From Deltaproteobacteria bacterium (GTDB lineage Bacteria > Myxococcota_A > Polyangia > GCA-2747355 > JADLHG01), in assembly GCA_020848905.1 (NCBI GenBank), contig JADLHG010000026.1, forward strand, positions 17,422 to 81,421: 64,000 bases of DNA. The letters run 5' to 3'. The translations under genes and the position numbers were made by a program. Below are positions 1 through 64,000 of this stretch, one piece after another; the stretch's first letter is position 1, and every line of letters begins with the position of its first letter. The notes beneath the pieces are model-generated. The model saw only the letters and a list, made by a program, of their open reading frames with translations, was not told where the DNA came from and made no database searches.

Positions 1-688
1 CTTCGAGGTCGCGGCGGCCGAGGTGACCCAGGGGGAGTTCAACACGCGCCTCGGCTACCTGCCGACCGGGTTGAAGACGGGGTGCGGGACGAGCTGCGCG
101 ATCGAGCTCGTCGGGTCCCACGAGGCGATGGCGTACTGCAACGCGCTCTCCGCCAGCGCCGGCCTCGCCCGCTGCTACAGCTGCAGCGGCACACGAGGGA
201 GCACCGCCTGCACCGCCGCCCCGGGCTACGCGGGGAGCGACCTCTATCGCTGTCCGGGGTATCGCCTCCCAACGGACGCCGAGTGGGAGTACGCGGCCCG
301 CGCCGGCAGCTCGTCGGCCTTCTACAACGGCTCCATCACCAACTGCGGTCCGCGCGCCGACCCGGGCGCGGAGCTCATCGGCTGGTACGCGCGCAACTCC
401 TCCAACTCCGTGCACCCCGTGCAGCAGAAGGCCAAGAACGCGTGGGGGCTCTACGACATGTCCGGCAACCTCGCCGAGTGGGTGCAGGATCTCTACGCGG
501 CGGACCTCGGCGGGGCGGCGCGCATCGACCCCGTCAGCGCCGTGGCCGTCGGCGACCGCGTGGTGCGCGGCGGCTCCTACTTCTCTCCCGCCGAGGAACT
601 GCGCTCCGCAAGCCGCTTTCACCTGCCCGCGCAGACCACGCCCGCCTATGCCACGGTCGGCTTTCGTTGCGCGCGCACGCTTCCCTGA
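1..688 (+). CDS. Formylglycine-generating enzyme (FGE/SUMF1) family protein, C-terminal part. The 5' end is truncated by the window edge.
   Basis: Frame is open from nt 2. Motifs RLPTDAEWEYAARAG, GNLAEWV, RGGSY and GFRCAR are typical of the FGE-sulfatase domain. Confidence 0.75.
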   Translation, partial: FEVAAAEVTQGEFNTRLGYLPTGLKTGCGTSCAIELVGSHEAMAYCNALSASAGLARCYSCSGTRGSTACTAAPGYAGSDLYRCPGYRLPTDAEWEYAARAGSSSAFYNGSITNCGPRADPGAELIGWYARNSSNSVHPVQQKAKNAWGLYDMSGNLAEWVQDLYAADLGGAARIDPVSAVAVGDRVVRGGSYFSPAEELRSASRFHLPAQTTPAYATVGFRCARTLP

Positions 689-707
689 CCGACCCGAGGG
701 CCCGCCC

Positions 708-2225
708 TCAGCGCGCGGCGATGGCCTCCCCATCCACGGTCAGCCACTCCGCAGGACCGAAACGCGCCACGAGGGCAGCCGCGAGGCGATCCGTATCCCC
801 GACGACCACGATCGTGGCGTCGGCAGGCCGGAGAAGACTCGCTGCGGCCCGACGCAGTCCCCGTGCGTCCAGGCGGGCCACCTGCTCGGGAAGCCGGCCG
901 AGCGCGTCCGCGGGACGGCCGTGCGTAGCCAGCTCCACCGCGGCGTTGAGCAACCCCGCCACCGTCTCGGCGCGCGCGGGCAGCTTCTCGACGACCAGCC
1001 GACGCCCCTTCCGGAGCTCGGCGGGAGGGACGTCGGTCGACCTCAAACGCTCGAGCTCGTAGAGCAGCTGGTCGAGCGCCGCGAGCGTGTCCTTCGTCGC
1101 CACCTGCGCCTCGGCGTAGAACTGGCCCGGCCCCCGCGGCTGGTCGAAGACCGCGTGCGCCCCGTAGGTGAAGCCGTGCCGCTCGCGCAGGTTCTCGTTC
1201 AGTCGGCTCGTGAAGCAGCCGCCGAGGATCGTCCCGATCAGCCGCACCGCCGCCTCGGAGGTCGCCGCGCGGGGCGGCAGGAGGTGTCCGACGCGGATTA
1301 CCGACTGGCTGGCGCCTCGTCGGCGGACCAGCACCAGCCGCGGGGAGCGCCGCGGCCCGACGCGCGCCGCATCGAGCTCGCGGGCCTCCGGCTCGCCCGA
1401 GGCCCGCTCCTCCGGCTTCTCCTCGCTCCCCTTCCAGTCGCCGAAGCGCGCGCGCAGGTTCCGCAGCAGGCGCTCGGGGACCACGTCGCCGACGGCCACG
1501 AGGACCACGTTCTCGGGGCGCACGTGCTGCCGGTAGAAGCGGCGCACGTCCTCCACGGTCAGGCGATCCACCTCGGTCGGCGTCGGGAGGAGCGGCCTCG
1601 CGTAGGGGTGCTCGCCGTAGAGGCTGCGACGGAGCGCGAGCGCCGCGACGCGGTCGGCGCGGGTCCGGCGCTGCTCTCCCCGCGCTCGGAGCTGCGTGCC
1701 GAGGCGCACGAACTCCTCCGCCTCGAGTCGCGGACGACGCACCACGTCCGCGAGCAGCGCCAGCACCTGCTCTTCGTGGCGGCTGAGCGCCTGGATCGAC
1801 ACGAGCATCGAATCCCAGTCGGCCGAGCTGTAGATGCTCGCGCCCATCTGCTCCAGCTCCGCGGCGAAGGAGAGCGCGTCGCGCGCTCCGGCCCCGCTCT
1901 CGAGCAGCTCGGCGGTGGCGTAGGCCAGGCCCACCCGCTGCGGCGGGTCGCTCGACGCCCCGCGCAGCACGAGCGCCCCCAGGCGCAGGATCGGCAGATC
2001 CCGCTTGGGGAGCATCCACACCTGCAGCCCGTTCTCGAGCCGCGTCACCGTCGCCACGGGGAACGGAAGCGCGCGCGCGGGACCGAGCGGCGGCCGCCGC
2101 TTCATGAAGACCGGCACGGCGACCGCCCCCCCGGCGGCGCCCGAGCGCGGCGCGCCGCAGGCGCAGGTAGCGAGCTGCGCGCCGAGGAGCGCCACGAGCA
2201 CGAGGAGCCTGAGCAACGCCGTCAC
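708..2225 (-). CDS. Peptidase M16 family protein (inactive/partner subunit type) with a lipoprotein-like signal peptide
   Basis: M16 domain features (LENGLQVWMLP...). A GTG start at 2225 gives the signal VTALLRLLVLVALLGAQLATCAC. The GTG overlaps the upstream TGA (GTGA coupling). The six-frame ORF extends further upstream, but that stretch is Arg/Gly-rich junk. Confidence 0.7.
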   Translation of the reverse strand: MTALLRLLVLVALLGAQLATCACGAPRSGAAGGAVAVPVFMKRRPPLGPARALPFPVATVTRLENGLQVWMLPKRDLPILRLGALVLRGASSDPPQRVGLAYATAELLESGAGARDALSFAAELEQMGASIYSSADWDSMLVSIQALSRHEEQVLALLADVVRRPRLEAEEFVRLGTQLRARGEQRRTRADRVAALALRRSLYGEHPYARPLLPTPTEVDRLTVEDVRRFYRQHVRPENVVLVAVGDVVPERLLRNLRARFGDWKGSEEKPEERASGEPEARELDAARVGPRRSPRLVLVRRRGASQSVIRVGHLLPPRAATSEAAVRLIGTILGGCFTSRLNENLRERHGFTYGAHAVFDQPRGPGQFYAEAQVATKDTLAALDQLLYELERLRSTDVPPAELRKGRRLVVEKLPARAETVAGLLNAAVELATHGRPADALGRLPEQVARLDARGLRRAAASLLRPADATIVVVGDTDRLAAALVARFGPAEWLTVDGEAIAAR

Positions 2226-3565
2226 TCCGCGGCTCCGTGGGCCGGCACGACCCAGAGCTGCACGCGACGCCTCAGATCGATCACGCGTCGACTGGCCGCG
2301 TGCACAGCCTCGGGCGTGGCCCGGCGAAAACGCGCCAGATCGCGGCCCAGGTAATCGGGTTGCCCGGTGAGCGCAAGGTAGCGGTTCAAGAGTTCGGCCC
2401 GCCGCTGCACCCGTTGCAGCCCGGCCACGAAGGCGGTCTCCACCTGGTTCTTCACCCGCTCGAGCTCGAGCGCCGTCGGCGGAGCGGCCAGAAAGCGCGC
2501 GAGCTCGCGCTCCACGACCCGGAGGAGCCTCGTCCGCGAGACCCCGGGCCGGGCCGTGACCTCCACCACGAAGGTGGAGGCGAGCTGACCGGAGTCCTGC
2601 CGCGCCTCCACGTCCAGCGCCACCTGCCGCTCGTAGACCAGCGCCTGGTGCAACCGCGAGCGCCGGCCCTCGGCGAGGAGCATCGCCGCGAGGTCCAGCT
2701 CCGCGTCCCCCGGAGTGAGCGCCGGAGGCGAGAGCCACGCCAGGTAGAGTCGCGGCGTCTTCACCCGGTCGGCGACGGTGCGCTGCACCGGGCGCCGGAG
2801 GCTCACCGGCGCGCGGTGGGGCGCGTCCACGGGGGGCGGGGCCGGGATCCAGGCGAAGTAGCGCTCCACGAGCCTCCGGGCGTGGGCGGGCTCGAAGTCC
2901 CCCGCCACCACGAGCGAGGCGTTGCGCGGCGTATAGAAGCGCCGAAAGAGCTCCTGCACGTCGCGGAGGGTCACGGCCCGCAGATCCGACGGCGAGCCGA
3001 TCACGGGCCAGCTATAGGGGTGTCCCTTGGGGTAGAGCAGGGTCGGTAACAGGAGCTGGGCCACGCCGTAGGGGGCGTTCTCGTAGTTCTGGCGGCGTTC
3101 GTTCAGCACCACCTCGCGCTGCAGGTCCAGCTTGCGCTGCGTGAGCGCGAGCGGGAGGGTGGCCATGCGGTCGGCCTCGATCCACAGGAGCCGCTCGAGC
3201 AGCCGCGACGGTCCGACGTCGTAGTAGACCGTCATGTCCTCGCTCGTGTAGGCGTTGTTCCACCCCCCGGCACGCTCCATCAGCTGATCGATCTGCTTCT
3301 CGGGCACGTTCTGCGAGCCCGAGAACATGAGGTGCTCGAAGAGGTGGGCCGCCCCCGACCGTCCTGCGGGCTCGTTGCGCGAGCCCACGCGGTAGAGCAC
3401 GTGGACCACCACGCGAGGCAGTCGGCGGTCGGCGTGGAGGATCACATCGAGGCCGTTCTTCAGGCGGAAGCGCTCGTGGGGAATCCCGAGCGGCGACGCG
3501 GTGGCGTCTCGTCCCGCGAGGAGGAGCAGCGCCACACAGCAGGCAACCGTCCGTCGGGGCATCAC
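2222..3565 (-). CDS. Peptidase M16 (pitrilysin/inverzincin) family zinc protease, active-site type
   Basis: HLFEHLMFSGS contains the inverted zinc-binding HxxEH motif. N-terminal signal peptide MMPRRTVACCVALLLLAG. Confidence 0.8.
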   Translation of the reverse strand: MMPRRTVACCVALLLLAGRDATASPLGIPHERFRLKNGLDVILHADRRLPRVVVHVLYRVGSRNEPAGRSGAAHLFEHLMFSGSQNVPEKQIDQLMERAGGWNNAYTSEDMTVYYDVGPSRLLERLLWIEADRMATLPLALTQRKLDLQREVVLNERRQNYENAPYGVAQLLLPTLLYPKGHPYSWPVIGSPSDLRAVTLRDVQELFRRFYTPRNASLVVAGDFEPAHARRLVERYFAWIPAPPPVDAPHRAPVSLRRPVQRTVADRVKTPRLYLAWLSPPALTPGDAELDLAAMLLAEGRRSRLHQALVYERQVALDVEARQDSGQLASTFVVEVTARPGVSRTRLLRVVERELARFLAAPPTALELERVKNQVETAFVAGLQRVQRRAELLNRYLALTGQPDYLGRDLARFRRATPEAVHAASRRVIDLRRRVQLWVVPAHGAAE

Positions 3566-3660
3566 GTATAAGCGTGACCCGACGGAGGAGGCGCGGCAAG
3601 GGCGGGGGCGCCGCCGCGCGCGCGAATCGAGCGAGCCGACCGGCCCGCGGGGTCAGAGTC

Positions 3661-3868
3661 CTCAGGTGCCGCCGAACCCGATGGTCACCTTGTCGGCCTC
3701 CACGATCACCGGCACGACGCGCCGCCCCTTGCTCGCGACGAGCATCGCGTCGAGCGCGTCCGGGTCGCGGCTCACATCGTGATAGGTGACGTCCTTGCCA
3801 GCGTAGGCCTCACGGGCCTTGGTGGTGTACGGTCAACCCGGCTTGCCGTAAATGATGATCTGACTCAC
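3661..3868 (-). CDS. Glutaredoxin/NrdH-like small redox protein with an in-frame TGA at the CxxC position. Candidate selenoprotein (U-P-Y-T).
   Basis: GTG start at 3868 with AAGGAGGAG 6 nt upstream. Translation is VSQIIIYGKPG-[TGA]-PYTTKAREAYAGKDVTYHDVSRDPDALDAMLVASKGRRVVPVIVEADKVTIGFGGT, with the Grx-fold order beta-CxxC-alpha-beta-alpha-cisPro(VP)-beta-GG. The TGA is at 3833..3835. It replaces the first Cys of the Grx YGKPGCPYC-type motif. Confidence 0.55.
3805..3819 (-). promoter_or_regulatory. SECIS-like hairpin (AGGCC-CGUGA-GGCCU) 13 nt downstream of the in-frame UGA
   Basis: The mRNA-sense sequence AGGCCCGUGAGGCCU forms a 5-bp GC-rich stem with a 5-nt loop containing GU. Flanking ACCA/UGG could extend the stem. 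Confidence 0.4.
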
Positions 3869-3913
3869 GCGCTCCTCCTTGCCGCGCACCGCGGCCGATC
3901 GTCGCACTTCGTC

Positions 3914-4561
3914 CTACAACGCGCCGACGAGGGCCTCGAGCCGACGCGGCAGAGTCTCCGGTTGCCGCCAGACCAGGTGGCGCAGGGCGTCGAGGAGCTG
4001 CTCGTGGACCCCCGGCTGGCTGCACTGAGCCAGGCGCAAGCGGCGTTCGAGCTGCCCCACCCCGTCGTCGATCCAGGCGTCGATCCGCTCGCGCGGCGCA
4101 TCCAGCGCGGCGGCGACGGCATCGCGCGCCAGCCCGTGGCCGTAGCGGAGCGCGAGCGCCACGCGGAGCGGCACAGGCAGCTCCTCGATCGCGACCCGCA
4201 GGAGGTCCGGCGTGAGGCCCGGTGGATAGGTCGCCCCGCGGGGCGTGCCGACCGGCTCGTCCCCCGTCGCGGCGTAGAGGCGCGCCCGCACCTCGGGGAG
4301 CGCAAGACCGCGCGCCACCCCGAGGAGCCAGTCCCGGAGCGAGCCCTCCAGCCGGAGGTGCAGGAGCTCGGTCACCGCTTCCGTGAAGGTCCGGTACGCC
4401 AGCTCCTCCGCCGCCTCCGCGCCGTCGGTGAGGTAGCGGCACGCCGCGTACACGGCCTGGCTGTGGTTGCGGATCAGCAGACTCGCCGCCTGCCGCAGTT
4501 GCCCGCCCCGAAGGGCGCTCAGCACGGCCTGGTCGGCGGGGGAATCGAGTCGGACCTCCAT
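3914..4561 (-). CDS. RNA polymerase ECF-type sigma factor (sigma-70 family, regions 2 and 4)
   Basis: ATG at 4561 (MEVRLDSPADQAVLSALRGG...). Region 2 and 4-like motifs. C-terminal LRVALALRYGHGLARDAVAAALDAPRERIDAWIDDGVGQLERRL. Confidence 0.7.
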   Translation of the reverse strand: MEVRLDSPADQAVLSALRGGQLRQAASLLIRNHSQAVYAACRYLTDGAEAAEELAYRTFTEAVTELLHLRLEGSLRDWLLGVARGLALPEVRARLYAATGDEPVGTPRGATYPPGLTPDLLRVAIEELPVPLRVALALRYGHGLARDAVAAALDAPRERIDAWIDDGVGQLERRLRLAQCSQPGVHEQLLDALRHLVWRQPETLPRRLEALVGAL

Positions 4562-4664
4562 GGGCCTCCGAAGGCGCGGGGAATGCCCCACCCCGCTGAC
4601 TCTGCCACCGGTGGGTTCGCCGAACAAGACGCGGAGCGCGCGCACCGCATGGGCGGTCGGGGCC

Positions 4665-6653
4665 CTACTTACAGAGGTAGGTGAAGCGATCCGTGTCGGA
4701 CCGCCCGGCGTAGTAGCCCCAGTGACGCGCGAGCAGCCGGCCATCCGGCGCGCGCTCGTACGAGAGCCTCATGGCGTGCGTGGCGTCGGCGGGGGCCCCG
4801 GAGTAGTACGAGGCGAGCTCCCCGGTCGCGTCGTACGAGAACGCGTGGAGCGACCCCGGAGGATAGAGCCGGGACAGGATACGGCCCGCCGCGTCGCGCG
4901 TGCGCTCCTCGAGCAGGTTGCCGTTGCGGTAGATGGCGATGCGCCGGCCACCGGCGGAGAAGCGGCGCTCGTGCAGCACGGGGGGCGGCAGGGTCGCGGG
5001 CAGCTGGCCGAGCCCCTCGGGGATCGCCCCCACCCCGTCGGTCGGCCGCGACGCGATGGCGTGGCGCGCGATCGTGTGCCGCGAGACCTCGGCCCCCTCG
5101 TAGGCCCAGCCGTGCTGCGCCACGAGCACGCCATTCATGCGGTACGCGCGCGTCACGAGCCTCCCGTCGCGGTCGTAGACGAAGGTCAGCGCCGTGACGA
5201 GCCGCTGGCCGTCCCGGTGGAGCAGGCGCACGTCGCTGGCTACGCGCTCGCCGTCCAGCGCGCGGGTGCGTTCGTACGTCACCGAGCCGTCGCTCCCCGA
5301 CAGCCTCTCGGCGACCATGCGGCCGAGCACGTCATAGGCGAGCTCCGCCCGCAGGACGGGCGCATCCCACACCGGGTGCCAGGCCATCCCTTCCACGCGG
5401 TCGTGCCCAAACCATCTATCGATCCCCGTGTCGTAGGCCGGGCCGAACCCGTAGTCGCCATCGAGGCCCGCCGGTCGATCCCCGACGGGCCAGCCCAGGG
5501 CGTAGACGCCGTCCGCCTCCGGGTAGCCGTAGCTCATGGCGTGAGGCAGCGTGGCGCAGCCGCCCGCGGCCGGCCGCTCGGGCCGCGCGGCCGTCCATTC
5601 GCGCTGGTGGAAGGCGGCGACCAGCGGCTCGAGGTCGTCGGAGCCGCGGAGCGCCCCCCCCTCCTGGTAGAGCTTCGGCGCGAGCTCGGTACGGCTCTGC
5701 TGCAGCCGACCGTCGGCCGCGTAGACCCACTCCTGTCGCGCCCACCGGGCTCCGTCCACCGCGCGCTCCACGGCGGTCAGTCGGCCCGCCGCATCGTAGG
5801 TGAAGTCGGCGCTCCCCACGCGCCCCGAATCGCGGTGCGTCACGGTGGAGCGGACGAGGCGATCCCCCCGGTAGCTCCACCGGCGCTCCGTGACGCCGGT
5901 CCGGTTGATACCATCCACGAAGCGCGAGGCCACGAGGCGCGCTCCGTCCCAGGTGTTGGTCCACGTGAACCACAGGGCGCCGCCGAAGTGGTAGCGGTCC
6001 TCGAGCAGGTGCCCGGCCCGGTCGAAGCGCCGTTCCAGGCGTCGCGCGGCGGTCGAGCCGTACTCCATCGCGAGCACCGTCACGTGGAGCTCGCCGGTGG
6101 TCGCGTGGCGCTTCGCGCGGATCGTGCCAGCCCAGCGTTCGCCTTCGAGGTCACCCGGTCTCGAGAAGGCCATCGGCGGTGGACGGTGGGTCCAGGCGCG
6201 GGCCACCGCGGGCAGCTCGACGAAGCAATCCCCGCCATCGCACGAGGTGCTCCCCGGCGCGGCGAAGAGCTCCAGCGGGGTCGGGAAGCCGTCCGTCACC
6301 CCGCCGCTCGTACGGCGCTCGAGGCGGCAGGAGCTCCCCTCGGCGGCACGCACCCAGGCGAGCAGCTCGGGGGCCAGCTCGGACCCCGGGTGCGCCGGTT
6401 GCGGAGCGCAGTAGCCGGTCGCCGCAGAGGGGGTGCCCGGCGGCGCCACTCCGGGAGGCGTCGGGCCCACCCCGGGTGTGGGAGCCGGGGGAAGGTGTTG
6501 CTCAGGGACCTCTGCCCGCGGGTCGCCCGTCTCAGGCAACCCGGGGCGCGAGCACCCCGCACACCAGAGCGACACCCCGAGCAGGGCGGCGCCGACCCCC
6601 GTGCTCCGCCCCACCGACCTACCGCTGTTTCGCGCTTCGCGTGTGTTCGTCAT
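4665..6653 (-). CDS. YD-repeat (RHS-family) lipoprotein
   Basis: Multiple YD repeats (YDAAGRLTAVER, YAADGRLQQSRTE, FVYDRDGRLVTRAYRMNG, SYDATGELASYY). N-terminal lipoprotein signal MTNTREARNSGRSVGRSTGVGAALLGVSLWCAGCS. AT-rich patch upstream. Confidence 0.7.
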   Translation of the reverse strand: MTNTREARNSGRSVGRSTGVGAALLGVSLWCAGCSRPGLPETGDPRAEVPEQHLPPAPTPGVGPTPPGVAPPGTPSAATGYCAPQPAHPGSELAPELLAWVRAAEGSSCRLERRTSGGVTDGFPTPLELFAAPGSTSCDGGDCFVELPAVARAWTHRPPPMAFSRPGDLEGERWAGTIRAKRHATTGELHVTVLAMEYGSTAARRLERRFDRAGHLLEDRYHFGGALWFTWTNTWDGARLVASRFVDGINRTGVTERRWSYRGDRLVRSTVTHRDSGRVGSADFTYDAAGRLTAVERAVDGARWARQEWVYAADGRLQQSRTELAPKLYQEGGALRGSDDLEPLVAAFHQREWTAARPERPAAGGCATLPHAMSYGYPEADGVYALGWPVGDRPAGLDGDYGFGPAYDTGIDRWFGHDRVEGMAWHPVWDAPVLRAELAYDVLGRMVAERLSGSDGSVTYERTRALDGERVASDVRLLHRDGQRLVTALTFVYDRDGRLVTRAYRMNGVLVAQHGWAYEGAEVSRHTIARHAIASRPTDGVGAIPEGLGQLPATLPPPVLHERRFSAGGRRIAIYRNGNLLEERTRDAAGRILSRLYPPGSLHAFSYDATGELASYYSGAPADATHAMRLSYERAPDGRLLARHWGYYAGRSDTDRFTYLCK

Positions 6654-6754
6654 GCACTCGAGGATGACCTCGGTGCATAACATTGGGAAACGCTCTTTTC
6701 GCTACTCAATAATATTGCACGGCCGAACAATGCCGCGGCGGGCGCTACGGCGGA

Positions 6755-7246
6755 CTACTTCAGGCTGTACGGACCGATCGGCATCTTGCTCGAATCGGTG
6801 ACCTTGACCTTCACGTCGAGGAGGTTGCCCAGCATCCAGAGCACCGGGGACGGCATCCAGGTCGCCGCCTTGGCCAGGGTGTTCACCCCGCGGCCGGTCA
6901 CTTCGACGCCGAAGCCGATGGTCCCCGGGAGCCGCACGTACATGGCGCGCCCCTTCCCCTGCTCGGGCTTCGACTCGAGGCCGTAGACGCCTCCGGTGAT
7001 CAGCTTGCCGTTCAAGTGATCCGACTGAAACGCGGCCACCTCCACGCGATAGGCGCGGTAGCCGGCGTGCTCGGCCGCGGCGTTGGCCCGGACGGCCGCC
7101 TTCATCCGCGGCATGAGCGCCTTGGACAGCACCGTGGCCTGGCGCGGGTTCAGGGTCAGAAACAGCCCCCCCTTTGCCTGCGCCGCTCCTGCGAACAGCA
7201 TCGCCGCCGCGATCACTCCGAGTCCGATTCGGCTCGAGGTTTTCAT
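6755..7246 (-). CDS. Hypothetical secreted protein
   Basis: ATG at 7246 gives signal peptide MKTSSRIGLGVIAAAMLFAGAAQA. Protein-like composition. No recognised domain. Confidence 0.5.
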   Translation of the reverse strand: MKTSSRIGLGVIAAAMLFAGAAQAKGGLFLTLNPRQATVLSKALMPRMKAAVRANAAAEHAGYRAYRVEVAAFQSDHLNGKLITGGVYGLESKPEQGKGRAMYVRLPGTIGFGVEVTGRGVNTLAKAATWMPSPVLWMLGNLLDVKVKVTDSSKMPIGPYSLK

Positions 7247-7490
7247 CACACGCCTCCTGACTCCCCGCCTGGCGCGCGTGGCGCCGCGGGCTCGTGGTGG
7301 TGATCCGCTCGCCTGCCGCCAGACCTTGGGCGGCATGCGAGCAGAAGACCCGTCGCTGGTTGATGTCGGAGCCTTGAGCAAGCGGCGTGCCGGCTGCCTT
7401 CGTCGGCGAAGCGCTGGAGATCGTTGCAGGCCGTCGGTAGGGGGGCGGAGAGGAGGCTCTCCGACTTTGGGTGGGTGGCTAGCGCGCGCT

Positions 7491-7525
7491 GGCTAGCAGG
7501 CGATCCCGGCTAGTAGGCGATCCCG
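7491..7525. repeat. Imperfect 17-bp tandem duplication (CTAGCAGGCGATCCCGGC / TAGTAGGCGATCCCGGC) spanning the vWA gene stop codon
   Basis: Direct repeat read in the sequence. The second copy encodes the C-terminal AGIAY-stop. The first copy lies just downstream and would encode AGIAC-stop. Confidence 0.6.
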
Positions 7526-8760
7526 GCCTTCGGGCCTTGCGCCTTCAGCGCCTCGCCCACCTTGTCGTCAAAGGCGTCGCTGCGGACGCTCTTCCGCCGG
7601 GTCTTCAGGTATCCGTCGCGGGCCTTGGCCAGCTTCGCGATCTCCTCCTGGACCTCCTTCCGCTCGCGCGCCACGCGGTCCACGTAGGCCTGCCGCGCCG
7701 GCGCGGGCAGCGCGGCCACCTGCGGCGGGAGCTCTCGCGCCGCCATCCCCCCGAGGGCACGGCCACGCCCGAGCTTGCTCAAGAGGTCGGCGCCGTCGAT
7801 CGCCCCGCGGCGGGCGCGATAGGTCGCGCTCTCGGCCTGCGCCACCTCGTCCATCGACAGATTCGACCGGGCCCGCTCGCGGGCCGCGTCCTTCTCCGCC
7901 CCGCTCCCCGACGGAAGGAGCGTGGCCGAGAGCTTGCGGTTCAGCTCCGCCAGCCGTCGGTCGTGCGGCGTGGCCATCGCCACCATGCCGCCGTCCTGCT
8001 GGATGCTCGCGTACATGCCGCCCGCCACCCGGGCGATACCGCGCCACGCGGTGGCCGTCTCTTCCATCTCGCCACACCGCACGGCGTTGATCACGATCCC
8101 CTTCTGGCTCGCCTCGCGCGCCAGCTCCTTCGAGTAGAGGCCTCCGCGCCCCTCGTGCGGCGGCGCGTCCCCGACGAGGAAGATGAGCCGCAGGACGTCC
8201 TTGCCGTCGCGCCACTGCATGTTGCGGATCGCCTCGGCCAGCGCGCGGTTCACGTGCTCGGGGGTGTCCCCGCCCCCGGCAGCCTCGAAGCCCTGGAGGT
8301 TCTTGTACACGTCGTCCACCTCCTCCGAGAGCGCGTAGCGGCGCGTCACGTACGCGTCCCCCACGTCCCGATAGCCGATGAGGCCGATGCGCACGTGCGG
8401 CTTCGGCTGCCCCGAGAGCACCTGATTGGCGATGGACCAGATCTTCCGCTTCGCCCCGGCGAGGAGCCCCGACATGCTGCCCGTCGTGTCCACCGCGAAG
8501 ACCAGGTCGACCTGCGGGGACTTCTCCTCGGCCACGGGCCTCGGCGGCTCGGGCGCCACCGTCGGGCGCGTGGGCACCACCGGCGGCTTCACCGTGGCCA
8601 CGCGCGGCGGATGCACGGGGTGAGGGTCGACAAGACGCGGGTCCAGCCGGGCCACGAGGGCGCGGTCGCTCCGGCCGGCCAGCGCCAGAGCCACGACGGC
8701 GATGACCCCCGCGAGCGCCATCAACCCGACCGTCACGTTACGTCTACGCTGGGTGGACAT
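7510..8760 (-). CDS. von Willebrand factor type A (vWA) domain protein, membrane-anchored
   Basis: N-terminal TM helix (VGLMALAGVIAVVALALAG). MIDAS motif DLVFAVDTTGSMSG. Typical vWA spacing of downstream T and D residues. Confidence 0.8.
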   Translation of the reverse strand: MSTQRRRNVTVGLMALAGVIAVVALALAGRSDRALVARLDPRLVDPHPVHPPRVATVKPPVVPTRPTVAPEPPRPVAEEKSPQVDLVFAVDTTGSMSGLLAGAKRKIWSIANQVLSGQPKPHVRIGLIGYRDVGDAYVTRRYALSEEVDDVYKNLQGFEAAGGGDTPEHVNRALAEAIRNMQWRDGKDVLRLIFLVGDAPPHEGRGGLYSKELAREASQKGIVINAVRCGEMEETATAWRGIARVAGGMYASIQQDGGMVAMATPHDRRLAELNRKLSATLLPSGSGAEKDAARERARSNLSMDEVAQAESATYRARRGAIDGADLLSKLGRGRALGGMAARELPPQVAALPAPARQAYVDRVARERKEVQEEIAKLAKARDGYLKTRRKSVRSDAFDDKVGEALKAQGPKAGIAY

Positions 8761-8885
8761 GGGACTCTCCTTCGGTTCGTACGAGCGGATGTCCCTAGAA
8801 ACGCGGCTCCCGTCCGATCGATCTACGGCACGTGCACGGGGCCCGCGAGCCCGGCCTTCGGCCTATTAAGCCCTCAGGTTCACGC

Positions 8886-8891
8886 TATAAT
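8886..8891 (+). promoter_or_regulatory. TATAAT -10-like hexamer 8 nt upstream of the kinase ATG. Candidate leaderless promoter.
   Basis: cacgcTATAATcgccggccATG. Only a weak -35 (TTAAGC with a 14-nt spacer). No SD sequence is possible in the 8-nt gap. Confidence 0.3.
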
Positions 8892-8899
8892 CGCCGGCC

Positions 8900-10948
8900 A
8901 TGTCCCGGCGGTGCCTCACCCTCTCGCTCCTCGGCCTCCTTTCGGCCAGCGCCGCCACGGCCCTGCTCTTCACCCTCTGCCTGCCGCTCCTGGTCTCGCT
9001 CCCCGCGGCGAGCTGGACCGGCGTCCCCCTCTGGGGCGTCCTCTCCCCCATGGCCGCCGGACTGGCCGGCGCCGCGGTGCTCCTCGCCGGCCACCGGGGC
9101 CTCCGCCGCGGCGTGCGCGCCGAGCACCTCGGGAACCTGCCGGGCCAGGTCGTGCTCGCTTTCGGAGTCGCCGCCACCACGACCCTCTTCCTCGGCGCGC
9201 TCATCGAGCGCGATGCGCTCCTCCGACACCGCCCGCTCGGGATCTTCCTCTCCGGACCCGCGCTCGTGCTGAGCGTGACCACCCTGCTGCGCCCGATCCT
9301 CCGCGTGCCGCTCGTGGCGGAGATGAACCGCCTGCTGGCGACGAGCCGCCGACCGCGGCGAGCCGAGGCCGACGGCAGCCCGTCCAGCGCCGCACCGGAG
9401 CCCGCCCCGTCCACCTCGCGCGGGCTCTTCCGCAGGTCGAGCCTCGCCGTGCTGGCCATCACGCCGGCCCTCACCGTCTCGGCGCTCGCCCTGGCCGGCG
9501 TCTCGTGGACCTTGATCGGAGTCCACAGCTACTACCACGTGCTCTCGAACGAGGAGCAGATGGCGCGCGGGCACCTCTCCACCCTGCTGCACACGGTGCA
9601 GGTCCAGCTCCAGCGGCTCCCGCACGCCAAGCATCGCGGCTTCGTCGAGACGCTCCCCGCCGCGCGCCAGGGGCAGGTGGTCCTGCTCGACGAGGACGGC
9701 CGCGTGCTGTCGCGCCGTTCGGGCCTCGACCCGCGGATCCCCCTCGAGCAGCGCGGCGAGCGCTGCCGCCAGGCCGAGCAGCAGTGGCGGTGCGCCGTCG
9801 AACCAGCCCCGGGCAATCGCCGGATCGCCGCCCTGCAGGCCCCGTCGCTTCCCGACGCCGAGGTCGCCGCCACCGACATCGGTCCGGCGCTCGTCCTCCT
9901 CGCGCTCGGATTCCTCCTCTTCGCCGGGATGCTCGGCCGCGCCGTCGGACAGGACGCCTCGCGCGACTTCCGCACCGTCACGCAGCAGCTCTACGCCATG
10001 GCCCGCGAGGACCAGCCCGACCTGGGACGCCCGCTCGCGGTGACCTCGCTGGACGAGGTCGGCGAGCTCGTGGCCGCCGTCGGCAAGCTGCGGACCCGCC
10101 TCGGCGCGGAGCTCGAGGCCTACCGCGACTCGGTCCGCAAGACGGCCGAGGCCGAGCGCATGAAGAACCAGTTCCTTTCCGACGTGAGCCACGAGCTCCG
10201 CACCCCGCTCAACTCGCTCTGCGGTCACGCGCAGCTTCTTCTCGAGGGGATCGAAGGTCCTCTGTCGACCGCCCAGCGTGAGGACATCCGCTCGATCTCG
10301 AAGGGGGGACAGCAGCTCCTCGCGCTGATGACCGACGTCCTGGACCTGTCGGTGATCGAGTCCGGAAAGCTCACCCTCAAGACCGAGAAGGTGGACCTGG
10401 CCCGCCTCTGCCGCGACATCGCGGAGGGCCAGCGATCGGTGCTGCGCGCCGCCGCGAAGGAGGGCCCCCCGAAGGTGCAGCTCGAGCTCGACCTCGCCGA
10501 GGAGCTGCCCGAGGTGGTGGCCGATCCGCGCCGCATCCAGCAGGTCCTGCTCAATCTGGTGAGCAACGCCATCAAGTTCACCACCGAGGGGTCGGTCACA
10601 CTGCGCGCCCGGCGCGAGGGCCCGGACCTCGTGCGCCTCGAGGTGGAAGACACGGGCACGGGGATCGGAGCCACCGACCTGCCGCGCGTCTTCGAGGAGT
10701 ACCGTCAGGCGGGCACGCTGCGGTCGAAGCGCAAGGGGACCGGCCTCGGGCTCGCGATCTGCCGCCGCCTCGTGGAGCTCCATGGTGGGCAGATTTCCGC
10801 CGAGAGCGAGATAGACCGGGGCTCGCGCTTCACGGTGCTCCTGCGCGTCGCCGGCCCCCCGCTGGCGGCGTCGTCCCGACCAGGCGGCGGAAGCGACCCG
10901 CGAGGGAGCCGCCCCGAAGGGAGCACCCCGGGAGGCAGCGCGCCGTGA
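8900..10948 (+). CDS. Sensor histidine kinase (multi-TM sensor region, HisKA + HATPase_c)
   Basis: H-box [17 protein letters not shown]1 and G2 boxes ([37 protein letters not shown]). Several N-terminal TM helices. Confidence 0.85.
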
Positions 10949-12858
10949 CCCGCGTCTACTTCGCGATGGGGTCGCTCCGCCTGCGGCTCATCCTGGGCGT
11001 GACCATCGGGACCGCCGTGCTCGGCGTCACCGAACTCGCGGGGGGCCAGCGCCTGCTCGGCCTCTCCCCGCTGCAGCTCCAGCAGCAGACGCTCACCTGG
11101 GGGGTCTACGCCACCTTCTTCGTGCTGGTCCTGTCGGCCTACGTCATGACCTACCTAAGGGGTGTCGCGCGCTTTCTCTCCCGCGTGCGCGACGAGGAAG
11201 GGCTCGAGATCCCCGCCGCAGAGAGCGCCGCGGTCCGCCGCACGGTGCTGCGCTTCCCCGTGGACTTCGTCCTCGTCGGCATGGGGCTCGCCACCTTCCT
11301 CACGGCGAGCAAGATCCCCCTCGACGTGCTGGTCTTCGACCTTCCGGCCGGAGCCGCAGTGGGGCTCGCCACCGGCACCGCCACGCTGACCCTCGCGGCG
11401 GGAGTGCTCTTCTACCTCGTGACGCGCGGCTGGATGCGCCCGCTGCTGGCCCACTTCCGGCACGAGGAGGTCCCCGAGGCCTCGCGCATCCCCGTGACCG
11501 GCAAGGTGGCCTTCGCGCTCGTGACCCTCGGCCTGGCCTCGACGGTCCCGACGGCGGTGATCGGGGCCGGCCGGATCCTGAGCCTCGAGCAGCAGAGCGC
11601 CGAGCGCTACGGGCAGCACCTGGCCGACACGCTGGCCCACGGCTCCTCCTGGCTCGCCGAGGACTCCTGGAAGGAAGCCCTGGCGGCCGCGCGACTCCCG
11701 GGCCGTCAGGTGCGTCTCGGGGACCGCCCCACCGCCGCGAGCGCCCCGCTCGTCCCCGGCCACGGGGCCTCCTTTCTGCAGCTCACGACGCTCGAGCCCT
11801 CCCATGCGCCCGCCGGCGAGCTTTCGGTGCTCGTGGTGCTGGCCACGCTGCTCCTCGGCGTGGCGGTCTTCGTCGGACGCAACCTCGGGCTAAGCCTGAG
11901 TCAGGACATCCGGTCGGTGACCCAGCGCATCTCGCTCCTGGCGCAGGGACCGCAGGCCGACGCCGAGCCGACGCCGAAGGGGCTCTCGCCGCTCGTCGCC
12001 GGGGCGCCGCAGTTCAGCGACCTGCGCGAGCTGACCAGCGCGGTGAACGCCCTCCTCTCGCGCATCACCTCGATCCACGTGGCGCACTTCGTCGCGGTGG
12101 AGCGCACACTCGAGGCGGACCAGCTTCGCACGCAGTTTCTCGCCAACATGAGTCACGATCTGCGCAGTCCCCTGAACTCGATCCTCGGCTTCGCGGAGCT
12201 CCTGCTGCAGGGGATGGAGGGGGAGCTCCCCCCCGCGCAGCACCAGGCGATCGAGACCATCCACCGCAACGGCACCGAGCTACTGCACCTGGTGAACGAG
12301 GTGCTGGAGTCGGCGAAGCTCGAGGCGGGGCGGCTGGCGCTGCACCGCGAGGACATGCCGCCGGCGGAGCTCCTCTCGGCCGCGCTCAAGGAGGCGCATT
12401 CCCGCGGCGTGCCCGCCGGAGTCGAGCTCTCCTCGGAGCTCCAGGCCGGGCTGCCGGTGCTCTTCGTCGACGGCCCGCGCCTGGCCGAGGCGCTGGCCTA
12501 CCTCGTGACCTACGCCGCCCAGGCGCTGCAAAACGGACGGATCCAGGTGCGCGTGCGCGCCACACCGCCGGCGGGCGAGACGCGCATCACCGAACAGCGC
12601 CTCACGCTCCAGCTCGTCGTGGCCGACGACGGGCCGGGCCTCTCCGAGGAGGAGAAGGAGCACCTCTTCTCGGGCTTCCGCCGCCGCCCCGGGCAGCGCG
12701 GCCTGAACCTCGGGCTCCCGCTCGCGCGCGCGCTCATCGAGCTCCACGGCGGAACGCTCGCCGTCTACAGCGCCGCGGGGCAAGGGACCACCTTCATGGC
12801 CAGCGTACCGGTTCAGGCCCGCCGCATGTCGGGCCGCTTTCGGCCCGTAAGGGTCTGA
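10945..12858 (+). CDS. Sensor histidine kinase (membrane, HisKA + HATPase_c)
   Basis: H-box [18 protein letters not shown]-binding motifs ([28 protein letters not shown]). The GTG start overlaps the upstream TGA (GTGA). Confidence 0.85.
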
Positions 12859-12869
12859 GCGCGGGCCGC

Positions 12870-13868
12870 GTGGTATACTGCCCCGACGAGACGCCATCCG
12901 TGATTCCCCAGGCGAAGCAGAGCGCGGCGGTCTCTCCCGCCGTGGTGCAGCGGATCGAGCAGGCGGTGGAGCGCGCGGTGCGCGGCAAGCGCGAGGTGGT
13001 GCGCCTGCTCCTCGCCGCGCTCTTCGCCCGCGGCCACGTGCTCATCGAGGACGTCCCCGGGGTGGGCAAGACCACGCTGGCGCGGGCGCTGGCCGCCTGC
13101 CTCGGCGGGACCTTCCGACGCATCCAGTTCACCTCGGACCTCCTCCCGTCGGACATCCTCGGGGTGAACGTCTATCGCGCCGAATCGGGGGCGTTCGAGT
13201 TCAAGCCGGGGCCGATCTTCGCCCACGTCGTGCTGGCCGACGAGATCAACCGCACCACGCCGCGCACGCAGAGCTCGTTGATGGAGGCCCTGAACGAGGG
13301 GCAGGTCACAGTGGATAATCACACCTACCCGCTCGAGTCGCCGTTCCTCGTCATCGCCACGCAGAACCCGGTCGAGCACTTCGGCACCTATCCGCTCCCC
13401 GAGTCGCAGATGGATCGGTTCCTCCTGCGCGTCACCATGGGCTACCCGGCCCACGACGACGAGCGGCGGCTGATCGCGGAGGGGGGTGGCCTCGACGCGG
13501 TGGCGAGCCTCGAGCCGGTGGTCACGCTCGACCAGGTGCGCGCCATGCAGGAGGTCGTGGATCAGGTGCGCGTGGATCCGGCGCTCCTCGACTACGTGAT
13601 GACGGTGGTGGCGGAGACGCGGCGCTCTCCGCACCTGGCGCTGGGGGTGAGCACCCGCGGGGCCATCGCCTGGTATCGCGCGGCGCAGGCCTTCGCGCTC
13701 GTGCAGGGACGCGACTACTGCGTCCCCGACGACGTGAAGCAGCTCGCGCCGAGCGTCCTCGCGCACCGGGTGATCCTCTCCGGGCAGCAGGAGGCGCTGG
13801 CGCAAGGGCGCGACGAGGCCGAGCAGGTGATCGCCGAGCTCCTGGCTCGCCTCCCCGTCCCTCTGTGA
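12870..13868 (+). CDS. MoxR-family AAA+ ATPase
   Basis: Walker [13 protein letters not shown]. Walker [25 protein letters not shown]. Typical MoxR length. An alternative GTG start is at 12900. Confidence 0.85.
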
Positions 13869-13899
13869 TCGCCCCGCCCACCGAGCCCACGGAAAGGCC

Positions 13900-14958
13900 G
13901 TGAAGCCCCGCTACCGCGCCCCCCGGCTGCGCTTCACCCGCGAGGGGAAGTACTTCGTCCTGCTGACCCTCGGCATCGGCTTCGCAGCGATCAACACCGG
14001 CAACAACCTCCTCTACCTCGTCCTCGGCATGCTGCTCTCGCTGATCGTGGGGAGCGGCGTCCTCTCCGAGCTCGGCCTCCTCGGGCTCTCCGCCCGGCGC
14101 AGGTTCCCGAGGCGCGTCTACGCGGGACGGCCGGTCCTCGCCACGGTGACGCTCGAGAACACGAAGCGTCGCCTCCCCTCCTTCTCCGTCGAGGTCCAGG
14201 ACCTGCTCGAGGGCCGGCCCCTCGACAAGAAGTGCTACTTCCTCAAGGTCCCGGCCCGCCGTTCGCAGGAGACCTCGTACCGCCACACCTTCCCGCGTCG
14301 AGGGGCCTACACGCTCACCGAGCTCGTACTCGGCACGCGCTTCCCCTTCGCGCTCTTCTTCAAGAGCTATAGGCACCACGCGCCGCTCGAGCTGGTCGTC
14401 TACCCCGCCGTGGAGCCGCTCTCGCCCGAGGAGCGCGGCGCCCGCGAGGGAGACGACAGGCTCGGCGTGCGGCTGGCCCGCCGGGGCGAGTTCCACGCCC
14501 TGCGCGAGTACCGCACCGGCGACGACCCGCGAGAGATTCACTGGCGCAAGAGCGCCCGCCTCGGTCGCCCCTTCGTGCGCCAGCACGAGGAACCGACCGG
14601 ACAGCGGCTGATGATCCTGCTCGACAACGGCGTCGATCGAGCTGCGCTCGGCGCCGAGGAGCTCGAGGCGCAAGAGCGCGCCGTGGTGCGCGCCGCCTCG
14701 CTCGCCACGCACTACCTCGAGCGAGGCTACGCCGTGGGGCTCGCCACCCGCACGGGGAGCGTGCCCCTCGGCTCCGGGCCTGGGCAGCTCGACCACCTCC
14801 TGCGCGCGCTCGCGCTCCTCGCCTTCGTCCCGGCCGAGGCCCCCCTCACGCCTCCGTCGCGCTTCTCCGGCGAGACGATCCTCGTGCGCCCCGGCCCCCC
14901 CTCGACCGCGCGCCCCTCTGCCGCGCCCCCCTCCGCGGCGGCCGGAGGGTCCCGCTGA
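13900..14958 (+). CDS. DUF58-family protein (MoxR partner, vWA-like)
   Basis: N-terminal TM pair. Signature [19 protein letters not shown] typical of DUF58. Lies immediately downstream of MoxR. Confidence 0.75.
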
Positions 14959-17180
14959 TGCGCTTCTCCTCGCTCCACAAGCTCTGCGCCTACCTCACGG
15001 TCGGCAGCGCCCTGGCGGCGGTGCTCCTCAGCCCGGAGCTCTCCCCCGCCGCGCGCCTCCTCCCCCCGCTCGCCCTCCTCCTGAGCTGGTTCGCCGAGCC
15101 CCCGCGCTGGCCCACGGCACGCCTCGCCGCGGCCTGGAACGTGGCCACGCTCGTCTTTCTGCTCGTGCAAGGGGCGCAGGTCCTCTCGGGCGCTCCGCTG
15201 ATCGAGGCCGGGGTGCACTTTCTGCTCGCAGTGCTGGTGAACAAGCTCTTCAACCGACGCACGAGCAAGGACTACCAGCAGCTCTACGTGGTGAGCCTCC
15301 TGCTCCTCGTGGCAGGCACGGTGCTCAACACGAGCCTCTCGTACGCCGTCTGCTTCGTGCTCTACGTCGTCTTCGCCACCTGGGCGCTGATCCTCTTCCA
15401 CCTGCGGCGCGAGATGGAGGAGAACTACCTCCTCAAGCACGGCGAGGACGAACGCAGCGAGCGCGTGGACGTGGAGCGCATCTTCGCCTCGCGACGAATC
15501 GTCGGCCCGGGGTTTCTCGCCGGCACCTCCCTCATCTCGCTCGTGATCCTCCTCGGCTCGGTGCTCCTCTTCACCTTCTTCCCGCGCGTGGGCTTCGGCC
15601 TCTTCTTCGGCCAGAAGCGCGGCGGCGTGATGATGGCCGGCTTTCGCGAGCAGGTGGCCCTCGGGCAGCACGGCACGGTGCGCGACAACCCGAAGGTCGT
15701 CATGCGGATCGTCTTCCCGGAGGGGAAGCGGCCGCCGCTCCTCTATTTCCGCGGGTCGGTCTACGACGCCTACCGCGACGGGACCTGGAGCCACGGCGCG
15801 GGGCTCGCCGGCACGACCGTGCCGATCGCGCCGACGGAAGGGCTCTACCTCGTGAACCCGGCTCCAGGCCTCCCCGCCGAGCCGCCCCCGCGCCTGGTTC
15901 GCGAGCGGCTCCTCCGGCAGGAGGTGTACCTCGAGCCGCTCGACTCGACGGTGCTCTTCGGCGCCGACCGCCCCGTGGCGGTCGAGGTGCCGCGTCCCCC
16001 CGGCGGGCTGCGTCCCCCTTTCCTGCCGCGCCGCGGCCCGCATGGCGAGCTCCGCGCCGACCGCGTGCGCACCGCCGGCGTGCACTACGTCGTCTTCTCG
16101 CAGCCGAAGCGCCCCGCGGCGCCGCTCCTCCGCTCGGCAGAAGCGCTCGAGGGCCCCCGCCTCGCGCGGTTTCTGCGCCTGCCCCCGGAGCTTCCCGAGC
16201 GGGTTCGCGCCCTCGGTCGCCGCCTCGTGGCAAGCGATCGCACGGTCTACGACAAGGTGCTCGCCGTCCAGCGCTACCTGACGACGAACTACCGCTACAC
16301 CCTGGCGCTCCAGCACCAGCCCGGACGCGAGCCGGTGGACGAGTTTCTCTTCGAGACCCGCCAGGGACACTGCGAGTACTTCGCCTCGGCCTTTGCCGTG
16401 CTCCTGCGTGCGGGCGGGGTCCACGCGCGCAACGTGAACGGCTTCGCCGGCGGGGAGTGGAACGGCTACGGCAAGTACCTCGCCGTGCGCGAGGGGGACG
16501 CGCACGCCTGGACCGAGGTGCTCTTTCCGAACGTGGGGTGGGTGGCCTTCGACGCCACGCCGACGGGGGCCGTGGCGCGCCCCGCCCCAGCCGGCTTCCT
16601 GAACAGCGTGACCCAGCTCCTCGATACGCTGCGCCTGCGCTGGTTCCGTTACGTGGTCGAGTACGACCTCGGCAAGCAGGTGGCCCTCTTCCGCCGCGCC
16701 GAGCGCCTCGTCAGCGGCCGCGGAGCGAAGCGCGAGGGGAGCTCGTGGTTTGCGCGCCACCGCAGGCTCCTCCTTGGTGCCGGAGGCGCGGCACTGGCCT
16801 GCCTCCTTGTCGTCGTGGCGTGGCGGCGGCGCAGGCGGCGCGGCTCCGACCCCGTGCGCGGCGAGGCCCGCGGCAGACCCCACCCCGCGGCGCAGCTCTA
16901 TCGCCGGGCCACGGCGCTCCTCACGCGGGCGGGCCGCACGCGCCCGGAGAGCGTCACCCCGCGAGAGTTCGCACGCGCGCTCGCCGAACAGCGCTTCCCG
17001 GCGGCGCCGCTGGTGGGGGACGTGACGGACTGCTACTATCGGGCCCGCTTCTCGCCGGTGCAGGGTGCGCGCGCCGAGCTCGAGACGCTGAGCCGGCTCG
17101 TCGGACAGCTCGAGCTCGCCCTGCGCGAGGCTGCGAGCGCCCCCGCGGCGGGTCCACGGAGCGCAAGGAGGGATCGATGA
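14958..17180 (+). CDS. Transglutaminase-like domain membrane protein (DUF3488-TGase-DUF4129 type)
   Basis: TGase core GHCEYFASAFAVLLRAGGVHARNVNGF...HAWTEVLFPNVGWVAFDATP (Cys-His-Asp). Multiple N-terminal TM helices. The ATG overlaps the upstream stop (TGATG). Confidence 0.8.
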   Translation: MRFSSLHKLCAYLTVGSALAAVLLSPELSPAARLLPPLALLLSWFAEPPRWPTARLAAAWNVATLVFLLVQGAQVLSGAPLIEAGVHFLLAVLVNKLFNRRTSKDYQQLYVVSLLLLVAGTVLNTSLSYAVCFVLYVVFATWALILFHLRREMEENYLLKHGEDERSERVDVERIFASRRIVGPGFLAGTSLISLVILLGSVLLFTFFPRVGFGLFFGQKRGGVMMAGFREQVALGQHGTVRDNPKVVMRIVFPEGKRPPLLYFRGSVYDAYRDGTWSHGAGLAGTTVPIAPTEGLYLVNPAPGLPAEPPPRLVRERLLRQEVYLEPLDSTVLFGADRPVAVEVPRPPGGLRPPFLPRRGPHGELRADRVRTAGVHYVVFSQPKRPAAPLLRSAEALEGPRLARFLRLPPELPERVRALGRRLVASDRTVYDKVLAVQRYLTTNYRYTLALQHQPGREPVDEFLFETRQGHCEYFASAFAVLLRAGGVHARNVNGFAGGEWNGYGKYLAVREGDAHAWTEVLFPNVGWVAFDATPTGAVARPAPAGFLNSVTQLLDTLRLRWFRYVVEYDLGKQVALFRRAERLVSGRGAKREGSSWFARHRRLLLGAGGAALACLLVVVAWRRRRRRGSDPVRGEARGRPHPAAQLYRRATALLTRAGRTRPESVTPREFARALAEQRFPAAPLVGDVTDCYYRARFSPVQGARAELETLSRLVGQLELALREAASAPAAGPRSARRDR

Positions 17181-18193
17181 GCTATCGCGTCGCCGTCGTC
17201 GGAGCCACGGGAGCCGTGGGCCACGAGATGCTGGAGGTGCTCTGGCAGCGCCGCTTCCCGGTGCGAGAGATCGTCGCGCTGGCCTCCGCCCGCTCGGCCG
17301 GCAAGAGCGTCCGCTTCGGGGACCGCGAGCTCCCCGTCGAAGTGCTCGGCCGGGACAGCTTCCGCGGCGTGCAGGTCGCCCTCTTCTCACCGGGCGCGTC
17401 GGTGAGCCGTGAGTTCGCTCCCCTCGCCGCCCAGGCCGGCGCGAAGGTGGTGGACAACACGAGCGCCTTCCGCATGGACCCTGACGTGCCGCTCGTGGTC
17501 CCCGAGGTGAACGGCGACGAGGCCCTCGCCTGCCCGCGGGGGATCATCGCCAACCCCAATTGCTCCACCATCCAGATGGTCGTGGCGCTCGACCCCCTCC
17601 GCAAGGCGGCCGGGCTCCGGCGCATCGTCGTCTCTACCTATCAGGCGGTGGCCGGCGCGGGCCAGAAGGCGATGGAAGAGCTCCAGCAGCAGATGACCGC
17701 GTGGGCCAGCGGCGCGACGCAACCTGCGCCGAAGGTCTTCCCCCACCCGATCCTGATGGAATGCATTCCGCAGATCGGCGACTTCCTCCCCGACGGAGAC
17801 AGCGTCGAGGAGCAGAAGATGGTCAAGGAGACGCAGAAGATCTTCGGCCTGCCGAACCTGCGCGTGAGCGCGACCACCGTGCGCGTGCCGGTGCTCATCG
17901 GGCACAGCGAGTCGGTCAACGTCGAACTCGAGCGACCGCTCTCGGCGGCCGAGGCCCGGGCGCTCCTCGCCGAGGCCCCGGGGGTCACGCTGATCGACGA
18001 CCCTGCGGCCCGAAAGTATCCCCTGGCGCGGCTCGCCGCCGGCACCGACCCGGTGTACGTGGGGCGCGTCCGGCGTGACCCGTCGGTCGAGCACGGGCTG
18101 AACCTCTGGGTCGTCTCCGACAACCTGCGCAAGGGCGCCGCGCTCAACGCGGTCCAGATCGCCGAGCACCTCGCCGCAGCAGGGGCGCTGTAG
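17177..18193 (+). CDS. asd: Aspartate-semialdehyde dehydrogenase
   Basis: MSYRVAVVGATGAVGHEM NAD-binding N-terminus. Active site ANPNCSTIQMVVAL. The ATG overlaps the upstream TGA. RBS AAGGAGGG. Confidence 0.9.
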   Translation: MSYRVAVVGATGAVGHEMLEVLWQRRFPVREIVALASARSAGKSVRFGDRELPVEVLGRDSFRGVQVALFSPGASVSREFAPLAAQAGAKVVDNTSAFRMDPDVPLVVPEVNGDEALACPRGIIANPNCSTIQMVVALDPLRKAAGLRRIVVSTYQAVAGAGQKAMEELQQQMTAWASGATQPAPKVFPHPILMECIPQIGDFLPDGDSVEEQKMVKETQKIFGLPNLRVSATTVRVPVLIGHSESVNVELERPLSAAEARALLAEAPGVTLIDDPAARKYPLARLAAGTDPVYVGRVRRDPSVEHGLNLWVVSDNLRKGAALNAVQIAEHLAAAGAL

Positions 18194-18365
18194 ATCGTCG
18201 CACGGCACGGGCCCACCTGCCGTTCTGGCGGCCCGCTCGCGGCAATTCTTGACAGATTGGCACGGCTTGGCCAGGCTAGGTTCCGCTCGGTGCGGCCAAG
18301 GCCCCGCCACAACTCAACTCCACGCCCCCTCGAGGGTGGCACATCGCTTGCTGAACAACTCCCCG

Positions 18366-19658
18366 ATGCCGCGTACGTTCCGCTCTCCTCGTCGTGTGGG
18401 GTTTCTCCTCGCGTGGGCCGCCCTCCTGCTTGCGCCGTCGGCCGCCCATGGGGCCTTCGCGGTCCGCGCCATCGAGCTCGACGACGCGGACGGCCGCATC
18501 GCCACCTCGAAGCTCCTCGAATACTTCAACCTGGCCCGCTGCCGCTGCGACCACCCGGTCAAGGTGATCGTGCGCATCACCCCCGACCTGGCGGCCAAGG
18601 GGCGCCTGCGCATCGTGAGCGGTCAGAGCTGCCTGACCACCACCGACAACAAGATCAAGCCCGAGTGCCGCGTGCTCTTCGCCGGCAAACTCAACGAGCA
18701 GCGCACCGATCTCTTCATCGACACCTCGGCCGCGCAGCTCATGACGAAGAGCGGCGGCTCGTGCGAGGCCAGCGAGGAGCTGGACTACACCATCTCGGTC
18801 TTCACCGACGTCGACGACGAGAAGTGGACCGAGAACGCGAGCAAGCTGACCTACTCCGTGGACACCAAGCGCCCCGTGGCCCCTTCGGCCGCGAAGAACA
18901 GCGACGGGACGACCCGAGCGCCCGAGGCGGGGGAGAGTCTGGTCAAGGTGAGCTTCGAGCAGCCGACCACCTCCGCCGAGAAGAACGTGAAGTACCAGCT
19001 CCTCTGCGAGCGCGTGAAGGACGGCCAGCCGGTGCTCGCGAGCCCTCCGGGGGCGGAGTACAAGACCCGGGCGTTGCTCAAGCAGTGCCGAGGGAGCGCC
19101 ACGACGAGCGACGGCGGCAGCCCGAGGGCCGACAGCCGCGCAGCCGACGCGGCGCCCCGCGATGGCGGCGTCGCGGAGGCCGGCACGAAGGAGGCGGGAG
19201 CCACCGAGGCCGGCCCCCGAGACGCGGGGACCCCCGACCAGGCAGCGCTCTCGCCGGACGCGAGCAGCTCGCTCCCCACCGGGATCGCCGAGCTGGACCC
19301 CCGCTATATCTGCTCCGCGGGCTTCCAGTCGGCCGGCAGCTACGACATCGCCGGCCTCGAGAACGGCCTGGCCTACCGCTTCTACGTGGTGTCGATCGAC
19401 CAGCGGGGCAACCCGAGCCTCCCGGCCGAGCTCGGTGAAGCCACGCCGCACCTCGAGGAGGACCTCTGGGAGCGCTACAAACGAAAGGGCGGTCAGGCCG
19501 AGGGGTGCGCGGTGAGCGAAGGACGCGGCGGGGCCCGACAGACCGTCGTCTCGGTGGCTTCGCTGCTCCTCGCGAGCCTCGTCCTCGGCGGCGTCTGGCT
19601 GGCACGACGCACCACCCGGCGACGCCGCGCCGGCGCCGCGAAGAAGGACGCGCCATGA
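18366..19658 (+). CDS. Secreted protein with a C-terminal MYXO-CTERM-like sorting signal
   Basis: Signal peptide MPRTFRSPRRVGFLLAWAALLLAPSAAHG. The C-terminus GGQAEGCAVSEGRGGARQ-TVVSVASLLLASLVLGGVWLA-RRTTRRRR has the Cys, Gly-rich, TM, basic-tail layout of MYXO-CTERM. Confidence 0.65.
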   Translation: MPRTFRSPRRVGFLLAWAALLLAPSAAHGAFAVRAIELDDADGRIATSKLLEYFNLARCRCDHPVKVIVRITPDLAAKGRLRIVSGQSCLTTTDNKIKPECRVLFAGKLNEQRTDLFIDTSAAQLMTKSGGSCEASEELDYTISVFTDVDDEKWTENASKLTYSVDTKRPVAPSAAKNSDGTTRAPEAGESLVKVSFEQPTTSAEKNVKYQLLCERVKDGQPVLASPPGAEYKTRALLKQCRGSATTSDGGSPRADSRAADAAPRDGGVAEAGTKEAGATEAGPRDAGTPDQAALSPDASSSLPTGIAELDPRYICSAGFQSAGSYDIAGLENGLAYRFYVVSIDQRGNPSLPAELGEATPHLEEDLWERYKRKGGQAEGCAVSEGRGGARQTVVSVASLLLASLVLGGVWLARRTTRRRRAGAAKKDAP

Positions 19659-20407
19659 TCTCGAGGATCGCGCTTTGCGCCCTCGCCGTGGGGCTGGTCG
19701 GGTCTCGGACCGCTCCGGTCCACGCCGCCGAGAAGAACGGCGAACCGAGCTACGCCAGCCCGCAGCACTTCGCCGTGGAGTTCAAGCTCGGCCCCTACGC
19801 CCCGAACATCGACAGCGAGTTCGGCGGCAGCGCCACCCCCTTCAAGGACATCTTCGGGGACGGCACGGGGCTCATGATCCGCGGCGAGCTCGACTACCAG
19901 TTCTGGGGCGGCTTCGGGAGCATCGGCGCGGGGCTCCAGCTCGGCTACTACGGCAAGTCGGCGCAGGCGCTGCAGGACACGGGCTCGGGCGGCGGCACGG
20001 CGGCCTCGGCCGGCGAGACGGGCATCACCCTCTTTCCGATCTCGCTCCTCGCGGTCTACCGCTTCGACGTGCTGGCCAAGCGCTTCAAGGTCCCGCTCGT
20101 CCCCTTCGCCAAGTTCGGCCTGAACTACACGCGCTGGTGGATCTTCAAGGGAGACGGCGGCGTGGCCAGCTTCGAGGGACACAAGGCCGCCGGCGGCACC
20201 TTCGGCTGGCAGGTGAACCTCGGCGGCGCCTTGCTCCTCGACATCTTCGAGCCCAGCGCCGCCAAGAACCTGGACAACGAGCTCGGCATCAACCACACGT
20301 ACCTCTTCTTCGAGTTTCAGCACATCGCCTCGGACGGCCTCGGCGCGAAGCACGCGCTGCGCGTGGGGGCCACGACCTGGCAGGCAGGCCTGGCGTTCGA
20401 ATTCTAG
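19655..20407 (+). CDS. Outer-membrane beta-barrel protein (OmpA-like 8-strand barrel type), secreted
   Basis: Signal peptide MISRIALCALAVGLVGSRTAPVHA. Alternating amphipathic strands. Terminal aromatic residue (…GLAFEF). ATGA overlap with the upstream gene. Confidence 0.6.
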   Translation: MISRIALCALAVGLVGSRTAPVHAAEKNGEPSYASPQHFAVEFKLGPYAPNIDSEFGGSATPFKDIFGDGTGLMIRGELDYQFWGGFGSIGAGLQLGYYGKSAQALQDTGSGGGTAASAGETGITLFPISLLAVYRFDVLAKRFKVPLVPFAKFGLNYTRWWIFKGDGGVASFEGHKAAGGTFGWQVNLGGALLLDIFEPSAAKNLDNELGINHTYLFFEFQHIASDGLGAKHALRVGATTWQAGLAFEF

Positions 20408-20453
20408 GCGCCGTAGTCTTCGACGGTCGCGCCCTCGCGCGCCCCGCGCCACG

Positions 20454-21269
20454 ATGATCCCCGAGCCCCAAGAGCCTCTCGCTCCCCCGGACCCTCCCGA
20501 ACGCAACCTGCTCCTCGTTGTGGCCTACGACGGGACCGACTACGCCGGCTGGCAGTACCAGCCGAATCGGCCGACGGTGCAGGGCGCTATCGAGGCGCGC
20601 CTGGCCGAGCTCACGCGCAGCTTCGCGCGGCTCCGCGTGGCGGGTCGCACTGACGCGGGGGTTCACGCGGAGGGCCAGCTGGCGTGCGTGCGCACCCGCT
20701 CCCGCATCTCGTGCGAGGGCCTGCGCCGCGGCCTGAACGCGCTATTGCCGAAGGACATCTCGATCCGCGACGTACGCGAGGTGGGCCTCGACTTCAACCC
20801 GCGCCACCACAACCAGGGCAAGCACTACCGCTACACGATCTGGCGCGCGCGCGAGCTCTCGATGCTGCACCACCGGCGGTCGCACCACCTCTTTCGTCCG
20901 CTCGACCTCGTGGCGATGGCCCAGGCCGGCCGGCTCCTGGTCGGCACGCACGACTTCGCCGCCTTTCGCGCGGCCGACTGCGACCGCCCGACCACCGTGC
21001 GGACGCTCTTCCGCTGCACGGTGAACGACGAAGGGCCGCTGCTCCACCTCGACGTGGAGGGGACGGCCTTTCTCAAGAACATGGTGCGCATCGTGGCCGG
21101 CACGCTGGTCGACATCGGCGCGGGGCGCATGCCCGTCGCGCGCATCGAGGAGCTCTTCGCGAGCGGGGACCGGACCCGCGCCGGCGCCACGCTCCCGCCG
21201 CACGGGCTGTCCATGGTCCGGGTCTTGCTCGACGCGCACGCCTCGACTCGCGACGAGGCACGGCTATAA
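20454..21269 (+). CDS. truA: tRNA pseudouridine(38-40) synthase
   Basis: VAYDGTDYAGWQYQP and the catalytic Asp region RVAGRTDAGVHA. Typical TruA length. Confidence 0.9.
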   Translation: MIPEPQEPLAPPDPPERNLLLVVAYDGTDYAGWQYQPNRPTVQGAIEARLAELTRSFARLRVAGRTDAGVHAEGQLACVRTRSRISCEGLRRGLNALLPKDISIRDVREVGLDFNPRHHNQGKHYRYTIWRARELSMLHHRRSHHLFRPLDLVAMAQAGRLLVGTHDFAAFRAADCDRPTTVRTLFRCTVNDEGPLLHLDVEGTAFLKNMVRIVAGTLVDIGAGRMPVARIEELFASGDRTRAGATLPPHGLSMVRVLLDAHASTRDEARL

Positions 21270-21309
21270 GGTATAGTCCCGACGGGTTCCGCGCGCGGGG
21301 ATTGGCAGG

Positions 21310-22176
21310 ATGAACTTCCGAAAGACCCTCTTCATCCTGCCGAACCTCTTCACCTTCGCCAACGTCTTCTGCGGATTTCTGGCGATCGCGCTCTGCTCGG
21401 GCGGTCCGGACGAGCAACACCTCTACGAGGCGGCGCTGGCCATCTGCTTCGGCTTCTTCTTCGATCTCTTCGACGGCCGCGTGGCCCGGCTGACCAAGAC
21501 GCAGTCCGTGCTGGGGGTCGAGCTCGACTCGCTGGCCGACGTGATCACCTTCGGCGCCGCGCCGGCGCTCCTGGTCTACAAGTGGGGGCTGACGAGCTTC
21601 GGCCTCTGGGGGCTCTCCGTGGCCTTCCTCTTCGTCGCCGGGGCCGCCTTCCGCCTGGCACGCTTCAACGTCCTGACCCTGCGCAAGACGGAGAAGGCGA
21701 GCGGACAGGTCGCGGGCCCCGACGAGTTCTTCATCGGCCTCTCGGTCCCCACGGCCACCGCGGTCATCGTCTCGCTGGTGGTCGTGCACCACCGCGTGGG
21801 GGGCAAGTACGTGCTCTACAGCCAGGGGGCCATCGCCACCCTGGTGGTCATCCTCTCCTATCTGATGGTCAGCCGCGTGCGCTTCCGCACCTTCAAGCAC
21901 CTGCGCCTGACGAAGAAGACGCTCGGGGTGATCTTCTTTCTCATCACCGGATCGATCGTCATCACGACCAAACTCCGCGCCTCGTTCGTCTTCGTCTTTC
22001 TGATCTCGGCCTACCTCGCCCTAGGACTGACCGAAGAGATCTATCGCTACGCGGCCGACCGCCGGCGCAAGCGGCGCGAGGCCAAGCTCGCGGCGGGGCA
22101 GCCGCTCAGCTCCGAGGACCAGGACCAGCCCGACGAGAACGACGAAGAGGTGCTCAAGGAGCTCGGCGCGGACTAG
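21310..22176 (+). CDS. pssA: CDP-alcohol phosphatidyltransferase family protein, most likely CDP-diacylglycerol--serine O-phosphatidyltransferase
   Basis: Motif DLFDGRVARLTKTQSVLGVELDSLADVITFGAAPA (D-G-x2-A-R-x8-G-x3-D-x3-D). Multiple TM helices. Confidence 0.75.
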   Translation: MNFRKTLFILPNLFTFANVFCGFLAIALCSGGPDEQHLYEAALAICFGFFFDLFDGRVARLTKTQSVLGVELDSLADVITFGAAPALLVYKWGLTSFGLWGLSVAFLFVAGAAFRLARFNVLTLRKTEKASGQVAGPDEFFIGLSVPTATAVIVSLVVVHHRVGGKYVLYSQGAIATLVVILSYLMVSRVRFRTFKHLRLTKKTLGVIFFLITGSIVITTKLRASFVFVFLISAYLALGLTEEIYRYAADRRRKRREAKLAAGQPLSSEDQDQPDENDEEVLKELGAD

Positions 22177-22181
22177 GACGG

Positions 22182-22724
22182 CTACCGGACCGCGCACCGC
22201 GTGTGACGTTGCGCCTCGGTGCAATCCTCTTGCGCGCGACGGCAGCGCCCACGCGCGTCCGCCTCGCCGAGGTAGTCCGCGAGGCCGCAGATGCGGCGCG
22301 CGGCGTGGCAGATCGCCCGCGTGTGGCGGCAGGGCTCCGGAGCTTTCTGGCCGGCCGCGCCCTCCCCGCTCTCGGCTGCCTCGACGGACGCGGAGGGCCC
22401 TGGCTCCCGCGCGGGGGGCTCCGCCTTCAGGCTGGTGGCTCCATCTTGGGCGCCCTCCCGGCCCCCCACGACCTCTCGGCGCGGGCGCGGCGGCAGACCG
22501 AGCGCGTGACGCGCCCGCGCGATCTCCCCCTCGAGGGCGGCGAGCTCGGAGCCGGGGTCGGCGACGCTCTTCGCCGCTCCGGGCATGCTTCGGCTTCCCA
22601 TCGCGCAGCCGGCCGCCGCGAGCGCCAGCGCGACTCCCACCCCGGCCAGCCGCGACCCGGCCGTCCGGACGCCGCCCCGCGCCGTTCGCTCCGCTGCCAC
22701 GCACCCCCGCAACCCGCTGGTCAT
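22182..22724 (-). CDS. Hypothetical lipoprotein with a Cys-rich C-terminus
   Basis: Lipobox LAAAGC. The ATG overlaps the stop of the upstream TPR lipoprotein gene (ATGA). Confidence 0.45.
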   Translation of the reverse strand: MTSGLRGCVAAERTARGGVRTAGSRLAGVGVALALAAAGCAMGSRSMPGAAKSVADPGSELAALEGEIARARHALGLPPRPRREVVGGREGAQDGATSLKAEPPAREPGPSASVEAAESGEGAAGQKAPEPCRHTRAICHAARRICGLADYLGEADARGRCRRAQEDCTEAQRHTRCAVR

Positions 22725-23317
22725 GGTGCCTTCCGCTCGCGAAGCTGCGCCTGGAGCTCCTTGTTCAGGGCGATCGAGCGCTCGAAGGCCTGGATCGCCT
22801 CCCGTGCCGCCTCTCGCGCCGCCTCCTTCGCGCCCCGCGCCTCGCGCCGCTTCACCTCGAGCTCCAGGAGCTCGCCGCGCACGGCGTGCAGGTTGGCGAG
22901 GTAGAACGACGGTCGGTGCGCCTCGGCGAGCTCCTTCTCCACTACCTGCAACGCCTCGGGGACCTTGTCCGCGCCGGCCAGGAGCTTCCCGAGCCGGGCC
23001 ACGGCGTCGAGACGCACCTCCTCGGCCTCGAGCCAGCCCTTCTCGGCCGGGAGCTTGAGGATCTCGCGCACGGCGGCGAGCGCACGCTCGGACTCGCCTT
23101 GTTGCAGGTGCAGGTCCGCTTGGTGGTGGTACGCGCGCGCCGTGGCGAGCCAGCTCACGAGAGCCCGGTCGGCCGCACGCGCCTTCGCGCTACCGGACGC
23201 GCCCGCGGAAGCCTCGCACGGACAGCAGTTCCCGGCCGCGCGCTCCGCCTGCTGCGAGCACGCGAGCAGCGCGGCGCCTCCGAGGAGCAGGCCCAGGACA
23301 GCCGTGAAGCGTCTCAT
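22721..23317 (-). CDS. Lipoprotein with TPR-like helical repeats
   Basis: ATG at 23317 with a GGAGG RBS. Signal MRRFTAVLGLLLGGAALLACSQQ. Helical repeat-like remainder. ATGA overlap with the anti-sigma gene stop. Confidence 0.55.
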   Translation of the reverse strand: MRRFTAVLGLLLGGAALLACSQQAERAAGNCCPCEASAGASGSAKARAADRALVSWLATARAYHHQADLHLQQGESERALAAVREILKLPAEKGWLEAEEVRLDAVARLGKLLAGADKVPEALQVVEKELAEAHRPSFYLANLHAVRGELLELEVKRREARGAKEAAREAAREAIQAFERSIALNKELQAQLRERKAP

Positions 23318-23853
23318 TCCCTCTCCTCCCCCGCGAGCAACCGGGCCCGCAGGTGACTCAGCCGATCCGCGAACACGAGGTCGATGCGTCGCGCCGCGCC
23401 GGCCCGATCCCGGATCGGCTGCCCGAGGAGCGCATCCGACGGACGCGACAGCGAGCTCGGCGCGCGTACCGGGGCCTCGCGCAGCGGCGCGGTGGCCGCC
23501 GGCATCGGCGCCTCGGCACGCTTGGACATCATCAGGCCCACGTTCAGCGCCACGAGCAGGGTCGCGGCGAGGGCGATCCCTCCCCCGAGCTTCAGCCCGA
23601 AACGCCGCCGCGCCGGGGTCGCCGCGCGCCGCTCGGCCACGGCCTGCTCCACGAGCGCCACCTTGCGCTCCTTCGGGAGCCGCTCCTCTCGCACCGAGGC
23701 CCGCAGCATCTCCGCCGCGGCCCGCAGGTCGCGCTGCTCGGGGCGCGGCGCCTCGCTCCCGTCGAGGCTCTGCCCGAAGGCCCGGGCTTGCTCGAGTTCT
23801 TCCTCGGTGGGCGGCGCCTCGTCCTCCGGCCACGATCCGTCCCGACCACTCAT
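23314..23853 (-). CDS. Putative anti-sigma factor (single-pass membrane protein)
   Basis: Lies immediately downstream of an ECF sigma with an ATGA overlap. Central TM helix GGIALAATLLVALNVGLMM. Confidence 0.55.
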   Translation of the reverse strand: MSGRDGSWPEDEAPPTEEELEQARAFGQSLDGSEAPRPEQRDLRAAAEMLRASVREERLPKERKVALVEQAVAERRAATPARRRFGLKLGGGIALAATLLVALNVGLMMSKRAEAPMPAATAPLREAPVRAPSSLSRPSDALLGQPIRDRAGAARRIDLVFADRLSHLRARLLAGEERE

Positions 23854-24476
23854 GGCTCACCAAATCCCTTGCGGAAGGCCTGCACGGCGCGAAAGAGCAC
23901 CACGTCGAAGGTCCCGAGCGTGACCTCCAGCAGCTTGGCACACTCCTCTCGAGGCCTCTCCTCGAGCAGGCGCAGCTCGATCGCCCGCCGGTAGCGCGGA
24001 TTCAACCCCGCCAGCGCCTCCGCGACGCGCGTCGCGTTCAGGCGGCGCTCCTCCTCCACCAGCAGCGCGTCCTCCGGCCCCGACGGCCCCGCGCTCATCG
24101 TCGCGGGCTCCGGCTCGGCCGCCACGCGATCCGCGAGCCGCCGCCGCCGCTGCGTGGCCCGGTGATGGTCCACGACTTTGTGCACCGCGATCTGCCGCAT
24201 CCAGAAATAGATGCTCCGCCCTTGCCAGACGAACGTAGACAGCTTCTCGATGGCTGTGACCATGGTCGCCTTCAGCAGGTCCTCCGCGGTCGCCCGATCG
24301 CCCACCCGCGGCAGAATCACGCGCGCGAAGAGCGCCTCGGCCTGCTGCCCGAGCAGCGTGCGCAAGGCCTCGGGGTCCCCGCGCTGCGCCCGCCGCACGA
24401 GCGCCTCCTCGAGCGACGCGACCTCCGTCCCCGCGCCGGGCGCCCCGCTGGCCTCTGCACCCTCGGATCGAGTCAC
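23850..24476 (-). CDS. RNA polymerase ECF-type sigma factor
   Basis: Sigma-70 region 2 (EDLLKATMVTAIEKLSTF...) and region 4 (RRAIELRLLEERPREECAKLLEVTLGTFDVVLFRAVQAFR). Confidence 0.8.
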   Translation of the reverse strand: MTRSEGAEASGAPGAGTEVASLEEALVRRAQRGDPEALRTLLGQQAEALFARVILPRVGDRATAEDLLKATMVTAIEKLSTFVWQGRSIYFWMRQIAVHKVVDHHRATQRRRRLADRVAAEPEPATMSAGPSGPEDALLVEEERRLNATRVAEALAGLNPRYRRAIELRLLEERPREECAKLLEVTLGTFDVVLFRAVQAFRKGFGEP

Positions 24477-24564
24477 CCGTCACCTAGACAACGCGCACCA
24501 TCCCGGCACCTTACACCACCAACGCGGACGGGGCGAAGCCGGGAGCCTTGTGGTATACGGACCC

Positions 24565-25470
24565 ATGGCGTGGATGGCCACGAACGTCTACGTGAAGGCC
24601 TTCGAGACCGCTCCCCTCGTGGACGCCGTGGACCGCATCCTCTCGGGGAGCGAGCGCCGCGCCGACCCCGAAGGGATCCTGGGCGAACCCCCCCCCGTGA
24701 CGCTCTCCCCGAGCACGGGCGGCTGGATCGCGATCTGCGGCCTGCGCGCCTGGGTGAGCGACCTTCCGTGGGTCGCGGAAGAGCTGGCCCGCGACCTCGG
24801 AACCACCGCCGTCAGCTCCGAGCTGCTCGGCAACAGCTACCGGCTGCGCCTGGCCGTCTGCGACGCGTCGGGCCCCCGCGAGAGCGCGCAGCACCCCGAC
24901 CTGCCGTGGGGGTCCGCCCCCGAGCACGAAGGAGAGATGCCCCGCTACGACGACGTGGAGGCGCTCGCCTTCCGCCGGCTCTCGGAGCTCGGGCTCCCCC
25001 CCCCGCTCGTGACCCTGGGAGTGCAGCCTTTCGCGCTCCCCGCACCGGCGCGCCTTCCGCTCGGCCGGGGAGTGCGGCTCTCGCGCGACGAAGGGAGCGG
25101 TTCCTTCAGCCGGAGTGAGGTGGAGCTGCACTCCTTCGCGGGGCGCCCGGACGAGCCCCCCGTCGTGCCCCAGGAGCTCGGGCAGGGGTTCGGCATCGTG
25201 ATCTTCGAGCACCGCTACGTGGAAGGCCGACCCACGACGGCAGCCATGAGCCGGCTGCTCGAGCTCGAGGACGGGTTCGCGGCGCGGGCCAGCCGCGCCA
25301 GCGGCGGTGCGCGCGTGAATCTCACGGTGACCTACCACGGCGGGCGCTTTCAGGAGGAACTCGACGAGGAGCTGCGGGCCCGCGGCCGCTTCGTGCCTCC
25401 GTCCGCCCGGCGACCTCAGACTCCGTGGTGGCAGTTCTGGTCCCATTTCGGCTTCAGCCGGCGCAGGTAG
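24565..25470 (+). CDS. Hypothetical protein
   Basis: Protein-like composition from MAWMATNVYVKAFETAPLVDAVDRIL... Ends 6 nt before the RNase II-family gene. No recognised motif. Confidence 0.4.
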   Translation: MAWMATNVYVKAFETAPLVDAVDRILSGSERRADPEGILGEPPPVTLSPSTGGWIAICGLRAWVSDLPWVAEELARDLGTTAVSSELLGNSYRLRLAVCDASGPRESAQHPDLPWGSAPEHEGEMPRYDDVEALAFRRLSELGLPPPLVTLGVQPFALPAPARLPLGRGVRLSRDEGSGSFSRSEVELHSFAGRPDEPPVVPQELGQGFGIVIFEHRYVEGRPTTAAMSRLLELEDGFAARASRASGGARVNLTVTYHGGRFQEELDEELRARGRFVPPSARRPQTPWWQFWSHFGFSRRR

Positions 25471-25476
25471 GCCCGG

Positions 25477-27381
25477 GTGGGAATCCTCGTCGAATACCTC
25501 GAAGAAGAGGGCCTCGCACTCGGCCTCGTGACCGCGAGCGAGCCCAAGCGGCTCAGTCTCACCGACGAACGCGGGCGGCAGACACGCCTCGCCCCCGACA
25601 AGGTCCTCTTTCGCCACGCCGGGGACTCCATCACCAAGCTCGTCGCTCAGCTCGAGGCGCTCGCCGCCGAGGTCGACGTGCGGCTCCTGTGGGACGCGGT
25701 GCAGGAGGAGCGCGCGGGAGAAGCCCACGAGCCGGAGGCGCTGGCGCGGCTCTACTTCGACGTGGACGACCCGGCGCACAGCTCGGCTGTCTATCGCGCG
25801 CTCGCGGCGGAGCGACTTCACTTCCGCCGCAAGGGACGCGGGTTCGAGGCTCGCAGCGCGGCCGAGGTGGAGAGCCTCGAGGCCCAGCGCGAGCTCGAAC
25901 GGCGCACGGCGCAAGAGCTCGCCGAGCTGACGCGGGCGCTTCGCGGGAAACGCGTGGACGCGGCCCTCTGCGAGCGGCTCGAGGCCTTTCTCCGGGGCGC
26001 GACCGACCGACCGCTCCAGCAGGCCCTGAGCCAGCTGTCGGGGGAACCCAGCGCCTACGCCTTCGAGCTCCTGCTCGCGAGCGGCCACCTCGGGCAGGCG
26101 GCCGACCTCGAGGTCCTGCAGGCGAACCTGCGCCCCGAGCCCGCGCCGAGCGCCCTGGCCTACGTCGAGGCGCTCGTCCCGCTACCGCTCGTCGAGCCCG
26201 TCGTGCGCGCGGCCTTCTCGATCGACGACCCCGACACGCGGGAGGTGGACGACGCCCTCTCGGCCACCGCCGAAGGGGACCTGGTGCGGGTGACGATCGA
26301 CATCGCCGACGCCGCGCGGCTGGTGGCGCCGGGAGATCCCACCGACGTGGAGGCCCGCCGGCGCGCCACCTCGGTCTACCTCCCCACGGGGACCTTCTAC
26401 ATGCTTCCGCCGCGCCTCGGCTGCAACCTCGGCAGCCTCGAGGTGGATACGCCCCGCGGGGCCCTGCGCACCACCGCGTGGATCGACCCCACGGGAGAGG
26501 TCCAGCGTGTCGAGCTGAGCCGCGTCGCGATCCGAGTGGGCGCGCGCCTCGACTACGACGCGGCCGACGCCCTCCTCGCAGGCCCTCAGACCGACGCCAC
26601 TGGCGCGGAGCTCGCACTGCTCCACCGCGCGGCCCTGCTCCTGCAAGCGCGCCGGCGGGCAGCGGGCGCCCTGCTCCTGCGCCGCAACGAATGGAAGCTC
26701 AAGGTCTCGCCCGACGGCTCGGCCATCGACGTCCGCCCCATCGAGCCGGACTCGCCGAGCCGCGCCCTGGTGGCCGAGTACATGATCCTCGCCAATCACC
26801 TCGCGGCGAAGCGCGCGCAGGAGGCCGGTGTGCCGCTCATCCACCGCGTCCAGCCCCCGCCGCTCGAGGGCGCCCCCGCGGTGGACCCGCAAGATCCCGC
26901 CGCGCTCGCCCGCCTGAAAGGGTTTCTCCGACCGGCCAGCCTCTCGCTGAACCCGGCTCCGCACTGGGGCCTCGGGGTCGCAGCCTACAGCCAGGTCTCG
27001 TCGCCGCTCCGGCGCTACGGGGACCTCGTGCAGCAGCGACAGCTCTGCGCGCTCGTCGCCGGCGAGGCGCCCCCCTACGACGCGAAGGCGCTGCTCGAGG
27101 TCCTCGCCACCGTGGAGGCCACCGAGCTCGAGATGAAGCGCGTCGAATCGGCGGTGACCCAGCGATGGGCGCTCGAGGTCGTGGCGCGCGCCCGGCGGGA
27201 CGAGCCGCAGCCCGCACGCGTGGTGGGCGAGGCCGGCGGAGGGGCGCGCGTGGAGCTTCTCTCGTGCGGGGCGCAGGGGCTGCTGACCGGCCCGGGCGCC
27301 TTGCCCGTCGGAACCGAGCTGCGCGTGCTCGTCGAGAAGGTGAACCCCCGCCGCGGCACCCTGCGGGTCCGACCCGCCTGA
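25477..27381 (+). CDS. Ribonuclease II/R family 3'-5' exoribonuclease (RNB domain)
   Basis: RNB motifs FSIDDPDTREVDDALS and HWGLGVAAYSQVSSPLRRYGDLVQQRQL. GTG start. Confidence 0.8.
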   Translation: MGILVEYLEEEGLALGLVTASEPKRLSLTDERGRQTRLAPDKVLFRHAGDSITKLVAQLEALAAEVDVRLLWDAVQEERAGEAHEPEALARLYFDVDDPAHSSAVYRALAAERLHFRRKGRGFEARSAAEVESLEAQRELERRTAQELAELTRALRGKRVDAALCERLEAFLRGATDRPLQQALSQLSGEPSAYAFELLLASGHLGQAADLEVLQANLRPEPAPSALAYVEALVPLPLVEPVVRAAFSIDDPDTREVDDALSATAEGDLVRVTIDIADAARLVAPGDPTDVEARRRATSVYLPTGTFYMLPPRLGCNLGSLEVDTPRGALRTTAWIDPTGEVQRVELSRVAIRVGARLDYDAADALLAGPQTDATGAELALLHRAALLLQARRRAAGALLLRRNEWKLKVSPDGSAIDVRPIEPDSPSRALVAEYMILANHLAAKRAQEAGVPLIHRVQPPPLEGAPAVDPQDPAALARLKGFLRPASLSLNPAPHWGLGVAAYSQVSSPLRRYGDLVQQRQLCALVAGEAPPYDAKALLEVLATVEATELEMKRVESAVTQRWALEVVARARRDEPQPARVVGEAGGGARVELLSCGAQGLLTGPGALPVGTELRVLVEKVNPRRGTLRVRPA

Positions 27382-27465
27382 CCCTTCGAGCCGGGTGGAC
27401 GAGAGCCCGGGACGAGACGCGAACCCCCCCGTGCGACCCCGTCGCCCTGTGCTAGACTTCGAGTC

Positions 27466-28368
27466 GTGAAGCCCACTGGCCGGACGCCCCCGCGCTGGTC
27501 CCTCGTCGCACCCGTCCTCCTCGCGTGCGGGTGCACGGCCCCGAACCCGAGCTTTCAGCCCGGCTCCACCGCGACGGACGGCAGCGCCGAGCCGGCCGAC
27601 GCCTCGACCGCCCGCCAGGACGGCCCCGGCCGCCAGCCGGATGCGCGACCCGGCCTCGTCGACGGACGACCCTCCTCGCGCGACCGTGGGCGCCCCGCGG
27701 ACGCAAGGATCAGCTGGGATGCCCCGCGCTGCACCCCGAACGCGTTTCTGGGCTGCCAGGGCGTGAAGACCACGCTCTTCTGCAACGGCACGGGAGATGG
27801 CACCCGGACGGTCTCGTGCGGCAACTACCTCTGCAACGCCCCGGCGAAGCGCTGCAACCAGTGTGACCCCGCGGCGCCCGCTTACTGCAAGGACAGCGAG
27901 CTCATGTCGTGCAACGACGGCCTCCCGGTGGGGAAGCTCTGTCCCGACGGGTGCGTGAACGGCGCGTGTCAGGGCTGCGTCCCCACCAGCTACTTCTTCG
28001 ACGCGGATCAGGACGGCTTCGGCGACCCGAAGACCCAGTACGACACCTGCTCGCAGCCGGGACCGTACTACGTCACGAACAACACCGATTGCGACGACCA
28101 GGACGCCAGCGCCTTCCCCACCCAGGCGCACTTCTTTCAGGCACCGACGAAGGGAACCAATGACTTCGACTACAACTGCGACAGCGTCGAAACGATGCAG
28201 TATCCGAGCCTCGCCCTCTGCAAGCGCAGCGGAAGCGTGTGCCTCGGTGACGGGTGGGTCGGCCTGGTGCCGGGCTGCGGCGGGCTTGCCGTCTTTGCGG
28301 AGTGCAAGCCGTCCGGCCAGAACGCGTGCGTGCAGAAGACCACCGGCCGCGCCCAGGGGTGTCGCTGA
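27466..28368 (+). CDS. Cys-rich secreted lipoprotein with a MopE-like putative metal-binding motif
   Basis: Lipobox LLACGCT. FFDADQDGFGDPKTQYDTC...NNTDCDDQDASAFP matches the D-x-D-G-x-G...C...DCDD pattern of the myxobacterial MopE-type motif. 20+ Cys. Confidence 0.6.
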   Translation: MKPTGRTPPRWSLVAPVLLACGCTAPNPSFQPGSTATDGSAEPADASTARQDGPGRQPDARPGLVDGRPSSRDRGRPADARISWDAPRCTPNAFLGCQGVKTTLFCNGTGDGTRTVSCGNYLCNAPAKRCNQCDPAAPAYCKDSELMSCNDGLPVGKLCPDGCVNGACQGCVPTSYFFDADQDGFGDPKTQYDTCSQPGPYYVTNNTDCDDQDASAFPTQAHFFQAPTKGTNDFDYNCDSVETMQYPSLALCKRSGSVCLGDGWVGLVPGCGGLAVFAECKPSGQNACVQKTTGRAQGCR

Positions 28369-28487
28369 CCGGGCCCACCCGGGGAGCTGCGAGGAACACG
28401 CCCCTCCCGAGGAGAAGCCCTCGACCGCGGTGACTCACTGATCTCACTGACCCCGCCGCCCTGACCCACCAACCTCGACGAGCTGCC

Positions 28488-30428
28488 CTATTCCTTGCCG
28501 CAGGGGCTCGCGCCGCACGCCGCCTCCACCACCCCGCCGGGGCGGAGAAACCGTTCGAGCTGCCGGTGACAGCTATCGAGCTGCCGGAGGACCCGGTGTC
28601 CCGACTGGCTATCCTCCGGGCGCGGCGCCGGAAGATTCTCCTCGGGCGGCACGGTTGGCGGCCGGGTATTCCACTGCACGTAAGCGGCGTCGAGCGGCCC
28701 CGGCTTGCTCGTCACGCCGAAGACCGGCTCTACGCTGGGCTCGAGCAGCGGCAACCCGAGGGCCCGCACCAGCGCGCGCGTGGCCAGATTCGGCACCTGA
28801 TCGTCGTCCTTGGCCTCCTGCAGCAGGATGCGCTTCGCCTTTCGCCCGGAGAGCGGCGCGGAGATCACCCGACGCGCGTAGTTGATCGGGTCGGTCCCGT
28901 CCCAGAGCGACTGCCCGAGGTGCAGGAGCACCAGCCGATCGAGGGGGTCCGGGTAGACCAGCTTCATCAAGACCGTGAAGGCCTCGAAATCCGAGCTGCG
29001 CTGGAGCATGAGCGACCACCACCCGGCCGACGCGTTGAAGACGAAGCGCTCCACCTCGGTGCTCAGCGCGGCAACCACGACCCCTTGGATCCCCCCGTTC
29101 GACACGCCGAAGTAGTACCGCTCCGCACCGTCCGTCGTGGGCGAGCCCTGGAGCGCCAGCGCCGCGTCCTTCAGGAACTCTCCCTGCACGAGCCGCCCCA
29201 GCACGTGCAGGTTGAGCTGCGCTTGGTAGAGGCGGTCGGTGACCTGCGGCAGCCGCGAGTAGTCCGTCACCACCCGCTGGGCGATCCGCCCGAGGTCAGG
29301 CTCCGAGAGCCCCACCCACGGCGTGCTGATCGCGACCATGCAGAGGCGGTCGATGAGCTTCTTGTGGTAGGGCGCCGACATCTCGAGGTCCGGCGAGGTG
29401 AAGAGCCCGTGGCCAAAGAGCAGCACCGGCAGAGGTCGCGTCGCGCGCTCCGCACAGCGGGGGAGGTGAAGGCGAAAGCCGAAGCGCTGCGCTCCGCGGT
29501 AGCTCGGCCACCCCTTCGCATCCAGCTTCAGCCAGGCTTCGGGGTCGTCGCTCGCCAGGTACGACGGGACCTCGAACTCCCCGTGCACCTCCCGCAGGAG
29601 GTGCGGCTCCGCGCTCGCCTCGTGCTCCACCGTGCGCGTCACCGTGTAGTGCGGCCCCCCGGTGGGAACACGCGCCAGTCCGTCGGCAACCATCTGCTTC
29701 AGCGGCCCGGTCACCGCCTCCTCGCTCGCGGTGTGAAAGTCCCACGCCAGCACCAGCCGCTCTCGCGCCACGCCCTGCCGCTCGAGAAAGGCGAAGACCT
29801 CCGCGAGCCGTTCCCCTTCCGCGCGCAGGGTGGGGTTGCGGGTCCCCTCGCCGTCGCGCAGGCGACGGAAGGGCTCGGGCGCCCGGAGCGCCTCTCCCGC
29901 CGCATCGCGGAGCCCCTCCTTCAGGGCGACCACGTAGCGCGCGCCGTGGCGCAGGACCTCGAGCGGCCGGACGATTAGCGCCGGCACGTAGGGTCGCTCC
30001 GCGTTCGCGTCCGTCTCGGCGAAGAGCGGCACCCGGCGCCCGGTGTCGTACTCGAGGAGCCAGATCGGGCTCTCGGCGGTCGTGGAACGCGCCGCGTCCT
30101 GCTGCCGCGGCAGACCGGTCCGACTCACCCCCGACCGGAAGTAGACGGTGACCTGCGACCCCACGCTGAAGCCGTCGAAGAGGGCGTAGCGGCTGGTATC
30201 GACGGAGGCGCCACCCTTGCTCCGCGGCAGGAGCTCCGGCGCGTAGCTCAGGCGGTATCCGGTCCGCGTGGCCGAATCCCGTCGCAGGTGAAAACTCGAG
30301 GGCCAGGGGAGGAAACAGTGGTCGAGCGTGAGCGGGTTGCAGTGCACGGGAGCGACCTGCTCCTCCACAGGCTCTGCGCCACACGCCGCCAGCCCCGCCA
30401 CCAAAACGATCCATCGTTTTAGAATCAT
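28488..30428 (-). CDS. Secreted lipoprotein, alpha/beta-hydrolase-like (GxSxG)
   Basis: Signal or lipobox MILKRWIVLVAGLAACG. GVSNGG nucleophile-elbow-like motif. Confidence 0.55.
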   Translation of the reverse strand: MILKRWIVLVAGLAACGAEPVEEQVAPVHCNPLTLDHCFLPWPSSFHLRRDSATRTGYRLSYAPELLPRSKGGASVDTSRYALFDGFSVGSQVTVYFRSGVSRTGLPRQQDAARSTTAESPIWLLEYDTGRRVPLFAETDANAERPYVPALIVRPLEVLRHGARYVVALKEGLRDAAGEALRAPEPFRRLRDGEGTRNPTLRAEGERLAEVFAFLERQGVARERLVLAWDFHTASEEAVTGPLKQMVADGLARVPTGGPHYTVTRTVEHEASAEPHLLREVHGEFEVPSYLASDDPEAWLKLDAKGWPSYRGAQRFGFRLHLPRCAERATRPLPVLLFGHGLFTSPDLEMSAPYHKKLIDRLCMVAISTPWVGLSEPDLGRIAQRVVTDYSRLPQVTDRLYQAQLNLHVLGRLVQGEFLKDAALALQGSPTTDGAERYYFGVSNGGIQGVVVAALSTEVERFVFNASAGWWSLMLQRSSDFEAFTVLMKLVYPDPLDRLVLLHLGQSLWDGTDPINYARRVISAPLSGRKAKRILLQEAKDDDQVPNLATRALVRALGLPLLEPSVEPVFGVTSKPGPLDAAYVQWNTRPPTVPPEENLPAPRPEDSQSGHRVLRQLDSCHRQLERFLRPGGVVEAACGASPCGKE

Positions 30429-30440
30429 AGTCCTAGAATA

Positions 30441-33089
30441 TCAGCTCGGCCTGCTGCCCGCCGCGTCCTCCCGGGCCCTCAGGCGCTGGCGCTGGCGCTC
30501 GCACCGCTCCTGCTCGGCGCGCCACCCCACGCGCGCCGCGCGCTGCGCCGCGGCCCGGAGCAGCCCCACGGCGGACTGCAGGTCTCCGCCATCGGCCAGC
30601 GCGGTGGCGACGCCCAGGGTCGCCGAGAGCCACGGCTCGCGGCTGCCGCGGAAGGTCTCCGGCGGCGAGGGAAGCACGCGCAGCACCCGCTGGAAGTGCT
30701 GCGCGGCCATCGCGTCGTCCAGCGCCTCCACCGCCTGCCACCCCGCCTCGAGCAGGTAGGGGATCGCCGCCTGTCCGTCGCCGGCCTCGTAGAGGTGGTA
30801 GCCCACGAAGGCGGCAGCCGCCCCTTCGTCGAGCGCGAGTTCGGCCGCCTGGCGGTGAAGCTCCTCGCGCACCGCGGCCGGCAACGAGGCGTAGGCCATC
30901 TCCCGGTGCAGCCGGTGAGAGGGCCGCCAGCCGGACCGCTCGAGCGTGAGAAAGCCCTGCTCGGCGAGGAAGGCCAGGGCCCCTTGCTCGGCCTGCACCT
31001 CGCTCACCAGCGTGGAGATGGTCTTGGGGGTCGAGGGGCGTCCCAGCACTGCCATGGCGTGGAGCTGCATGCGCGCGATAGCCGGAAGCCGCCCGATGCG
31101 CTGGTTGATCACCTCGGTGAGACTGCGTGGGAAGCGCACCGCCGCGTCGATGGCCAAGAGCCGCACGAGCTCGATGACCGTCATGGGGCTGCCACCCGAG
31201 GCCGCCGCCACGCGCCCCGCATCCCCCGCGATGCGCGCCCGGTCGAGGAGCAGCGTGGCGAGCTCGGTCGCTTCCTTCGAGCTCAGAGGCGGCACGGTCA
31301 GCGTCCGCGTCGTGTCGGGCCAGAGGAGGAGCAGCTGCGGCTCCTGCGTCACCACCACGTGCAGCGGGTGGTTGCCGGGCGTCAACGTGGCCAGCGCGGC
31401 CACCAGCTCTTGCGACGGGGCGTCGAAGCGGTCCAGGTCCCGGAAGACGAGGAGCATCGGCCGCCGCTGCGTCCCCGAGCGCTGCAGCGCCCTCCAGGCC
31501 TCCGCGCGGCGGGCGCGGCGCACGTCCGCCGGGTCCTTCGGGCGCGGCCCGAGGCCGAAGAACTCCACCAGCCCCCGGCGGTGCGCGGCCTCGAACCCGC
31601 TCGCGGTCGCTGCAGCCTCGAGCTCCCCCTCGTTCGCCGGCGGGTCCGACAGCCCGAGCAGCTGCGCCGCCGCGCGCTGAAGGGGCCCGAGCGGAGCGAA
31701 CCCGGGGAGCATGTCGGGCTCGCACCAGACCACGCCAAACCCCGCCCGCTCGGCCATCCGCGCCGCCTCACGCGCCAGCCTCCCCTTGCCCATTCCGCTG
31801 GCCCCGATGATGCGCAGGTACTGGCCCGCCGCGGGCCCGACGAAGAGCTCCCGCAGGCGGTCGAGCTCCGCCCCCAAGCCCACCATCGGCACGTCCCACC
31901 CGAGGGCGGGGCGGGGCGTGATGCTCGAGGTCGGCGCGAGGCGGATCTCCCCGGACGCGTCGTCCGAGGCCTGGAGCGCGGTGATCATCTCCGGCGGGAG
32001 GATCTCTTCGATGCTGTGCGCTCCCGACCGCAGCTCCTGACCGCACCCGCTGCACTGCCGTTCCGTGAGGCGCATCGGCCGACCGCACTCGGGGCAGGTG
32101 ACCAGCGCGCGACCCTCGTCCTCTCCCGGCTCGGGTCGCTGGCGGGCCAGCACGAGTCCCTCGAGCACCTGCCGGAACTCCGTCGCGCTCGCGAACCGAT
32201 CGGTCGGCGACTTGCGCAGAGCGCGCATCACCAGGGCGTCCAGGTACGGCGGGATCAGCGCGTCGCTCCGGACCGTGGACGGGCGCGCGGGGGTGAGGGT
32301 GACCTGGCTCAGGAGCGTGTCGGGAGCCGTCGCCCCGAGGAAGGGATTGGAGCCCGTCAGCGTCTCGTAGAGGATGACGCCCACCGAGTACAGGTCCGAG
32401 TGCAGCGTCAGCTCGTGCCCCTGGGCCTGTTCGGGGGACATGTACGCGGGCGTGCCGCACACGTGCCCGTGAGCGGTGATCCGCGCCTCGTCGGGATTCT
32501 GCCCCGCCGTGGCCATGCCGAAGTCGAGCACCTTCACGAAGTCGAGCTGGTCCGCCTGCGCGATGAGGTAGATGTTCTCGGGCTTCAGATCCCGGTGCAG
32601 CACCCCCAGGCGGTGGGAGGCCTCGAGCGCGGCGAGGAGCTGCCGCGCGATGTGAATGGCGCGACGCACGCCGAGGTAACCGACGGAGGCCAGCACCTCG
32701 GCGAGCGACTCGCCGCTCAGGTACTCCATCACGAGGTAGGTCAGCCCCGGCGTCGAGCGGAAGTCCAGAATGGAGACGATGTTCGGGTGGTCGATCTGGC
32801 TGGCCAGCCGCGCCTCGTTCTCTAGGCGGCGGCGCGCCGTGGTGTCGGCGGCCAGGCTGGGGTGCAGGATCTTCACGGCCACCGCGTGCCCGAGCCCCTC
32901 CACCTCGGCCCGATAGACGGCGCCCATCGCGCCGGTCCCAACGAGATACCGCAGCCGGTAGCGCCCGTCGAGAACCTGCCCCACCGCGGCCAGGGTATCG
33001 AAGAACGCCACCTCTCCGAGCACCGTCCCGCACTGGCTGCAGAAGCGCTGGTCGTCGGTCGTGGGCTTGCCGCAGCGGGGGCAGGTCAT
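30441..33089 (-). CDS. Serine/threonine protein kinase with an N-terminal zinc ribbon, an internal second zinc ribbon, a P-loop (STAND-type) NTPase domain and C-terminal helical repeats
   Basis: Kinase motifs GAMGAVYRA, VAVKIL, HRDLKPENIYL, DFG, SPEQ. Zinc ribbons CPRCGKP...CSQCG and CPECGRP...CSGCG. Walker A GASGMGKGRLAREA. Confidence 0.85.
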   Translation of the reverse strand: MTCPRCGKPTTDDQRFCSQCGTVLGEVAFFDTLAAVGQVLDGRYRLRYLVGTGAMGAVYRAEVEGLGHAVAVKILHPSLAADTTARRRLENEARLASQIDHPNIVSILDFRSTPGLTYLVMEYLSGESLAEVLASVGYLGVRRAIHIARQLLAALEASHRLGVLHRDLKPENIYLIAQADQLDFVKVLDFGMATAGQNPDEARITAHGHVCGTPAYMSPEQAQGHELTLHSDLYSVGVILYETLTGSNPFLGATAPDTLLSQVTLTPARPSTVRSDALIPPYLDALVMRALRKSPTDRFASATEFRQVLEGLVLARQRPEPGEDEGRALVTCPECGRPMRLTERQCSGCGQELRSGAHSIEEILPPEMITALQASDDASGEIRLAPTSSITPRPALGWDVPMVGLGAELDRLRELFVGPAAGQYLRIIGASGMGKGRLAREAARMAERAGFGVVWCEPDMLPGFAPLGPLQRAAAQLLGLSDPPANEGELEAAATASGFEAAHRRGLVEFFGLGPRPKDPADVRRARRAEAWRALQRSGTQRRPMLLVFRDLDRFDAPSQELVAALATLTPGNHPLHVVVTQEPQLLLLWPDTTRTLTVPPLSSKEATELATLLLDRARIAGDAGRVAAASGGSPMTVIELVRLLAIDAAVRFPRSLTEVINQRIGRLPAIARMQLHAMAVLGRPSTPKTISTLVSEVQAEQGALAFLAEQGFLTLERSGWRPSHRLHREMAYASLPAAVREELHRQAAELALDEGAAAAFVGYHLYEAGDGQAAIPYLLEAGWQAVEALDDAMAAQHFQRVLRVLPSPPETFRGSREPWLSATLGVATALADGGDLQSAVGLLRAAAQRAARVGWRAEQERCERQRQRLRAREDAAGSRPS

Positions 33090-33141
33090 CGAAGCCGTCC
33101 CCTACCGTGCGGCACGCGACCGACCGTTCGCCGCGGACCCA

Positions 33142-35007
33142 TCAGCACGCGATGCGGGGCAGGTGGTCTATCGGACTCCCCGTGCGCCCCTCGACGTCGG
33201 GGAGGAGCAGGAGCCCACCCCAGCAGTACATGGGGCAGCTTCGCGCGTAGGTCCCCGGCTGCGGCTCCCCTTGCCCCGTGAGGGCCGAGTAGTTCTCGTG
33301 GATGTGACCGTGTCGCTCCCATTCGCCGTCGAAGAGGGCGCGGCACTGCTCGGCGAGCTGCGACGCGAGCGCCGGGCTGCTCTGCCGCAGGCCGGCCCAG
33401 ACCAGAAAGCTCATCGGTGGCCAGATGCGACCCCGCCAGTAGTCTCCGTCGCCGTCGTAGTCCGGGGCGTTGCGCGCGAGGGACGGGAGTACCGGCGGAC
33501 GCCAGAAGGTCTCGTGCTGCGCGAGCACACGCGTCACGGTCTCCTGGGCGCGGTCCGCCGGAGCCAGCCCCGCGGCGAGCGGATAGAAGGCCGTCGGAGT
33601 GAGCGCCCCGCCGCGCCCCCAGTCGAGGCGCAGGTTGTGATACCGGCCGTCCTCTCCCCAGAGGTGCTGGTTCACCGCGGCGTGAATGCGCCGGTAGTCG
33701 GCGCGGTAGGGTTCGGGGTCCTCGCCGATGAGCTCCGCGAGTCCCGCGAGGCAGCGCGCCGAGAGCGCGCCGAGGCTCGTGAGATCCAGACAGGCCTGGC
33801 CGAGTCGCCGCCCCACCGGGTCGAACCCCAGCTCCTCCCACATCGGCGAGTCGTCGAGCCCCGACTCGTACGCGGCACCGACCCAGCCCGAGATGTGCAG
33901 CGGGTTGCCGTCGGTGACGAGGCCGTCCGCGCCGCCGTCGCTCCACGCGAGCAGCCCCTCGCCCCCGCCTCGCCGGTGCTCCATCAGCCAGCGATGTCCG
34001 CGTGCGAGCGCGGGGAAGACCTCGGCCGCGAAGTCGGCGTGGCCGTCGTAGCAGAGGTACCAGGCCGCGAGCGGCAGGAGCGGCGGCCCCGTTCGCGTCG
34101 AGCGATGCGGTCCCAACCTGAGCCCCGGCACGCGCCCGCTCTCCTCCGTGTCGGCGAGCACCGCCCGCAAAAGCCCGCGCCCGAGGGCCGGGGTCGCGCG
34201 CGCCACGAGGAGCACCGACAGCGCCACGTCCCAGGTGAACGAGAGCGGGCCGCTGGCCTGCTCCGCGCAGCCGGTGACGCGGGCCAGCATCTCGACCCAG
34301 GCCCGGTTCACGGGCAGGTAGACGTCGCGGCGCTGCTCGTCGAAACAGACGTTCCAGCGCACGGCGTGGCCCATGCGCGCCGGACCGCTCAGCTGGTCCT
34401 TGCCGTAGTAGGTCACGTACGAGGTCGCCTGGCGCAGCCGCTTCAGCGCCTTTGCCACCTGGATCGTCTCGGGCATGCGCCCCACGGCGACGAAATTCTC
34501 GCCCGGGGCGAGCCGCACCCGCCCGCCGGTGACCACCGGACCGTCGGCGAGCGCGATCGTCCTGAGCGGCGCCCCCGGCTCCCCCCCCGTGGCCTCGAGC
34601 TCGCACTCGATCCCCTCGGCGAGGCGCAAGCAGCGCGCGAGCACCAGCAGCACCCCCTGGCGCATCACCGGGTCGTCGCTTGGGCCACAGGCCAGGCTCC
34701 GCGAATCCGCCACGAGGAGCTGTAGATGCGCCTCGGGCCGGTCGAGCTCGAGCTCGTGGCAGCCGTCCTGTGTCCAGCAGCCGAGACGCAGCCCTCCCGC
34801 GAGCTCGGGCAGGTCGTGGTGTCCCAGGTGGCGGGGGGGCGCCGCGAGCGGCTGTCCGACGTTCGGGCCGAAGCGCTCCAGCGTCCGTCCGTTCCGCCGG
34901 TCGACGAGGCGCAGGACGACGCGATCTCCGGTCCGCGTATCCAGCGCCTCCGTGGTGCTACGCGGCGACCACAGCCTCCAGCCCCATTTCCAGTCGTTCT
35001 GTTCCAT
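33142..35007 (-). CDS. Six-hairpin glycoside hydrolase (GH63/GH37-like glucosidase/trehalase superfamily)
   Basis: C-terminal DYWRGRIWPPMSFLVWAGL and an overall (alpha/alpha)6-type pattern. The family assignment is tentative. Confidence 0.5.
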   Translation of the reverse strand: MEQNDWKWGWRLWSPRSTTEALDTRTGDRVVLRLVDRRNGRTLERFGPNVGQPLAAPPRHLGHHDLPELAGGLRLGCWTQDGCHELELDRPEAHLQLLVADSRSLACGPSDDPVMRQGVLLVLARCLRLAEGIECELEATGGEPGAPLRTIALADGPVVTGGRVRLAPGENFVAVGRMPETIQVAKALKRLRQATSYVTYYGKDQLSGPARMGHAVRWNVCFDEQRRDVYLPVNRAWVEMLARVTGCAEQASGPLSFTWDVALSVLLVARATPALGRGLLRAVLADTEESGRVPGLRLGPHRSTRTGPPLLPLAAWYLCYDGHADFAAEVFPALARGHRWLMEHRRGGGEGLLAWSDGGADGLVTDGNPLHISGWVGAAYESGLDDSPMWEELGFDPVGRRLGQACLDLTSLGALSARCLAGLAELIGEDPEPYRADYRRIHAAVNQHLWGEDGRYHNLRLDWGRGGALTPTAFYPLAAGLAPADRAQETVTRVLAQHETFWRPPVLPSLARNAPDYDGDGDYWRGRIWPPMSFLVWAGLRQSSPALASQLAEQCRALFDGEWERHGHIHENYSALTGQGEPQPGTYARSCPMYCWGGLLLLPDVEGRTGSPIDHLPRIAC

Positions 35008-35039
35008 CGCTCTCGTCGGCCCGAGGGACCCCGTGCGCG

Positions 35040-36386
35040 TCAGCTACCGCTGAACTGTACTCCGTCGAAGCGCAGGCTGGGAATGGCCCACGCGCTGTAA
35101 GGATAGGGGTCGTTGCCGACGGCCTCGAGCCGATGCCAGAGGGAGGTGTGCGAGTCGGTGACGTTCATCTCGTTCACCGGCCGCACGCGCTTGCCCTTCT
35201 CGACGAGGAAGCCGCTCACGCCGAAGGAGAAGTCCCCGCTCGCCGCGTTCGCGTTGCCCCCGAGGAAGCCGGTCACGAGCACGCCGCGGTCGACCCCGGC
35301 CGTGAGCGCGTCGAGGTCCAGGGTTCCCACCGGCAGGACGAGGTTGCTCGTGCTCCCCGAGGTGGGCGCCATCCCCAGCTTGCGACCGTAGTACACGTCC
35401 ACGAGGTAGGCCCGCAGCCGCCCCTGCTCGACCAGCGGAAAGCGCCGCGCGCGCAGCCCGTCCCCGTCGAAGGTGCGCGAGCCGATCCCCCGCGGCACGA
35501 GCGGATCGTCCACCAGCGTCAGCCGTTCGCCACCTATCGCCTCGCCGAGCTTCCCCTCGAAGCAGGACCGTCGCTGCTGCAGCGCCCCGCCGGCGAGCGG
35601 CTCCAGCAGCGAGCTCACGAGCCTCGCCGCGGCCCGGTTCTCCACGAGGAGCGTCATGCGCTGGCTCTCGACCTTCGTCGAGCCGATCCGCTCGAGCGCC
35701 CGTCGCGCCGCCTCCTCGCCGATCCCGCGCGGGTCGGGGAGCGCCGCCAGGTGCCGCGCGCCCGCCCAGGCGTAGTCCTCGGGGCGACGGTCTCCCTCCT
35801 CGCGGACGGTGACCTGCGCGCTCACCGCGAACCAGGTCGTGCGGTGCGTCCCGCGAAACCCGTTCGAGTGGAGCTGCAGGGCCTCGCTCGCCTGCGAGCT
35901 CACCTCTGCCACCGCCGAGACCACGCGCTCCCCCGCCGCGCGCGCCGCGTCCTCGGCGAGCACCGCCATGGCGAGGCGCTCGTCCACGCTCAGCCGGTCG
36001 TACCCCGGGTCGAAGAGGTCGAGCTCCACTCCCGGCGTCGGCCCGTAGAGCTCGGGGTCAGCCAGCCTCCGGTGCGGATCGGGGGCCAGCGTGCGCGTCA
36101 TGGCGAGGCACTCGTCGCAAAATCGGTCGAGCGCGTCGCGCTCGAGGAAGCTCGTGCTGTTCGCCGAGTAGCGCCCGTCGAGGTAGAGCGACAAGGTCAA
36201 CCCGCGGCTCGTCGAGGCCTGGAGGCTCTCGACCTTCGCCTGTCGTCGCCGCAGCTTGACGAAGCGCGCGCGCGACAGCGAGACGGCCGCTTGCGTCGCC
36301 CCCCGCTTCAGGGCGCGCTCCATCAGCTCTTCGGCCAGCTTGCTCGAGGTGGCATCGATCATCGTCCGCTCCTCATCCGACGCCAC
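35040..36386 (-). CDS. pmbA: PmbA/TldE-family metalloprotease partner protein
   Basis: TldD/PmbA family C-terminal pattern (GVLVTGFLGGNANAASGDFSFGVSGFLVEKG). Paired with tldD upstream. Confidence 0.75.
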   Translation of the reverse strand: MASDEERTMIDATSSKLAEELMERALKRGATQAAVSLSRARFVKLRRRQAKVESLQASTSRGLTLSLYLDGRYSANSTSFLERDALDRFCDECLAMTRTLAPDPHRRLADPELYGPTPGVELDLFDPGYDRLSVDERLAMAVLAEDAARAAGERVVSAVAEVSSQASEALQLHSNGFRGTHRTTWFAVSAQVTVREEGDRRPEDYAWAGARHLAALPDPRGIGEEAARRALERIGSTKVESQRMTLLVENRAAARLVSSLLEPLAGGALQQRRSCFEGKLGEAIGGERLTLVDDPLVPRGIGSRTFDGDGLRARRFPLVEQGRLRAYLVDVYYGRKLGMAPTSGSTSNLVLPVGTLDLDALTAGVDRGVLVTGFLGGNANAASGDFSFGVSGFLVEKGKRVRPVNEMNVTDSHTSLWHRLEAVGNDPYPYSAWAIPSLRFDGVQFSGS

Positions 36387-37791
36387 CGACGGTGATGGCC
36401 GAAACCTTCACCGTGGGCATGCCGAGCGACACGGGCACGCTCTGGCCGTCCTTGCCGCAGGTCCATCCTCCCTGGTCGAGCTCCAGGTCCGTACCCACCA
36501 TCACCACGTCGCGCAGCACCTGCGGTCCGTTCCCGATCAGGTTCACGTCCTTGATCGGCCGCGTGAGCTCTCCCCCTTCGATGAGGTAGCCCGATTTGAT
36601 GTAGAAGGTGAAGTCGCCGGCGCCGATCTTCACCTGGCCGTTGGTGAAGCTCTCGGCGTAGATCCCGCGCTCCACCGACCGGATGATCTCCTCGGGCGCG
36701 TGCGGCCCCGGGAGCATGTAGGTGTTCCGCATGCGCGGGAGCGGGGCGTGGCGAAAGGACTGGCGACGCCCGTTTCCCGTCGGGGCCACCCCGTAGTGCC
36801 GCGCGCTGATCCGGTCGTGCAGGAAGGTCCTGAGGACGCCCCCCTCGACCAGCACCGTGCGCTCGGTGTCGTTCCCCTCGTCGTCCACGTTGATCGACCC
36901 ACGCGCCGACGGGATCGTCCCGTCGTCCACGATCGAGACGAACGGCTCGGCGATGCGCTGGTTCACCTTGTCGCTGTAGATCGAGATCCCCTTGCGGTTG
37001 AAGTCGGCCTCCATCCCGTGGCCGATCGCCTCGTGCAGGAGGATCCCGGAGCTCCCCGCCGCGAGCACCAGGGGCATCTCGCCAGCGCGGGGCTGCACCG
37101 CCTCGAAGAGCAACAGCGTGCGCCGCACCGCCTCGGTGGCCAGCTTCTCGATCAGGTCGTCGCCGTAGAACTCGAGCCCCGCGCGGGCGCCGACGGCGTA
37201 GTGGTTCTCCTCCTTGCGCTCCCCGCGCTGCGCCACGCAGAAGACGTAGACCGTGGTCATCGGCTGCTCGTCGTACGAACGCCGCCCCTCCGAGTCCACC
37301 ACCAGCAGGCGCGTCTCGCCGTCCATCGCGCGGATGCGCACCTTCTGCACCGCGGGGTCCTCGGCGAAGGCCCGCGCGTCGATACGCTCGAGCAGTGGCA
37401 GCCGCTGCTCCGTCGCCACGCTGCCCCACGGAATCTTCGCCGGGTAGAGGTCGGGGTGCGCTCGCGCGGCGATCGCCTGCGGCGCGACGACCTGGCCGCC
37501 GTGCGCGATGGCCGAGGCCACCTTCGCCGCCTCGTGCAGGCTCGCCTCCTCGAACTCCTCGCAGAAGGCGTAGCCGGTCGCGTCCCCCGAGAGGACGCGA
37601 ATGCCCACGCCGAGGTCCTCCGTGCGAAAGGCGCGGTCCACCTTCTGGTCCTCGAGCCCAATGGTCGTGGTGGTGCGCTGCTGAAAGAAGAGGTCGCAGT
37701 AGTCGCCCCCGCGCTCGAGGGCCGTGCGCATCACGCGGTGATAGAGCCCGTCCTCGAGGCCGAAGTGGCGGGCGAAGAAGTCCTGAGACAT
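36373..37791 (-). CDS. tldD: TldD-family metalloprotease
   Basis: HEAIGHGMEADF (HExxxH). Overlaps the pmbA start by 14 nt. Confidence 0.85.
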   Translation of the reverse strand: MSQDFFARHFGLEDGLYHRVMRTALERGGDYCDLFFQQRTTTTIGLEDQKVDRAFRTEDLGVGIRVLSGDATGYAFCEEFEEASLHEAAKVASAIAHGGQVVAPQAIAARAHPDLYPAKIPWGSVATEQRLPLLERIDARAFAEDPAVQKVRIRAMDGETRLLVVDSEGRRSYDEQPMTTVYVFCVAQRGERKEENHYAVGARAGLEFYGDDLIEKLATEAVRRTLLLFEAVQPRAGEMPLVLAAGSSGILLHEAIGHGMEADFNRKGISIYSDKVNQRIAEPFVSIVDDGTIPSARGSINVDDEGNDTERTVLVEGGVLRTFLHDRISARHYGVAPTGNGRRQSFRHAPLPRMRNTYMLPGPHAPEEIIRSVERGIYAESFTNGQVKIGAGDFTFYIKSGYLIEGGELTRPIKDVNLIGNGPQVLRDVVMVGTDLELDQGGWTCGKDGQSVPVSLGMPTVKVSAITVGGVG

Positions 37792-37870
37792 CGTTCCTCC
37801 GAACTGGAGCGGCAGCTCGCCCGTAGCCTACCATCGAACGGGAGGCGCGCCGACCGTCATGGCACGACCC

Positions 37871-38932
37871 TCACGGCACCAACACGCGCCGCGAGACGAA
37901 TGCGTCCCCCTCTGCCGCCAGGAGCTCGACCCTCGGCGAATACCCGGCGGCCACGACCCAGAGCCGCCCTCCCGGCTCCCAGCCGAGCTGGCGCAGCGGC
38001 GCGGCCGTGACGGGGCGCTTGATCCACCGTCGAGGGGTCAGCGCCGGGAGCGCCCATTCGCCGACGCCGACGACCCCCATGGCGTGCAGCGTGGCCAGCG
38101 ACCTGCCATCGCGCGAGAAGACGAGCTGGTGCGCGCCGGGGAAGGGGAGCGGCAGGCGCCTCAGCGCCGCCGGAAAGAGCCCCTTCAGCGCCTCCACGGG
38201 CGCCTCGGCGACGAGCTTTCGCCGCTGCACGTCCCAGAGGAGGAGCCGGCGTCCCGCCCCCAGCGCCAGCCGATCTCCTCGCGGCGAAAAGGCCGCGCTG
38301 AAGGTCGTCTCGTCGGCACGGCTCTCCCAGCGGAAGTGGAGCGCCGCCCGCCGGCCGCGCAGCGCGTAGACCTCGAGGAGCGCCCCGCCGCCCCGGGGAA
38401 GGTCGCCGAAGAGCGCGAGGAACGCACCGTCCTCCGAGAGCGCGACCCCCTGGCCTCGCCCCCGACGCAGCGTGACCGTGGCGAGCACCGCCCCCGTGCC
38501 TCCGTCCCAGACCCGCGCCGTGCGCGCATCCTCCACGCTCCCGCCCGCGGTGTAGAGGGCCGCCACGCGCTCTCCGTCGCCCGAGAGCGCGGTCCGCACC
38601 ACGTTGAGCACACCGGGGAGCGCGAGCAGCCGCCGCGCCTCGAAGCGGGCCCCGCGGTGGAGCAGCACCCCGCCCTCGCCCACCGCCGCCAGGGCGCCCT
38701 TGGCCATGCTGCCACGGAAGAAGGTCTCGCTCGGCAGCTCGGCCAGCTTGCGACCGCTCTCGCGGTCCCAGACGTGGATCGGCCCCCCCTCCTGCGCGGC
38801 CACGCGCGAGGCGTCGGGGGCCACGATGGCCGTCGTGGGAACGCGACCGTTGCCGTGCGCAACCGCGCCGCCGAGGAGGAGCGCCGCTACCAGCGCGCCG
38901 GCGGCGAGGCCGCGTCTCGTTACGACGTCCAA
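37871..38932 (-). CDS. WD40/beta-propeller repeat protein, probably periplasmic
   Basis: Repeated ..VWDxxxGxxLAxx.. blades (VWDRESGRKLAEL, VWDGGTGAVLATV, LWDVQRRKLVAEA). Signal-like LAAGALVAALLLGGAVAHG. Start is uncertain (TTG at 38932 proposed). Confidence 0.55.
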   Translation of the reverse strand: MDVVTRRGLAAGALVAALLLGGAVAHGNGRVPTTAIVAPDASRVAAQEGGPIHVWDRESGRKLAELPSETFFRGSMAKGALAAVGEGGVLLHRGARFEARRLLALPGVLNVVRTALSGDGERVAALYTAGGSVEDARTARVWDGGTGAVLATVTLRRGRGQGVALSEDGAFLALFGDLPRGGGALLEVYALRGRRAALHFRWESRADETTFSAAFSPRGDRLALGAGRRLLLWDVQRRKLVAEAPVEALKGLFPAALRRLPLPFPGAHQLVFSRDGRSLATLHAMGVVGVGEWALPALTPRRWIKRPVTAAPLRQLGWEPGGRLWVVAAGYSPRVELLAAEGDAFVSRRVLVP

Positions 38933-38945
38933 GCCGATCGGCGTC

Positions 38946-39515
38946 CTACACGTTCGGGTTGTGCCGCTCGAGGATGAAGGTGCCGACGTGCAGCCGCACC
39001 GAGCCGATCGCGCCGTAGCCCTTGCCCACGAGCAGGTCGTCCCCCTCGCCCGCGCAGACGAGGTAGTCACGGAGCAGCCGCGAAGGATCCCAGAGCGGGT
39101 TGCGCCCGCAGTCGTAGTTCAGGAAGACCGCGTTCGGGTACTCGTGGTCGGGGTCCGAGAGCCTGACCGGATAGACGTCGAAGAGCCCGTGCTTGATCGA
39201 TTCGCCCCCCCGGAGCTTCTCGATCCATGGGTTCTCGAGGCCATTCTGCTCCACCTTCACGTTGTAACCTTGCAGGCGCGTCGGATCTCCGGGGGTCGGG
39301 CGAAAGCCCTTCTTGAACTTCCGCATCGCGCCGACATCGACGATGAGCCCAGTCTGGAAGGTGGGGAGCCCGGGGATGCCGTTGGCCCACCCCGTGTTGT
39401 AGCCGCGGAACTCCCAGCCCGCGAGCGACTCCAGCGCGGGGGCCCTCCCCTGCCGCATCACTTCCTCGATCTCCTCGGCGCTCGCCTTGCACAGCTCTTC
39501 GTAGGTCCTGCCCAT
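38946..39515 (-). CDS. Hypothetical protein (189 aa) immediately downstream of the GMC oxidoreductase
   Basis: ATG at 39515 lies 18 nt after the GMC stop. Composition is conserved-looking, with Lys, Asn, Tyr and Trp well represented. Confidence 0.5.
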   Translation of the reverse strand: MGRTYEELCKASAEEIEEVMRQGRAPALESLAGWEFRGYNTGWANGIPGLPTFQTGLIVDVGAMRKFKKGFRPTPGDPTRLQGYNVKVEQNGLENPWIEKLRGGESIKHGLFDVYPVRLSDPDHEYPNAVFLNYDCGRNPLWDPSRLLRDYLVCAGEGDDLLVGKGYGAIGSVRLHVGTFILERHNPNV

Positions 39516-39532
39516 GGGTTCCTCGCCTCTGC

Positions 39533-41473
39533 TCAGTTCGCGGCCTGGCCCTCGGCCCGGGTGGACGTCAGCGCCCGGTGGATCGTCTCCACCGCACGGC
39601 GCGCGAAGGCCATGATCGTGATTTGGGAGTTCACTGCAATCGGGCCGGGCACCACGCTCCCGTCGACGAGGTAGAGCCCGTCCAGCCCGCGGAGCCGGTA
39701 GTCCGGTCCCACCACCGCGCTTCGGGGGTCGCGCCCCATGCGACAGGTGCCGAGCGGGTGGAAGGCGCTCAGCACCAGGTCCGAGGCCGAGAGCCGCGCC
39801 GCCCGGAAGCGATCCAGCTCGGCGCGGCTGCGCAGCACGGGCCAGGTGCGCACCGCCGGAAAGACCGCCTGCGCCCCGGCCTCGAAGTAGAGGTCCGCGA
39901 TGAGCGACAGCCCCTCGTGCAGCCGCGTCACGTCCCCGTCGTTCAGGAAGTAGCTCGTGAGCACCTGCCCCCTGGGACCGCGCCGCAGCCTTCCCCGGCT
40001 GGTCTCGGCGATCATCGCGCCGTAGGTGGCGAAGCGGTCGTAGGCCTCGAGCTCCGCCACGAGCTCGCGCCCCACGAGCTGCAGCGGGATGGCCGCCATG
40101 TCGAGCGGCAGGTTGGCCGCCACGAGGAGCAGGCCCCGGTCCTGAAAGTGGGTGATGCCGTAGGGCGACGAGACGAGCACGTCGAAGCCCCGCACCACCT
40201 CGGGGAGCCGCGCGGAGACCGACCCCGAGGGGTGGATGGTCAGGCCGCGCCCCACGGCCTCGCCCCCGAGGTCGTGCTCCCAGAGGATGCGAGGGGTGTT
40301 GAAGCTCCCGCAGGCCAGCACCACGGTCCGCGCCCGCACGCGAAGGCCCTTGCCGTGCGAGCGCACCACCGCGCCCCGCACCTTCCCCTGACGGATCACG
40401 AGCTGCTCGAGAGTGGTCTCGGTCAGCAGCAGCGCCCCCGCGCGCAGCGCCGCGGGGATGAAGGTGCGGTCCATCGACCCCTTGCCCCCCGACGGACAGC
40501 CCATGTCGCAGGTGTTCTGGCCGTCGCAACCGGGAGCGTTACGCGGCAGCGGCCCGTGCACGAAGCCGCGCGCCTCGGCCACCCGGGCCATCCGCTCCAC
40601 GCCGCGCCCCCAGTACCTCTCCGGCGTCGGCGCCACCTCGAGCCGCGTCTCGACCTCGTCGAAGAAGGGCGCCATGCGCTCCTCGGAGAGCTCGGGAAGC
40701 CCCTCCTCGACCCACCGCCGATGCACCCACGCCGGCGGACGCAGACAGGTCGCCGTGTTGATCGTCGTGGAGCCGCCTACCGTGCGCCCCGCTGGGACCG
40801 GCACGAAGAGGTTGCCGAGGACGAGATTCTGGACGCGCCAGTCGTAGACGGTGCGGAACGCGTGCAGCGCCTGCCCCTTGAAGTCCTGGCGCTGGAAGTA
40901 GCGGCCGGACTCCACCACGAGGACGGCGTGCCCCCGCTCGGCCAGCTCCTTGGCCACCACGGCCCCCGAGGCCCCCGAGCCGATCACCAGCACGTCCGTC
41001 TCGAGCTCCTCCTCGTCGAGGTCGCAGCCGCGCACCACCTGCTGCGCGAAGCGCGGGGCGGGCTCGGCCTGCCGCGGGGCCTTGTCGTGCGGGACCCCGA
41101 AGTGCTCGCAGAGCTCCGGCCCGTCGAAGTAGAAGAGCTTGACCGCCGAGGCGACGAGCCCGAGCAGCGCCCCCACCGGGCCGCCCCCCGCGAGCCACTC
41201 GGCGAGCAGGGTCTGCTGCCGGTCGCTCGCGAGCCGCGCGAAACGCTGACCGGTGCGCGCCACCGCCGCGCTGTCGAGGAGCGCGCAGGCCCCGTTGAAG
41301 AGCTGCGGAACCCGCGCGTGCAGCGCCCCGAGCTCGGCGTACATGCGCTCGACCTCGGCCTCGGTGACCCCCGCGATCGCGCGGCCGCGCGGCACGATGG
41401 CGCGGCAGACGGCGATCGCCGCAGCCGTCGGAGAAGCCGCTTTCGGGAGGGGTTCGGGCATGGGACGGGTCAA
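39533..41473 (-). CDS. GMC-family FAD-dependent oxidoreductase with a roughly 150-aa N-terminal extension
   Basis: FAD fingerprint DVLVIGSGASGAVVAKELAERGHAVLVVESG. GMC C-terminal region HPLGTCRMG. Confidence 0.8.
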   Translation of the reverse strand: MTRPMPEPLPKAASPTAAAIAVCRAIVPRGRAIAGVTEAEVERMYAELGALHARVPQLFNGACALLDSAAVARTGQRFARLASDRQQTLLAEWLAGGGPVGALLGLVASAVKLFYFDGPELCEHFGVPHDKAPRQAEPAPRFAQQVVRGCDLDEEELETDVLVIGSGASGAVVAKELAERGHAVLVVESGRYFQRQDFKGQALHAFRTVYDWRVQNLVLGNLFVPVPAGRTVGGSTTINTATCLRPPAWVHRRWVEEGLPELSEERMAPFFDEVETRLEVAPTPERYWGRGVERMARVAEARGFVHGPLPRNAPGCDGQNTCDMGCPSGGKGSMDRTFIPAALRAGALLLTETTLEQLVIRQGKVRGAVVRSHGKGLRVRARTVVLACGSFNTPRILWEHDLGGEAVGRGLTIHPSGSVSARLPEVVRGFDVLVSSPYGITHFQDRGLLLVAANLPLDMAAIPLQLVGRELVAELEAYDRFATYGAMIAETSRGRLRRGPRGQVLTSYFLNDGDVTRLHEGLSLIADLYFEAGAQAVFPAVRTWPVLRSRAELDRFRAARLSASDLVLSAFHPLGTCRMGRDPRSAVVGPDYRLRGLDGLYLVDGSVVPGPIAVNSQITIMAFARRAVETIHRALTSTRAEGQAAN

Positions 41474-41521
41474 ACCATATCAGGGGCCTCGGCCGTTGCA
41501 AGCGGGCAGACCGCCCGAGGA

Positions 41522-44074
41522 TCAGCCCCAGTGGATCATGGCCGGGAAATAGGGATGCACGAGATCCGCATGCGCGGGGAGCACCCGGAGCGAGTGGCCG
41601 TGCTGCCCGCTCATGCGACACGGAATGGCCCCGGCGTAGAGGTGCTCGCCCTCCCCGAGAGACTCGAGGTAGCCCATGGTGATGGCCGACCCCTTCTTGA
41701 TGCGGCCCTGCCCGTCGAGGGGCCCGTGGTAGAGCTGCACGGCCACTTCCTCGGGGGTGAGCGTCCCGAGGTGGACCACCGCCGTGACCCGCAGCGCCGC
41801 CCCCACCTCGAGCTCTCCGACGGTGTCGGAGCGCACCTGCCGGATGGAGATCTCCGCCCAGTGGGCGCGCAGTCGCCCCAGCCACTCGGCGAGGTCGCGG
41901 GCCCGTCGCAGGTTGTCCCCCGAGAGACGCAGCATGCGTCGACTCGCCGGATGGTAGAAGCGCTGCATGTAGTCGGCCACCATGCGGTCGGTGTTGAAGG
42001 CCGGACAGACGGTGCGGATCGAGCCCTTCATGCGCGCGATCCAACCGCGAGGCAGCCCGTCCCTGCCGCGGTCGTAGAAGAGCGGCACCACCTCCTTCTC
42101 GAGCAGGTCGTAGATGGCGTGCGACTCCACCTCGTCCTGCATCTGGTGGTCCTCGTAGACCTCCCCGTGGCCGATGGCCCACCCGTTGTGCGCCTCGACC
42201 GCCTCGGGCCACCACCCGTCGAGGATCGACATGTTGATGCCGCCGTTCGGCGGGACCTTCATGCCGCTCGTGCCGCTCGCCTCCATCGGCCGCCGGGGCG
42301 TGTTCAGCCACACGTCGCACCCCCGCACCAGCCTGCGCGCCACGTGCATCCCGTAGTCCTCGAGGAAAACGATGCGCCGCCGGAGCAGGGGGTCCCGCGC
42401 GTGATGGATCACCTGCCGGATGAGTTCCTTGCCCGCCGCGTCGCGTGGGTGCGCCTTGCCGGCGATGACCACCTGCACGGGTCGGTCGTGATCCCCGACG
42501 ATGCGCTTCAGTCGCTCGAGGTCCCGGAAGAGCAGATACGCGCGCTTGTAGGTGGCGAAGCGTCGCGCGAAGCCGATCGTCAGCGCCTCGGGGTCCAGCA
42601 CCTCGCGCGCGTGCTCCACCTCCGCGAGGGGCTCGCCGCGCCGCTGGAGCTGCGCCGCCAGCCGCCGCCGCGCGAAGTTGACCAGCCGCGCGCGCTGCCG
42701 CTCGTGGATGCGCCAGAGCTCCTCGTCGGGGATCGCCGCCACGCGTTCCCACGCCGCGGCTCCGGTGTCGAAGTCGCGCCACCTCGGCCCGAGGTACCGG
42801 TCGAAGAGCTCCACCATGTCCCCGGAGATCCAGCTCATAGTGTGCACGCCGTTGGTCACCGACGCGATCGGGACCTCGTCCTCGGGCAGGCCGGGCCAGA
42901 TCCCCGCCCACATCTTGCGCGAGACCTCGCCGTGCAGGCGGCTCACCCCGTTGCTGTAGGCCGCGCAGCGCAGCGCGAGCACGGTCATGCAGAAGGGCTC
43001 GGCGGTGTCCCGCGGGTCGATGCGGCCGAGCCCGAGGAAGCCGTCGCGATCCAGCCCGAGCTTGGGCCAGTAGTCGCGCAGGTACTTGTCCACGAGCTCC
43101 GCCGCGAACATGTCGTTCCCGGCCGGCACGGGGGTGTGCGTGGTGAAGACGTTGCCCGCGGAGGTGGTGAGCCGCGCCTCGGTGAAGCTCGCCCCCGTCC
43201 GCAGCATGACCCGCCGGATGCGCTCGAGGGCCTGGAACGCCGAGTGCCCTTCGTTCATGTGGCAAACGGTCGGCTCGATGCCGAGGAGCGCGAGCAGCCG
43301 CTGTCCGCCGATCCCGAGCAGGATCTCCTGCTGCATGCGCATCTCGGTGTCGCCACCGTAGAGCTGCGCGGTGATCTCGCGGTCCGCGAGGCTGTTCTGC
43401 TCGAGGTTCGTGTCGAGCAGGTAGATCGGCACGCGCCCCACAGCGAGGTGCCAGACCTGCGCCACGACCGTCCGTCCGGCGAGCTCGACGGGGACCGTGA
43501 TCGGCGCCCCCGCCTCTCCGCGCACGAGCTTGAGCGGCAGGTTGAAGAAGTCGTTCTCGGGGAAGCGCTCCTGCTGCCACCCGTCCACGTTCAGGTACTG
43601 CTGGAAGTAGCCCACGCGGTAGAGGAGGCCCACGCCGACGAGGGGGAGCCCGAGGTCGGAGCTGGACTTGATGTGATCGCCGGCGAGGATCCCGAGGCCC
43701 CCCGAATAGATCGCCAGGCTCTCGGTCAGCCCGTACTCCGCCGAGAAGTACGCGATGTTCAGCGGGTCGTCACCGTAGTGCCGTTCGTACCAGGTAGAGG
43801 CCTTCTTGTAGCGCTCGAGCTGCTGCGCAACCCGCTGCATGTGCGAGAGGAAGCCTTCGTCGTGGGCCACCTCCTCGAGGCGCTCCTGGCGAATCGAACC
43901 CAGCACCCGCACGGGATTGTGCAGCGAGCTCTCCCAGAGGTCGGGCTCGAGGCGCTGGAAGAGCGAGATGGCGTCGTGGGACCAGCACCACCAGAGGTTG
44001 AACGCCAGCGTGCGCAGGGGCTCGAGCCTCCCCGGCAGCGCAGGCACGACCACGAACTTGCGAATGGTCGACAT
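41522..44074 (-). CDS. glgP: Alpha-glucan (glycogen/maltodextrin) phosphorylase, GlgP type with a DUF3417-like N-terminus
   Basis: ATG at 44074 with a GGAGGAGG RBS. N-terminus MSTIRKFVVVPALPGRLEPLRTLAFNLWWCWS. GT35 core (YFSAEYGL, GGLGILAGDHIKSSSDLGLP). Confidence 0.8.
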   Translation of the reverse strand: MSTIRKFVVVPALPGRLEPLRTLAFNLWWCWSHDAISLFQRLEPDLWESSLHNPVRVLGSIRQERLEEVAHDEGFLSHMQRVAQQLERYKKASTWYERHYGDDPLNIAYFSAEYGLTESLAIYSGGLGILAGDHIKSSSDLGLPLVGVGLLYRVGYFQQYLNVDGWQQERFPENDFFNLPLKLVRGEAGAPITVPVELAGRTVVAQVWHLAVGRVPIYLLDTNLEQNSLADREITAQLYGGDTEMRMQQEILLGIGGQRLLALLGIEPTVCHMNEGHSAFQALERIRRVMLRTGASFTEARLTTSAGNVFTTHTPVPAGNDMFAAELVDKYLRDYWPKLGLDRDGFLGLGRIDPRDTAEPFCMTVLALRCAAYSNGVSRLHGEVSRKMWAGIWPGLPEDEVPIASVTNGVHTMSWISGDMVELFDRYLGPRWRDFDTGAAAWERVAAIPDEELWRIHERQRARLVNFARRRLAAQLQRRGEPLAEVEHAREVLDPEALTIGFARRFATYKRAYLLFRDLERLKRIVGDHDRPVQVVIAGKAHPRDAAGKELIRQVIHHARDPLLRRRIVFLEDYGMHVARRLVRGCDVWLNTPRRPMEASGTSGMKVPPNGGINMSILDGWWPEAVEAHNGWAIGHGEVYEDHQMQDEVESHAIYDLLEKEVVPLFYDRGRDGLPRGWIARMKGSIRTVCPAFNTDRMVADYMQRFYHPASRRMLRLSGDNLRRARDLAEWLGRLRAHWAEISIRQVRSDTVGELEVGAALRVTAVVHLGTLTPEEVAVQLYHGPLDGQGRIKKGSAITMGYLESLGEGEHLYAGAIPCRMSGQHGHSLRVLPAHADLVHPYFPAMIHWG

Positions 44075-44157
44075 GCCTCCTCCCCTCTCCGTCGGGGCGC
44101 AGCATGCCAGCCGCGAGGAGGTCGAGCAACCCCCCGCGCGTGCGTGCCACGCCGCGA

Positions 44158-45672
44158 TCAGCGCCGGCGGGCGAAGAAGAGGGCGAGTCCGAGGAGGAGC
44201 GGCAGGAGCAGGCCGAGGTCGCGGCCACCGCCTGCGCCGAGACGACAGCCCCCCACGCGGTCGGCGAGGTCCGCCGGCGGGCCGCACACCGCGTCGGCAC
44301 CGTCGGGGAGACAGGTCGCGCCGGCAGCGCACGCCGCGCCGCTCTTGTTGCAGCGGGCGGTGCAGTACGAGAGGTTCGTGAGCGGGTCCACCAGGCAGAG
44401 GCCCGTGCTGCAGTCGTTGGCGGTCTGGCACGCGGCGCCGAAGTCCCCCGCGTCGAGCCGCGGCCGACAGATCCGCTCCACGCAGTGGTAGCCCGCTCCG
44501 CAGGCGCTGTTCGCCGTGCAGGCCTGCGTGCAGTACCCGGCCCGCTCCTCCGAGGTGCCGAAGCAGAGCTTGCTGCCGCACTGCTGGCTCTCCGTGCACG
44601 CGGTGCCGAAGGTTCCGGCCCCCGCCGAGACGCTGTCGCCGCCGCGCACCCTCACCGTCACGAGCGCCGAGGCGACGCTGCCGCCGTGCGTCTGCACCAC
44701 CGCCTGAAGGACGCGGTTTCCGCCCCGCAGGGGGCCGATCTCGAACCTGAACGGAGCCTGGCGCTTGCTCGCCGCCACCGTCCCGTCCACGAGGAGGTCC
44801 ACCCGCAGCAGCGCGGGGCTGCTGGCCAGCACCGAGACCTCCACGCGATCCGCCGCCTCGAACCCGCTCGTGGGGCTCAGAATCAGCACGTCGCCGAGGT
44901 CGTGGTCCCCGGCGGCGCGGGGCGCGCGCTCCAGCGCCACCTGGCGGGTGATCCACGCGCGAAAGATGTCCACGCGCATGTCGTTCCCCTCGTCGCCGCA
45001 GCTCCCACCCTTGGTGGAGTGCACGCCGAGCAGGATGGGCCGTCCCTCGCGCAGGGCGAAGGTCGGCCCGCCGGAGTCGCCGTCGCAGATGTTTCCGGCG
45101 GAGGCCGCCGCGCCGTACACGGTGAAGAGCTGGTCCGTCACGGTCCCGACGGTGTTCGTGGCCCGCCGCTTGACGCCGAAGCTGCCCTGCCCCTCGAGCG
45201 GCTTGCCGAACCCCACGAGCACGACGCTCTCGCCCACTCGCGGCGCGCGCGTGGCGAGCTCGACCGGCTCGATCCCGCCGACGTCCTCCATCAGCCGCAC
45301 CACCGCCAGGTCGGCATCGTTGCCACCCACGTAGCTCGGGTGCATCGTGACGGTCGCCGCGGCGAAGCGGGGCCCTTGCAGACCGGAGGGGTAGAAGACC
45401 ACCGGCCCCTGCCCCGCCACGCAGTGACCCGCCGTGATCAGCGTGCGGCGCCCGACGAGCGTGGCCGTGCAGCCCGAGTTCGAGCCGGTCCCCGCCACGA
45501 CGATCGCCCCGACCGCGGCGAAGCCCGACTCCGGCGCACCGTTAACGATGGCCGAGGTACGACTCGTCAACTGGGTCTCGGGGTGCGCGGAGTCCCCCGC
45601 GCAGGCCGCCTGGCCGAGCATGAAGGCCGCGGTCAGTAGCCGGAGCATCAGGGGACCGCTGGAGCGTCGCAT
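44158..45672 (-). CDS. Secreted trypsin-like (S1) serine protease with C-terminal Cys-rich modules and a MYXO-CTERM-like tail
   Basis: Catalytic triad TAGHC / D / GDSGGP. Signal peptide MRRSSGPLMLRLLTAAFMLGQAACAG. C-terminus GGCRLGAGGGRDLGLLLPLLLGLALFFARRR. Confidence 0.8.
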   Translation of the reverse strand: MRRSSGPLMLRLLTAAFMLGQAACAGDSAHPETQLTSRTSAIVNGAPESGFAAVGAIVVAGTGSNSGCTATLVGRRTLITAGHCVAGQGPVVFYPSGLQGPRFAAATVTMHPSYVGGNDADLAVVRLMEDVGGIEPVELATRAPRVGESVVLVGFGKPLEGQGSFGVKRRATNTVGTVTDQLFTVYGAAASAGNICDGDSGGPTFALREGRPILLGVHSTKGGSCGDEGNDMRVDIFRAWITRQVALERAPRAAGDHDLGDVLILSPTSGFEAADRVEVSVLASSPALLRVDLLVDGTVAASKRQAPFRFEIGPLRGGNRVLQAVVQTHGGSVASALVTVRVRGGDSVSAGAGTFGTACTESQQCGSKLCFGTSEERAGYCTQACTANSACGAGYHCVERICRPRLDAGDFGAACQTANDCSTGLCLVDPLTNLSYCTARCNKSGAACAAGATCLPDGADAVCGPPADLADRVGGCRLGAGGGRDLGLLLPLLLGLALFFARRR

Positions 45673-45733
45673 CGCCCACATAATGGTGCAAAGGTCAGAC
45701 CAGCCCCCACACGGGTCGCACACCACACTAAGT

Positions 45734-45743
45734 GCGCAATATT
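45734..45743. promoter_or_regulatory. Perfect 10-bp palindrome GCAATATTGC in the lower-GC region upstream of the S1 protease gene
   Basis: Read directly. Lies in the 195-nt gap between the protease start (45672) and the lgt stop (45867). Candidate operator. Confidence 0.3.
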
Positions 45744-45866
45744 GCTTGTGAGCTTCGGCTCGGTGGCCCATCCCACGCTCCGGCACGACGGCTTCTCCTT
45801 CAGCCACCCGTCTCGCGAGTCCCCAGCACCGCCTGCCACCGGCGGGCGCCCATTAGCCGCGCCGCG

Positions 45867-46674
45867 TTATCGCCCGCGCGCCTTGGCCGGCTTCGTGCGC
45901 GCCGGCTCCTTCTTCGCAGGCCTGTTCTTCACGTGGCGTCCGTAGGCCATCAGCGCGATCCCCGCGGCCCCCATGAGCACCGCCGAGTACTGCCCCGGCG
46001 TGAAGCCGAGGTAGGTCTTGTCCTCGACCCGCAGGTAGTCGAGAGCGAACCGGACCGGCGCATAGAGCAGCATCATCAGCCCCGGATGAAACCCCGGGAA
46101 GGGACGGACCCCCTTCAGGGCGTAGAGCACCCCGGTGAGCACGATGGTGTAGAGCATCTCGTAGAGCCCGAGGTCGTGCTCGGGGAGCGCGCCGCACTTC
46201 ACGCCCATGAAGAAACTCGTCGGGCGCCCCGGATGGTCGTGGACCACGGTGCAGCCCAGTCGACCGAAGATCCAGCCCGGCATCAGCCCGAAGATGATCG
46301 CGTCGGCGTACTCGAGGAGCGAGACCTTCCGGCGCCGGGCGAAGTACCAGTAGGCGCCGAGCAGTCCCCCGACGAAGCCGCCGAAGGAGGAGAGCCCGCT
46401 CCAGAAGGCGAGCAGGACGAGCGGGTTCTCCGCGATGCGGTGCGGGAAGTAGAAGACGACCGAGACCCAGTGCGCGACGACGAACCCCACCACGACGGTC
46501 CAGACCATGCCGTCGGCGCAGAGGTCGGGGTCGAGACCGGTGGCCTTCGCCCGCCGCCGCGCCAGCAGGTAGCCGACCACGAGCCCGATCCCCACGAGCA
46601 CCCCGAAGGGCTGAATAGGCACCACGCCGAAGAGCGGCGGGATCTTGACGACGTCGCGTAGACAGGGCAGCACG
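45867..46674 (-). CDS. lgt: Prolipoprotein diacylglyceryl transferase
   Basis: Lgt-like polytopic membrane protein of about 268 aa with GLYEMLY and HP motifs. GTG start at 46674 is inferred. The six-frame ORF extends upstream with Arg-rich junk. Confidence 0.75.
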
Positions 46675-46868
46675 AGCGGCTCCGACTGAGAGAAGGGCCC
46701 GGCGAACGCAAGCCTCCTGCGCCCCGGGCGCGGGTACGGTACCCAGGATGCGACGGGCAGGTCAAGGTGCGCCCGACGGGGTCGCCCGAGGAGCAGCCGC
46801 TCGGACGCGGAGCGAATCGCGTTCCGGCGCGGCGCAAGCTGGCAAACGCACGCCCCTCTTTGTAAGCT

Positions 46869-48347
46869 ATGGCCTCGATGCTCAGACACGCTCTCATGGT
46901 CGGGGTCCTGGGCGGACTCCTCGTGCCCGCCCCCGCCGTGGCCAAGCCCGCCATCGCCGTGCTCGCCTTCGGCGGCGAGGACGGAGCGAAGGTGCGCACC
47001 GGGCTGATGCGGCTGCTTCGCGCGCGGTACAACGTCCTCGATGGACAGGATCTGCTCGACGCGTGCGACGAGCTCGGCATCGCGATGAGCCGCGGGCCCA
47101 ACCTCGCGCGCGCCGCGAAGCACATCGGCGCCATCGGCGTCGTCGGAGGCACGGCCGCGGGAGGGCGCGCGGCGATCGCCGTCTACAGCGGCGAGACGGG
47201 CGAGCCGGTGCTGACCTCGACGCTCCCCTCGAAGAACCTGGCGAAGCTGCTGCAGCCCGTGGCGAAGGCGCTCCGCGGACTCGAGGCGGCGCCGGTGAAG
47301 AAGGCCGCAGACCCCTCCCAGCCGATCGACAAGGGAGGAGGAGGCGGCGGCAAGGAAGACGGCTTGACCTTCGAGCCCGACCCCGTCGAGCGTCCCGGCA
47401 CGGGGACCGGGCAGCCGAAGGCGGGCACGGGCCCGGCCGCCAGCGCGGGGGGACAGGCGAGCGCCGCCGCGAACCCGATCGGGGACGGCTCGTCCTCCTC
47501 GGCCGCGCTCGACTACGACCCCGAGACGCCGGGGGGAAAGGGGGCCAAGGGCGGTCCGTCGGGTGGGGGAGCGCAGACTCCGGCGGTGGCGGACAAGCCG
47601 TCAGCCGATCGTCCGCTGCGCGTCGCAGGCACCGTCGGCTTCGGCACGTGGATGCGTGACTTCTCGCTGAACGACCCGGTGGGCACCGCGCCCCGCTACA
47701 GCTCGGGAGCGGCCTTCGCGCTGCGCGTTGGGGTCGACGTGCGCCCCGTCGCCTTCTTCACCGACGGCTACCCGGCGGGCGTCTTCATCCGGCTGCGCTA
47801 CCAGGCCGCGCTGGGCCTGCAATCCAAGATCAAGGACGCGGGCGGCGACGGCTTTTCCACCTCCCTCGGCGAGCTGCTCCTCGACTTCGGCTACGACTGG
47901 AAGATCATGCAGCAGAGCGCGACCTCGCCGCACGTCGAGGCCGGGATCGGCTTCGGCATGATGAACTTCGGCATCGACTGGAAGACGGCGACGAAGACCT
48001 TGCCCGACGCGGCGTACCGCTTCGTGCCCATCGGTGTAGGCTTGAACTGGCCGTTCCTTTCCTTCATGGGGGCGTATGTGCGCGGGGACTACCGCGTGGT
48101 CCTCTCGAGCGGCGAGGTCGAGGACGAGAACAACTGGTACGGCAAGTCCGGGACGGGGGGGATCTCGGTCGCCATCGGAGTGACCGGCACCTGGAAGAAG
48201 ATCATCGGCTCGGTGGAGTACGCGTACACGCGCTACTTCTACGCCTTCAAGGACGCCGTGGCGCGACAGCAGGCGGGCAAGCGCGCAGCCGGCGGCGCGC
48301 TGGACCTGCTGCACGGCTTCATCGCGAACGTCGGCTACTCCTACTGA
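46869..48347 (+). CDS. Hypothetical secreted protein (N-terminal domain, Gly/Pro-rich linker, C-terminal beta-rich domain)
   Basis: Signal peptide MASMLRHALMVGVLGGLLVPAPAVA. Protein-like composition. Confidence 0.5.
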   Translation: MASMLRHALMVGVLGGLLVPAPAVAKPAIAVLAFGGEDGAKVRTGLMRLLRARYNVLDGQDLLDACDELGIAMSRGPNLARAAKHIGAIGVVGGTAAGGRAAIAVYSGETGEPVLTSTLPSKNLAKLLQPVAKALRGLEAAPVKKAADPSQPIDKGGGGGGKEDGLTFEPDPVERPGTGTGQPKAGTGPAASAGGQASAAANPIGDGSSSSAALDYDPETPGGKGAKGGPSGGGAQTPAVADKPSADRPLRVAGTVGFGTWMRDFSLNDPVGTAPRYSSGAAFALRVGVDVRPVAFFTDGYPAGVFIRLRYQAALGLQSKIKDAGGDGFSTSLGELLLDFGYDWKIMQQSATSPHVEAGIGFGMMNFGIDWKTATKTLPDAAYRFVPIGVGLNWPFLSFMGAYVRGDYRVVLSSGEVEDENNWYGKSGTGGISVAIGVTGTWKKIIGSVEYAYTRYFYAFKDAVARQQAGKRAAGGALDLLHGFIANVGYSY

Positions 48348-48408
48348 ACGTGGAGGCCTTGGCCGCGTTCAACCGCGGAACGACGCGTTTCGGTGACGGC
48401 CGGCGACG

Positions 48409-49536
48409 CTACTCGGCCTCCACGCAGCTCTTACGCTTCGGGTACCGCTCGCAGATCGAGAGCGGCGGCGGGGCGGGGGCCCATTCCGACAGCCCGTCGT
48501 AGCCTGGACACTCGCCGTTCGCGCGGCACCAGCGGTTGACGCCCTCGCGGAGCCGGCAGTGCCAGGACTCGGGCGTCGTCGCCTCGGGCGGGGCGGCGTC
48601 GAGGCGGCGCGTCCCTGTCGTCGCGCAACGGACCGTCGAGGAGAAGACCGCGCGGCTCGTCTCGCTCACGAAGCAACGATCCGTCGTGGAGCACGGGGCG
48701 AAGCGCAAGGGCACGCAGCGCTCGTCCTCCCAGCCCGGTCGCACCGCCTCGAAGACGCGCCCGTCGGCGTCTCCCAAGATCTGCGCGTGGCCGAGGCCGG
48801 GGAAAGAGCAGACGTAGGCGCGCCGGGCCGGTTCCTGCTCCTCGCCGCGCAGGGCGGCAAGCGGAGCGAGGAGCTTGTTCTGCACCCAGCCCGACGCGGC
48901 GCCGACGACGAACACGAAGCGCCGCGAGGTGTCTCGCCGTAGCCAGTCCAGTACGACCTTGCCGGCCTCGAGCTCCTGCCAGCCCCGCCCCTTCTCCGAG
49001 ACGCTGTAGACCCAGTAGGTGTCGTAGCTGGGATCGAGGAGCAGCGCGCGATTCACCACCGCGTCCTGGCGCTGGAGCGCCATCAGCATCGGCACGCGCC
49101 CGAGGCTGTAGCCGGCCACCGTGACGTTGCGCCTCCCGTGCAGGAAGTCGTCCAGCGCGGGGATGCTCCAGGGTTGCGGGTGGTCGAGAGGCACCCCCTC
49201 GCCGTCCACGAGAGGCGCCCCGTCGGGGGCGCGCATCGGCGTGAGCCCCTGGATCATGCGGTACGAGCCGTCGCGGCCGTCCAGCATGCGCGGGGCGAGG
49301 AAGGGGATCTCCGCCCGCGCCGCTTCCGCCTCGAGAGGCCGGATCTGCGGGGCCACGACCGCCTCGGTGTTGGCCATGCCGTGGTAGTAGACCACGGCTC
49401 CGAGGGGACCCGAAGCCGCCGCGCGGAGCCCTTCGCCCGGTGGGCTCGCCGGCGCCGCGCCGCAGGCTGCGAGCCACGCGAGCGCCGTCGCAAGCCCTCC
49501 CACGCCCAGGCAGCGAGCCGACCTGCACGATCGCAT
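48409..49536 (-). CDS. Lipoprotein, alpha/beta-hydrolase-like (GYSLG)
   Basis: ATG at 49536 with a GGAGGAGG RBS. Signal MRSCRSARCLGVGGLATALAWLAACG. G-x-S-x-G motif VAGYSLGRV. Confidence 0.55.
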   Translation of the reverse strand: MRSCRSARCLGVGGLATALAWLAACGAAPASPPGEGLRAAASGPLGAVVYYHGMANTEAVVAPQIRPLEAEAARAEIPFLAPRMLDGRDGSYRMIQGLTPMRAPDGAPLVDGEGVPLDHPQPWSIPALDDFLHGRRNVTVAGYSLGRVPMLMALQRQDAVVNRALLLDPSYDTYWVYSVSEKGRGWQELEAGKVVLDWLRRDTSRRFVFVVGAASGWVQNKLLAPLAALRGEEQEPARRAYVCSFPGLGHAQILGDADGRVFEAVRPGWEDERCVPLRFAPCSTTDRCFVSETSRAVFSSTVRCATTGTRRLDAAPPEATTPESWHCRLREGVNRWCRANGECPGYDGLSEWAPAPPPLSICERYPKRKSCVEAE

Positions 49537-49781
49537 CGAACCCTCCTCCGGATCGCACCACGGGACCGCTTCGCCCCGCGCGAACGCAGCCGGTGCCCGG
49601 GAGTGCCTACGCAAGAGCAGGGCCAGGGCACCGCCCGAAGGATGTCGAGGCCTTGGAGGGTCATCGGATCGACGCCTCGCCTGGCCAGCGAGGATGCCGT
49701 CTCCGAAGGTCGGTGAGCTCGAAAGAGGGGGAAAAGGTCAGCGGGGGGCGGGAGGCGCCGTCGACCCTCGGCGCGGGCTAC

Positions 49782-52319
49782 TTAGGGCTTCACGATCGTC
49801 GGCGCGCCATCCTTCACCGCCGTCCCGAAGAAGCTCATCGACTGCTTCTTGCCGTTCGGGTTCTGGAAGATGACGAAGTGGTCGTCGTAGGTCCCGTCGG
49901 AAGCGTAGGGCACCATGGCCCCCGTCAGCTTCTTGCCCCCCACCGTGAAGTTCTCCTTCACGGGGGCCTCGATCAACTTGAACTGCGGAGGATTGGGTCC
50001 GCAGCTATCCGGCTTGCAGTCCTTCTCGCAGGTCTTGCAGCTCTCGCTCCCGCCGCAGATCCCATCGCCGCAGCGTTCGGCAGGCTGGTTCACCTGCGAG
50101 AGCCCCATCACGCGCGTCAACGCCTCGATCGTCACGGGAGGCGTGTAGCTGTCGGAGACGCCGTAGCTCAGGAACACGTGCTTGCCCCCCACGCCCTTGT
50201 TCGGGTCCGAGATGATCGAGCGCCCATAGTTGAGCGAGTCGACCTCTTCGAAGAAGAGCTGCAGCAGGTTCAGCAGCGGGTGCGAGGTGCCGACCTTCCC
50301 GTCGGCCATGGCGAGCTGCACCCCCGCCGCGATGTTTACCGGCTTGGTCTTGTACATCAGCGACCCGAGCAGATACCCGCCCGCCCCCGAGAGCAGTGTC
50401 CCCTGCACCCCTGGCTCGAAGGCCAGGAAGGGCAGCCCCTCGACGGTCCCCTGCGAGTGACCGAAGTAGTAGGCCTTGTCCGTACGCAGCTTCACGACCT
50501 CGCCGGTCGGCGAGCTCGCCTTGTCCACCGACAGCGCCCCGAGCACGCGCATGAGCTGGAACTTGTCCGCCGCCGCCTGGTAGACGTTGTCGCGCGCCGC
50601 GCGCGGATTCCGCAGGTTGAAGAAGAGCTCGTCCGGCTTGTCGGTGCTCGCGCGCCGCGGACCGTGCATGCCGCCGTCGATGCTGATCACCGCCATCTTC
50701 GAGAGGTCGGCTCCTGCGCCGTCCTTCACGTCCGCGAGCGCCGCCGCCGTGCCCCCCTCGATGAAGCTCCGATAGTGTCCCCCCGTGCCGTGTCCGAAGA
50801 CGACGACGGGCCAGCCCCCCTCGGGCGTCGGCCCCTTCGGGACCGTGAGGCTGAAACAGACCTTCTCTTCGCGGTCCACGGTCGGCCGCCCCTCTCCGTC
50901 GTAGACGATCGCCCCACCGTCGGCGATGGCCTTGTACGGCGGCTTGCCCTTCTGGAACACGGGCGTCATGTACGTCCCCTGCAGCTCGTGGAACGCCGGG
51001 TCGGCCGCCTTCGGACACGCGTGCGTCGGATCCTTGCCGTCGTCGCAGGGAGACTTGTTCGTGCCGTCGCAGAGCGTCAGCCCTTCCACCTTCGGCGCCG
51101 CCTGCGCCTGCACCACGTCGCGGAAGCGCGCCATCCTGGCCTGCGGGTCCATGGTGGTGAAGACCGCCGCGTTGATCACCGACGCGGGGTCGATCGCCTT
51201 GTCCTTGAGGAAGGCCCGCAGCGGGGCGTAGGCCTGCCACGCCGCCTTCTCGTCGGCGTCCGTGGGCTCCGTCTCGCCCGACACCACCTTGAAGTCCTTG
51301 TCCGCCCCGACCTCCTCACCCTTGCTGTCCTTGACCCCCTTGCGAAGGACCAGCGCATAGGTGGTCTTCGGCGCGAGCGGCACGCCGATCGTGGGGCGCA
51401 CGGCGAACCAGTTGTCGCAGATGTACTTGCCACGCGAGGTGCTCGCGAACATGAAGAGCCCCACTCCGTTGCCGTAGCCCGAGGAGGCCTTGTCGATGTT
51501 GTAGAACTGGATCGTCGGCTTCTCGCCGCTCACGGTGAGCGAGCCAAGGTCCACGGTCTTGCTGAAACGCATGAAGACCGCGGTGCTGAGCCCGAAACCC
51601 GTCACGTCCTCGCTGATCGCCTTCAGGTACTCGGCGACGATCTCCCCTAGCTCAGGCGGCAGCGCTTTCGACGGATTCGGGTGCTGCGTCACGTCCACCC
51701 GTCCGTTCTTCAGGCGGATGTTGTTCGGGAACGGGAGCTGGTAGAACTCGGCCAGCCCCTGCCCCTTGCGCGGGATCTCGAAGTACGAGCGCAGAGGCCC
51801 TGTGTCCTGGTTGCAGCTCACCCCCGCCCAGAAGGACATCGGCGCGCACTTGTCCTGGTAACAGACGAGGCCGAGCGAGCAGTCCATCTGCCCGCCGCAG
51901 GCCTCTCCCTTGAGCTTCGTCCCGGGCGCGCCGGGCTTGGCGCACTTCAGGGTGCCCGAGCAGAGCAGCCCCTTGCCGCAGCTCTCGTTCCCCTTGCACT
52001 CCTGCCCCTCGCTCGCGTTCCCCGGGTCGGCGCACTTGCCGAACGAGGCGCACACGTACTGCGCCTGGCAATCCAGGTTCGAGGCGCAGCCGTCGTCCTT
52101 GCCCTGCGTGCCGGGTTGTCCCGGCCGGGCGCACTTGCTCTCGCCGGAGCAGACGAGCGTGGGAGCGCACTCCGCCGTGGCCGCGCAGCCCTCCCCTTCC
52201 TTTCGTCCCACGCCCCCATCTCCGCCGGGCACCGTCTCGGAGTTGGTACACCCCGGAAGGAACTTCGCTCCGGCCCCGACGCACCCTAAAAACACCAATG
52301 CCGCCGCAACGCGTTTCAT
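49782..52319 (-). CDS. Large secreted lipoprotein with N-terminal Cys-rich repeats and an alpha/beta-hydrolase (esterase/lipase-like) domain
   Basis: Signal MKRVAAALVFLGCVGAGA. Repeated CxxxxxC modules. YYFGHSQGT nucleophile elbow. C-terminal Cys-rich module. Confidence 0.6.
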   Translation of the reverse strand: MKRVAAALVFLGCVGAGAKFLPGCTNSETVPGGDGGVGRKEGEGCAATAECAPTLVCSGESKCARPGQPGTQGKDDGCASNLDCQAQYVCASFGKCADPGNASEGQECKGNESCGKGLLCSGTLKCAKPGAPGTKLKGEACGGQMDCSLGLVCYQDKCAPMSFWAGVSCNQDTGPLRSYFEIPRKGQGLAEFYQLPFPNNIRLKNGRVDVTQHPNPSKALPPELGEIVAEYLKAISEDVTGFGLSTAVFMRFSKTVDLGSLTVSGEKPTIQFYNIDKASSGYGNGVGLFMFASTSRGKYICDNWFAVRPTIGVPLAPKTTYALVLRKGVKDSKGEEVGADKDFKVVSGETEPTDADEKAAWQAYAPLRAFLKDKAIDPASVINAAVFTTMDPQARMARFRDVVQAQAAPKVEGLTLCDGTNKSPCDDGKDPTHACPKAADPAFHELQGTYMTPVFQKGKPPYKAIADGGAIVYDGEGRPTVDREEKVCFSLTVPKGPTPEGGWPVVVFGHGTGGHYRSFIEGGTAAALADVKDGAGADLSKMAVISIDGGMHGPRRASTDKPDELFFNLRNPRAARDNVYQAAADKFQLMRVLGALSVDKASSPTGEVVKLRTDKAYYFGHSQGTVEGLPFLAFEPGVQGTLLSGAGGYLLGSLMYKTKPVNIAAGVQLAMADGKVGTSHPLLNLLQLFFEEVDSLNYGRSIISDPNKGVGGKHVFLSYGVSDSYTPPVTIEALTRVMGLSQVNQPAERCGDGICGGSESCKTCEKDCKPDSCGPNPPQFKLIEAPVKENFTVGGKKLTGAMVPYASDGTYDDHFVIFQNPNGKKQSMSFFGTAVKDGAPTIVKP

Positions 52320-52431
52320 GGCTACGCCCCTTTAAGCTGGATAGGTCGCGGATGATAGCGCAACGCCGGGGCGGGCCCAAGGGCCAGAGCCGAGAGGCGG
52401 CGATCGGAAGGGGAGCCCTCTCGGGCCGAGG

Positions 52432-52965
52432 CTACGGCTGGGGCTTGCCCGCCGAGGCCGGCGCCGGCGTGGGAGCCGTCGCGCGCGGTCCCGGAGCCAC
52501 GGGTCGGCTCTCGTCGGCCAGCAACTCGGGCTTGGCCTTGAAGGTCCACAGGTTGTTCGCCACGTAGTTCACGGCCGTGGCGAGCGCGATCCCGAAGAGC
52601 TGGGCCACGAGGTAATGGAAGCGCAACCCGAGGGTGAGCGCCATCGCGGTGCCGAACTGCACCGCCGAGGCCGCCGAGCAGACGAGGTAGAAGCGCCCGA
52701 GGCGGCCGAGGACCTGCCGCTCGCCCTTCGGACGGTCCCGCCAGGTCCACACGTCGTTGAGCAGGAAGTTGGTGAAGATGGAGAGGACGATGCCCAGCGC
52801 GAAGGCCGCGGCCTTGCGCCACCCCTCGTCGAGGCCGGTGAAGGCCATGCGATAGCCGAGCCAGGTGAAGACCAGGTTCACCGGCACACCGCTCGCCCCC
52901 ACCAAGCAGAACTTGATGAAGCGACGCTGCTCCTTGGACAGGAAGCGGTAGACCAGTTTCCGCAT
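52432..52965 (-). CDS. GtrA-family membrane protein (polysaccharide synthesis/flippase-associated)
   Basis: Four TM helices. N-terminal FIKFCLVGASGVPVNLVFTWL is typical of GtrA. Confidence 0.65.
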   Translation of the reverse strand: MRKLVYRFLSKEQRRFIKFCLVGASGVPVNLVFTWLGYRMAFTGLDEGWRKAAAFALGIVLSIFTNFLLNDVWTWRDRPKGERQVLGRLGRFYLVCSAASAVQFGTAMALTLGLRFHYLVAQLFGIALATAVNYVANNLWTFKAKPELLADESRPVAPGPRATAPTPAPASAGKPQP

Positions 52966-53122
52966 GCGCTATCACCTATGGTAGCAGAGCAACGTACGTC
53001 GAGCGACTACCTTTAGCAACGATTGCGCAGCGTTGTCTATTCCAAATCCATTTCTCTTGTGGGGGTCCGGAACCTGGGGTTAACTCGGCAGAACCTGGGG
53101 AGAATACCCCTCGGCGAAAGGA

Positions 53123-54073
53123 GTGCCCATGCAGGATCTGCGTCGCCCGGAGCAGCGGTCGGAGCCCGTGACCTGGGAGCCGGCATTGGTCGAACCCACG
53201 CCTGCCGCGACGGACCCCGTCGCCCCGTCTCCCTCGGTCGAGACGATCTACGAACGCAACGCCGCCTCTGCCTCCGCCACCGTTCCCGCCGCCGCTCGCG
53301 CCGATAAGAAGCGCGGGCTGCCACTCTGGCTCGGCCGCGCCGACGTCCTCGGCACCTTCGGCTTGTGCACCGTCTGGGGCTACGTCCACACCTGGAGCCT
53401 GCCCATCCTGCTGCCGCTCACCAAGCGCTACCGGCGCGAACGGCTCATGAGCCGGCTCAACGACATGCCCGGCTGGGCGCGCTTCTGCCTCAAGCACCTG
53501 CTGCAGGTGGACGTCACCGTCGTGGGACAGGAGCTCCTGCCCGAGGACGACCGCGGCCACATGTACATCTGCAACCACCAGAGCTACGTGGACATCATCG
53601 TGCTCATGGACGCGCTGAACACGACGGCGTTTCTGGCCAAGCAGATGGTGAAGCGCTTTCCCGTGATCGGTCTCGCCGCCTACTCGGGCGGCTCCATCTT
53701 CGTGGAGCGCAAGGACAAGGACAGCCGGCGCCGCGCGCTCGAGGCCACGATTCGCATGTGCCGCGAGTCCACCGGGGTCATCGTCTTCCCCGAGGGGACG
53801 CGCTCGGCGGACGGCACGATCAGCGGACAGCCCCACCCGGGCGCGATCAAGGCCGCCTACGAGCACGGCATCAAGATCATCCCCATCGGCCTCGACGGCA
53901 CGACGGACATCTGCCCGAAGTCCATGGACCGCGTGAATCGCGGACGCGACGTGGCGGTGACGATCGGCGCGCCGCTCGACCCGCACGACTACGACAGCGC
54001 CGAGGCCTGGGTCGCGGCGGTGTGGGATCGCGTGAGCGCGCTCTACGCGCAGAGCGCCCGTCGCGTCGCGTAG
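53123..54073 (+). CDS. plsC: 1-acyl-sn-glycerol-3-phosphate acyltransferase family protein
   Basis: H(x)4D motif NHQSYVDI and the FPEGTRS motif. RBS AAAGGAG. Confidence 0.75.
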   Translation: MPMQDLRRPEQRSEPVTWEPALVEPTPAATDPVAPSPSVETIYERNAASASATVPAAARADKKRGLPLWLGRADVLGTFGLCTVWGYVHTWSLPILLPLTKRYRRERLMSRLNDMPGWARFCLKHLLQVDVTVVGQELLPEDDRGHMYICNHQSYVDIIVLMDALNTTAFLAKQMVKRFPVIGLAAYSGGSIFVERKDKDSRRRALEATIRMCRESTGVIVFPEGTRSADGTISGQPHPGAIKAAYEHGIKIIPIGLDGTTDICPKSMDRVNRGRDVAVTIGAPLDPHDYDSAEAWVAAVWDRVSALYAQSARRVA

Positions 54074-54141
54074 CCGCCGTCCGCCCTCCCGCCTCCGCCG
54101 TCGCGTCGCACTCCCCGCCGAGCTGAAGGGACTTCCTTTTC

Positions 54142-54169
54142 TGGACAGGACCGGTCACGATGATAGAAT
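54142..54169 (+). promoter_or_regulatory. Sigma-70-like promoter candidate (TGGACA-16nt-TAGAAT) upstream of the OMP-sigma-antisigma genes
   Basis: Read in an unusually AT-rich stretch. The ATG at 54194 is preceded by GCGAGGAA. Confidence 0.35.
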
Positions 54170-54193
54170 CCAAGAAAAGCGAGGAATTATAAC

Positions 54194-55108
54194 ATGATTC
54201 CAGTCCTCCGCGTCGGCCTGGCGCTCTTTCTCGTGGCTCTCGCGCCGCGAGCGGCGGCTGCCCGAGACCTGCAGGGGCCTCGGGTCATCGCCATGGGCGG
54301 GTCCCTCCGCGCGGCCGCGGCCGGCACCTCGGCGCTGATCATGAACCCGGCGGGGATGAGCCTCGCTCGCATGTACAACATCACCGCCTTCTACCAGTAC
54401 CGCGCCTCCGACGCGGCGAACCTGATCAACGCGGCGGTGGTCGACTCGGTCACGGCCCGCCTCGCCGCGGGGCTCTCGTACTCCTTCGCCCGCGCCAACC
54501 CCGTGCAGACAGTGGCCCTCGCCGGCGGCAAGCTGCTCACGCTCGACGAGGTCACGAACACGCACGAGGTCGCCCTGGGGCTGGCCTACCCGCTCGGGAG
54601 CCTCGCTACGATCGGCCTGACGGCGAAGTACCTCAACCACCAGTCCACCCTGCCGAGCACCGCCCCCGCGGAGCTCGCTCCGGCGGGAATCAGCACCGTC
54701 AGCTTCGACGCGGGCGCCATCATCAAGCTCGTCCAGGGGCTGCAGGTGGGCGTCGTGGGCTACAACCTGGTCCCCGTGGACAGCTACAACTACCCCCGGC
54801 TGCTCGGCATGGGGGCCTCGTACACCTTCGCGCAGCTCATGACGCTGAGCTTCGACACGGTGTTGAACTTCAACAGCCACCCCGACGGGGTGAAGCCCAG
54901 CTTCCACGGCGGCCTCGAGGCCTTCTTCTCGCAGCGCTACGCCTTGCGGGCCGGTGCGGCGCACGACATGGTCCGCGGCACGACCTACGTGACGGGGGGC
55001 CTCGGCCTGCTCTCCCAGCGCGTGGGTGCCGAGGTGGGCGTGCGACAGATGGTGAAGGGCGGAGCCGAAACCCTGCTCGCCTTCTCACTCCAGCTCTTCA
55101 TGCAGTAG
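54194..55108 (+). CDS. Putative outer-membrane beta-barrel protein
   Basis: Signal peptide MIPVLRVGLALFLVALAPRAAAA. Alternating hydrophobic beta pattern. C-terminal ...LQLFMQ. Confidence 0.55.
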   Translation: MIPVLRVGLALFLVALAPRAAAARDLQGPRVIAMGGSLRAAAAGTSALIMNPAGMSLARMYNITAFYQYRASDAANLINAAVVDSVTARLAAGLSYSFARANPVQTVALAGGKLLTLDEVTNTHEVALGLAYPLGSLATIGLTAKYLNHQSTLPSTAPAELAPAGISTVSFDAGAIIKLVQGLQVGVVGYNLVPVDSYNYPRLLGMGASYTFAQLMTLSFDTVLNFNSHPDGVKPSFHGGLEAFFSQRYALRAGAAHDMVRGTTYVTGGLGLLSQRVGAEVGVRQMVKGGAETLLAFSLQLFMQ

Positions 55109-55132
55109 CGCAGTGCCTGCTAACGTAGCGGC

Positions 55133-55726
55133 ATGAATCTCCGGGAGCGCTGGCTCGTCCACCGGCTGCAGCAGCGGGATGAGCGCGCCTTCCGCGAGAT
55201 GGTGCGGACCTACGAGGCCCAGGTCTTCAACCTGGTCTTCCGCATGCTCGGCAACCGGCAAGAGGCAGAGGACCTGGCGCAAGACGTCTTTCTCACCGTC
55301 TTCAAGTCCATCGACAGCTTCAGAGGCGACAGCAAGCTGAGCACCTGGCTCTACCGTATCGCCGTCAACACCTGCAAGAACCGCTACAAGTACCTCGCGC
55401 GGCGGCGACACAACGCCCTGCAACCCCTCGACGAGGCCAGCGAGCGCGAGGCGGCGGCGCAAGACCAGGGCGGCCCCACGATCCCCTTGCAGGCGCACCT
55501 GAGCCGCCCCGATCACCTCGTCGAGGGGCGCGCGCTCGAGGCGGCGCTGCAACGCGAGCTCGAGAATCTGGAGGAAGAACACCGCCTGCTCATCGTGCTC
55601 CGCGACGTGCAGGGGCTGAGCTACCAGGAGATCGCAGCCATCACCCAGCTGCCCGAGGGGACCGTGAAGTCGCGCCTGCACCGCGCGCGCATGGCCCTCA
55701 AGGAGCGGCTGGAGAAGTACATGTGA
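55133..55726 (+). CDS. RNA polymerase ECF sigma factor (RpoE-like)
   Basis: Region 2 FREMVRTYEAQVFNLVFRMLGNRQEAEDLAQDVFLTVFK. Region 4 LRDVQGLSYQEIAAITQLPEGTVKSRLHRAR. Confidence 0.85.
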   Translation: MNLRERWLVHRLQQRDERAFREMVRTYEAQVFNLVFRMLGNRQEAEDLAQDVFLTVFKSIDSFRGDSKLSTWLYRIAVNTCKNRYKYLARRRHNALQPLDEASEREAAAQDQGGPTIPLQAHLSRPDHLVEGRALEAALQRELENLEEEHRLLIVLRDVQGLSYQEIAAITQLPEGTVKSRLHRARMALKERLEKYM

Positions 55727-55733
55727 GCGGCCC

Positions 55734-56156
55734 ATGGACCATCAGCGCGCAAACGAGCTGTTCAGCGAGTACCTCGAGGGAGAGCTCCCGCCCGAGGAGA
55801 AGCAGGCGGTCGAGGAGCACCTCGCCGGCTGCGACACCTGTCGCGCGGAGCTCGAGGCCTTCCGCACGACGCTGCGAGGCCTGTCGGGGCTGCACACCCT
55901 GCCGCCGCCGACGGACTTCGCCCATCAGGTGGAGCAGCGCATCCACCGCCGCTCGCGCGGGCGCTTCTTCGGCGACGACCGCACGCTCAGCCGCATCCCC
56001 TTCGAGTGGCTCTCCTTCGCGCTCATCGTCTTCGTGCTCGCCATGTACGTTCTGCTGATGCTCGATTCGAAAAAGGTGGCTACCCCGCCGAAGGGGGGCA
56101 GCGGGCCCGCCGCGCGGTCCGGTGACGGCGGGAAGGCGACTCCGCCCGCCCCGTGA
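55734..56156 (+). CDS. Zinc-finger (ZAS-type) anti-sigma factor, membrane-anchored
   Basis: HLAGCDTC matches H-x3-C-x2-C. A TM helix LSFALIVFVLAMYVLLML follows. Lies 8 nt downstream of the ECF sigma. Confidence 0.7.
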   Translation: MDHQRANELFSEYLEGELPPEEKQAVEEHLAGCDTCRAELEAFRTTLRGLSGLHTLPPPTDFAHQVEQRIHRRSRGRFFGDDRTLSRIPFEWLSFALIVFVLAMYVLLMLDSKKVATPPKGGSGPAARSGDGGKATPPAP

Positions 56157-56247
56157 TGGGCCGTCTCGAAACGGTTCGACGGGTAGAGCGGGCGACCAAT
56201 TGGGGGAGCGAAGGTACGGGAGGGAGGCGGAGGGGCGCGGAGGGCGA

Positions 56248-58038
56248 CTACTTGCGGACCTGGAAGCCGAAGATCTTGTCGTCGGGCATCTTCGCCAGCT
56301 CCACGCCGGTGACCAGCATGCCGTCGGTGCGGTGCGCGACGACGTCGAGGAAGTCCACACCCACGTCGTAGTAGCCGTCGTTGCCGTAGTCGTAGACCAC
56401 GTCGAACTTCAGCAGCCCCACTTGGTCGAGCGGCAGCGTCGAAGGATTGATGATCGCGACGGGCGGCGAGTTGGTGCAGCTATTCTGCACGGTGGCGCCC
56501 TGGTACTGCACGACCTTGTCCTTGTAGTAGATGCGGCCCACGCTCCCCGGACCGCCCGGCTTGACTATCTGCGGGTTGTTCCAGAATTTGGACCAATCCT
56601 GGTGCGCCACGACGATCTTGGTCACGTTGGCGTGCTTCCCTTCCGCCATGCCGACGGGCGGGTTCACGTAGGTGAAGATCGGGTTCGACACGGTGTACGT
56701 GTTGTCCCAGCCCTCGATGATCCCGCGCCCGGGGGAACCGTACGCGAGGTTCACGATGAGGTGCGAAGAGGTCATGCGCGCCTGCACGGCCTCGTCGTAG
56801 GCCTTCTGGGCCGCGGCAGCGAGCGTGGCGTCGGTGGCCGCGGACTTGGCCAGCGTGGCCGCCTGCTTCGAGGCCGTCTCGGACTTGTCCGCCTCGGCGC
56901 GACAGGTCGGCGCGTCGGCGAGCGTCTGATCGAAGGCCTTCTGCGCGGCGAGGGCCGCCGTCTCGGCCGCTTGCGCCTGGGCCTGGGCCTGGGTGGCCGC
57001 CTCGCGCGCCGCCTTGGCCTTGGCCTGCGCCTCGGGGCTGTTCTTCGCCGCCGCCTCGGCCTGGTCCGCCGCATCGGCAGCCGCCTTGGCCGCCACCTTC
57101 GCCGCGTCCGCCGCACCGCGTGCGGTCAGGCTGTCCGACTTCGCGCGGAACCACGCGCCGCTGTACTGGATGGTCAGGCCCACCTCGGACTCGCCGTCCA
57201 CGCCGTCCTTGTGACCGAACGAGTGGTCGAACTTCCCGTTGCGGTCCACGTCCACGATGATGTCGTAGGGGCCGACGTTCTTGCCGGTAGGCTGCCAGCC
57301 GAGGTCGGTGGGCTTGATGATGCCGTTCTCCACCTTGGCCACGATGGGGCCGGCGAGCCAGCCCTCCTGGCCGCGCTGCGGAATGGGCTTGTTCTTCCAG
57401 ACGTCCTGGTCCTTCACGAGGTAAAGGTCCACGGAGGTGACGCCCGTCGGAAACCCGCGCCCGGCGGCGTAGACGGGAGCCGCGGTCTCGCCGTTGTCGG
57501 GGAGCGCCCCCACGACGTAGGCGTTGATCGGGCGGCCGTCCGGCTTGGCGCTGTAGACGTGCGGAGGCTGGACCTCGTCGATCTGGAAGCCGTAGCCCTG
57601 GATCATGTGCAGCGTCGGCAGCACGGGGACCTCGCCGGAACCGACGAGCTTGCCCGCCTCGAGGTCGTGGATCTTGACCTGCAGGGTGTCCCGCTCCTTG
57701 ACGCCGTCGAACTCGGTGAGGTCGTGGGCCACCGAAGCGAGCCCCAGCCGACCCATCGTGTCGGTGAGCAGGTCGGCCCGCGCCACCTCCTTACCGGTGT
57801 CCTTGTTCACGACGAGGACCTGGTGCATGGCGTTCGCGCGATAGAGGGTGTCCTTCCCGGTCGCGATCTGCAGCGCGCCGCCGCTTCGCAGCACGCCGTC
57901 GTCGCCGCCGGAGCTCTCGATCGCCAGCCCGCTGCTGCCGAAGCGTCCCTGGCCGTAGCCCGGGTCGGCCGTGTCAGCGCAGCCGCCAGCGACAAGACCC
58001 ACGATCCCGATGGCGCGAACGAAGCGGACTGGACGCAT
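56248..58038 (-). CDS. Hypothetical lipoprotein with an internal Ala/Gln/Lys-rich low-complexity linker
   Basis: ATG at 58038 with a GGAGG RBS. Signal MRPVRFVRAIGIVGLVAGGCAD. Confidence 0.55.
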   Translation of the reverse strand: MRPVRFVRAIGIVGLVAGGCADTADPGYGQGRFGSSGLAIESSGGDDGVLRSGGALQIATGKDTLYRANAMHQVLVVNKDTGKEVARADLLTDTMGRLGLASVAHDLTEFDGVKERDTLQVKIHDLEAGKLVGSGEVPVLPTLHMIQGYGFQIDEVQPPHVYSAKPDGRPINAYVVGALPDNGETAAPVYAAGRGFPTGVTSVDLYLVKDQDVWKNKPIPQRGQEGWLAGPIVAKVENGIIKPTDLGWQPTGKNVGPYDIIVDVDRNGKFDHSFGHKDGVDGESEVGLTIQYSGAWFRAKSDSLTARGAADAAKVAAKAAADAADQAEAAAKNSPEAQAKAKAAREAATQAQAQAQAAETAALAAQKAFDQTLADAPTCRAEADKSETASKQAATLAKSAATDATLAAAAQKAYDEAVQARMTSSHLIVNLAYGSPGRGIIEGWDNTYTVSNPIFTYVNPPVGMAEGKHANVTKIVVAHQDWSKFWNNPQIVKPGGPGSVGRIYYKDKVVQYQGATVQNSCTNSPPVAIINPSTLPLDQVGLLKFDVVYDYGNDGYYDVGVDFLDVVAHRTDGMLVTGVELAKMPDDKIFGFQVRK

Positions 58039-58376
58039 GCGGGTTCCTCCTCTTGAGCCTGAGGCTAAGCATTTCCCAGGCCAGATGACCAGCGTTGGCA
58101 CATGGGGTCGGCAGCCCCAGGGATGGCCCGTCTAAGCGCCTTGAACCAGTGACATCTACGCGGGACGCGGGGCCTTTCCACGATCGTCGGATCCTCGTCC
58201 GGACGGGGGGACGACTGTGCCCGAAGTGCCCGGCCCGCTGGGGTCATCCGTCCCCGTCCCGAGAGGGGGAACGGGCCTCCCGGTGGTGGGTAACTATCCT
58301 ACATCCCCCGGAAATTTGGGAGGCGATCTCTCGCATGGTATCCAGGCTTTCCACCCCCAGAGGAGGGAGCCGACCC

Positions 58377-61367
58377 GTGCAGATCGCCAACGCAGACCCT
58401 CAACGATCAGATCTGGACCTGCAGAGCGCGAACGATCCCCGGGCCATGGCCCTGCGGCTGGTGGGCGCCGGCAAGAAGGTCCTCGTAGCCGGGCTCGTCG
58501 AGGAGTCGGTGCTTCGAGCCCTGAAGGAACAGCAGTGCCACCTCGTCGTCGTGGCGAAGGAGCGGCAGGCGGCGACCGCGCTGCGCAAACACTGCGCGAC
58601 GGTGATTCACGGTGACCTCGCGCAGCTGAACCTCGGGCCGTACCTCCACGGGCGCAAGTTCGACGTGCTTCTGCTTGGCCAGCTCCTGCAGCAAACGCCC
58701 GCCGCTGCGACCCTCGTGCGCCGACTGCTGCCCTATCTCTCGGAGCAGGGCGCGATCGTCGCCGTCTTCCTGAACGCGGCGCACGCGAGCCGACGTCTGG
58801 CGCTCCTCGCGGGTGAGGCCGACGCGGTGCAGGAGGGGGCCGCGCTCTCGCTCGGAAGCCTGGACGAGATCCGCCGCGGCCTGGCCGAGGGCGGGCTCGC
58901 GCTCGACGCCGTGGAGCGGCTCTACAGTCCGCTCTACGAGAAGCCCGTCGGCGACGGAGATACGTGGGACACCGAGAGCATTCCTCCCGCGGTCCAGCTG
59001 CTGCTCGAACGTGACCCCGAGGCGTCGGTCGGCTTCTACGTGGCCCGCGCGGTGCGCAACCGGATCGATGCGAGCGTCGAGACGCCGCGCCCGGCTCGTC
59101 CCTCGCGCGCTCCGAACGGCCGCCGGACCCTGCTGAGCCGCGCGGAGCAGCAGACGCTCGAGGCGCCGCTGCGTCAGGCCCACGAAACGCGGATGCAGGC
59201 CGAGGCGCGCCTCGCCGCCCTCGCGCTCTCGATGCGCGAGACGGAAGAGGAGAGCGTGCGGCTGCGGGGACAGCTCGACGAACTGCACGGCGAGCTCGAG
59301 GAGCTCCGCCGGCACGCCGAGCAGCACGCGGGGGCCTCCACGGCGCAGGCGGCGAAGCTCCAGCTCCAGCTCGTGGAGCGCGAGGAGGAGCTTCGGCGAC
59401 GGGCGGCGGGGCTCGAGGCGCTCGAGCGCGAGCTCGAACGCAGCGTCGAACACGGCGAGGAGGCGCGGAGGGAACTGGCGCACCTCCTCGGCGAACGGGA
59501 CGGGGAGATCGCGGCGAAGGAAGCGGCGCTCCGCACCCAGCAGGCCGCGGTCGCCGAGCTCGAGGCCGAGCTCGGCCGGCTGCGAGCCCTCGCGCAGACC
59601 GACACGGCGGCGCACCTCCGTCGGGTCGCCGAGCTCGAGGAACGCGAGGCCTCCCAGGGCATCGCCGTGGCCGAAGCCGAGCGCCGGCTGGAGGAGCTTG
59701 CCGAGCGGCTGCGGCAGAGCGACGCAGCCCGGGACGCGCTCGACGCCGAGCTGCTGCGACGTCGCGAGGAGGTGACGGCCACGGAGGAGGCGCGAGCCGC
59801 GCTCGACGCGGCCCTGGCGACCCTCGCAGCGAAAGAGAGCGCTCTCGCGTCCGAGCAACACCGCTCCACGGCCAGCCTCGCGGCCCTCGAGCGTCGGCTG
59901 GAGCAGGAGCGAACTGCGGCGGAGCAGACCTCGCTCACCTTGGCGGCGCGGCTCGGCGAGCTGGAGGACCGGCTGCGCGAGGCCGAGGCCGAGCGAGCCG
60001 AGCGCGAGGGGGAGCTGGACGGGCTGCGCACCCGCCTCGAGGTCACCCGCGGGTGGCTGGCCGAGCGCGACGAGCAGGTCGCCGCGGTGACGGCGCACCT
60101 CGAGCGGACGCAGGGGCACCTCGACGAGACGACCGGAGAGCTGGCCGCGTTCGCCGCGCGTCTGGAGAGCTGCCAGGCCGAGCTGTCGCAGCGCGAAGCG
60201 TCGATCGAGGAGCTCAAGGCCCGCCTCGCCGGGGAGCGCGAGCAGGGAGAAGCGGCACGCCGGGCGCTGGCCGAGGCCGAGGGCACGCTGGCCGAGGTCG
60301 AGAGCGCGCTGGCCGCGCAGGCCCTCGAGCTCGAGGCGAGCGCATGCGCCCTCCACGGCGCGCAGGGGCAGGTCCGGGCCGAGCAGGCCCGCGCGGCGCT
60401 ACTGGAGGACGATCTGGAGGCCACGCGCAACGGGGTGGGCCTCGAACGGGCGCGAGCGGAGGCGCTCGCGGCGACGCTCGAGGGGGCCCACCACGAGCTC
60501 GCGGCGGTGCGCACCCAGGGGGAAGCCACGACCCTCGCGCTCGAAACCACCCGCGACGAGCTCGCGGCGGCGCGCAACCACGGGGAAGCCACGGCCTTCG
60601 CGCTCGAGGTCGCCCGCAACGAGCTGTCGGCAGCGCGCACCGACGCAAACACCACGGCCCTCGCGCTCGAGGCCGCCCGCGACGAGCTGTCGGTCGCCCG
60701 CAGCCGCGGCGAAGCGCTCGAGCTGACCCGAGAGGAGCTGACGGCGGCACGCGCCCGCGGCGAGGCCCTCGAAGCGGAGCTTCGCGAAGCCCGCGGCGAC
60801 CTGGCGCAGGAGCGCACGCGCACCGACGAGCTCTTCCGCCGGAGCTCCGAGCAGGCCGAGGAGATCCGCGGCCTCGAGCAACGACTCGCCCGCGCGGGAG
60901 CCGAGGTGGCCGCGGTGCAGAGCTCGCTCGAGGCCCGCGTCTCCTCGCTCCTGACCGACCTCGGCGAGCGCGAGCAGATCCTGAGCGCCCGCGGCGCGCG
61001 CGTGCACCAGCTCGAGGAAGAGGCCGAGACGCTGCGCCGGGCCGCGCAGCACATGCGGGCGGTCCTCGAGCTCCACGCCGCGGAGCTCCAGGACGAGCTC
61101 TCACGGCTGCGCGGGAGCTTCCTCGTGCGGATCGCCGCGCGGGTGATGGACACGCGCGAGCGGCTGCTGCCCGTGGGGACCCGCCGACGCGCGGCCTACG
61201 ACCGCCTCGTCGGATACGCTGCGACGGCGACTCCGCCCACGCGCTCGGAACAGCTCAGCCGCTCCGCCCGCCCCCGCGGCGCGTCGCGGCCGGCCTCCTC
61301 CACCCCCCTCGACGGTGCGATCTCGCGCGCCACCTCCCTCTTCCGGCAGCCGTCGGCGCGGGCATAG
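58377..61367 (+). CDS. Large coiled-coil protein with an N-terminal Rossmann/methyltransferase-like domain
   Basis: GTG at 58377 with GGAGGG 8 nt upstream (alternative ATG at 58335). N-terminal VGAGKKVLVAG glycine-rich loop. Roughly 750 aa of E/A/R/L coiled coil with 21-aa tandem repeats. Confidence 0.6.
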   Translation: MQIANADPQRSDLDLQSANDPRAMALRLVGAGKKVLVAGLVEESVLRALKEQQCHLVVVAKERQAATALRKHCATVIHGDLAQLNLGPYLHGRKFDVLLLGQLLQQTPAAATLVRRLLPYLSEQGAIVAVFLNAAHASRRLALLAGEADAVQEGAALSLGSLDEIRRGLAEGGLALDAVERLYSPLYEKPVGDGDTWDTESIPPAVQLLLERDPEASVGFYVARAVRNRIDASVETPRPARPSRAPNGRRTLLSRAEQQTLEAPLRQAHETRMQAEARLAALALSMRETEEESVRLRGQLDELHGELEELRRHAEQHAGASTAQAAKLQLQLVEREEELRRRAAGLEALERELERSVEHGEEARRELAHLLGERDGEIAAKEAALRTQQAAVAELEAELGRLRALAQTDTAAHLRRVAELEEREASQGIAVAEAERRLEELAERLRQSDAARDALDAELLRRREEVTATEEARAALDAALATLAAKESALASEQHRSTASLAALERRLEQERTAAEQTSLTLAARLGELEDRLREAEAERAEREGELDGLRTRLEVTRGWLAERDEQVAAVTAHLERTQGHLDETTGELAAFAARLESCQAELSQREASIEELKARLAGEREQGEAARRALAEAEGTLAEVESALAAQALELEASACALHGAQGQVRAEQARAALLEDDLEATRNGVGLERARAEALAATLEGAHHELAAVRTQGEATTLALETTRDELAAARNHGEATAFALEVARNELSAARTDANTTALALEAARDELSVARSRGEALELTREELTAARARGEALEAELREARGDLAQERTRTDELFRRSSEQAEEIRGLEQRLARAGAEVAAVQSSLEARVSSLLTDLGEREQILSARGARVHQLEEEAETLRRAAQHMRAVLELHAAELQDELSRLRGSFLVRIAARVMDTRERLLPVGTRRRAAYDRLVGYAATATPPTRSEQLSRSARPRGASRPASSTPLDGAISRATSLFRQPSARA
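60518..60780 (+). repeat. Tandem 63-nt (21-aa) repeats inside the coiled-coil gene, about 3 to 4 copies
   Basis: The unit GGGGAAGCCACGACCCTCGCGCTCGAAACCACCCGCGACGAGCTCGCGGCGGCGCGCAACCAC recurs at about 60518, 60582 and 60645 with substitutions. Confidence 0.7.
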
Positions 61368-61410
61368 GGACCCCCGGCGCGGGCGCACGGGCCCTACCTG
61401 ACCGCGCGGC

Positions 61411-61995
61411 TCACTTCGCGCAGTAGCTGCAGGGCACGCCGGGGACCGGGTTGCACGTACCGCCCCCCGGACAACTCGAGGTGCAGGTGGGCCGACAGAG
61501 GCCGGTCTTCGCCGTGGGCGGCGACGCGATGCACACGAGGGTCCCGGCGCACGGGCGGTCCTCGTCGCAGGCCTTGCCCTCGCCTTCGCCCGGCATGCAC
61601 ACGGCCTGGCTTATGACGGTGTTGATGCAGGTCTCGCTATCCTTGCACGGGCTGACCTTCGGATTGCAGTCGGCGCGCGTGCAAGGCGACCGACAGGCGC
61701 CCTTCACGCAGAGCAGCGGGGCCTTGCAGGGGCATGGCCCGCCGGGGATCGTCGTGAGCACCGTGCTGTCGGGCTTGACGGGCGCCGCGTCGGCTCGGAC
61801 GGCGGGCTGGTCGTAGTGCACGGCCAGGTCCGCCGGCGGGACGGCGCGGTCACGGAGCGGCGCCGCGTCGGCCGGAGGAATGGGGCTCGAGCTGCCTGGG
61901 CAACCGGCGGTGCAGCTGACGAGAGCGATCCAGAGCCCCGGAGTTCGGAGGAGCGCCGACGCGAGGCGAGAAGGGGTGGGTGAAGGCATTGTCAT
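61411..61995 (-). CDS. Cys-rich lipoprotein (paralog A)
   Basis: ATG at 61995 or 61989. Signal MTMPSPTPSRLASALLRTPGLWIALVSCTAGC. About 20 Cys, including GGPCPCKAPLLCVKGACRSPCT. Confidence 0.55.
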   Translation of the reverse strand: MTMPSPTPSRLASALLRTPGLWIALVSCTAGCPGSSSPIPPADAAPLRDRAVPPADLAVHYDQPAVRADAAPVKPDSTVLTTIPGGPCPCKAPLLCVKGACRSPCTRADCNPKVSPCKDSETCINTVISQAVCMPGEGEGKACDEDRPCAGTLVCIASPPTAKTGLCRPTCTSSCPGGGTCNPVPGVPCSYCAK

Positions 61996-62039
61996 CCGTT
62001 TTGCAATCCACGTTCCGTAGGAGGCCAGTCGACGAGAGC

Positions 62040-62681
62040 GTGACCACAGCGTGCCACAGCCGGACGAAATGGGTGCAACGCCTCGCGCTTTCCGCCGGAT
62101 TGGTCGCCCTGACCGCAAGCCAGGGGTGCCAGACCGGCACGGTGGAAAGCGGGGACGCTAGACCCCAGGGCCCCCCTCCGACCTGGAGCGATCAGGGGAG
62201 CTGGCCCGATCGGGGGGCGGAGCGAAAGGACCAGAGGCTCGCCGACCGGGATGCCGGGGCGGGGGAGGCCCGGCCGAGGGACCGCGGCGTCCGGGACGCG
62301 GGCCGAGCGGACGCACCGACGACGCCCGGGCTGGGCGGACCGTGCCCGTGCAAGGCCCCCTTGCTCTGCGTCTGGAAGACCTGCCACGCCCCCTGCACTC
62401 CCTCCGGAGGCTGCGACGAGCTCTCGGGATGCCCGTCGAACCAGGCCTGCATCGCCGTCACCGACCGCCCGGCCGGGACCTACGCCTGCGTCCCCGGGGT
62501 CGCGCTCGGTGCCACCTGCGACGCGAACACCTCGTGCCGCAGCGGGACGATCTGCGCCACGGTCTCGGGCAAGCCTTTGCAGTGCACCGCCACCTGCCCG
62601 ACGCCGGGCGCGGGCTGCGGGCAGGGTGGCCTGTGCATCCCCACCTCCCGCGCGGGCTGCAACCTCTGCGCGCCGCCGTGA
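62040..62681 (+). CDS. Cys-rich lipoprotein (paralog B), divergently transcribed
   Basis: Lipobox LVALTASQGC. GGPCPCKAPLLCVWKTCHAPCT is shared with paralog A. Start is uncertain (GTG 62040, or in-frame 61980/62001/62076). Confidence 0.5.
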   Translation: MTTACHSRTKWVQRLALSAGLVALTASQGCQTGTVESGDARPQGPPPTWSDQGSWPDRGAERKDQRLADRDAGAGEARPRDRGVRDAGRADAPTTPGLGGPCPCKAPLLCVWKTCHAPCTPSGGCDELSGCPSNQACIAVTDRPAGTYACVPGVALGATCDANTSCRSGTICATVSGKPLQCTATCPTPGAGCGQGGLCIPTSRAGCNLCAPP

Positions 62682-62769
62682 GCTCCGTGGGGCATGTTTT
62701 GCTTGATCCCCCGGCGAATTGGGGGCATACACGGCGGGCGTCTTACCCAGGCGGCACGTCGAGGGGCCC

Positions 62770-64000
62770 ATGGGCCGCAGAAACATCCTTGAGATTCCGC
62801 TGAACGAGCTCGCCGAAGGCGACATCATCTACGATTGGAACACTGCGACCTCAAGTTCCAGGCCCCTCCAGCCGATTAGACTCTTCGACGAAACCCTGCG
62901 GGACGGATTGCAGTCCCCCTCGGTCGTAGACCCGCCAATCGGCGAGAAGTTGCGTCTCGTGCACCTGATGGACCAGGTCGGAATCCACCACGTCGACATC
63001 GGGTTGCCCGGTGCCGGCCCGCGTGCGCGAGAGGACGTGCGCGCGCTGGCCCGCGAGATGGCCGACGCGAAGCTGGGGATCCGGGGCGCCTGCGCCGCGC
63101 GCACCACGGCGGTGGACATCCAGCCGATCATCGACATCTCGCAGGAGGTCGGGCTCGAGATCGAGGTCATGACCTTCATCGGGTCCAGCTCCATCCGGCG
63201 CTACGCCGAGCAGTGGGACCTCGAGCTGATGCTCAAGCGCACCGCCGAGGCCGTCGAGCTGTGCCGGCGCCACAACCTGCCGTGCACGTACGTGACGGAG
63301 GACACGACGCGCTCTCACCCCGAGGTCCTCGAGACCCTCTTCCGCTGCGCCATCGATAACGGCGCGTACCGCCTCTGCCTGTGCGACACCGTGGGTCACG
63401 CCACCCCCGACGGCGTGCGGGCGCTCATCGAGTGGACGCTGCGCCTGACCGCCGAGCACGGCCCTCACGTGGGGATCGACTGGCACGGGCACAATGACCG
63501 CGGGCTCGCCCTCGAGAACGCCCTCTGGGCGGCGCAGTTCGGCGCAGACCGGGTGCACGGCACGATCCTCGGCGTGGGCGAGCGCGTCGGAAACACGGCC
63601 ATCGATCAGCTCCTGCTGAACCTGAAGCTCCTCGGCTGGCACCAGGGGGACGTGAGCAAGCTCGTGCTCCTCTGCAAGACGCTCTCCGCCGCCACCCGAG
63701 TTCCCATCCCTTTCAATTACCCGCTCGTGGGCGACGACGCCTTCCGCACGGCCACCGGAGTTCACGCCGCGGCCGTGATCAAGGCCGAGCGCCGGGGCGA
63801 TAGTTATTTGGCGGACCACATCTATTCTGGAGTGCCGGCCAGCGCGTTCGGCAAGCAACAAGAAATTGCCATCGGCCACATGAGTGGCGAATCCAACGTA
63901 GTCTACTGGCTTGGCAAGCGGGGTGTAGAGGCGGCGGACGAGCTGGTGAGACGCATCTTCGACGAAGCCAAGAAGTCCAACCGGCTTCTCACCGACGATG
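62770..64000 (+). CDS. 2-isopropylmalate synthase/homocitrate synthase family (DRE-TIM metallolyase), 3' end truncated by the window edge
   Basis: FDETLRDGLQSP, HGHNDRGLALENALWAA and GERVGNTAIDQ motifs. Not in the ORF track because it has no stop inside the window. Confidence 0.75.
   Translation, partial: MGRRNILEIPLNELAEGDIIYDWNTATSSSRPLQPIRLFDETLRDGLQSPSVVDPPIGEKLRLVHLMDQVGIHHVDIGLPGAGPRAREDVRALAREMADAKLGIRGACAARTTAVDIQPIIDISQEVGLEIEVMTFIGSSSIRRYAEQWDLELMLKRTAEAVELCRRHNLPCTYVTEDTTRSHPEVLETLFRCAIDNGAYRLCLCDTVGHATPDGVRALIEWTLRLTAEHGPHVGIDWHGHNDRGLALENALWAAQFGADRVHGTILGVGERVGNTAIDQLLLNLKLLGWHQGDVSKLVLLCKTLSAATRVPIPFNYPLVGDDAFRTATGVHAAAVIKAERRGDSYLADHIYSGVPASAFGKQQEIAIGHMSGESNVVYWLGKRGVEAADELVRRIFDEAKKSNRLLTDD

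What the first reader, a model, noticed from the sequence alone, without database searches (positions are those of the whole stretch)
58377..61367. Roughly 1000-aa coiled-coil protein with an N-terminal Rossmann/methyltransferase-like domain and internal 63-nt tandem repeats
After a roughly 200-aa N-terminal domain with a glycine-rich nucleotide-binding-like loop (VGAGKKVLVAG), the protein is an almost uninterrupted E/A/R/L heptad-like coiled coil. It includes 3 to 4 tandem copies of a 21-aa unit (60518..60780) that are also repeated at the DNA level and so may vary in copy number between strains. The architecture is reminiscent of cytoskeletal or scaffold proteins, but with an enzymatic-looking head. 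I know of no characterised family that it matches by eye.
Basis: partly seen in the sequence, partly recalled or inferred. Interest (0 to 1): 0.5.

Follow-up and report, generated by a model that had tools for sequence, protein, structure and literature searches.

The report
Dead-methyltransferase head on 100-nm coiled coil
This is a real, previously undescribed myxobacterial gene for a roughly 1000-residue protein that keeps the layout of the "molecular ruler" enzymes that cap bacterial surface sugar chains, but has lost the cofactor-binding residues of its enzyme head, has a stalk five to ten times longer, and no longer sits among sugar-chain genes, so it most likely acts as a long spacer or tether and not as an enzyme.

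The parts
58309..58344 (+). Conserved promoter-like block (A/T tract, CGATC, N6-7, TGnTAT, which resembles an extended -10)
   Evidence: Aligned in all six orthologous loci. The pattern GATC-N6/7-TGNTA occurs once in the 64-kb window, at 58325-58340 (0.46 expected anywhere). It also occurs once, 34-39 nt before the start, in every clade locus L001-L010. The simple sigma-70 consensus scan did not call it.
58360..58366 (+). Ribosome-binding site GAGGAGG
   Evidence: Read directly from the sequence, 10 nt upstream of GTG 58377.
58377..61367 (+). Coding sequence, 996 aa plus stop
   Evidence: Codon-position GC. Head and C-terminal homology to orthologues in the same frame.
58434..59060 (+). Head: class I SAM-methyltransferase fold (aa 20-228) of the 3cc8/MetW-like family
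58479..58505 (+). Degenerate motif I (aa 35-43, VLVAGLVEE; family consensus VLELGCATG)
   Evidence: Among 143 other family representatives, position 43 is Gly in 95% and position 37 is Glu/Asp in 94%. The focal protein has E43 and V37, and 9 of 10 clade members lack G43. In addition A60 replaces the post-I Glu (89% E), and Q102 replaces the motif IV Asp (95% D; 0 of 10 in the clade).
59061..59168 (+). Pro-rich linker (aa 229-264; P237, 239, 242, 246, 264)
   Evidence: Proline positions. Low pLDDT and no secondary structure.
59169..61157 (+). Coiled-coil rod (aa 265-927)
   Evidence: No proline. The 3.5-residue periodicity has z = 18.8, with constant heptad register over aa ~511-780. Composition is A 21%, E 18%, L 15%, R 13%. 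The low-confidence single-sequence AF2 model gives helices 255-317, 322-426, 431-581, 586-778 and 785-927.
60462..60764 (+). Tandem array: four 63-nt (21-aa) units at 60462-60713 plus one 51-nt (17-aa) truncated unit
   Evidence: TRF, in-register listing, and identity compared with background.
61053..61232 (+). Conserved basic C-terminal module (aa 893-952), including LLPVGTRRR at 61164-61190
   Evidence: Apart from the head, this is the only region that tblastn recovers between orthologues. It aligns with the same module in GT-fused and short relatives. It is net positive in all members, whereas the rod is net -43.
61233..61364 (+). Basic S/T/P/R-rich tail (aa 953-996), predicted disordered
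   Evidence: Composition and charge. No secondary structure in the AF2 model.

Best explanation
The gene encodes a cytoplasmic three-part protein that descends from glycan chain-terminating 'molecular ruler' enzymes. In those enzymes an N-terminal methyltransferase is followed by a coiled-coil spacer and then by a C-terminal base that docks the polymerase or carries the glycosyltransferase modules.

In this Myxococcota clade three things have changed:
1. The head keeps the methyltransferase fold and stays under selection, but it has lost the residues that hold S-adenosylmethionine. It is most likely a binding module (a pseudoenzyme).
2. The coiled coil has grown from about 60-150 aa to 700-870 aa, roughly 100 nm if extended. 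It grew by in-frame duplications that are multiples of a heptad; the 63-nt repeats are one such trace.
3. The gene no longer sits with glycosyltransferase or ABC-transporter genes.

The most likely mechanism is as follows. The chains oligomerise through the rod. The conserved basic C-terminal module anchors one end to a partner or to the anionic inner face of the membrane. The head is then held a fixed, long distance away, so the protein acts as a spacer, tether or scaffold and not as a catalyst.

Shown: the fold, the motif loss, the monophyly of the clade, purifying selection on the head, heptad periodicity, the shared C-terminal module, and the absence of glycan genes nearby. Inferred: loss of SAM binding, oligomeric state, an extended geometry, what the C-terminal module binds, and the cellular role.
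For: Fold.

Family size and architecture: 1185 hits. The top full-length hits, P0003 and P0005, have the same head + ~700-800 aa rod + LLPxGSRRR.

Motif loss is specific to the clade. G43 is Gly in 95% of 143 relatives but in 1 of 10 clade members. D102 is Asp in 95% of relatives but in 0 of 10 clade members. N133, H136, R140 and G146 are retained.

The clade is monophyletic, 30/30 NJ bootstraps.

The head is under purifying selection: dN/dS is 0.17 at dS 0.35 for L005 vs L006. Head and C-terminal module are 37-69% and 33-67% identical between orthologues, while the rod is only 29-50% identical.

Rod length stays at 707-873 aa in five orthologues.

Repeat arrays in orthologues are all heptad multiples: 42 nt x 12.3, 63 nt x 6.4, 126 nt x 1.8 and 21 nt x 3.2.

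Intact relatives are fused to GT2/GT4 domains or lie in clusters with ABC_tran/ABC2_membrane, WsaF-like, GT2, GT4 and dTDP-sugar enzymes.

No such genes occur anywhere in the 64-kb window or around the clade members L001, L004, L005, L007 and L009.

The ruler paradigm is described in PMC11231755 and PMC5082667.
Against: No biochemical test was done. Some methyltransferase-fold proteins bind SAM with atypical loops, and D80, F95-D96 and the N133/H136/R140 motif are retained.

The C-terminal segment of the focal protein is basic but not clearly amphipathic (muH 0.21, no higher than the rod average). Membrane anchoring is therefore only an analogy.

Oligomeric state, and whether the rod is extended or folded back, are unknown. 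The full-length AF2 model has pLDDT 54.

Glycan genes could lie elsewhere in the genome.

dN/dS values for distant pairs are saturated and unreliable.
Confidence: 0.55

Rival explanations
1. It is still an active chain-terminating methyltransferase and ruler. The head binds SAM through a non-canonical pocket, and the very long coil sets the length of an unusually long ABC-transporter-dependent polysaccharide whose genes lie elsewhere in the genome.
For: Ancestry in the terminator/ruler family and retention of both ends of that architecture. The head is under purifying selection. D80, F95-D96, N133, H136 and R140 are retained. In WbdD-type systems the polymerase is a separate protein (PMC11231755).
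Against: Clade-wide substitution of the motif I Gly (to E, V or L), of the motif IV Asp (0 of 10 retained) and, in several members, of the post-I acidic residue. The replacing residues vary between members, as expected for a relaxed pocket. No GT, Wzm/Wzt or sugar-nucleotide genes occur in any of five independent genomic contexts. A 100-nm ruler would imply chains of roughly 200 or more sugars (own estimate).
Confidence: 0.2
2. It is a filament-forming coiled-coil-rich cytoskeletal protein of the crescentin/FilP/Scy type. The rods assemble laterally into filaments, and the head and tail are accessory.
For: A long heptad rod with few breaks. Weak composition-driven matches to tropomyosin/EzrA/SMC-type coiled coils.
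Against: The conserved parts are the globular head and the C-terminal module, not the rod, which drifts to 29-36% identity. That pattern fits a spacer better than a self-assembling lattice. No homology to known filament formers beyond composition. Filament formation cannot be tested here.
Confidence: 0.15
3. It is an SMC/Rad50-like chromosome-organising protein.
For: NCBIfam SMC_prok_B scores 58 bits, and Rad50 and ASRP give weak hits over the rod.
Against: The scores are far below the cut-offs (58 against 567). All hits lie in the coiled-coil region. There is no Walker A/B ATPase head, hinge or zinc hook, and the head has a methyltransferase fold.
Confidence: 0.02
4. It is not a real gene: either a chance open frame in GC-rich DNA, or the shadow of the antisense ORFs at 58407-60356 and 59174-61153.
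For: The antisense frame also has a coding-like GC pattern (0.90/0.48/0.85). The protein is absent from the public protein collection under three candidate starts.
Against: The head homology, the C-terminal module, the RBS and the conserved promoter block are all on the + strand and in one frame. Six orthologues keep the same frame open for 995-1149 codons. The codons for E, A, R and L are reverse complements of one another, which explains the antisense shadow ORF.
Confidence: 0.01

Closest known systems
3cc8 (BCE_1332, Bacillus cereus putative methyltransferase) and the MetW/Methyltransf_23-like heads of MTase-coiled-coil proteins
   Different: 3cc8 and 143 of 143 non-clade representatives keep the SAM motifs at 89-98% frequency. 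The focal clade does not. 3cc8 is a 230-aa stand-alone domain of untested function.
WbdD (E. coli O9a / K. pneumoniae O3 O-antigen terminator and molecular ruler)
   Same: The same logic of parts: an N-terminal methyltransferase-type head, a coiled-coil spacer, and a C-terminal region that binds the membrane and recruits the polymerase. In WbdD the coil length sets chain length (PMC11231755, PMC5082667, PMC3482155).
   Different: WbdD has an additional kinase domain, an active SAM site, a coil of only about 20 nm, and sits in an O-antigen cluster. No kinase domain is present here. WbdD is not among the 60 listed PDB matches (of 85 at E<=0.001) of the head profile. The rod here is about five times longer, and no glycan genes are nearby.
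K. pneumoniae O7 ORF6 and O12 WbbB, G. stearothermophilus WsaE (terminator - coiled coil or linker - GT modules)
   Same: The intact relatives of the focal protein (P0009, P0011, P0016, P0027, P0040, P0083, P0115) have exactly this layout: N-terminal methyltransferase, coiled coil, then GT2/GT4. They share the focal protein's LPxGSxR module. The literature also reports orthologues that end after the coiled coil (PMC11231755). WsaE's N-terminal methyltransferase caps the S-layer glycan (PMC2943079).
   Different: The focal protein has no GT domain, no intact SAM site and no glycan cluster.
FrzS / AglZ of Myxococcus xanthus (pseudo-receiver domain + long coiled coil)
   Same: The same design principle in the same phylum: a signalling or enzymatic fold that has lost its catalytic residues, mounted on a long coiled coil and used as a polarity or motility scaffold (own knowledge, not tested here).
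   Different: A different head fold (receiver against methyltransferase), no sequence relationship, and no shared C-terminal module.
ROCK2 (eukaryotic kinase - 107-nm coiled coil - membrane-binding C-terminus)
   Same: [quoted passage not shown] Here the rod is 707-873 aa in orthologues with only 29-50% identity.
   Different: Unrelated proteins. The ROCK2 head is catalytically active.

Membership tests
Class I SAM-dependent methyltransferase (as an enzyme) | Rossmann-like seven-stranded alpha/beta methyltransferase fold | tested here: met
Class I SAM-dependent methyltransferase (as an enzyme) | Motif I: acidic residue plus Gly-rich loop after beta1 (family form: E/D-x-G-x-x-x-G) | tested here: not met
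   The focal protein reads V37-A-G39-L-V-E-E43. E/D37 occurs in 94% and G43 in 95% of 143 relatives.
Class I SAM-dependent methyltransferase (as an enzyme) | Acidic residue at the end of beta2 that binds the ribose hydroxyls (post-I) | tested here: not met
   A60 in the focal protein. Relatives have E in 89% and D in 6%.
Class I SAM-dependent methyltransferase (as an enzyme) | Motif IV Asp after beta4 (family GDVLEHL) | tested here: not met
   Q102, Q105 and Q106 in the focal protein. D102 is 95%, E105 95% and H106 94% in relatives. D102 is present in 0 of 10 clade members.
Class I SAM-dependent methyltransferase (as an enzyme) | SAM binding and methyl transfer | not testable with these tools
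   Needs ITC/DSF and an activity assay on the purified head.
3cc8/MetW-like methyltransferase - coiled-coil glycan terminator family | Head homologous to the family | tested here: met
   phmmer finds 1185 hits. Intact members score E 1e-27 to 1e-12 at 27-37% identity. The NJ tree places the focal clade inside the family sample.
3cc8/MetW-like methyltransferase - coiled-coil glycan terminator family | Coiled coil directly after the head, ending in the basic (L/F)xPxG(S/T)xR module | tested here: met
3cc8/MetW-like methyltransferase - coiled-coil glycan terminator family | Fused GT modules, or location in a glycan-assembly cluster (GTs, Wzm/Wzt, sugar-nucleotide genes) | tested here: not met
   Present for P0009, P0011, P0016, P0027, P0040, P0083 and P0115 and around P0154 and P0156. 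Absent in the window and in L001, L004, L005, L007 and L009.
WbdD family | Kinase domain next to the methyltransferase domain | tested here: not met
   No kinase family appears in the Pfam or NCBIfam scans. The head ends at aa ~228 and is followed by the linker and the coil.
WbdD family | Sequence homology of the methyltransferase domain to WbdD | tested here: inconclusive
WbdD family | C-terminal amphipathic membrane helix and polymerase-recruitment site | tested here: inconclusive
   The module is conserved and basic, but muH is 0.21 for the focal segment, no higher than the rod average.
SMC/Rad50 | Walker A/B ABC-type ATPase head and a hinge or zinc hook | tested here: not met
   Only sub-threshold coiled-coil matches (58 bits against a cut-off of 567). 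The head has a methyltransferase fold.
Intermediate-filament-like coiled-coil-rich proteins (crescentin, FilP, Scy) | Self-assembly into filaments | not testable with these tools
   Only heptad periodicity could be shown.

The most novel reading that the evidence does not exclude
A Myxococcota-specific lineage has turned the O-antigen/S-layer-glycan 'molecular ruler' into a cytoplasmic tether of about 100 nm that no longer makes glycan. A catalytically dead methyltransferase domain serves as the cargo- or ligand-binding head, and the conserved basic module serves as the anchor. This would be a bacterial counterpart of long eukaryotic coiled-coil spacers such as ROCK2 or the golgins. Its length would be tuned by heptad-multiple tandem duplications, and its expression would be driven by a dedicated, deeply conserved promoter/operator.
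Probability: 0.35. Interest if true: 0.65.

Novelty: new variant of a known kind. Interest (0 to 1): 0.42.

Why it matters
If the reading is right, an enzyme-plus-ruler machine has been recycled into a purely structural spacer. It would also add a pseudo-methyltransferase to the small set of bacterial pseudoenzyme scaffolds, in a phylum known for complex cell biology.

The rod gives a natural series for testing whether length, and not sequence, is the selected property. It is 707-873 aa long in orthologues, and each lineage has its own heptad-multiple repeats.

On the practical side, the protein appears to be missing from the public protein annotation of its source MAG. Annotation pipelines would probably label its relatives 'class I SAM-dependent methyltransferase', as NCBI already does for the intact relative P0002, and for this clade that label is probably wrong in functional terms.

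Tried and rejected
1. The full-length word-indexed protein search found nothing, probably because low-complexity coiled-coil words swamp the candidates. The head alone found only two distant hits. The exhaustive phmmer search was needed.

2. The first genome-contig scan with the single head sequence found nothing. The 7-sequence alignment was too divergent for pattern design. A 3-sequence alignment then found two Myxococcota MAG loci and four metagenome loci.

3. dN/dS across distant orthologues is saturated (dS 0.6-1.5) and was not used. Only the close pair L005/L006 was used. L007 and L008 are identical.

4. Synteny. There is no conserved gene neighbourhood, except that an ECF sigma factor lies 2.6-5 kb upstream in the window, in L001/L002 and in L009, with a weak match in L004. 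I discounted this as weak evidence because the window itself has two ECF sigma genes in 64 kb. I also found no ECF-type promoter shared between the sigma gene and the focal gene.

5. The sigma-70 consensus scan found no promoter. The conserved block was found by comparing loci instead.

6. The amphipathic-helix test of the C-terminal module was not convincing for the focal protein.

7. The full-length single-sequence AF2 model is low confidence (pLDDT 54). I used it only for helix boundaries.

8. Exact-sequence look-ups of the protein with starts 58335, 58377 and 58446 found nothing, so no close strain was available for comparing repeat copy number.

9. The SMC/Rad50, EzrA, Fez1 and tropomyosin hits were rejected as compositional.

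10. There are no Rfam families or tRNAs in the window.
Full report
**1. What is there**

The window is 68-75% GC throughout. Its neighbours carry NCBI accessions from a MAG labelled 'Deltaproteobacteria bacterium', on a contig of 181,493 bp.

The frame 58377-61367 (+) has the codon-position GC signature of a real gene (0.83/0.51/0.90). The upstream extension of the ORF back to 58095 is flat, so it is non-coding. GTG 58377 follows GAGGAGG at 58360-58366.

The antisense ORFs at 58407-60356 and 59174-61153 are shadows. Codons for E, A, R and L are reverse complements of one another, and all homology lies on the + strand.

The product is 996 aa, with A 19%, L 15%, E 14% and R 13%.

**2. The head**

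- Pfam gives only a borderline MetW hit: 21.7 bits against a cut-off of 21.
- phmmer against the PDB finds the B. cereus putative methyltransferase 3cc8 at 8.7e-7.
- An AF2 model built on a 42-sequence alignment is confident, with pLDDT 89.9 and pTM 0.86.

In the family alignment, 'GxGK(K/R)VL' precedes strand beta1. The real SAM loop follows beta1, with the family consensus VLELGCATG, and in the focal protein it reads VLVAGLVEE.

Against 143 other family representatives:

| Position | Relatives | Focal protein |
|---|---|---|
| 37 | E/D 94% | V |
| 43 | G 95% | E |
| 60 (post-I acidic) | E 89% | A |
| 102 | D 95% | Q |
| 105 | E 95% | Q |
| 106 | H 94% | Q |

D80, F95-D96, N133, H136, R140 and G146 are kept.

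**3. Relatives**

The exhaustive search with the head found 1185 proteins at E<=1e-3.

The closest hits share the focal architecture. They are P0003 (1113 aa, 46% identity), P0005 (995 aa), and loci recovered from a 'Haliangium ochraceum' MAG, a Myxococcota MAG and four metagenome contigs. Each has:
- a head with a degenerate motif I;
- a Pro-rich linker;
- a rod of 707-873 aa;
- a conserved basic module ...LLPxG(S/T)xRR...;
- a short disordered tail.

These ten heads form a clade with 30/30 NJ bootstrap support. Nine of the ten lack G43, and none has D102. The replacing residues differ between members, as expected for a pocket that is no longer constrained.

The head as a whole is constrained. 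The close pair L005/L006 gives dN 0.062, dS 0.353 and dN/dS 0.17.

Across orthologues, the head is 37-69% identical and the C-terminal module 33-67%. The rod is only 29-50% identical, and for the distant pairs that is close to the compositional baseline.

**4. The wider family**

More distant relatives keep the SAM motifs. They have a much shorter coiled coil of about 60-150 aa, followed by the same (L/F)xPxG(S/T)xR module.

- P0009, P0011, P0016, P0027, P0040, P0083 and P0115 continue into GT2 and/or GT4 domains.
- P0154 and P0156 end after the coil. They lie in clusters with GT2, GT4, WsaF-like, ABC_tran + ABC2_membrane and dTDP-sugar genes.

This is the architecture described for ABC-transporter-dependent glycan assembly. 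A terminating enzyme sits at the distal end of a coiled-coil ruler whose base carries or recruits the polymerase. Examples are WbdD, K. pneumoniae O7 ORF6 and O12 WbbB (PMC11231755, PMC5082667, PMC3482155). In WsaE an N-terminal methyltransferase domain caps the S-layer glycan (PMC2943079).

The head family is not WbdD's by sequence. WbdD is absent from the 60 listed PDB matches (of 85) of the head profile, which is led by 3cc8 at 4e-51. No kinase domain is present.

**5. Context**

Nothing in the 64-kb window is a glycosyltransferase, a Wzm/Wzt transporter or a sugar-nucleotide enzyme.

The immediate neighbours are:
- an ECF sigma / zf-HC2 anti-sigma pair;
- a 617-aa protein with no family match;
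- two Cys-rich putative lipoproteins.

GtrA and acyltransferase genes lie further upstream.

The five other genomic contexts of clade members also lack glycan genes and share no synteny with the window. An ECF sigma gene recurs 2.6-5 kb upstream in several of them. I treat that as weak evidence, because the window alone holds two ECF sigma genes.

**6. The rod and the repeats**

Residues 265-931 contain no proline. Strongly hydrophobic residues show a sharp 3.5-residue periodicity, with z = 18.8 against shuffles and nothing at neighbouring periods. About 270 consecutive residues stay in one heptad register.

The single-sequence AF2 model is low confidence. It draws five long helices between residues 255 and 927.

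At 0.148 nm per residue (own knowledge), about 665 residues would span roughly 100 nm if the rod is one extended parallel coil. That is about five times the roughly 20 nm of WbdD (PMC5082667).

The 63-nt repeat is real:
- TRF score 267.
- Four 21-aa units at 60462-60713, plus a 17-aa unit at 60714-60764.
- 62-79% nt identity between units, against 36 +/- 7% (maximum 59%) for random in-frame rod segments.
- Exact runs of no more than 15 nt.

These are old duplications, not a hypervariable tract.

Every orthologue carries its own array, four of the five in the distal third of the rod, and always with a period that is a multiple of 21 nt:

| Locus | Period x copies | Note |
|---|---|---|
| L007 | 42 nt x 12.3 | unit VEQELGERDERIEA; last copies nearly identical |
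| L009 | 63 nt x 6.4 | |
| L004 | 126 nt x 1.8 | |
| L001 | 21 nt x 3.2 | |

Heptad-preserving duplication is therefore the way these rods change length.

**7. The C-terminal module and tail**

Apart from the head, aa 893-952 is the only segment that tblastn recovers between orthologues. It aligns with the junction between coil and GT in the fused relatives.

It is net positive in every member (+1 to +7 before the Pro-Gly turn, +1 to +5 after it), whereas the rod is net -43. The focal segment is not distinctly amphipathic, with muH 0.21. Membrane binding is therefore an analogy with WbdD and not a result.

**8. A conserved cis element**

All clade loci carry a shared block 34-39 nt upstream of the start: A/T tract, CGATC, N6-7, TGnTAT. 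The window copy is at 58309-58344.

The core pattern occurs once in the whole window on both strands, at 58325-58340, where 0.46 occurrences would be expected anywhere. It also occurs once upstream of the gene in each of L001-L010.

This supports three points: the start codon, an independent transcription unit, and orthology with conserved regulation. The regulator is unknown.

**9. Interpretation**

The safest statement is evolutionary. This is a monophyletic offshoot of the methyltransferase - coiled-coil glycan-terminator family, seen so far only in Myxococcota-type sequences. It has lost the SAM-binding residues, the GT partners and the glycan-cluster context. It has lengthened the coil five- to ten-fold while keeping both terminal modules under selection.

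The functional reading I favour (0.55) is a spacer, tether or scaffold with a pseudo-methyltransferase binding head. The alternatives are:
- a still-active, very long ruler (0.2);
- a filament-forming cytoskeletal protein (0.15);
- an SMC-like protein or an artefact, both effectively excluded.

The design echoes FrzS/AglZ (pseudo-receiver + coiled coil; own knowledge) and ROCK2 (PMC5082667).

**10. Verdict**

This is a new variant of a known kind, of moderate interest (0.42). All functional steps beyond fold, motifs, periodicity, conservation and context are inferences that need the experiments listed.

Noticed in passing
window 58309-58344; L001 9930-9967, L004 ~6660-6696, L005 ~1912-1948, L007 ~247-283, L009 ~7162-7198: A deeply conserved upstream non-coding block (A/T tract - CGATC - N6-7 - TGnTAT) lies 34-39 nt before the start of every orthologue, although the proteins are only 37-46% identical in the head. 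L001 and L009 also have a perfect palindrome, CCTACATGTAGG, about 90 nt upstream. The window has the half-site CCTACAT at 58298-58304.
   Followed up: partly
window 55133-55726 and 55734-56156; L001 5242-5871; L009 2-739; L004 1317-1865: An ECF sigma factor (with a zf-HC2 anti-sigma factor in the window) lies 2.6-5 kb upstream of the gene in several otherwise non-syntenic loci. A regulatory link is possible, but ECF genes are dense here: a second one lies at 23850-24476.
   Followed up: partly
window 58377-61367: The protein is absent from the 15-billion-sequence protein collection under starts 58335, 58377 and 58446, and never appeared as its own hit. Neighbouring genes of the same MAG contig are present (NCBI MCC6748051, MCC6748070, MCC6748071). 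The gene seems to be unannotated, or annotated differently, in the public record.
   Followed up: partly
window 61411-62118 (-) and 61980-62681 (+): A divergently oriented pair of paralogous Cys-rich putative lipoproteins (32% identity over 158 aa, E 3e-15; shared GGPCPCKAPLLCV motif). Their maximal ORFs overlap at the 5' ends. No Pfam or NCBIfam family matches.
   Followed up: partly
window 49782-52319 (-): An 845-aa protein with four N-terminal Cys-rich repeats (C..C....C......C..PG) and a C-terminal region weakly similar to VolA/Pla-1 phospholipases (55 bits, below the cut-off of 384).
   Followed up: no
window 54194-55108 (+): A 304-aa protein with a sub-threshold PorV/PorQ-family match (36 bits against a cut-off of 90), located immediately upstream of the ECF sigma gene.
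   Followed up: no
window 56248-58101 (-): A 617-aa protein, divergently transcribed from the focal gene, with an Ala/Lys/Glu/Gln-rich low-complexity middle and no family match. It has no homologue next to the orthologues.
   Followed up: partly
L007 2097-2612 of the CDS (aa 699-870): The orthologue in metagenome contig Ga0316576_10001494 has 12.3 tandem copies of a 42-nt (14-aa) unit, VEQELGERDERIEA. The last three copies are nearly identical, which points to recent expansion. This is the best place to look for copy-number polymorphism.
   Followed up: partly
window 30441-33089 (-), 8900-12858 (+), 41522-44956 (-): Typical myxobacterial gene content elsewhere in the window: a Ser/Thr kinase with AAA_16 and zinc-ribbon domains, two adjacent histidine kinases, and a DUF3417/alpha-glucan phosphorylase-like gene. 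There are no tRNAs and no Rfam matches in the whole window.
   Followed up: no

Follow-up and report, generated by a model that had tools for sequence, protein, structure and literature searches.

Do two divergently transcribed genes for Cys-rich lipoproteins, parts of which match each other in inverted orientation, form an arrangement that recombines or regulates itself, or are they old relatives whose likeness at the DNA level follows from the proteins they encode? The preliminary description of this part of the window (the whole 64,000-nt stretch of DNA that was analysed) raised the first possibility, based on starts that almost touch and on an inverted nucleotide repeat.

Coding status and starts of the two genes

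The genes, here called A and B, lie head to head:

61411..61989, minus strand: gene A, 192 aa, A-type, NCBI IT371_10475 = MCC6748074.1 (ORF list)
62040..62681, plus strand: gene B, ~213 aa, B-type, start uncertain (ORF list)

They end in stop codons at 61411-61413 (A) and 62679-62681 (B), and A-type and B-type refer to two groups of the family tree presented below. The product of gene A (P0001) is an exact match to MCC6748074.1, and the source MAG is labelled 'Deltaproteobacteria bacterium'.

Given a window GC content of 71%, long open reading frames occur in many frames, and one of 278 aa, antisense to gene B, spans that gene. It could thus be argued that high GC content alone keeps the frames of gene A, gene B or both open and that their similarity reflects low complexity. 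However, the GC3 signature of coding is restricted to the proposed frames, with 0.87 for gene A and 0.89 for gene B. In-frame upstream extensions have values of 0.58 (A) and 0.74 (B), and in the antisense frame GC3 is 0.65 and the GC excess falls at the wrong codon position. Furthermore, all 18 Cys of the two C-terminal domains align, ~70 homologs from other samples have the same architecture, and AF2 models of both domains are confident. The chance that the genes are spurious is practically nil, and the family evidence refutes both this and a low-complexity origin of the similarity.

Gene A begins at ATG 61989 (the NCBI call) or at an alternative ATG, 61995. For gene B, GTG 62040 is the best estimate, with TTG 62001 and GTG 62073 as possible alternatives; the signal Cys would be residue 30 if translation begins at 62040, 19 at 62073, 43 at 62001 and 50 at 61980. 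The earlier statement that the starts are ~45 nt apart holds (44-50 nt with GTG 62040), but not the in-frame ATG that was placed at 61980, where the codon is GTG. Used as the start of gene B, GTG 61980 would create a 10-16 nt overlap with gene A. This start is unlikely because the stretch behind it looks non-coding: GC3 is ~0.70, AGG codons occur in tandem, and several further codons end in A or T.

The public version of gene B (P0002; IT371_10480, MCC6748075.1) covers 62361-62681 only and encodes 106 aa. The TTG used as its start (62361) is internal to the gene and falls within the conserved motif GGPCPCKAPLLC. Signal peptide, linker and the first two of the domain's Cys are thereby lost, the signal peptide and linker being present only if translation begins upstream of the NCBI call. 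Together, the family alignment and GC3 support an upstream start, and we correct the annotation of IT371_10480: the 106-aa product is too short.

Similarity and predicted architecture of the proteins

Full-length A and B share 32% identity over 158 aa (BLASTP, E=2e-15), and the C-terminal domains of 110-115 aa share 39% of their residues and align at every one of the 18 Cys. The similarity is domain-wide and not confined to a short, low-complexity GC-rich stretch, the outcome that would have undone the original proposal. Both proteins contain GGPCPCKAPLLCV-x3-C-x2-PCT. From the Val onwards the sequence reads VKGAC in A and VWKTC in B, so that the spacing after Val is [K/W]-x-x-C. The shared motif and the similar Cys pattern noted at the outset are therefore sound (18/18 Cys aligned), but the spacing given then, x-K/W-x-C, was slightly off. 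The parts of the two proteins are as follows:

61900..61989, minus strand: gene A signal peptide, residues 1-30, with lipobox-type Cys30 (TAGC followed by PG), Cys codon 61900-61902 (alignment A5, family survey)
61744..61899, minus strand: gene A linker, 52 aa, Pro/Ala/Asp-rich, predicted disordered (composition; AF2 pLDDT 42-54 at residues 11-80)
61414..61743, minus strand: gene A C-terminal domain, 110 aa, 18 Cys (alignments A2 and A3, AF2)
62040..62129, plus strand: gene B signal peptide, residues 1-30, with lipobox-type Cys30 (SQGC followed by QT), Cys codon 62127-62129 (alignment A5)
62130..62333, plus strand: gene B linker, 68 aa, Gly/Arg/Asp/Ala/Pro-rich (composition)
62334..62678, plus strand: gene B C-terminal domain, 115 aa, 18 Cys (alignments A2 and A3, AF2)

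The lipobox pattern tested was [LVI][ASTVI][GAS]C. At the corresponding position gene A reads LWIALVSCTAGC followed by PG and gene B reads AGLVALTASQGC followed by QT; positions -1 and +1 fit, and -3 and -2 are atypical (TAGC, SQGC). Cys30 of both proteins falls in the invariant Cys column of alignment A5, where it precedes PG in A and QT in B (gapped). Across the family, 54 of 69 members have the strict lipobox pattern. In the other 15, a hydrophobic stretch followed by a Cys can be recognized by eye, and in most of these Pro/Ala-Gly comes next. We consider both products to be predicted lipoproteins with a non-canonical lipobox. Coding GC3, BLASTP, the 18 aligned Cys and the family-wide signal Cys all uphold the description of the locus as a divergent pair of paralogous Cys-rich lipoprotein genes.

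In the AF2 model of gene A (16-row alignment), residues 1-80 are disordered (pLDDT 42-57) and the Cys domain forms a confident all-beta unit (pLDDT about 73-93). The domain of gene B, modelled alone, is also all-beta (mean pLDDT 85.3, pTM 0.69). When the N-terminal and C-terminal halves of the domain were compared for internal duplication using hhalign, only 13 columns aligned, and for this reason we do not claim a two-repeat domain architecture.

The proteins would thus consist of a signal peptide with a lipobox-type Cys, a disordered linker of 50-70 aa and an all-beta domain of 110-115 aa, whose 18 Cys presumably form nine disulfides. Export would be followed by lipid anchoring via the N-terminal Cys, so that a flexible tether would hold the disulfide-knotted domain at the cell surface or in the periplasm, an oxidising environment. 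By analogy with small disulfide-rich binders, this domain may bind a protein or other ligand, or act as an inhibitor.

A family of tethered Cys-rich proteins

Word-indexed homolog searches with the single proteins returned only A itself for A and no match for B, and the pattern PCPC[KQA]xPLLC was found at one locus each in the genome and metagenome collections. Exhaustive HMMER searches with a two-sequence (A+B) domain profile yielded 77 cluster representatives at E<=1e-3, of which 28 also pass E<=1e-10. The list includes at least two apparent false positives (the eukaryotic low-complexity proteins P0062 and P0063), and a few fragments and the repeat proteins P0069 and P0073 are on it too. Against the family HMM, gene A scores E 2e-24 and gene B E 3e-29.

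Members are mostly 160-230 aa in length, with the Cys domain at the extreme C-terminus. The N-terminus is a hydrophobic signal with a Cys at its end, after which Pro/Ala-Gly usually comes next (consensus L-x-G-C-P-G-E-L), and the linker is of low complexity and typically rich in Pro and Asp. The domain itself, ~112 aa long, starts with G-x-P-C-P-C; of its 18 Cys, 16 are invariant and 2 nearly so (alignment A3, 63 sequences). A and B have the 18 Cys in register, the N-terminal signal Cys and the low-complexity linker.

No Pfam model matched A or B above threshold, and NCBIfam returned no family for either at E<=10, including the Myxococcus cysteine-rich repeat. Among 63 members, weak Pfam matches were obtained to Dickkopf_N (19/63, best E 1.5e-4), DUF7107 (18/63, best E 5.7e-4) and the EB module (12/63, best E 2e-3). 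Judging from the sequences, these are uncharacterised small bacterial lipoproteins from GC-rich, myxobacteria-like metagenome assemblies. The ~70 cluster representatives of tethered 18-Cys lipoproteins, which are without a Pfam or NCBIfam model, could merit a DUF entry.

Two longer proteins, P0017 (496 aa) and P0018 (542 aa), carry an A-type Cys domain C-terminal to a conserved region of ~400 aa that has no Pfam match, and P0018 begins with a lipoprotein-like signal. A Pfam scan of these fusions and of the repeat proteins P0069 and P0073 provided no functional clue.

The duplication is old

In a neighbor-joining (NJ) tree, the family splits into two deep groups, with A in one and B in the other. 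A-type proteins have the signatures C-N-G-x-G-G-C, A-G-G-L-L-C and a terminal Y-C-Y; B-type proteins have P-T-D-x-C-K-A-V-S-N-C-P, H-V-C-G-S-V-N and a terminal F-C-S-x-P. A shares 45-48% identity with A-type proteins of unrelated samples vs 39% with B, and, ranked by identity, B is only the 20th protein for A and A the 34th for B. A and B were sisters in none of 100 NJ bootstraps, and any group that contained both comprised 10 members or more (median 28 for the smallest such group). Of the 100 replicates, 22 reproduced the exact 15-member A-type split. Because A and B never pair as sisters and fall in different deep clades, the duplication that produced them is, on this tree, ancient and predates the divergence of many lineages. 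A recent inverted duplication or gene conversion was considered and rejected, as A and B are not each other's closest relatives and their synonymous sites are at random expectation.

The inverted match is what coding predicts

The arms of the inverted match coincide with the codons for the same motif in the two genes:

61705..61743, minus strand: left arm, gene A codons for GGPCPCKAPLLCV, identical to the right arm at 33/39 nt
62334..62372, plus strand: right arm, gene B codons for GGPCPCKAPLLCV

The reported inverted match of ~85%, near 61700..61745 and 62330..62370, is real: the core is identical at 33 of 39 nt (85%), and a repeat finder extends it to a 73-nt inverted repeat (I1; 61671-61743 vs 62334-62406) of 71% identity. 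The observed 33 identical positions are not due to chance: among 100 random sequences from a first-order Markov model, the best 39-mer inverted match had a mean of 25.6 (sd 0.8) and a maximum no higher than 28.

Nevertheless, the match does not stand as a feature in its own right. Using a codon-usage table based on 13,805 codons (25 long window ORFs with high GC3), arms that encode identical residues with independently chosen codons are expected to share 84% of their nucleotides vs the 85% observed. Identical codons make up 7 of the 13 in the core (expected 7.0, sd 1.7), the other 6 being different, and 22 of the 43 identical-residue columns of the domain (expected 24.7, sd 3.0). Codon-aligned nucleotide identity over the entire A/B domain is 55%, and the longest exact run between the arms is 11 nt. 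Since synonymous sites are at random expectation, they hold no trace of shared ancestry or gene conversion. They look saturated, in agreement with the deep split of A and B in the tree. The inverted repeat is a passive by-product of both genes encoding the most conserved motif of the family. It would have no function of its own, with both genes simply spelling out that motif at about 88% GC3.

Genomic context

Gene A is convergent with a gene on the plus strand (58446-61367) for a 973-aa protein that begins with a MetW-like methyltransferase region and continues as ~800 aa of coiled coil. Tandem DNA repeats occur within this gene (63 nt x3.4 at 60475-60688; 51 nt x2.2 at 60663-60772). An HMGL-like gene of the isopropylmalate or citramalate synthase type starts at ATG 62770, 88 nt downstream of gene B. 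We found no functional link of either flanking gene to the A/B pair. Blastn against a plasmid collection found no match.

The only other assembly of the locus is a 1057-nt contig (L017; Logan SRR9852175), which is 99.6% identical to the window, with four SNPs. Collinearity with the window runs from the upstream coiled-coil gene across gene A and the spacer and reaches 82 nt into gene B.

For comparison, we assembled 10 independent loci with DNA (L001, L002, L003-5, L006-8, L009, L010-12, L013, L014, L015 and L016), drawn from genome and metagenome scans and exact-protein look-ups, several of them on very short contigs. A six-frame HMM scan identified exactly one family member in 10 of 10 (0.1-8 kb of flank). 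As to copy number, which the preliminary description proposed to compare among relatives, each of the 10 loci is single-copy. Gene neighbours also vary among these loci, and we discarded the idea of a conserved neighbourhood because their contexts differ. As the pairing is not kept in the 10 other loci, the adjacency of A and B may be accidental rather than functional.

Trypsin-like domains turned up in the window and at two other loci. In the window, a trypsin-like serine protease (44158-45807, minus strand; Pfam Trypsin E 1e-20) has a Cys-rich C-terminal extension (~residues 428-503) with weak similarity to part of the family domain (hhalign probability 77.5%, E 1.9e-5; family HMM E 3.7e-4). 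In two independent contexts, L003 (9545-11017, minus strand) and L011 (9031-10563, minus strand), a gene for a Trypsin+CAP domain protein is found 1-6 kb away from a family member. L010 and L012 share the L011 context, and their contigs end at the corresponding gene. This proximity may be fortuitous, or it may indicate a connection between proteases and the Cys-rich lipoproteins.

The divergent spacer

The region between the genes is compact:

61990..62039, no strand: divergent intergenic region, 50 nt on best starts, 57% GC, with AGGAGG at 62018-62023 (sequence)

Around the best estimate of 50 nt, the range is 11-83 nt, widening to 5-83 nt over all combinations of start codons and narrowing to 44-50 nt if gene B begins at GTG 62040. 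Other divergent spacers in the window measure 157, 163, 357 and 407 nt on a crude GC3-based gene map, and one further divergent gap, of 1187 nt, probably hides a missed gene; the A-B spacer is the shortest. The drop in GC to 57% is confined to 61960-62049. Within it, AGGAGG at 62018-62023 reads better as a Shine-Dalgarno-like sequence than as AGG AGG codons. At position 107 of L017 (window 62019), one of the four SNPs turns AGGAGG into GGGAGG.

A scan for the sigma-70 consensus detected no promoter-like site, and an Rfam scan of 61000-63000 had no match. A weak terminator-like hairpin on the plus strand (62676-62690), with a 5-bp stem followed by GGCATGTTTT, overlaps the gene B stop. Given so short a spacer (50 nt at best estimate), the promoters of A and B probably overlap each other or the 5' coding region of the neighbour.

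Weighing the alternatives

Could the locus be an inversion switch? Homologous or site-specific recombination between the arms would flip the promoters and 5' segments and swap the N-terminal halves of the two proteins, much as in phase- or antigen-variation switches. The inverted match is above chance, and its arms share codon phase, so that a crossover would yield in-frame chimeras. However, the identity of the arms is that expected from coding, and the longest perfect run of 11 nt is too short for efficient homologous recombination. Efficient RecA recombination needs roughly 20-30 bp, and 11 nt is far below this. In addition, A and B are ancient paralogs, and the locus lies in the window's orientation on the near-identical contig L017, a sample of one that shows no inversion. 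The immediate flanking genes are the HMGL-like synthase and the MetW-like coiled-coil gene, with no invertase or recombinase among them. Identity beyond coding, long exact runs, both orientations and an adjacent recombinase, by which an invertible switch would be recognized, are not seen. An inversion switch, already largely refuted by identity, run length, the orientation of L017 and paralog age, is extremely improbable, and the suggestion that these head-to-head paralogs recombine is not supported.

The alternatives that remain concern why A and B are adjacent and how they are transcribed. If the proteins act together, for example as an A-type/B-type heteromer, adjacency may have been selected for stoichiometric co-expression. 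The genes do come from the two subfamilies and have one common control region, and both types are found in at least one other sample (JGI 3300075153), as P0050 (A-type) and P0080 (B-type by sequence inspection in alignment A5, absent from the tree). Yet in that sample the two are on different contigs with unrelated neighbours, and a second family member was not found within 1-8 kb at any other locus, making joint action quite unlikely as the reason for adjacency. P0050 is divergent from a Ser/Thr kinase gene (gene table), and P0080 is divergent, at a distance of 113 nt, from a gene for a 229-aa protein without a Pfam match. Alternatively, the short spacer may lead to face-to-face, overlapping transcription, in which interference or antisense 5' UTRs render expression of A and B mutually exclusive. 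The spacer of 11-83 nt vs 157-407 nt for the other divergent pairs and the GC dip limited to 61960-62049 are consistent with this, and there would seem to be no room for two separate promoters plus UTRs. However, the sigma-70 consensus scan recognized no promoter hexamers, and the pairing is not conserved in the 10 other loci. Moreover, bacteria frequently have divergent promoters that overlap, with co-regulation rather than exclusion often the result, and leaderless transcripts would abolish any overlap of the A and B transcripts. We think mutually exclusive expression unlikely. Reciprocal antisense regulation of A and B, the other proposal made at the outset, may occur.

Old paralogs and their likeness to known systems

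So, what is this locus? It is an ordinary locus, a pair of old paralogs whose family is uncharacterised but unremarkable. Stated in full, the explanation that we hold with good confidence is that A and B represent two subfamilies of uncharacterised lipoproteins with a tethered Cys-rich domain, that they stand head to head, and that the repeat between them is passive. Their common control region of ~50 nt would have overlapping promoters, and A and B may be co-regulated or may interfere with one another as a result. The locus is of little consequence for genome mechanics because a recombination or antisense device is not supported.

The weak matches of the family domain invite comparison with known modules. 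It bears a weak resemblance to Dickkopf_N (PF04706) and the colipase-fold group (colipase, prokineticin/Bv8, MIT1), with scores below the gathering threshold of 25 bits and no significant fold match. The resemblance to inhibitor-cystine-knot (knottin) peptides and to modules of the IGFBP / HtrA1 N-domain type is similarly weak. Pfam matches to DUF7107 (PF23416) and the EB module (PF01683) are all below gathering scores, gene B reaching E 0.12 and 13.1 bits with DUF7107 vs a gathering score of 24.6, and literature searches returned nothing relevant on Dickkopf in myxobacteria or on DUF7107. These weak signals appear to agree in kind, pointing to small disulfide-rich binder modules, but none is significant and none assigns the family. 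With no significant match, we do not file the domain under Dickkopf, colipase or knottin. A more daring proposal, that the family is an undescribed bacterial lineage of Dickkopf/colipase-like modules on lipid-anchored tethers, and that the overlapping promoters of A and B impose coupled or exclusive expression of surface variants, strikes us as very unlikely.

With regard to gene arrangement, the old paralogs A and B resemble the bacterial bidirectional promoter regions, which are likewise head to head, span a few tens of nucleotides and have elements that overlie the promoter or 5' region of the partner. Classic divergent pairs usually consist of a regulator and its target, unlike the two paralogous structural genes here, and the 50-nt spacer between them would be a clean natural case in which to study overlapping promoters.
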